Assembly: GCA_026026165.1 (NCBI GenBank)
Contig: JAPEUD010000063.1
Coordinates: forward strand, 124,001-147,802
DNA: 23,802 nucleotides
Source: Sarea resinae
Taxonomy: Eukaryota
Reading direction: 5' to 3'
Each line of letters begins with the position of its first letter. The first letter of the stretch is position 1. Positions 1 through 23,802 of this stretch are shown one piece after another. Both the position numbers and the translations under genes were made by a program. The notes under the pieces were generated by a model, which saw only the letters and a list, made by a program, of their open reading frames with translations, was not told where the DNA came from and searched no databases.

Positions 1-145
1 GCAACCGATCACCAAAGTCAATCGACTGTCTACCTGTCTTCTGATCCTCTACCAACACCACTACCCCTCCAACAAATCGTAGGTTAATTGCTGTCACCCA
101 CTACAGCGTTAGATTGAAACTGATCTTGTCAGGACACACATCACA

Positions 146-388
146 ATGGCCGGAGCAGACCCCAAGACCATCGACGAGCGCAAGGCCAACTTGCCTCTGC
201 CCGATCAGCCACCGGTCGAGTCCGACTGGAACTCCGCCGACGCATCAAAAGTCAATGTCGGATCCGGTGCCGTCGAGGGCGACATCTCGACCGGCAAGGG
301 CAGCGACGCGCTGCGAGGCCCCGCCACGGCCGACAGCAGCGTCCGGGTTGACGGTGACGAGTTCAAGAAGAACACTGCACCGAACTAG
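146..388 (+). CDS. Small hydrophilic fungal hypothetical protein (80 aa), probably preceded by a 5'-UTR intron at 79-132
   Basis: ATG in a good fungal context (CACAATGG) with strong C/G third-position bias. The LPLPDQPPVESDWNSAD segment resembles small conserved ascomycete proteins (from recall, not searched). Upstream GTAGGT...CTGAT...CAG fits a 54-nt intron. Confidence 0.75.
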   Translation: MAGADPKTIDERKANLPLPDQPPVESDWNSADASKVNVGSGAVEGDISTGKGSDALRGPATADSSVRVDGDEFKKNTAPN

Positions 389-1295
389 GAGAATTGGCCA
401 CGAAGGAGCCACGTCTTGTGAGTGGCGGGCGTCACATTGGGAATGAATTAAAAGCACGATTTGCATGAACTGGACGATACTGGGTCTGCTCGGGATGAGC
501 GTGACGGAGAGGACTGGGTCTGAAATCGCTAGCGCTTGCTCGTGTAGCTAGATCTCAACAATGAAGCCGATACCAACAAGATTGTCACAGCATGGAGCCG
601 ATGTTCTCATTGTGATTTCGCCAGACAATGTGATACCGTGTACAATGTAGACTCTACCTTGCGGCAGTGGAAGCCAGGTCAGCTTCATCATTTGCCAACG
701 AGCATGTGCCTTTGCTATCCCCCTTCCCCAGCCCTCGAGCCCCTGACAGCCTACGCAATTTGCCTGAATGCCCAACATTGGTAGATACGAGGGTCCTAGA
801 CGAGACGGGGTGGTGTCCGTCGGGCCGACCTAATCTTGCCCGCTCGGTGTCATCTGCGGGCACAACAAGGGAAAACCGTAGGGACGACGAGATATGACTC
901 GCAACTGGACAGCGAGCCCCGTGGAAAATGTCTGATACTTCAGTAGTAGAGTGATATTACGGAGTACATGCCAGCCCGGTGCCCTGATCATAATCGACTT
1001 GGGCTACCGAAGACAGACGACCGAAGTGGCCAGGGCTTGCTATCTGGCCGAGCGGAGTGCCTGGTGATGTCATGGTGATACAGCATTGCCATCACCACCA
1101 AGGAATGCCATCACTGCCACTGCAGTCCATTGGATCTCACCATCGCCATCGTCTTCGATCAACTAATGCCCTCTCGCGTCACCCCTCTCTCATCTTCCAT
1201 CATCCATCACTCACCCTGCCCCACACTATCCGGTACCTTGCTCGAGCCATACGCGCAGCCTGATCTCACAGCACTTGGCGCCGACTTGATTGACA

Positions 1296-1301
1296 TATAA
1301 A
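1296..1301 (+). promoter_or_regulatory. TATA box candidate for the gene at 1449
   Basis: TATAAA about 150 nt upstream of the ATG, followed by a pyrimidine/CA-rich leader. Confidence 0.45.
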
Positions 1302-1448
1302 CATCTCCGCCGCCATTGACATCCCTGGGTTTGTTCATCTGTCTCGTCGTGATCTGATTTGATTCAATACAACATCCAAGCTCACTTCACCTCGTCGAAA
1401 ATAAAACAATTACCTTTCTCTGCAAATAGCCTCACCTCGACCGTCACG

Positions 1449-2195
1449 ATGCCTTCTTCAGCAGGAACAAAGGTAAGCCAACCATTCAACCCATCCCTTC
1501 CCTTGAGAGATCTCTTCAACGCACTGCTCTCAACGCATGCGTAGGCGCTTGATCCAGCTGACAAAAATCACACACAGAACACCTCGGACCCATCCGCCCA
1601 AGACCCGATCCAAGAATCCACGGGCACCATAACGTCCGACTCGCTGGCCGCGGCCTCAGGCGCTTCCGGAGGTGCGTTCTCGCAGAACCGCAACTCGGGC
1701 CACCCGTCCTCGGTCACGGCCTCGAACACGACCACCAACACGACCGACACGTCGGGCGCCACGACGCTGGCCCCTGCCCCAGACGCCGAAACGCGGGACG
1801 CGCAATCCGAGTGGCAGGAAGCAAAGGCGCTGTCATCGGGGCCCCCCAAACCGTCAGAGGAATTCGCCAGCAATGCGGCCGCGCCGTCCACCTCAACCTC
1901 GACCTCCAACGTCGACGCCGCTCCCAGCTACGTCGGCGCCGACCTGCTCTCCCAGCCAGGCCAAGCCAAGCCCAAGGGCAAAAACATCACCGAAGGCGGC
2001 TTCGACGCCGACGCGCCCAACGCCAGTTTCAACCAGGATATCGGCGGCGCCAAGGACCCCGGCCGCGCGGCCGAGTCCGGCTTCCAGCGTTCGAATGCCG
2101 AGAGCGCTGCGGATGCTGCGCCGGCCGGCGGCCGACAAAAGGGCGTCGAGGGCGGGACGGCGTTTGATGCGTTGGATGCCGAGCAGGCGTCGTAG
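1449..2195 (+). CDS. Two-exon hydrophilic Ser/Thr/Ala/Gly-rich conserved fungal hypothetical protein (213 aa); exons 1449-1472 and 1578-2195
   Basis: Missed by the ORF track. ATG...AAG|GTAAGC donor at 1473, GCTGAC branch, ACAG acceptor at 1577. Exon 2 is open to TAG at 2193-2195 (NTSDPSAQDPIQESTGTITSDSLAAAS...KPKGKNITEGGFD...DPGRAAE) with very high GC3. Confidence 0.85.
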
Positions 2196-3040
2196 CGTGC
2201 CGTGATGTGTCTGTCTTTGCTCGGGGATGGAAAAGCGGTATCGGTGTTTTCCTGCTGTCTTTGGGAGTCTTGCGCTAGATATGAGTGACGAATGAGAACA
2301 ATTACACTATTACTCCGTCACGTCCAAAACCTTTGGCTTATTCTCATCCTATTATCTGATCTTATGAATGATTAATCATATCAGCCCCCTACTCTACCAC
2401 TCTCGCTCACCTACTCACCTCCTAACTCACATACTCGCCTACTTACCTTCTATTAAGAAGATAAAAAGCCCCCTCTATATTTATCAAGTAACACAAGCTC
2501 AAGTAAACAGGCAGACCTGTTCCTAGCCAGGTGCGCCCCCAAAAAAGAAAAGAAAAGGACTACTAGAACCCGGCTCGTCGGGGCTATGCCCAAGTTTGCT
2601 AACTATATGATAGTGTTCATTGCAATGGTAATTGTGATTATTATTATTTCTTTCTATGCTCTCCTTTTATTCTAAATTTCTTGTAGTTTTCTATTCTCCA
2701 CTTCTCCTATATTTTTTTTCTTTTTCTCTCTCTCTCGTTCCTTGACCCATAAAAAAAGAAGAGTCATGAGAAAAAGGAGACAGGGATCAAGTAAAGCGGG
2801 AGTAAGAGGCAATTCAGAGCGAGCAGAACAGGAAGACAGAGTGAAGAGGTGGGTAATAGGTATGTGTATAAAGATAGTGCATAATAGATAGCAAGGAAGT
2901 GAGCAGTGAGCAAGGAAGTAAGTGAGTGGGTTTATCATTGTATTTTCAAACTGTAGCATCGTACACTGCTCTTCGCCGAACGCACTCCACCGACTCCACG
3001 CCTTCTAAAAACAAAACCATGAGGATTATACCCAACAACG

Positions 3041-4811
3041 CTATATGAGAAATTCCTCCTCCAGCCAATGCCGGATCACGACCTTGCCCTCCTCGAATTT
3101 CCGTCTCGGCATCCGCACGATGATGGCCGCATGGCTGTGCGATACCTGGTGGATGTAGACGGGGTATTTGCGAAACCCGACCCGGTCGAGCGATTGGATC
3201 ATGCTGAATTGCTGGGGCGCGAGCGCCAGGGTGGGGAAGTCGAGATGGTGGTGGTGCGAGGCCACCTTCTGCAGGGCTGGCACATCGTCATTGTCGTCGT
3301 CGTCGTCGTCGTCAGAAGAAGAAGATGAGGACGAGGTGGGCGAGTCCGTGGTGGTGCTGACCGGGGTGTTGATTACTTCCGAGTCGGATGATTTCTCCGA
3401 CTTCTCAGAAGAGTCCGTGCCCCTTTTAGGAGGCGCGCTGGCCTTCAGCGGCGCTTTCTTATGGCTCCCGTGCGACTTGACCGTCGGCTGGTGGCGCCCG
3501 CTGGCACTACGAGTGCTGTCCTGGCCGCTCGTTGCCACCTCTTCGGACCCAGCTGGCAGGTATTCCTGGCTCTGGCTATTGTTCAGATCCTCGAACACGC
3601 CCTCGACTGCGCTCTGGATGTCCTCGACCATCAGTCCCATGCGATAGCTTTCGATGCCGATCCCCGCTTTGCCTTCTTCATGGAGCCGGATTCGTTGCTG
3701 ACTTCTGATTGATTGTATGGCCGAGTTGATCAGGAAAAGGATGCTGCCTAGCGGTATGAGCAGCAGCAGCAACAGCCTCAGGGCAAGCGTCTGACTTCCG
3801 CCCGCTACCTTTTTGTAGAAGGTCGGCAGCTCCTGCTGGTCCTGCGGCGAGACAGGGTGATCGGGATCGACTATGATTGGCTCGTATCCTTTGACATAAT
3901 TGACCTTGACCGCCTTGAGGTCTGCGAAAGGGTCGATTTTAGAGATGCCTGTGGTATAATACACAGCCGATCGATCGTTGACGACGTTCGCATAGAGGGT
4001 CCGACGCTGGAATTTCGCCAGCGCGTGGATGAAGATACTGTCGGGATCGGCGAGAATCGAGAGAAGCGGTCGGCCGGTGTTGCGGAAAGAATCTATGGTG
4101 AAAAGCTGGCGGCCGGACATGGACAGGGTGCGAGCACCCAGAACGTTCCACAGATGATTGTGGAATCCGAGCAGAGGCGTACGGACACCTAGATGGGGAG
4201 ATGCAAAAGTCGTAAAGTTCTGGCTTCAGTCAGCATTGCACCGCAGGAAAAACAATTGTTCAACAGACAGGACAAGTGGCTCCTGGTTGCACTTGGTCAA
4301 GCTCGTCGGTCGCCCTGGACGTGCTGCCTGCCGAGCTCGCTCACTTGGATATATACCAAACCGGACCTACCACGGGCGTAATCTTCTCAAACCATCCCTT
4401 CGAATGTAGCAATCCGATCGCATATCTCGCCACCAAGCCACCGAGGGAGTATCCGACGATGCTGAGCTTCTTGATCACTTGGCCATCTCGAGCCAAGCTC
4501 TCGAGGGTATCCTCGATCTCCTGAGTGACTCGCTCGCCGCCCAACTCGATGCCATCGTAGGTGAAGCTTCCAGAGTTGCGCTTGGCCACCAGAATGTGGA
4601 GTTCGGATTCGGAGTACTTTTCACGCAAGGAAGATGCAAGAAACGAGAGATGCTGTGGATTTCCCCAGAGTCTGTAGAAGTAGTCTTTAGCCGCGAGGCA
4701 CGCGACAGCTGACACGCGAGCAGCGAGCGAGGGCACTCACCCGTGGACCAGCACGCAGAGATGATCGGCTTTCCGCTGGTCGTCGCTAGCTGTCGAAGAG
4801 GTTTGTTCCAT
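3041..4811 (-). CDS. DUF676-family putative lipase/serine esterase (516 aa); exons 4811-4741, 4671-4371, 4219-3041
   Basis: Spliced product reads HLCVLVHG-LWGN, the nucleophile elbow GYSLGG, NFTTFASPHLG, LYANVVNDRSAVYYT and C-terminal HSHAAIIVR. Donors are GTGAGT and GTAGGT with CAG acceptors. Exon lengths 71+301+1179 = 1551 nt, divisible by 3. Confidence 0.92.
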
Positions 4812-5423
4812 GCCCGGGCCAGGGTATGAGGAGATGATGGAGCGGTCGATACTGGAGAGCGAGAAGGGTAACGTGGTGAGGGAGTTGGGAGTGGTGAGGC
4901 TGTCGAAGCAGCGGTTGGGGGATTATCGACGAGACGAGCGCAGCAGTAGTGCTAGTCGTAATGATCCGGCCGTGCATGAGGTGCCCTGGGTGCCTGAATT
5001 GGCCCTAGGCGTAGGCGTCGGCGTCAGGGTCGGATTGGAGCCACCGGGATCGATTTAGCGGGCACTACCTTGGTTCCGGTGGTGAAAAAGGCCAGTCAAG
5101 GTAAGGTATTCTCGGGTAAGGTACTCGAGTAGACTATCAGTCCCTCTCTCGGGATCACTATCAATTCGAATGAGTCGCCGAGAAGTGAGAGCAGTGCGTA
5201 TCATGAAAGAGAGAGAAGAGAGAAATGGCAGAGATGAGGGTGTGCTCGGAGTATTTAAGCTGCAAGTGCGAAGATGAACGCCTCAGTTTAACTGCGGAAC
5301 CTACCTATGGAAGGGTCTGTTTCTCGCCGGGTCGCACCTCCCTTGGCTGGCTCCTTGATCGATAGACAGCGAGATGGATGCCCCGTGATCAGCAACGGAG
5401 CTGCCTGCTGCTGTAGGTCCGAG

Positions 5424-5445
5424 GAGAGAGAGAGAGAGAGAGAGA
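5424..5445. repeat. (GA)11 microsatellite
   Basis: Read directly in the divergent intergenic region. Confidence 0.95.
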
Positions 5446-5621
5446 AGAGGGAGAAACGCTTGTTTGGTGTGACGGCCGATAACAGTCACGGCGTCGATCG
5501 AGGCACTAAGGTGCTCACTTGGTGCGCCTCCCATGATGGTTGATGATTGATGATGATTGCTGCGGTGCGACCAGAGTAAACAACAACAATCATCTCTCGT
5601 ATGTCCGAACACGATCTTCTC

Positions 5622-5639
5622 ACTACTACTACTACTACT
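5622..5639. repeat. (ACT)6 microsatellite
   Basis: Read directly. Confidence 0.9.
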
Positions 5640-6495
5640 GCTGCCATTGCTCCTCGTCCGGGTCATGATGATCTCGAACGATGCTTTCATTCAGGGACGC
5701 CTTCGCATCCAGCATACGGCAGGTGAGAGAGGTGAGATCCCCTCGAGGCTAGCCCTGCGCCGGTTCCACCGACCTGGAATTGACCCATCATGGACCCATC
5801 ATGGCCCTGTCATCTGCATCCACGGATCCGTGCCCTGCCTGCACTTACTCACTCCCTTCATGCACCCCACTCGCCCACTCGCCCACTCGCCCACTTACTC
5901 GATGCACCTCCGTTCACAATCATCTCTAAGAGTACTCATATTTTCGCCCCAACCCACAGCGACGATCATCTCGGCCTTCGTATCCTTATCACTTGGCTCC
6001 GGGCTTGGATTTTGAGTTCGTCGCCTGGCCCCATCGATACTTGGTCGATACCTCTCTCGCTCGCTAACGTGACCGCGGAAGACGTCTGTGCTCGTCTCCG
6101 ACCGAGTACTTCCGAGTATCTTCTCTCTTTCTCCGACCTCATCTCACATCAACCACATCAATCACTTACTTCCTCACTCGCTCATTACTCACTCACCGCC
6201 AGTCGGTCTTTGATCGATCCAGCCTTATCCGAGACTGTCGACTCCAAGAATGAACGACCAACCCTCGGTAAGGTAAATGATCGTCTGAGCAAACTTTCTC
6301 GAGGCTCCGGTTGCTTTAGTGTGGTTACGCCGTATTACGCAGTATGCATTGCGAGCTCACCACCAATCATCGTTGAGCGTTTTGCGTTTTACCCTTTCGA
6401 TCTTGCTTCATCCTTTGGCCTAGTCGTTTGTTCTACCGCCGCACCACCGCCTGGTGGGGTTGATAGGCGGCTCGGCACGCGAGAGTCGAAGCGAC

Positions 6496-8535
6496 ATGTT
6501 TTCTACCGGCGGGCTGTTCAAGCAGGTCGCCTGTCCCGAAGGACCAAAATGCTCCCTCCCCAATTGCATCTTCTCGCACCAAGTCTACAAAGAGGAGAGG
6601 AAGGCTGGCTCCGGCCCGCTCGCAGGACGGTCAGATCTCCCTGGGAGCCTGACTGGCGATGAGAGTGGGCCACGGAAGAAGAGGCGGATTGACCAAGGCT
6701 CCGAACCAAAAGATAGCAATACGTCTCTCCGGGATGGATCGCCGAAGATTGATCTTAACGCTCCCTCGAAGCCTCGACGCCTTCTAGAAGAGGTCGAGGA
6801 ACCGGCCATCAAGAAGAAGCCCAAACTGGACAATGCGCTATCAAAGTTGCAATCCGCACGCAGAGCGGTTTCCCCGCCGGACTTGCGAGCCTCATCAGTC
6901 AGCGAGAAGAAAGGCTCGGAACGAATTGTAGAAGCCCTAGAAGCCCCTCGGTCGAGTAGCACGTCCAGACAACCCGTCAAAGCTGCTACTCTGGCGACGA
7001 AACACCGACAGGAAACCTTGAATCCTCGGCTCCTAACCAAACCACCTGCTTCTCATGCCTTTCGGTTGACGGTTGTTCAGAAGATACACGAACAGCTCAA
7101 ACGCCTCAATGATGGACTCCGCCAGGAAGCTGACTCCCAGGCATTGGTCTTGTCGGATCAAGAGCTAATCATTACTGTTCTGGATGAAGAGGAACAGGCA
7201 GCCCGTGAAAATCCATCAGTCTACTCGAGCGTGATGCGGCTGCGCATGGTCGCCCTCAAGAAGATGAAGCTGGATGAATGGAAGAAGCAACGACTCGAGA
7301 AGGTTGCAAAATCTTCTCCGGCTAAGGAGTCCGAGACCCCGCAATCTCCTATCGAGACGGGCCTGACGGGAGAAGAAGAGCTGGCTCTACTCCCTCGATT
7401 GGTCGCACGGCAAGACGGGCTCGAAAAGTTCGGCTATGTGCTCACTCCACCAGGTGAAGCAGAGATAGCCGCGGCCCTGACAGGAGTGGAGGCCGCCCAC
7501 GGCTGGGAGCAGTGTGACCGGTGCAAGTCACGTTTCCAGGTCTTTCCTGGCCGCCGAAAAGAAGACGGCGCTCTCACGACGGGTGGGAAATGCACGTACC
7601 ATCACGGTCGGGCTCTTCGACCTCCAAAAAGTCGCGCAGACGAGATGAAAGCGGGCCCTTCGGACCCTATCTATACCTGCTGCAGTCAGCCCCTCGGAGC
7701 TTCTGCCGGATGTACTACGGCTGAGAGCCACGTCTTCAAGGTCTCGGAACCGAAGCGTCTGGCGTCGATATTGCAGTTTGAACCCACGCCGTCAAACCCC
7801 AATATTCCCGAAAGCAAAGCCCTCTGCCTCGACTGCGAGATGGGCTATACGGTCTATGGGCTGGAGCTGATCCGCTTGACCGCTACGGCATGGCCAAGTG
7901 GAGACGAGGTCCTCGATGTTCTCGTCCGGCCCATGGGAGAAATTCTCGACCTGAACTCGCGCTTTTCTGGCGTCTGGCCTTCGCACATTACAGAAGCCGT
8001 GCCATATTCCGATGCTGTTCCATTGAAACAATCACAGCCGACATTGCCCTCACCGTCCGTCTCGGACCCTGGCGAAATACCTTCCTCGGCCGACCCCAAA
8101 CCGCTGCCTATCGTCTCCTCCCCGGCCTTTGCACGCAGTCTCCTCTTTGCCCACCTCACCCCGCAAACGCCGCTGATCGGCCACGCCCTTGAAAACGACC
8201 TGATCGCTGCCCGTATCTGTCACCCGACCATCATAGATACCGTGCTTCTCTTCCCGCATCCGCGTGGACTGCCCTTGCGGTACGGTCTCAAGGCCCTGAT
8301 GGCCAAGTACGCAAAACGTGATATTCAGATGGCAGGGGCGAGCGGCCACGATAGCAAAGAGGATGCTCGTGCAGCGGGCGACTTGGTCAGGTGGAAGGTC
8401 AGGGAGATTTGGAAGGGACTGAAGGCGGACGGCTGGAGCGTGAGAGATGGCGTTTTCTATCCGCCGCGATCGAGAGCTGAGATGGAAGCCGAGAGGGCGA
8501 AGAGGACGAAGAGGAAGGCGAGCGTGAGTGAGTGA
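6496..8535 (+). CDS. REX3: DEDDh 3'-5' RNA exonuclease, REX3-like (679 aa, intronless)
   Basis: First ATG at 6496 (MFSTGGLFK) followed by C-x4-C-x4-C-x3-H. Central CDRC...CTYHHG...CC...GC-x5-HVFK Zn region; exonuclease motifs LDCEM, IGHALEND, IIDT and GHDSKEDA. Confidence 0.92.
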   Translation: MFSTGGLFKQVACPEGPKCSLPNCIFSHQVYKEERKAGSGPLAGRSDLPGSLTGDESGPRKKRRIDQGSEPKDSNTSLRDGSPKIDLNAPSKPRRLLEEVEEPAIKKKPKLDNALSKLQSARRAVSPPDLRASSVSEKKGSERIVEALEAPRSSSTSRQPVKAATLATKHRQETLNPRLLTKPPASHAFRLTVVQKIHEQLKRLNDGLRQEADSQALVLSDQELIITVLDEEEQAARENPSVYSSVMRLRMVALKKMKLDEWKKQRLEKVAKSSPAKESETPQSPIETGLTGEEELALLPRLVARQDGLEKFGYVLTPPGEAEIAAALTGVEAAHGWEQCDRCKSRFQVFPGRRKEDGALTTGGKCTYHHGRALRPPKSRADEMKAGPSDPIYTCCSQPLGASAGCTTAESHVFKVSEPKRLASILQFEPTPSNPNIPESKALCLDCEMGYTVYGLELIRLTATAWPSGDEVLDVLVRPMGEILDLNSRFSGVWPSHITEAVPYSDAVPLKQSQPTLPSPSVSDPGEIPSSADPKPLPIVSSPAFARSLLFAHLTPQTPLIGHALENDLIAARICHPTIIDTVLLFPHPRGLPLRYGLKALMAKYAKRDIQMAGASGHDSKEDARAAGDLVRWKVREIWKGLKADGWSVRDGVFYPPRSRAEMEAERAKRTKRKASVSE

Positions 8536-8550
8536 GTGAGCGAGTGAGTG
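8524..8550. repeat. Imperfect (GTGA)n tetranucleotide repeat spanning the REX3 stop codon
   Basis: gtgagtgagtgagtgagcgagtgagtg read directly. Confidence 0.85.
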
Positions 8551-8870
8551 GAGGAGGGAGCGAGTAACGACGAGAGTGGCGAGCAAGAAAAGAAATTTCT
8601 CTATATCTTCAGCGATGGGTCGGTCGGTCGGTCAAATCGCCGGATTGATGAGAGCGTCGAATAAAAAAGGCTCGACGTCCATAGCACTTGAGTGAGCACT
8701 TTCAATTGGAATACGAGACTTGCTTTCCAAGGGATCAATTCGCTCCGACCCGACGTCCAGACGTCCAAACTAGATACATACAAAATGACCAAAAAAAGAA
8801 AATAAAATTTCTATGCAAGCACATGGTATACCGGAAAGCTCCCCCCTTTTCTCCAAAAATACAAACAATT

Positions 8871-10564
8871 TTACCGCCCGGAGTACTTCTTTTCAATGGT
8901 CCTCGCGACGGGATACACCAGCATCGTGATGGCGGCGCTCATGTAGATACCCACGTCGCCACCGTACGCGCCGAATTTCTTCGCAATTGGCCCGATATAC
9001 CAAGTCTGCGCCATGCCGGTGACGCCGCCGGCCAGGTATCCGGCCAACAGGGCCAGCACGGCGGCGATGCCGAGCGGTAATCTACTCGGCTGATCCCAGA
9101 CGTGCAGGTTGTAGCCGGAGCGGCGGCGGAAGAAGTGGTCCTCGATCAGCATGATCAGCGTGAAGGAGACGGTCCAGTAGCCCAGCAGCGAGACGAAGTT
9201 GCTGACGATGGTGCTCAGGTGCTGGCGACCGGCGATGGCGATGACGGTGACGACGATGCTGAACAGCGCGGACCAGATCAGGCGCGGCACGGCGTGGAAC
9301 CAGTGGCCCAGCAGCTGCAGCGACAGGCCCGAGCTGTAGTTGACCGCCACGTTGTTGCCCAGCACCGAGAAGGTCAGGATCACTAGGCTGAACTTGGACC
9401 AGCCGCGCGGGTGGTAGACCGTGTACATGAGCCCACCGAGGCCGTGCTTCGTGTAGGCCTCGGCGTAGGGCGGGTAGGCGGCTGAGACGGCCGCGTTGCC
9501 GAGACAGGCCCCAATGACCACGCTCCAGGTGACCGGGATCACGACGCCGAAGAAGGTCAGTGTGAATACTTTCCAGCGGGGCGTCGTAGATGGGAAGTTG
9601 ACGTAGTAGTCGGCCGCCATGGAGCACCAGCCCGACGCATTGGCTGTGATTGGAATTTAGTTCAACGGTCAGACCAGAGAGAGAAGAAGAGGACTTACAG
9701 AAGTTGATGGCCAGAATCGACAGGAAGTTCCCCGCGAAGATCAATCCCGAGCTTCCATCCTCGCCGGGAACGCTGGCATCGACGTGAGGCGCGGCTTGAG
9801 CGATGAGCACACACATCAGAATGAAGGTGCCGATCCACGAGTATTTCTCGAAGCTATGGATGACCTTGAAGCCGAAGACGGAGATGACATAGGACACGAT
9901 GGCGATGATGACGATGCCGACGATCAGGCTCATGGAGTAGTCCGACACGGCGCGCAGGATCTGGCCCACCACCACCAGGTTGACGACGTAGTAGCCGCCT
10001 CCCACGACGATGTTCAGCACGGAGCAGAGCTTGGCGCCATAGAAGCCGAACGAGTATCGAGAACAGGCGATTTGACGCAGCCCAAGCTAGCAAGATATGT
10101 CAGTCTTCGACAAGATCTCACAGCAGCAACAAGGGTGGATTTCATACCTTGGGACCCAGCGTACCCGTGTAGGCGGTGCAGAGAGATCCGAGAATGATGC
10201 CACAGATGCTCGCGGCAATGTTCTGGCGCAGCGAGAGGCCGAATTCGGCACCCAGCAGCCCGAGCGGCACGACGCCGACGTGCACGTTCAGCGACCACCA
10301 GATCAGGAAGATGTTCCACATCGACGGCGGCTCTCGCTTCTCGTCGGGGATGCGGTCGATGCCGTTGGTCTCGACGCCCAGCTTCTCGTCGAGCCATTCC
10401 TCGCCCGCCCGCATCTTTCGCAGGAAGCCGTGTCCGCCCTGGATCTCGCGCGCGCGTCGGATCTCGTCGGCGGTGCCCTCGGCGATGGCATCCTGCTCGG
10501 GCTCGGACGAGACCTGGAAGGTCTTCTCGTCGACGCCCTTTTCTTCCCTGTCGATCGAGGCCAT
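8871..10564 (-). CDS. NCS1-family purine-cytosine/vitamin B6 permease (Fcy2/Tpn1-like, 525 aa); exons 10564-10148, 10086-9699, 9643-8871
   Basis: Motifs VETNGIDRIP, GPK|LGLRQIACSRYSFG, GWCSMAADYYV, NNVAVNYSSGLSLQ and GMAQTWYIGPIA, plus many hydrophobic helices. Donors GTATGA and GTAAGT; exon lengths 417+388+773 = 1578 nt, in frame. Confidence 0.92.
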
Positions 10565-12027
10565 GATGTCGCCCTCGAGGTCTTCTGTTTCGGTGATCGT
10601 CGTACGTGGCTCGGACAAAGACGACACTGTAGAGATGGAGACGGAAGGCTTCACTTTTTATGGTGGTAGCCAAGGCAGGCACACGAGCACTATAAAGCCC
10701 ATACGCGCATCCCTCCCACAGATTGATCTACCCCATGTCGCCCACCTCTCCCACCTTTCTCTCTTCGCCCGCGCGGCGGATTCCTATCTCCTCCGTCGTC
10801 ATGCTACGATGGCCTCCCAGTGGACCGGACGAGCACCCAAGAGATGACCAACGACAACCAACGAGCAGGCCGCCTGGGGGCGAGAGATAAGGGCGGCCTT
10901 GCCCTTCTTCTAGAACTTCTAGAATGGCTGATGGCGTCGCCGCTAAGCCACATCTACCGTCCTCCAGCGTCCTCACCTTCCTCTTCGCGCAGCAAATCCG
11001 GCCGTAGTGCCATAGCCGAGTCGCCATCCCCTGCCTCTGGTGCTACCGGGTTCCGACCCACGCCTAATCCGCCACCACCCACCGAGAAGGCAAGAAGGTG
11101 GACGAGAAGGGAAGAAGACGAGTCAGGAGAAGAGAGCACAAGACGATCCATCAGCTCCCGCAGACCAGATTCCCCGACACCCTTTTCGCTCTCGAACTTC
11201 GCTCCAGCTGGGGCTAGGCATGGGTCTGAGGGTCTGCCACACATTGATACTTGTAATCTATCAGTAGAGTACTCCACACTCGAGACCTTCCAGATCAGCT
11301 CGAGATAAGCTCCCGCCGTACTATTGCGGCAGCGATGCCATGGTATTTCGCATCAAATCCTTCTAGAAGAAATGAATTGATGCATGCTTTTGCTTTGCCT
11401 TGCCGTGCCACAAATCTGCTTGCCATGTGACGTTTCCTTTCAGAAGCAGTAGCAGCAGCAGCAGTGGCTGCTGGCTTCGGGCGGCTCCGCTGCTGCCGTG
11501 TGCTCGGCCGTCGTCGACATTCATGATTACGCATGATCGGTGACACCCGTCAACTCGAACAGAGGGCGTTGAATCTCCCATGCTTCTCTCTATCCAGTAT
11601 ATTCAGATCCAGATCCATCGAGAGACGACTGTTCTGCCCACGCTTTGTACCCGTCGTGGGCGAGCCACGCGAGACAGACTCATTCACGGGTATTGGTACA
11701 TGCACAATCGGAGATCTACAGTCGAACGGACTCGTAGCCAAGAACATTCTTTTTGCATGGATGCCAGTCAGCACTCAGCACTCGAGATGAACAATGAAGA
11801 TGAAACCCACGAGAAAGTATCTACGTACTTCAGTAGACAACGACGACGAGATGCTACGTCATAAATCTCACAACTGAAACCCCTCCCACGGCTGTCAGCA
11901 TCAGATAGACAGTTTCGCTTCATATTGAAGGTATACAATCAGCGACGAGTGAATACAGATTCCTTACAGCAGAGTTGAAGACTACCATACTGACGAGAGC
12001 ATTTCTACTGCATAGCTTTGAGAGATC

Positions 12028-12858
12028 ATGCCATCCTCCACATCATCAGATGCACCCTTCAAAGTCTACGCCGCAGACCACAGCGCCGCCGTCCTCCGCA
12101 ACCACAACCGCCGCACCGTCCTTAGTTCTGCTCCGCACCTGCTGCCTCACTTGAAGCCTACACAGCGAATTCTCGACGTGGGCTGCGGTCCGGGATCAAT
12201 CACGATCGACCTCGCACGCCGCCTTCCCGACGGGCATGTCACTGGGCTGGAATACGTAGCCGATCCACTGGCTCAGGCGCGGGAGCGGGCTGCCTCAGAA
12301 GGATTGTCCAACATCGACTTCGTCGTCGGCGACATCCACTCGCTCGACTACGCTGACGAATCCTTTGACGTCGTGCACGCCCATCAAGTCCTCCAACACG
12401 TCGCCGACCCGGTGCTCGCGTTGCGTGAGATGCGACGCGTTTTGAAGTCGGGCTCGGGGATGGTTTCCGACCGGGAATCTGCCGACTGGACATGGTACCC
12501 GCCGTCGGCGGGCTTGACCGCTTGGAGTGATCTGCTGCGAAAGGTGACCGATAGCAGAGGCGGACATTTGCATCCTGGCAGCTGGATACAAGCATGGGCG
12601 GCCGAGGCCGGTTTCAGCCGCGAGAAGATTGAATGTTCGGCTGGCACGGAGCTGTATAGTACGCCTGCGGAGAGGAAATTCTATAGCGAGATGATGGCGG
12701 AAAGGGTTGTGGGAACGGCGTTTTCAAGGAATGCTATTGAGGGTGGCTTTGCGACGCAAGAGGAGTTGGAAGGCATGGCAAAAGCGTGGAAAGAGTGGGC
12801 CGAGAACAAAGACGGATGGTTTGCTGTCTGGCATGGAGCGGTCATCTGTCATGTCTAA
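12028..12858 (+). CDS. Class I SAM-dependent methyltransferase (UbiE/COQ5-like, 276 aa, intronless)
   Basis: Motif I ILDVGCGPGSIT, followed by SFDVVHAHQVLQH and ALREMRRVLK. Confidence 0.92.
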   Translation: MPSSTSSDAPFKVYAADHSAAVLRNHNRRTVLSSAPHLLPHLKPTQRILDVGCGPGSITIDLARRLPDGHVTGLEYVADPLAQARERAASEGLSNIDFVVGDIHSLDYADESFDVVHAHQVLQHVADPVLALREMRRVLKSGSGMVSDRESADWTWYPPSAGLTAWSDLLRKVTDSRGGHLHPGSWIQAWAAEAGFSREKIECSAGTELYSTPAERKFYSEMMAERVVGTAFSRNAIEGGFATQEELEGMAKAWKEWAENKDGWFAVWHGAVICHV

Positions 12859-12944
12859 ACGGCTTGGCATCATTTAGTTATCGTTACAATCATTCGAGAA
12901 AGTAAGTACATATGGTTTCGTTTCTTTAATTAGTTCTAGCAAAA

Positions 12945-13245
12945 GGATACACCTCTCGAGTTAAAGAAAATACCAGCAAGTAGGTCCAGTCTCATTTCTC
13001 TTGTCGTGGATTATACCGGCATACATCCGGAACTTGTGTGCTTGAAACCCGCAGTCGTCCTTCAAACTCTCCCGCAAGGTCCTCACAATCAAATTTAGTC
13101 AGAAATATGCCTCTTGAAGTAGAGAAAACACCAGCAGCAGACCCAGTCTCATTCCTCCTGTCGAGGAACATACCGGCACACATCTGGTGCCCGTGTGCTT
13201 GAAACCCACAGTCGTCCTTGAACCTCTCTCGCAAAGCCCACAGAT
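12945..13245. repeat. Diverged tandem duplication (period ~157 bp) of the last ~28 codons, stop codon and proximal 3' UTR of the 13149-14438 gene
   Basis: ccagtctcatt occurs at 12986 and 13143, and gtgtgcttgaaaccc..cagtcgtcctt in both units. Translations are FAREVQGRLWVSSTRAPDVCRYVPRQEE* versus LAGEFEGRLRVSSTQVPDVCRYNPRQEK*. Confidence 0.93.
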
Positions 13246-14438
13246 ATCATTTCCGGACTCTGAAACACCACTTGCGTGGCCCGACCACCGCTCCTCAGAC
13301 GTAAGGGCTCGAGCTGGGATTGGTCTGACATGCGACTGACTCTACTCGTGGCTTGCCCACATATATCTCCAACGAGAACGGGCGCCTGCTCGTACGTCCT
13401 CAGACTTGGGGGGAGCCTGCCGGCGTTCGCTGTATAGGCGTGTCGATTTCTGCTGTGCCAGATGATATCGCGCCAGTCGGGATGGTAGACGGAGCGTTGC
13501 CCCTCCATTATCTCACGCGGCACGGCCACGTACATGATGCCAGCTTCTTCGGGCGGGATTCGGAGGGCGACGTAAGACGCATACTTCTGCGCCACTTCAA
13601 TGTGTTTCGTGAAATAAAGGAGCGGATATGCGGGATGGAAGTCTGTCGGGGGTCGAGAAAGAATCGGTTCCAAATTCAGCGTACCATCTGGTCTGAAGAC
13701 AGACAGGAAACGTTCGTAGGAGCCGCCCTTGTACAGTATCATGCATCCGTCAACTTGCGAAGGGGGTATTGCCTCAGTGAGAAGGGAGTATATGGGGCGC
13801 GGGCCATGGATGGCTTGGGTCAACGTGGGACGCAACGTGGGACGCAACGCGGCGGACGGTTGGATGTTTGGATCTGGAGAGGCCACCCTAGCGCTTTCTT
13901 GCTTCTTTTGTATGATTCTCCCGTCAAGGTCTTCCAAGAACTCCCAACACAAATCAATGGTGTCCAATGCCCAGTACGAGGCGGTGCCAGTAAGTCGCAG
14001 CTCTCGGTAATCTGGATGCAAAATTCTGGCCCGTGTGTTTTCTGATATCCCTTGCGCCTGCAGAACACCATCCCAGCTGTGAATAGGGTCAGGAAGCCAC
14101 GCTTCCGTCGTGCGGGACACGGTCTTCACATAGTGTCTAGCTAGTGTGATCAGGTCCTCGGGTTCGAACTGCGTTTCTTCATCGTAATTCTCTTCATTTT
14201 CAACCCATTTGTTGAATATCTGGTCGGCCACGGTCGCATCAAACCCGCAGAAGACAAGGGCCGATGCACTCATGAGATGTTCGGGTACTTGTACTGTCTC
14301 GGTGCTGGAGCCCGAACCGAATGAAGCCCTCGACACGGCTCGAAATCCCGAGTTTACCTCGCCAGCTTCCCCCGCGGCGAGCAAGAGCTGGAGACTGCCT
14401 TCCGAGATGACCCTTTGCGTTACATACGAGCCAGACAT
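13149..14438 (-). CDS. Hypothetical protein (429 aa) with a C-terminal DUF3990-like/ADP-ribosyltransferase-fold candidate domain
   Basis: Long intronless ORF with first ATG at 14438 (MSGSYVTQ). Ordered motifs ILYKGGS, TDF..LYFT..A.KYA, W..IIW.SR, VLVGDI and TQVVFQS. The domain call comes from pattern recall only. Confidence 0.8.
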   Translation of the reverse strand: MSGSYVTQRVISEGSLQLLLAAGEAGEVNSGFRAVSRASFGSGSSTETVQVPEHLMSASALVFCGFDATVADQIFNKWVENEENYDEETQFEPEDLITLARHYVKTVSRTTEAWLPDPIHSWDGVLQAQGISENTRARILHPDYRELRLTGTASYWALDTIDLCWEFLEDLDGRIIQKKQESARVASPDPNIQPSAALRPTLRPTLTQAIHGPRPIYSLLTEAIPPSQVDGCMILYKGGSYERFLSVFRPDGTLNLEPILSRPPTDFHPAYPLLYFTKHIEVAQKYASYVALRIPPEEAGIMYVAVPREIMEGQRSVYHPDWRDIIWHSRNRHAYTANAGRLPPSLRTYEQAPVLVGDICGQATSRVSRMSDQSQLEPLRLRSGGRATQVVFQSPEMISVGFAREVQGRLWVSSTRAPDVCRYVPRQEE

Positions 14439-14889
14439 CTTTGAAGTTGGCAGTGAGGTGTGTTGACGATATGTGTGATGCGGTATGATAAAGTGAGAGG
14501 ATAAGAGTCTGTGCAATACACGAGACTATTACTGAGGAAATAGAGAAGAGGAAGAATAAAGCGTCGAGAGAGTGAAGTGAATCGAATCAAGTAGGAAACT
14601 ATTGTTGAGAGTGAATCCTGCGTGACTCACAAAAACAAAGCAAGACATACTAAGCCCGGTGAGATGATGGGAGGTAGTTGAGAATAAAATTATTTAGGTT
14701 TCCGGATTGCACCTGGTTGGGGTCGAGGTGAACCTGCGAACCCCGACGTTACCCTTATCTATACAGGTAGAACGTCACGATGAAGATAGATGTGATTTAT
14801 AGCCGACTGGTCAAAATCCTCCTAAACAATCATCCTTTGGATCAGACGTATTGTACAATGCGCCGACTTTCAGATAGCTCTATCTCATG

Positions 14890-15885
14890 CTAAGTCTTAT
14901 TGGGTCTTGTGAACATCCGACCAAGAACGCCTGGTCGATCGAGCCTCTCCAGACCTTCCCGAACTTGAGCAAAAGGAACCTCCTCGACAACCGGTAAGAG
15001 AGAGCGATTCGCGATCAGTTCTATCACAGCGGCCAATTCCTTGAGGCCAGAGCCTATCGAACCCCGAAGCTCGATGTTGCGCGCCACAAGAGCCGTCACA
15101 GACAGCTTGAACTCTGCATTCCCAAGCCCGACCAACACGACCCGTCCGCCGGCCTTTACCGCCGCGATTGCATCCGATGTGGTTGTCCCGATGCCCGCAA
15201 AATCAGCGATAACGTCAATCGGCACGTCCGGGAGGGAGCTGAGGCTGGAAAAGCACTCGACGGCGCCGTTCTGCTTTGCTCCTTCGAACTTGACAGTGTC
15301 GATGTCGACCCCGTATACAGTGGCCCCATGTAATGCCGCGATCTTGACGCCGTTTGAACCCAAGCCGCCTAGCCCGATGACGACGACCGTCATGCCGGCA
15401 GTTATCTGGCCTTCGACCATGATCGCATGATATGCCGTGGCAATGGAATCGGTCGCGACGGCCGCCTGTTCGAAGCTGACATTATCGGGAAGCTGGACGA
15501 GATGGGTCACCGGCGCAAGGGCATATTGGGCGTATCCGCCGTCGTAACCTAGACCGATCGATTGAGACCAATCTACCTCGCTGATCGGATGGACGATTTG
15601 TGCCACGGCCACTCGGTCGCCCAATCGAGCTTGAGTGACGCCCGGTCCGAGGGCGATGACGGTCCCGGCCACCTCATGGCCCAGAACAATTGGAGGCTGT
15701 TTGTGGATGAAGCCATCGCCACGGCCTGCGGCAATGAGCGTATCTGAATGGCACAGTCCCGCGGCTTCGATCGCTAGAAGAACCTGACCGGGCCCTGCTT
15801 GTGGGATTGGGATCTCCTTCAACACCAGGCCCTCCGGTTTCTCATACGTAAATGCTTTCATCGTGCAATTTGTTTCAATTGTCAT
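14890..15885 (-). CDS. Zn-dependent medium-chain alcohol dehydrogenase lacking the structural-zinc Cys cluster (alternative start 15861)
   Basis: GLCHSD, LGHEVAG, GDRV, GYDGGYAQY, ATDSIAT and Rossmann GLGGLG motifs. No CxxCxxC...C lobe after GDRV. Confidence 0.93.
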   Translation of the reverse strand: MTIETNCTMKAFTYEKPEGLVLKEIPIPQAGPGQVLLAIEAAGLCHSDTLIAAGRGDGFIHKQPPIVLGHEVAGTVIALGPGVTQARLGDRVAVAQIVHPISEVDWSQSIGLGYDGGYAQYALAPVTHLVQLPDNVSFEQAAVATDSIATAYHAIMVEGQITAGMTVVVIGLGGLGSNGVKIAALHGATVYGVDIDTVKFEGAKQNGAVECFSSLSSLPDVPIDVIADFAGIGTTTSDAIAAVKAGGRVVLVGLGNAEFKLSVTALVARNIELRGSIGSGLKELAAVIELIANRSLLPVVEEVPFAQVREGLERLDRPGVLGRMFTRPNKT

Positions 15886-16413
15886 GTATGATAGAACTTT
15901 ACGATTACAGCGGACATGCGGGTTTTTATGCTGGAATTCTCTCCCGTGTCTGCTTCATTCCCCTCCTCGGATAAGCATGCCACTTTCCAGGTGACCCAAA
16001 CCGTGGATAAGCGAACCACTTTCACAGCCAGATCGGACGATTGCGAAATAAACATCGGCACTTTCCACCCTGTCGCTTCTCACCTACTACCTGGAAGAGG
16101 CGTAGTCGAATTCATCGGCCAGGGTCTTGATCAGATATCCACTAGCGTTGTGAGATCTTTGTTTAAAGAAGTTGGTCCGTCGGGGTTGGACGATAGAAGT
16201 AAGAGCGCGATCAACGATATGCATCGCTAAGGCAGCGAAAGCAAAGTAGGCGAAGCTGCAAAATGCGGGGAAGAGGTGGCGATTAGTACGTACGAATGAT
16301 GAGAAAAACAACTTTTGCTATCATACACCAGGGTATATTTACTGGAAGATCTCATTCAAAAAGATTCAAAAAATAAGAGACTTCGCTGTAGACTATAATC
16401 TTCATCGCCGACA

Positions 16414-17208
16414 ATGGCTCTTTCGTCTGCCGAGCTACTCCACCATGTCGCCCTCAATGAATCCCAGCCCGAAACCATCGTCCTACTCCACGGCCTCATG
16501 GGCTGCACGCTGGAATGGGCGCACGTCGAACCCCATCTCTCAGACTACCACCTTCTCATCCCCGATATGCCTTCCCATTCCGGATCCCGTCACCAGGGGC
16601 CTTTCACTCTCGTGCACGCCGCAAACAAAGTGGCCGACCTCATCCGCGCGCGCGCGCACAATTCCACGTCACACGTTGTCGGATTCAGCGCCGGCGGATA
16701 CGTCGCGTGTACTCTCGCTAAGATGCACCCAGAGCTTGTGAGCTGCCTCTTTGTCTCGGGTGTCTACAACATGGCCACCAGGTGGGGTTGGATGCCAGTT
16801 GCGCCACTCGAACTCTTCATGCCAGCTTCGACGGTAGACTACGGGCAAAGAAGGATGGGCTGGAAGAGTCCGGAAGGGTATCAAAAGGAGGCGGCGGCCA
16901 ATTACAGCCCTAAGATGGCTCAAGAAGCCTGGAAGAGTTTCGCGTCTTTCGGAGACGGCGAGCCCTTGAGTATGAGGGCACTAGCTGTGTCAGGAAGGAA
17001 ACAGGATGATACAGAGGCAGTTGGGAGATTAAGTGAGGTCCTTAGGAAAGGAAATCCCGAGAGTCGTGCTGTAGTGGTTCCCGGCGCGATGCATCCCTGG
17101 TTGTTGCAGTTTCCGGAGCTATTTGCACAGGGTATCAAGGCATGGGTTCAAGGCGGAGAGCTACCAACTGACTTCGAAATAATCAAGAGTAAAGAAGCTA
17201 AAAATTAA
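16414..17208 (+). CDS. Alpha/beta-fold hydrolase (264 aa, intronless)
   Basis: LLHG oxyanion motif, PDMPSHSGS, nucleophile elbow GFSAGG, candidate acid QDD and catalytic His in GAMHPW. Confidence 0.9.
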   Translation: MALSSAELLHHVALNESQPETIVLLHGLMGCTLEWAHVEPHLSDYHLLIPDMPSHSGSRHQGPFTLVHAANKVADLIRARAHNSTSHVVGFSAGGYVACTLAKMHPELVSCLFVSGVYNMATRWGWMPVAPLELFMPASTVDYGQRRMGWKSPEGYQKEAAANYSPKMAQEAWKSFASFGDGEPLSMRALAVSGRKQDDTEAVGRLSEVLRKGNPESRAVVVPGAMHPWLLQFPELFAQGIKAWVQGGELPTDFEIIKSKEAKN

Positions 17209-18525
17209 GAAAAGAGATTTGATGTGTGAAAAGATAGCGAGGCATCTCTTAGATCTGTTGTACATATACTAACCTTCATCTTTACTTTGTAACTCTATCT
17301 ACTTCATTTACTTTCCTTATACTCTTCTATACACGCCTTACACAATTACACAAGAAGAGGGACACCGGAAAATTAAGTCGACTAGAGAAGAGGAATTATC
17401 TCATAGACACGAAACGCTTCTGCTCGCCTCTGTGTAGAAAGTAGCGACAGGTCTGATCCAATCGGTCAACAGGAGACGTACTTCCTTTCGTCGCCTACCT
17501 TCTTCTATCTGTAGAAGATATGAAAATGCCCAGGCTAACAACCCAGAGCACGCCACCCTCATGCTGAACGCACACAGTGAAAGACGTCGGGAGATTCTTA
17601 GCCGACGCTATCAAAATTTACAGACGATACTTAGCAAGGCCGGAAGAAGAGGCAATTTGGAAAGGCACACGCAGGCATGAAGCGAGAAGACAAATGACTG
17701 AAAATACTGATAATCGCTGTCGAGAAGAATCGAAAGGGAGACAAGAGCGCGAAATTGAGGCTTCAGCGCCTGAACTACTCTGCTTTCACTGGACCGGCTC
17801 GGGACTTCTGTAGGTGAGTATCCAATAGACGAGGGATAGAGCCTAGAGCTGCCTGGTACTTTCTCGCCCTTTCGCATGTCACTGCCATGCTATCAATAAT
17901 TCTCCAACCACCCGGATCAGATTATATGGCCTCGATCTGTGAAATGGACTCTCAGAATAAGCCCGAGCGATTCTGCTTCGAATTGAACGTTGAGGATATT
18001 CCCGGGGAACCAACTCGACGTCCATTGACCCTTGCCAATGACTTTATGAACCGTTTCCATGCTCGAGACTTCACATTCGAACGCGACTACATGTTTGCAC
18101 ACCTAACCGCATTGCAGCGGCCGAAGACACCGTCTTCTCGTCGATTTTCGCCGATCTTCGCCTCTTTAAGGCATCGAAGCGAGCCCCAAGCGAGAATCGA
18201 CGGTGTTTTCGCGACGGTGTTTTCGCGCCTGTCAAAAAGCGCCCTCTGCCCACCGACCTGACCACCTCGATAGCTGCCTCGATCCTCGCCCGCGCACCCG
18301 CCCTCTGTTCGTTCGATCGCTGGCCCGCCAGCGTCGATTTCCCACCCTTAGGGTTGCCCTGTCCCTTGGGGTTACTTGGGGTTCGAGGTATATCAAGAGG
18401 TGATTGCAGCCAGCTAAGGCAGACTAACAGCGCACTTCGCCCCTGGCGCCTGCGCAGCGCTCTAAGGAAAGGAGAAGGCTTGCTTGCGTCTGATCTACTA
18501 GCCGCCGTTTAAAGATTTTAAAAAA

Positions 18526-18544
18526 CTTCTAGACAGTCTAGAAG
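18526..18544. repeat. 19-bp palindrome CTTCTAGAC-A-GTCTAGAAG, copy 1 (upstream of the ORF)
   Basis: Perfect 9-bp arms around one central base, flanked by A-tracts. Confidence 0.95.
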
Positions 18545-18625
18545 AAAAAGCTCTCTATATATATGTACACTGCGCCTGCCTAGCCTGCTAGCTATTTAGC
18601 CAGCCTAGCTAGCGAAATCTACTAG
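18536..18625 (+). repeat. Left copy of a degenerate direct repeat also found at 23439-23515 and 23655-23689
   Basis: 18591-18625 matches 23655-23689 at 29/35, with 5 of 6 differences being transitions. The order gtctagaag-A tract-ctctct-tgtRcRctgcgc-gcctg-agctattt is shared with 23439-23515. Confidence 0.8.
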
Positions 18626-18769
18626 GAGAGTTTAAGCGTCACTTAGGGTTGAAGGAGGAGGATCAAGGTGGTTATTACAGTGAGCCAAGGCATGCTAACT
18701 GCGCACTTTGCCTGCAGCAGCGCTGCTGCCGCCCTTAATAACTGGTAGCAGCAGCTGCAGCAGGCGGCG

Positions 18770-18880
18770 CAAGAACAAGAGCAACAAGAGCAGCAAGAGG
18801 AGCAAGAGGAGCAAGAGAAGCAAGAGGAGCAGCAAGAGAGATTAGGATCTAGATTAAGATTAAGATCAGGATCGCGATCG
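18770..18880 (+). repeat. Coding minisatellites: ~9-bp CAAGAGSAG units (Q/E-rich) followed by ~6-bp RGATYA units (probably an ancestral GS linker)
   Basis: Read directly; in frame with the DUF3505 region. Confidence 0.8.
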
Positions 18881-20601
18881 TTATTATTCCACTATAAGCC
18901 AAACTATCAGGTCCTAATCTGCTGTCAACATAGCTACGCCCTTTGAAATATAGACCGCTACTTAAAGGACAGTCATACAATGCTGGCTAAGGAGCGACGT
19001 CTGCTTAGAGCGCAGTATTAAGGCTGCAGCCTACTTGATCTGTATGCTATGCCTTTGCTACCGCTAAATTGCCCTGCATTTCCTGCTCTAAAGGCACCTA
19101 CTAACAGCTTTACCTGTTGAGACTATAGTTTTAGCACAGCGAATCGCTAGATCATGCAGAAGCACAGCAATAAGCAGCACGCCTAGTCTGCTGATTAAGA
19201 GGAGGAAGAAGAAGAAGAGGACTCGCTGAATTAGCAGCTAGTTCTAGTGCAGACCTTCTTTACTAGCAGGCTGCAGCGATATTTTCTAGTGCGGCTGGCG
19301 GAAAAGAAGCACGCAGAGAGGAGCTACAATAATGATTAGCTAGGCGAAGCAGCCTCTAACAACCTAGCTAGTTAGATCTAGCGCGAGTTCGATGCTTAGC
19401 AGGCCGCGCACAAGCAGAGTCAGGCCCTGACTAAGAGCGAGGTGCAGAAGACTAATCGCACTAGCTGGTTCAGTCGCACTAGCTGGCTAGCCCACCTGCG
19501 CCGCCAGAATATAGCTCACCTTCTCTACACTAGCGAGCTCTCTAACTAGCGACTTAGGCGGCCGCGGCGGCAGCGGCAGCGGCAGGATTTAGACTAGATC
19601 CTTAGCTAGGCTGCTAAGGTCACCTGACTAATAATTGAGCGCTGCGTGGCTAGGCTAGCTACCTTACTGCTTAAGCTCTGCCGCTGGCTGCGCAGCGAGA
19701 AGCGCACTAAGGTGCACCTAAAGCTATTAGGTCAGCTGCAGACCGCGGAGGCTTAGGTGCGCTATGCTAACTATTAGGCGCGTCTGATCTGCTATTGCCT
19801 GCGTGTCTTTGCCTACTGCACCTTTGCCGCCTACGCACCTAACGCGCGGCTGAAGGATGCCGACGAATTGCTGCATCTAATAGCAGAGCAGAACGAGCGC
19901 TTGCAGGCTGTCTAGGAGTCGCTCGAGCTTGATAGCGATAAGGCCCTGCAGGTCGACTAAGTGCTAGCCTTCTCGCAGGCGCTTATCTTTGACCTACTAC
20001 TAGTAGACCCCTTTGACAGCGCGCTAGTCCACTTCCTTGCTGTGCTTAGCATCGACCCCCTCACTAAGCGGCTGCACACAGCGACAAGCTACTTCTACTA
20101 GCTAGCTAGGGTGGTCTACTACATGCAGGTGATTAGGGTCGAGGTGCTGCTGCTAGCGGCCGCGTAGGAGCGGCAGGGCTAGGCTAAGCAGAAGCGCTTC
20201 CTAGGGCAGCGCAAGATATTCCTAGCCGACAGCTTGCTAACCCTGATAAGCACGATAATCAGCCTGCTTGCATACGCTAAGTACATCGGCTGGCAGCAGC
20301 TAAGCATAGCGACGACAAACTAGGCCTAGGATGCTCAGTCGCTGCGCTTCTGCAGCAAGCTAATTGTGATTGCCTACTTCTAGCAGATAGCGCACTAGGC
20401 GATCGAGGCCGCTAAGGCCATCCTCTAGCCTAAGCTGATGTAGTGCTGCGAACTAGGCGACTGCTTCACTGTCAACCTAGCTGGCATTAAGGACGACATA
20501 GCGTTCACACAGCAGAATTAGTCCTTCCTTAGCAATCTAGCAAACCAGCTAGATCAGGGGCTCTCCTTAATAGTGGCGCGCGTCGCCTGCACAGCTTGAT
20601 A

Positions 20602-20620
20602 CTTCTAGACAGTCTAGAAG
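20602..20620. repeat. 19-bp palindrome, copy 2 (inside the coding frame)
   Basis: acttctagacagtctagaagaaa is identical to copy 1 over 23 bp. Confidence 0.95.
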
Positions 20621-23403
20621 AAAGAAAGGAGAGAAGACAAAAAACCGCTCTAACAGCGCGACAGCACTGGCTAAGAACCAGGCCTAGTTAGGGACTACTG
20701 CTAGCGTGTGCAGGCCTTTCTTAAGCTGCTACTCTTCAGCTGCTATGTGACTAGGGGCTAGCCTAGCCGCGGCACTAAGGAGTTGTCAGTGCGCTATCGC
20801 AACAGCCTGCTACAGGATTGCAATGTCTACGTAGTAGATAGATTAGTTGTGCTAGTGACCCGCTACTATAAGAGCTAGGCCTAGTACAATACCCTAAAGG
20901 TAGTGCTGCGCTTCCTGCTGTAGCGAGTCAGCCAGCTTATAGTCGTCTACCTAGCCTACGTGCGGCCGTTCTACAGCCACCTGCAGACCGCGGTCAGCTT
21001 AGGGGGCGGGCTTGACAATGAATTTATCTAGGGCACAGCCGAAGGGCAGCTGTGGCTAACAGAGCGGCTGACCTAGGTCCTTAGCCGCGAGACATCCACG
21101 CGGTTAAAATGTCGGCTGACCACGCAGGACTATTAACATGTAGCGATCACAATCGGCTAGAAATTCGTGGGCAAGGAATTCGCTGCTAGCAAGGGGCGAG
21201 CGCTGCATTGTAGGGACAAGGCTAAGGATGTAGAGGAGCCGCAGCTTGAGCAGGAGGACAAACTCGAGCTGCAGACCAGGCACACTACTGCTATCAGGCA
21301 AATTCGATATAGCGTTTCTAGGGATATCGTCTAGAATCTCAGCGCGCGCTCTCTTAACGCGTTTAGCTAAGTGAGTCAGGCGTGGCACGCATTCCTACAG
21401 CTTGATAGTGGCAGCAGCCTAGCTAGTGCAGCGCAGCAGAGCGAGTCCTAGCCTAAGCTTAAGGGAAAGCTAAAGCGCAAGCAGGAAGCAGAGGAGGAGC
21501 AGCCGCTAGAGGAGGAGTAAGAGGAGAGAGAAGAAACAAGAGTTCTAGTGATAGGCTGTGGCTGCTGCAAGCGGTTTCGGCTGCTAGAGGATGATAATAG
21601 TTCGAGGCAAGAGATCAACGTCGACTTAGAGGAGGTTGTTACTAGCATGCAGCAATTGCTAGGGTTAAGTCAAGTAGAGTTTAAGTCGGCAGAGCAGCGC
21701 GTGGCATTGCAAGCGATCTTACAACATAAGACGCTGACTGTAGTAGTGCTGCCTACTAGAGGCAGGAAGAGCCTGCTGTTTATGCTGCTAGCTTAGCTCG
21801 AGCAACAGCGGCAGGAGAAAGGGCTGCAAGGGCCGCTAGTGACAGTAGTAGTAGTGCTGTTCTGCGCCCTAGTGAACGATCTAGTCAGCCGATTGCAGCG
21901 GGTCGGCATTAACAGTCTTAAGTAGAGGCACAGCGATAGCAGCTTCGCTGCAGTAGTAGTAGTCAGCGCTAATCTCGCTAGTGGGTCGGGTTTCTTAACA
22001 TACACCACAGCGCTGCAGCGGCACAGTCTGCTGCAGCGGATCGTCGTGGACGAGTGTCACCTGACGTTCACAGCTAACTATTACTGGCCGCGGCTCAACA
22101 ATCTCAAGCATCTGCAGACAATAATGTGCCTGATAATACTACTGACCGCGACATTGCCGCCTGCTCTAGAGCGAGAGCTAGCTGACAGCATGCTGATGCC
22201 AGTGGCGCGCTGCATTCGCGCTCGCACGATCTGGCCGCGCACCCGCTATCTAGTAGTGCGGTGCGAAGATAGCTAGCTGCTTGAGAGCGCAGCGCACCTC
22301 TATTGACAGCAGCTGCAGCAGCGACTGCAGCGGCAAGGGAAAGGGGTGATCTACTGCCAAACCTAGGCGGCGTGCAAGGCCTTGGCTGAGACTCTACAGT
22401 GCAGCCACTATCACTTGACATTAGAGGAGAAAGAGCGCCAGCTTAGGCAGTGGATGTCTAAAGAGGGCTGGATTGTCGCTACTAGCGCGCTTAGCACTAG
22501 GGTCGACTACAGCAGGATCTTAATGACGCTGCACATCAGGGTGCTGTATAGCATGATCGACTTCGCGCAGGAGTTAGGCCAGGCCAGGCGCGCTAGCAAG
22601 GACGTAGATGCTGTTATGCTTGTAGAGGCCGGCCAGCTCACAGCGGCGGCCGTCGTAGAGCGTACTGTTGACCAGCAGGCGATGTAGGAATTTATCACCA
22701 CTTAGGGCTGCCAGCAGCAGATTATGAGCGGCTACCTTGACAGAAAGGGGGTGCAGTGTAGCGAGGTCGACTAAGGCACAGCGGCGCAGTGCGATCGATG
22801 CGGCAAGGGCCTAACTGAGTGGCAGACCTGCGAGGCCAAAGCAGAGCGGCAGCAGGCCGTCGTCAAGCAGGCACTCGACTAGCTTAAAGGGCGGTGCGCT
22901 GTCTGCTAGGTGGCCGAGGGGCTCAAGGAAGGGGCTAGGCAGGCAGAGCGGTAGGAGCATAGCTAGCACCGATGCCTGCAGCAGGGTGCGCTTAGCAAGC
23001 AGGCTGTCAATAGCTTCTGACAGAAAATCCAGTTCTAAGAGGACTCAGAGGAGAAGACCCACAGCTGCTTTCGATGCGGCATCAGTTAGCGGTATTGCCG
23101 CACTAGAGTTGACACTCAGGCCAGCTGTTAGTAGCTGAATCAACTGGTGCCGATCGTGCGCACCGCTGCAGCTGACGCGGCAGCTAGCGCGAGAGGGTGG
23201 GAGCTGATTAGCAGGGCCGGATTTCTCGGCTAGCGAGGCGACCTCGAAGGATACAGCAAGTGGCTCAGGCAACAGCACATCTGGCCGGTGTAGGGAGAGT
23301 GGGTCAGCAACGCTATAGTGGTGATAATCGAAGTGATCCTGCACCTTTAGCAAGAGCTTGAGCGAGCCTAGACGTCGCTTGATGTCGCTGTTCGACGATT
23401 AAA

Positions 23404-23447
23404 CTTCTAGGCAGTCTAGAAGAAAAGATTGCTGGATTGTCTAGAAG
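23404..23447. repeat. 19-bp palindrome, copy 3 (23404-23422, one A/G mismatch) plus a degenerate fourth copy (23429-23447, 14/19)
   Basis: aaacttctaggcagtctagaagaaaag and ttgctggattgtctagaag read directly. Confidence 0.9.
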
Positions 23448-23802
23448 GAAAAAAACTCTCTGTGCGCTGCGCGCTCGCTCTGCCTGTCAGCTATTTGGCT
23501 GGCCAGGCCAGCCTAAACTAAGTAGCCTTGCAGCAGTAGGGTTGCCACTAGTTAGACGCGATAAAACATTGCCTCTAGTGCTCCTAGCCTTACCTCTGAC
23601 CCTCTATGCTGCGCTGGCGCTGCTCGCCTGCACTGCAGGCCGCGTTGCATCTTAGCTATTTAGCTGGCCTAGCCGGCGAAAACCACTAGCGCAAGTCAAA
23701 TATATAGGTGATTCCTCTATACACCTATATATATATAGACGCCTACTAAGAAAAGCGGTCTATTAAAATAGATTATTATTCTTTCATAGTGTAAGATTTG
23801 TA

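Follow-up and report, generated by a model that had tools for sequence, protein, structure and literature searches.

Is the RIP-damaged helicase gene in this stretch of Sarea resinae DNA part of an autonomous mobile element of a new class, or a copy of a family already described from fungal chromosome ends? A sequence-only reading of the window, by which we mean the whole stretch of 23,802 nucleotides analysed here from contig JAPEUD010000063.1, had proposed at 18,398-23,713 a unit that joins a tyrosine recombinase (YR) to a RecQ helicase and spreads by its own excision and integration, possibly through a circle. We find that the locus is a RIP-killed copy of the known TLH, or TLH-containing-region, family.

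Identity of the locus

The unit holds one plus-strand gene of 4.5 kb, in a single frame with 67 in-frame stops and no frameshift. Translated with X at the stops (P0001, frame 2, +), it aligns by BLASTP in one segment, residues 163 to about 1630 against residues 7 to about 1424 of an intact homologue of 1449 aa (P0002), with 585 of 1535 positions identical; this end-to-end alignment bears out the earlier view of a single-gene unit. The pseudogene lies at 18,884-23,350 (+), with a possible original ATG at 18,692. It has 163 homologues (best E 4e-168), and with those of 1450-1600 aa the gene aligns end to end in a single frame. One homologue, a Fusarium oxysporum protein of 1587 aa (P0071), matches the length reported for Fusarium TLH ORFs, given as 4692-4889 bp in the available text of the preprint (bioRxiv 10.1101/2024.02.27.582403). 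At 50% identity and E ≤ 1e-3 the family counts 4949 representatives.

The N-terminal C2H2/OrsD zinc-finger region (Pfam PF12013) occupies 18,884-19,180 (+). Its match in the damaged copy (P0001 163-261; E 8.2e-5, 23.5 bits) falls under the cut-off of 26.6 because of RIP, and three intact relatives score above it (E 1.7e-20 to 4e-23). Residues 760-1005 of P0001 align to a conserved block of the 163 homologues just upstream of the helicase, which is the TLH domain. The RecQ-type SF2 helicase core follows at 21,620-22,717 (+), where remnants of motif I and of the DECH and LTAT stretches can still be recognised; Helicase_C matches the damaged copy at E 0.006, and the family profile searched against PDB finds RECQL5 at E 1.8e-69, as well as BLM, RECQ1 and E. 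coli RecQ, so that the helicase call of the sequence-only reading was right. A Cys-rich C-terminal region at 22,706-23,137 (+), placed by alignment to P0002, has nearly invariant Cys columns among the homologues. In intact relatives the order is C2H2/OrsD zinc fingers, a domain modelled as a two-domain tyrosine-recombinase fold, RecQ helicase and Cys-rich tail.

The order C2H2, TLH domain, RecQ agrees with the published description, in which, so far as the accessible parts of the papers go, two C2H2 motifs precede a TLH domain of about 250 aa and then RecQ motifs (10.1101/2024.02.27.582403; 10.1101/2022.03.07.483234). The same domain order is given there for Magnaporthe oryzae TLH1, Fusarium oxysporum TLHcr and Botrytis cinerea BcTLH; S. 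pombe tlh1/2 and Ustilago are named alongside the fungal TLH genes in the available text. Like the present locus, the published regions are described as units of at least 5-6 kb with flanking repeats that carry telomere-like motifs, and the published ones are multicopy. The present copy differs in being RIP-dead and in lacking a terminal telomere array in the window. The claim of a new transposon class thus gives way to membership in a family already on record, as far as these sources describe it (PMC1635262; bioRxiv 10.1101/2024.02.27.582403; 10.1101/2022.03.07.483234).

RIP damage and the left junction

The element is marked by directional G:C to A:T damage of the RIP type. Of 542 columns that are conserved among 24 homologues, 191 are changed in the window; C>T/G>A alone explains 116 of these against 6 for the reverse change, the others being explained by C>A/G>T (8), by C>G/G>C (19) or by none of these changes (42). 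Of the in-frame stops of the coding part, 51 are TAG, 10 TAA and 6 TGA. TpA/ApT is raised to 1.3-2.6 in the element, compared with 0.3-1.0 across the 18 kb upstream, so both the RIP signature and the undamaged state of the neighbouring upstream genes stand as originally read. The signature is also an indirect sign that the genome has more than one copy of the unit. RIP is usually marked by a classical substrate index (CpA+TpG)/(ApC+GpT) below about 1.03. In the element this index is not depleted (1.18-1.62) and CpG observed/expected is 0.64-0.83; partial RIP acting on a gene rich in CAG/CTG could account for the undepleted index, as could a broader sequence context.

Where does the damaged DNA begin and end? 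Counts of TA and CTAG jump at about 18,400, a sharp onset. A telomere-like G-strand tract at 18,343-18,390 (+), with one TTAGGG and two TTGGGG, lies between non-RIPed unique DNA and the element; the RIP signature starts exactly at this tract, and the TA and CTAG counts rise directly after it. The tract at the left edge had been overlooked in the sequence-only reading. That reading noted no telomere array, and none is found within the window, where telomere-like motifs mark the proximal edge of the element and RIPed DNA runs on to the last base. Tract and gene point the same way, so the telomere is expected past the window's right-hand edge. The proposed right end at 23,713 did not hold, since RIP-like AT-rich sequence continues to the last base of the window and the distal boundary is not reached.

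These junctions bear on a first alternative, namely that the unit is an autonomous transposon, freely mobile and of a new class, which is excised as a circle via terminal sites and integrates at new sites, internal ones included. Its copy here directly adjoins ordinary genes (ADH, hydrolase, methyltransferase), as such an element might, and many homologues sit on contigs of 5-6 kb, as repeats do in assemblies. Against it, the left junction is telomere-like, for which addition at a chromosome end is no worse an explanation than integration of a circle; the right end falls outside the window; and the orientation of the gene relative to the G-strand motifs puts this copy at its contig's distal end. 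The available text of the published TLH accounts, moreover, reports no interstitial copy (PMC1635262; 10.1101/2024.02.27.582403; 10.1101/2022.03.07.483234).

Flanking repeats and palindromes

Direct repeats of about 260 bp flank the gene on both sides, as had been claimed. The left one, at 18,480-18,759 (+), consists of a P palindrome, a Y box and the X2 box and was matched by transition-tolerant local alignment to the right one at 23,388-23,649 (+), which holds the palindrome P3 (23,404-23,422), a degenerate P' (23,426-23,451), a Y box (23,463-23,524) and X3. The alignment score is 135; 100 shuffles give a median of 69, a 95th percentile of 89.5 and a maximum of 95. The smaller boxes are repeated too: the X1 box at 18,371-18,441 (+) has its second copy, X2, at 18,638-18,712 (blastn 73% over 75 nt, E 1e-6), both starting with ACTT[A/G]GGGTT, and a further Y box at 23,652-23,689 (+) is followed by AT-rich RIP-like sequence to 23,802.

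The three palindromes likewise hold up. The 19-bp palindrome (9-nt arms, 1-nt centre) occurs exactly three times, with none expected from 100 shuffles: P1 at 18,526-18,544, about 340 nt upstream of the start of homology; P2 at 20,602-20,620, within the gene and in frame, as part of a 15-codon insertion in the linker preceding the catalytic half; and P3 in the right flanking repeat. Beyond the palindrome itself, the surroundings of P2 do not resemble the flanks significantly (scores of 80.5 and 88, where the null reaches at most 84 and 94, respectively). The supposed 8-bp boundary repeat fared worse. There are three copies of the 8-mer AGGTGATT (18,398, 20,127 and 23,706) against 0.69 expected, a count that 3 of 100 shuffles reach, and the copy at 18,398 sits within the X1 box, for which reason it looks like part of a flanking repeat and unlike a target-site duplication; alignment of X4 is too weak to place the copy at 23,706.

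Among relatives, one (L002) carries a perfect 25-nt palindrome both 100 nt before its ATG and 18 nt after its stop, another (L008) is flanked by a direct repeat of 290 nt, whose left and right copies both begin GGGTTAGGGT, and a third (L003) has TTAGGGTTAGGG 95 nt past its stop. In a scan for arms of at least 10 with at most 1 mismatch, flanking palindromes were found in only one of seven TLH-like relatives (L001, L002, L003, L005, L007, L008, L009). The same palindrome on either side of the gene, here and in L002, would suit a free transposon, as would a modelled recombinase fold with a conserved candidate catalytic set fused to a helicase; the non-significant 8-bp end repeat counts against it, and with the evidence of the junctions we regard a free transposon as highly improbable.

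Predicted fold of the TLH domain

The sequence-only reading had called a tyrosine recombinase, and this call holds at the level of the predicted fold: the TLH domain, at 19,850-21,412 (+) with its catalytic half at about 20,675-21,412, is modelled as a two-domain tyrosine-recombinase fold with candidate catalytic residues. Two AlphaFold models of the TLH domain of homologues were used, the first of 496 aa (pLDDT 86.9) and the second (pLDDT 83.9) made from another first row, a 347-aa fragment from Aureobasidium. For the first model the best 14 of 50 structural matches are all tyrosine recombinases or topoisomerase IB, with Xer at Z 11.5 (rmsd 3.3 over 167 residues) and the first unrelated match at Z 7.1; for the second the best 28 of 50 are tyrosine recombinases, topoisomerase IB, Ndc10 or MrpR (Z 10.2-4.4, Xer at 10.2), and those after rank 28 have Z ≤ 4.1, with unrelated chains at 3.7 or below. 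In Foldseek, ranks 1-2 and 4-5 of one model, and every match listed to rank 36 of the second, are Cre, Xer or lambda Int; no E-value reaches 1e-3, the best being 0.067 and 0.045. Both the core-binding and the catalytic domains of Xer, Cre and phage integrase superpose on the model, the first model giving Z 10.4 over 232 residues with Cre and Z 10.7 over 235 with XerH.

Members of the tyrosine recombinase/topoisomerase IB superfamily carry the catalytic set Arg-Lys-His-Arg-His/Trp-Tyr and act through a covalent 3'-phosphotyrosine. The TLH domain has in common with Xer, Cre and phage integrase the order Arg...Lys...Arg...His...Tyr, and in 92 homologue rows (24-73% identity to the first row) the conserved columns are Arg (90), Glu (90), Lys (90), a second Arg (92), His (49) or Arg (42), and Tyr (91). 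In the damaged copy remnants of these residues lie at 20,768-20,770 (Arg), 20,870-20,872 (Lys), about 21,281 (His) and 21,308-21,310 (Tyr), and the second Arg, at 21,134-21,136, is now a TAA stop. The domain differs from Xer, Cre and phage integrase in an identity of only 10-15%, in an acidic, low-confidence insert that precedes the Tyr helix in the models, and in the first catalytic His of HxxR, three residues before the second Arg, which is not conserved in the 92 rows (L, A, Q, R or S in that column). Sequence profiles do not make the call: Pfam Phage_integrase (PF00589) matches none of 25 domain-only members even at E ≤ 10, the domain profile finds in PDB no recombinase and only proteasome alpha (E 0.14), and the precomputed Pfam matches of the 120 listed short relatives are only helicase (PF00270, PF00271, PF04851) or OrsD (PF12013).

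The available text of the TLH papers assigns the domain no function, whereas here it is given a predicted tyrosine-recombinase fold. A literature search for this link found no paper connecting TLH to a recombinase, so the recombinase insight is apparently new, the family itself being already known. Given the modelled recombinase shape and the key residues, the elements may move themselves.

Known elements of similar design

Crypton copies are dispersed, bounded by short direct repeats and, to our knowledge, encode no helicase, a tyrosine recombinase being their only enzyme. The present unit resembles them in that its only candidate breakage-joining enzyme is the predicted tyrosine-recombinase fold, in having no terminal inverted repeats and in having direct repeats at its ends; it differs in the fusion of that domain to a RecQ helicase. 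No link at the sequence level between the TLH domain and Crypton recombinases was obtained. Cryptons are described, in the text available, as tyrosine-recombinase DNA transposons without terminal inverted repeats and with direct repeats at their ends (PMC3627910). With Helitrons the unit shares that a eukaryotic element encodes a helicase, and repeats adjoining Botrytis TLH genes have been labelled 'Helitron-like'. The present helicase, however, is an SF2 RecQ, not the SF1 type that the sequence-only reading named for Helitrons, and neither the RIPed copy nor any of three intact relatives gives a Pfam match to an HUH/Rep nuclease domain. The Y' elements of Saccharomyces cerevisiae, 5-6-kb helicase-encoding subtelomeric units that, in the part of the source available, are not at all ends and may form tandem arrays (PMC1635262), are alike in size, helicase gene and probable subtelomeric position, a likeness by analogy only.

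Discussion

Does the putative recombinase act for the element, or are TLH regions carried passively at chromosome ends? On the passive account the regions spread solely by homologous or break-induced recombination from one end to another, the mechanism proposed for yeast Y'; the protein serves the host in telomere maintenance, and its recombinase-fold domain either has lost catalysis and only binds DNA or acts on telomere structures, not on element ends. In the published accounts, to the extent available, every TLH copy is telomere-proximal: 11 of 11 in M. oryzae 70-15 (PMC1635262), all 14 complete copies in Botrytis Vv3 (10.1101/2022.03.07.483234), and TLH on 79-92% of chromosome ends in four Fusarium strains (10.1101/2024.02.27.582403). 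Homologous or break-induced recombination can explain such positions without a recombinase, and a telomere-like proximal junction is expected after end healing and recombination. The missing first His, the occurrence of this fold in non-catalytic proteins such as Ndc10, which is among the matches of both models, and palindromes that are not common to relatives point the same way. Yet 90-92 of the 92 homologues retain both Arg and the putative nucleophile Tyr, which would be difficult to understand if the domain were purely structural. TLH regions are not required for telomere function according to the accessible part of one study (Rehmeyer 2006, PMC1635262), and presence or absence varies among strains of one species, Vv3 having its 14 copies and two other Botrytis strains none in the text available (10.1101/2022.03.07.483234). 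Nearly 5000 diverged clusters, likewise, suggest a selfish element sooner than a housekeeping factor. We hold the passive account to be unlikely.

The reading that we favour, as somewhat probable, is that intact copies are selfish units of chromosome ends. The element's own recombinase-helicase would cut and rejoin DNA at the flanking repeats or telomere-like tracts, and units, alone or as arrays, would thereby be copied or transferred from one chromosome end to another, without targeting arbitrary internal sites; RIP would have seen the present copy as repeated DNA and killed it. The published settings describe such surroundings, as far as the sources could be consulted: Fusarium TLH regions have telomere repeats on both sides and stand singly or in arrays (10.1101/2024.02.27.582403), and tandem repeats with telomere-like motifs flank the Magnaporthe gene, whose 3' end faces the telomere (PMC1635262). 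A bolder version, which we put forward tentatively and think rather doubtful, makes TLH regions a large, old superfamily of telomere-targeting DNA transposons with the 'TLH domain' (the TLH-specific motif of 2009) as transposase; the tyrosine recombinase, helped by the fused RecQ helicase, would join a telomere-like or palindromic site to chromosome-end repeats, leaving telomere repeats on the flanks of every unit and building arrays.

TLH genes at fungal chromosome ends have been catalogued since the late 1990s; in the available text of the 2024 Fusarium preprint (10.1101/2024.02.27.582403) and of the 2025 FoTeR paper they are still genes of unknown function, with the TLH domain treated as no more than a conserved block. 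A predicted recombinase fold with a conserved Tyr, the putative nucleophile, makes the question of TLH function testable at the bench. Should the enzyme be inactive, what we have here is an ordinary subtelomeric pseudogene damaged by RIP. If it is active, it would explain the flanking telomere repeats of every unit, the arrays and the sharp copy-number differences between strains, and the known kinds of eukaryotic mobile DNA would gain one whose design joins a recombinase to a helicase.

One gene of the TLH family, ruined by RIP

Neither strand of the final 5.4 kb of the window has an open reading frame of at least 150 aa (stop-to-stop frames). When frame 2 of the forward strand is translated from position 18,398, each stop being written as X, a string of 1772 residues with 88 stops is obtained, which aligns with P0002, an intact homologue of 1449 aa, as a single BLASTP segment (query 163 to ~1630, P0002 7 to ~1424; 585/1535 identities) and with no frameshift. 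Given that the segment is single and free of frameshifts, the region is therefore one long gene, ~18,884-23,350, ruined by point mutations only, and the single-gene unit proposed by the sequence-only reading is borne out.

The damage is directional. At 542 alignment columns with at least 80% agreement among 24 homologues, the window codons deviate 191 times; 116 of the deviating codons can be reached by C>T/G>A alone from a codon for the conserved residue and 6 by the reverse transitions, the remainder being C>A/G>T (8), C>G/G>C (19) or none of these classes (42). Of the 23 stops at conserved columns, 9 stand in place of Trp, 5 of Gln and 5 of Arg, and the last four each stand for a different residue. 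In accordance, TpA/ApT in 1-kb windows is 1.32-2.62 in the element, whose GC is near 0.5-0.58, as against 0.33-1.03 in the 18 kb upstream, and counts per 200-nt window step up at ~18,400 and remain raised to the last base of the window, to 8-26 for TA (3-12 before) and to at most 8 for CTAG (0-1 before). Thus the RIP signature read earlier from the sequence is real, as is the contrast with non-RIPed neighbouring genes. The ratio (CpA+TpG)/(ApC+GpT) is not depleted in the element (1.18-1.62) as the classical substrate index would have it, so RIP was either partial or of broader context.

Of 8000 candidates scored with query residues 760-1480, 163 proteins reach E<=1e-3; the top one has E 4e-168, 44% identity and 99% coverage. 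Most homologues are 1450-1600 aa long, with OrsD, DEAD and Helicase_C domains; among the genera named as sources are Aureobasidium, Hortaea, Cryomyces, Friedmanniomyces, Fusarium, Botrytis, Alternaria and Parastagonospora, and many of the genes lie on contigs of 5-6 kb. Against solved structures, a 40-member family profile finds RECQL5 (E 1.8e-69), then BLM, RECQ1 and E. coli RecQ. A published account of Fusarium telomere-linked helicase (TLH) genes gives ORFs of 4692-4889 bp (bioRxiv 10.1101/2024.02.27.582403), in agreement with the 1587-aa homologue from Fusarium oxysporum. Judged by homology and by the match to published TLH descriptions, the window gene is a TLH gene. The function of TLH is stated as unknown in two papers (bioRxiv 10.1101/2022.03.07.483234; 10.1101/2024.02.27.582403). 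A Helitron reading was rejected, as Pfam finds no HUH domain in the RIPed copy or in three intact relatives and the helicase is of SF2.

A predicted tyrosine-recombinase fold in the TLH domain

Between the zinc fingers and the helicase, no Pfam match is found in the RIPed copy or in the three intact relatives. This stretch holds the TLH domain, the conserved block upstream of the RecQ helicase, a term that reportedly goes back to Rehmeyer et al. 2009. The domain family numbers 4949 representatives (50% identity) at E<=1e-3, 3001 at E<=1e-10 and 731 at E<=1e-30, and its consensus runs in the order G-Q-P-x-R-G-x-E ... Y-H-K ... Y-R-H-x-A-I ... G-H-T ... Y.

Two structure models were built from different members of the family. 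The first, covering 496 residues of P0002 aligned with 91 homologues, reached pLDDT 86.9 and pTM 0.74, and its best 50 matches in an all-against-representatives structural search open with 14 chains, each a tyrosine recombinase or type IB topoisomerase. Among them are an archaeal Xer (Z 11.5, rmsd 3.3, 167 aligned), XerH (Z 10.7, 235 aligned) and Cre (Z 10.4, 232 aligned), and several cover both the core-binding and the catalytic domain; the top unrelated chain has Z 7.1, and Flp, Ndc10 and the protelomerase TelA rank lower. The second model, with P0167, a natural 347-aa fragment from Aureobasidium, as first row and 61 others, reached pLDDT 83.9 and pTM 0.83. Here the first 28 of the best 50 matches belong to the tyrosine recombinase/topoisomerase IB superfamily (Z 10.2-4.4) and later ones have Z of at most 4.1. 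Rank 29, just under the recombinase block at Z 4.1, is a chain of the human Zincore complex (SEPHS1:QRICH1); QRICH1 reportedly derives from a Crypton recombinase. With Foldseek, XerA, XerD, Tre and Cre take ranks 1-2 and 4-5 for the first model (best E 0.067), and the second model has Cre, XerH, XerA, XerD or lambda Int at every rank listed, down to 36 (best E 0.045); neither model has a match at E<=1e-3.

The candidate catalytic columns of the 92-row alignment hold Arg in 90 rows, Lys in 90, a second Arg in 92, His (49) or Arg (42), and Tyr in 91. The canonical catalytic set has a His three residues before the second Arg, and the corresponding column is variable here.

Sequence searches did not recover the relationship. 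Pfam recombinase models match none of 25 domain-only members even at E<=10; the domain profile against PDB sequences gives a sole, chance-level match to proteasome alpha (E 0.14); and a whole-protein profile search returns only helicases among the matches listed. ESM Atlas clusters annotated Phage_integrase and NDC10_II, at 0.85, are weak leads. In a search for shorter relatives the 234 matches were swamped by TLH fragments, with no stand-alone Crypton-like relative distinguishable, and the 150 matches listed from an exhaustive profile search (4949 matches) are likewise dominated by TLH fragments, with no visible tie to other recombinase families. A full-text literature search, its coverage lying outside most subscription journals, found no paper linking TLH to tyrosine recombinases or Cryptons.

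As far as the two predicted models reach, the assignment of the TLH domain to the tyrosine-recombinase fold is solid, and catalytic competence of the predicted domain is plausible but unproven. The YR half of the YR-RecQ element proposed earlier holds on fold but not on sequence profiles; Arg, Lys, Arg and Tyr are conserved, the first His is not.

Repeats and edges of the element

Direct repeats had been claimed on both sides of the ORF, together with three palindromes, and both are upheld. In a transition-tolerant alignment 18,480-18,759 matches 23,388-23,649 with a score of 135, against a median of 69 and a maximum of 95 in 100 shuffles. A near-perfect 19-nt palindrome (9-nt arms, 1 central base) lies at 18,526, 20,602 and 23,404; 0 are expected, and none occurred in 100 dinucleotide-preserving shuffles. 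Repeat search and alignment also place two kinds of small box in the flanks, X at 18,371 and 18,638 and Y at 18,568, 23,463 and 23,652. The internal palindrome (20,580-20,625) is in frame, inside a 15-codon insertion relative to P0002 that lies in the disordered linker just before the catalytic half of the recombinase domain. We reject the view that it repeats the whole flank module, the likeness beyond the palindrome being within the range of the shuffle null; it may have arisen as a footprint, by gene conversion or as an internal site.

A telomere-like G-strand tract of 48 nt on the forward strand (18,343-18,390; one TTAGGG, two TTGGGG), overlooked by the sequence-only reading, sits exactly where unique DNA meets RIPed DNA; a telomere array is, as claimed, lacking from the window. 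A perfect 14-nt tandem duplication (18,198-18,225) is seen in non-RIPed DNA ~120 nt before the tract. Farther upstream (1-18,300), Pfam identifies a zinc alcohol dehydrogenase, an alpha/beta hydrolase, a SAM methyltransferase and an esterase-like DUF676, and several long ORFs, including 6,454-8,535 and 13,149-14,516, have no Pfam match.

An 8-bp boundary repeat had been offered for an element of 18,398-23,713. As a target-site duplication we reject it, as the 8-mer occurs 3 times against 0.69 expected, once inside the gene, and its copy at 18,398 falls within the first X box (18,371-18,441). No non-RIPed DNA is seen right of the element within the window. A transposon that roams freely through the genome, as first imagined, would have on its side the recombinase fold fused to a helicase and the palindrome on both sides of the gene; with the boundary repeat gone and a telomere-like tract at the left edge, we hold it to be improbable.

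In Magnaporthe (PMC1635262), the TLH gene has tandem-repeat blocks on both sides, and the upstream block, which holds telomere-like motifs, marks off unique sequence; the gene points its 3' end towards the telomere across an AT-rich interval, and the region is stated to be dispensable for telomere function. The window matches this layout point by point: unique genes, telomere-like tract, flank repeats, rightward gene, flank repeats, AT-rich sequence. In Botrytis, 14 TLH copies are counted in strain Vv3 and none in two other strains (bioRxiv 10.1101/2022.03.07.483234). The main rival holds that such copies spread passively, via recombination between chromosome ends, and that the recombinase fold serves another role. 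The terminal layout would suit it and a conserved putative nucleophile Tyr would not, and we regard it as rather unlikely.

Loci of relatives

A metagenome scan returned 80 loci, 9 of which (L001-L009) were taken as TLH-like by a match beyond the helicase core or at least 30% identity. At the other 71 the helicase core alone matched, at 25-33% identity, many on contigs of at least 100 kb, and these we take for bacterial RecQ. No locus has nucleotide similarity to the flanks of the window.

Locus L002 encodes an intact TLH ORF of 1580 aa, bracketed by a perfect 25-nt palindrome, in sequence unlike that of the window, at 2,303-2,327 (100 nt before the ATG) and 7,186-7,210 (18 nt after the stop; arms up to 17 nt). 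It also has degenerate, RIP-like palindrome copies at 1,840, 7,324 and 7,355, a 12-nt tandem array at 7,244-7,303, a TTAGGG 46 nt upstream of the start codon and, downstream, a partial, RIP-like copy of the gene. Its upstream ORF was considered as a preceding tandem TLH copy and rejected for lack of similarity and of any Pfam match. A flank palindrome conserved across relatives was likewise rejected, since only L002 among the 7 loci scanned has palindromes on both flanks at the scan threshold. L008 has an intact ORF of 1551 aa between 290-nt direct repeats (76% identity), each copy beginning GGGTTAGGGT. Downstream of its TLH unit, at 8,300-10,100, blocks of G/A-rich tandem repeats reminiscent of the 'helicase-associated repeats' of Magnaporthe are seen, among them an 11-nt unit in 18 copies (9,607-9,888), a 12-nt unit and a duplication of 71 nt.

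At L003 an intact ORF of 1585 aa is preceded, at a distance of 190 nt, by a TTAGGG. A short stretch of interstitial telomere repeats (5,560-5,600; TTAGGG TTAGGG TTCGGG TTAGGC ... TTAGGG), TTAGGGTTAGGG, follows 95 nt past its stop codon, with further TTAGGG-like motifs at the contig end (~7,048-7,080). Summed over the nine loci, TTAGGG occurs 33 times on the gene strand against 2 for CCCTAA, a bias that may partly reflect G-rich composition.

Discussion

Beyond what is shown of the window element, namely the TLH membership, the RIP damage, the repeats and the predicted recombinase fold, a mechanism can be outlined. A protein that joins a recombinase fold with a nucleophile Tyr to a RecQ motor would most likely cut and rejoin DNA, and its nearest sites would be the flank repeats of the element, the palindromes or the telomere-like tracts. 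The coding unit would be discrete, repeat-bounded, strain-variable and multicopy, always with telomere repeats on both sides. That the predicted recombinase is itself the transposase, with telomere repeats as its target, is a bolder proposal within a wider interpretation, conceivable but doubtful. We lean, with some reserve, towards that wider interpretation, in which the TLH region, with a real recombinase-fold domain, would act as a selfish unit restricted to chromosome ends.
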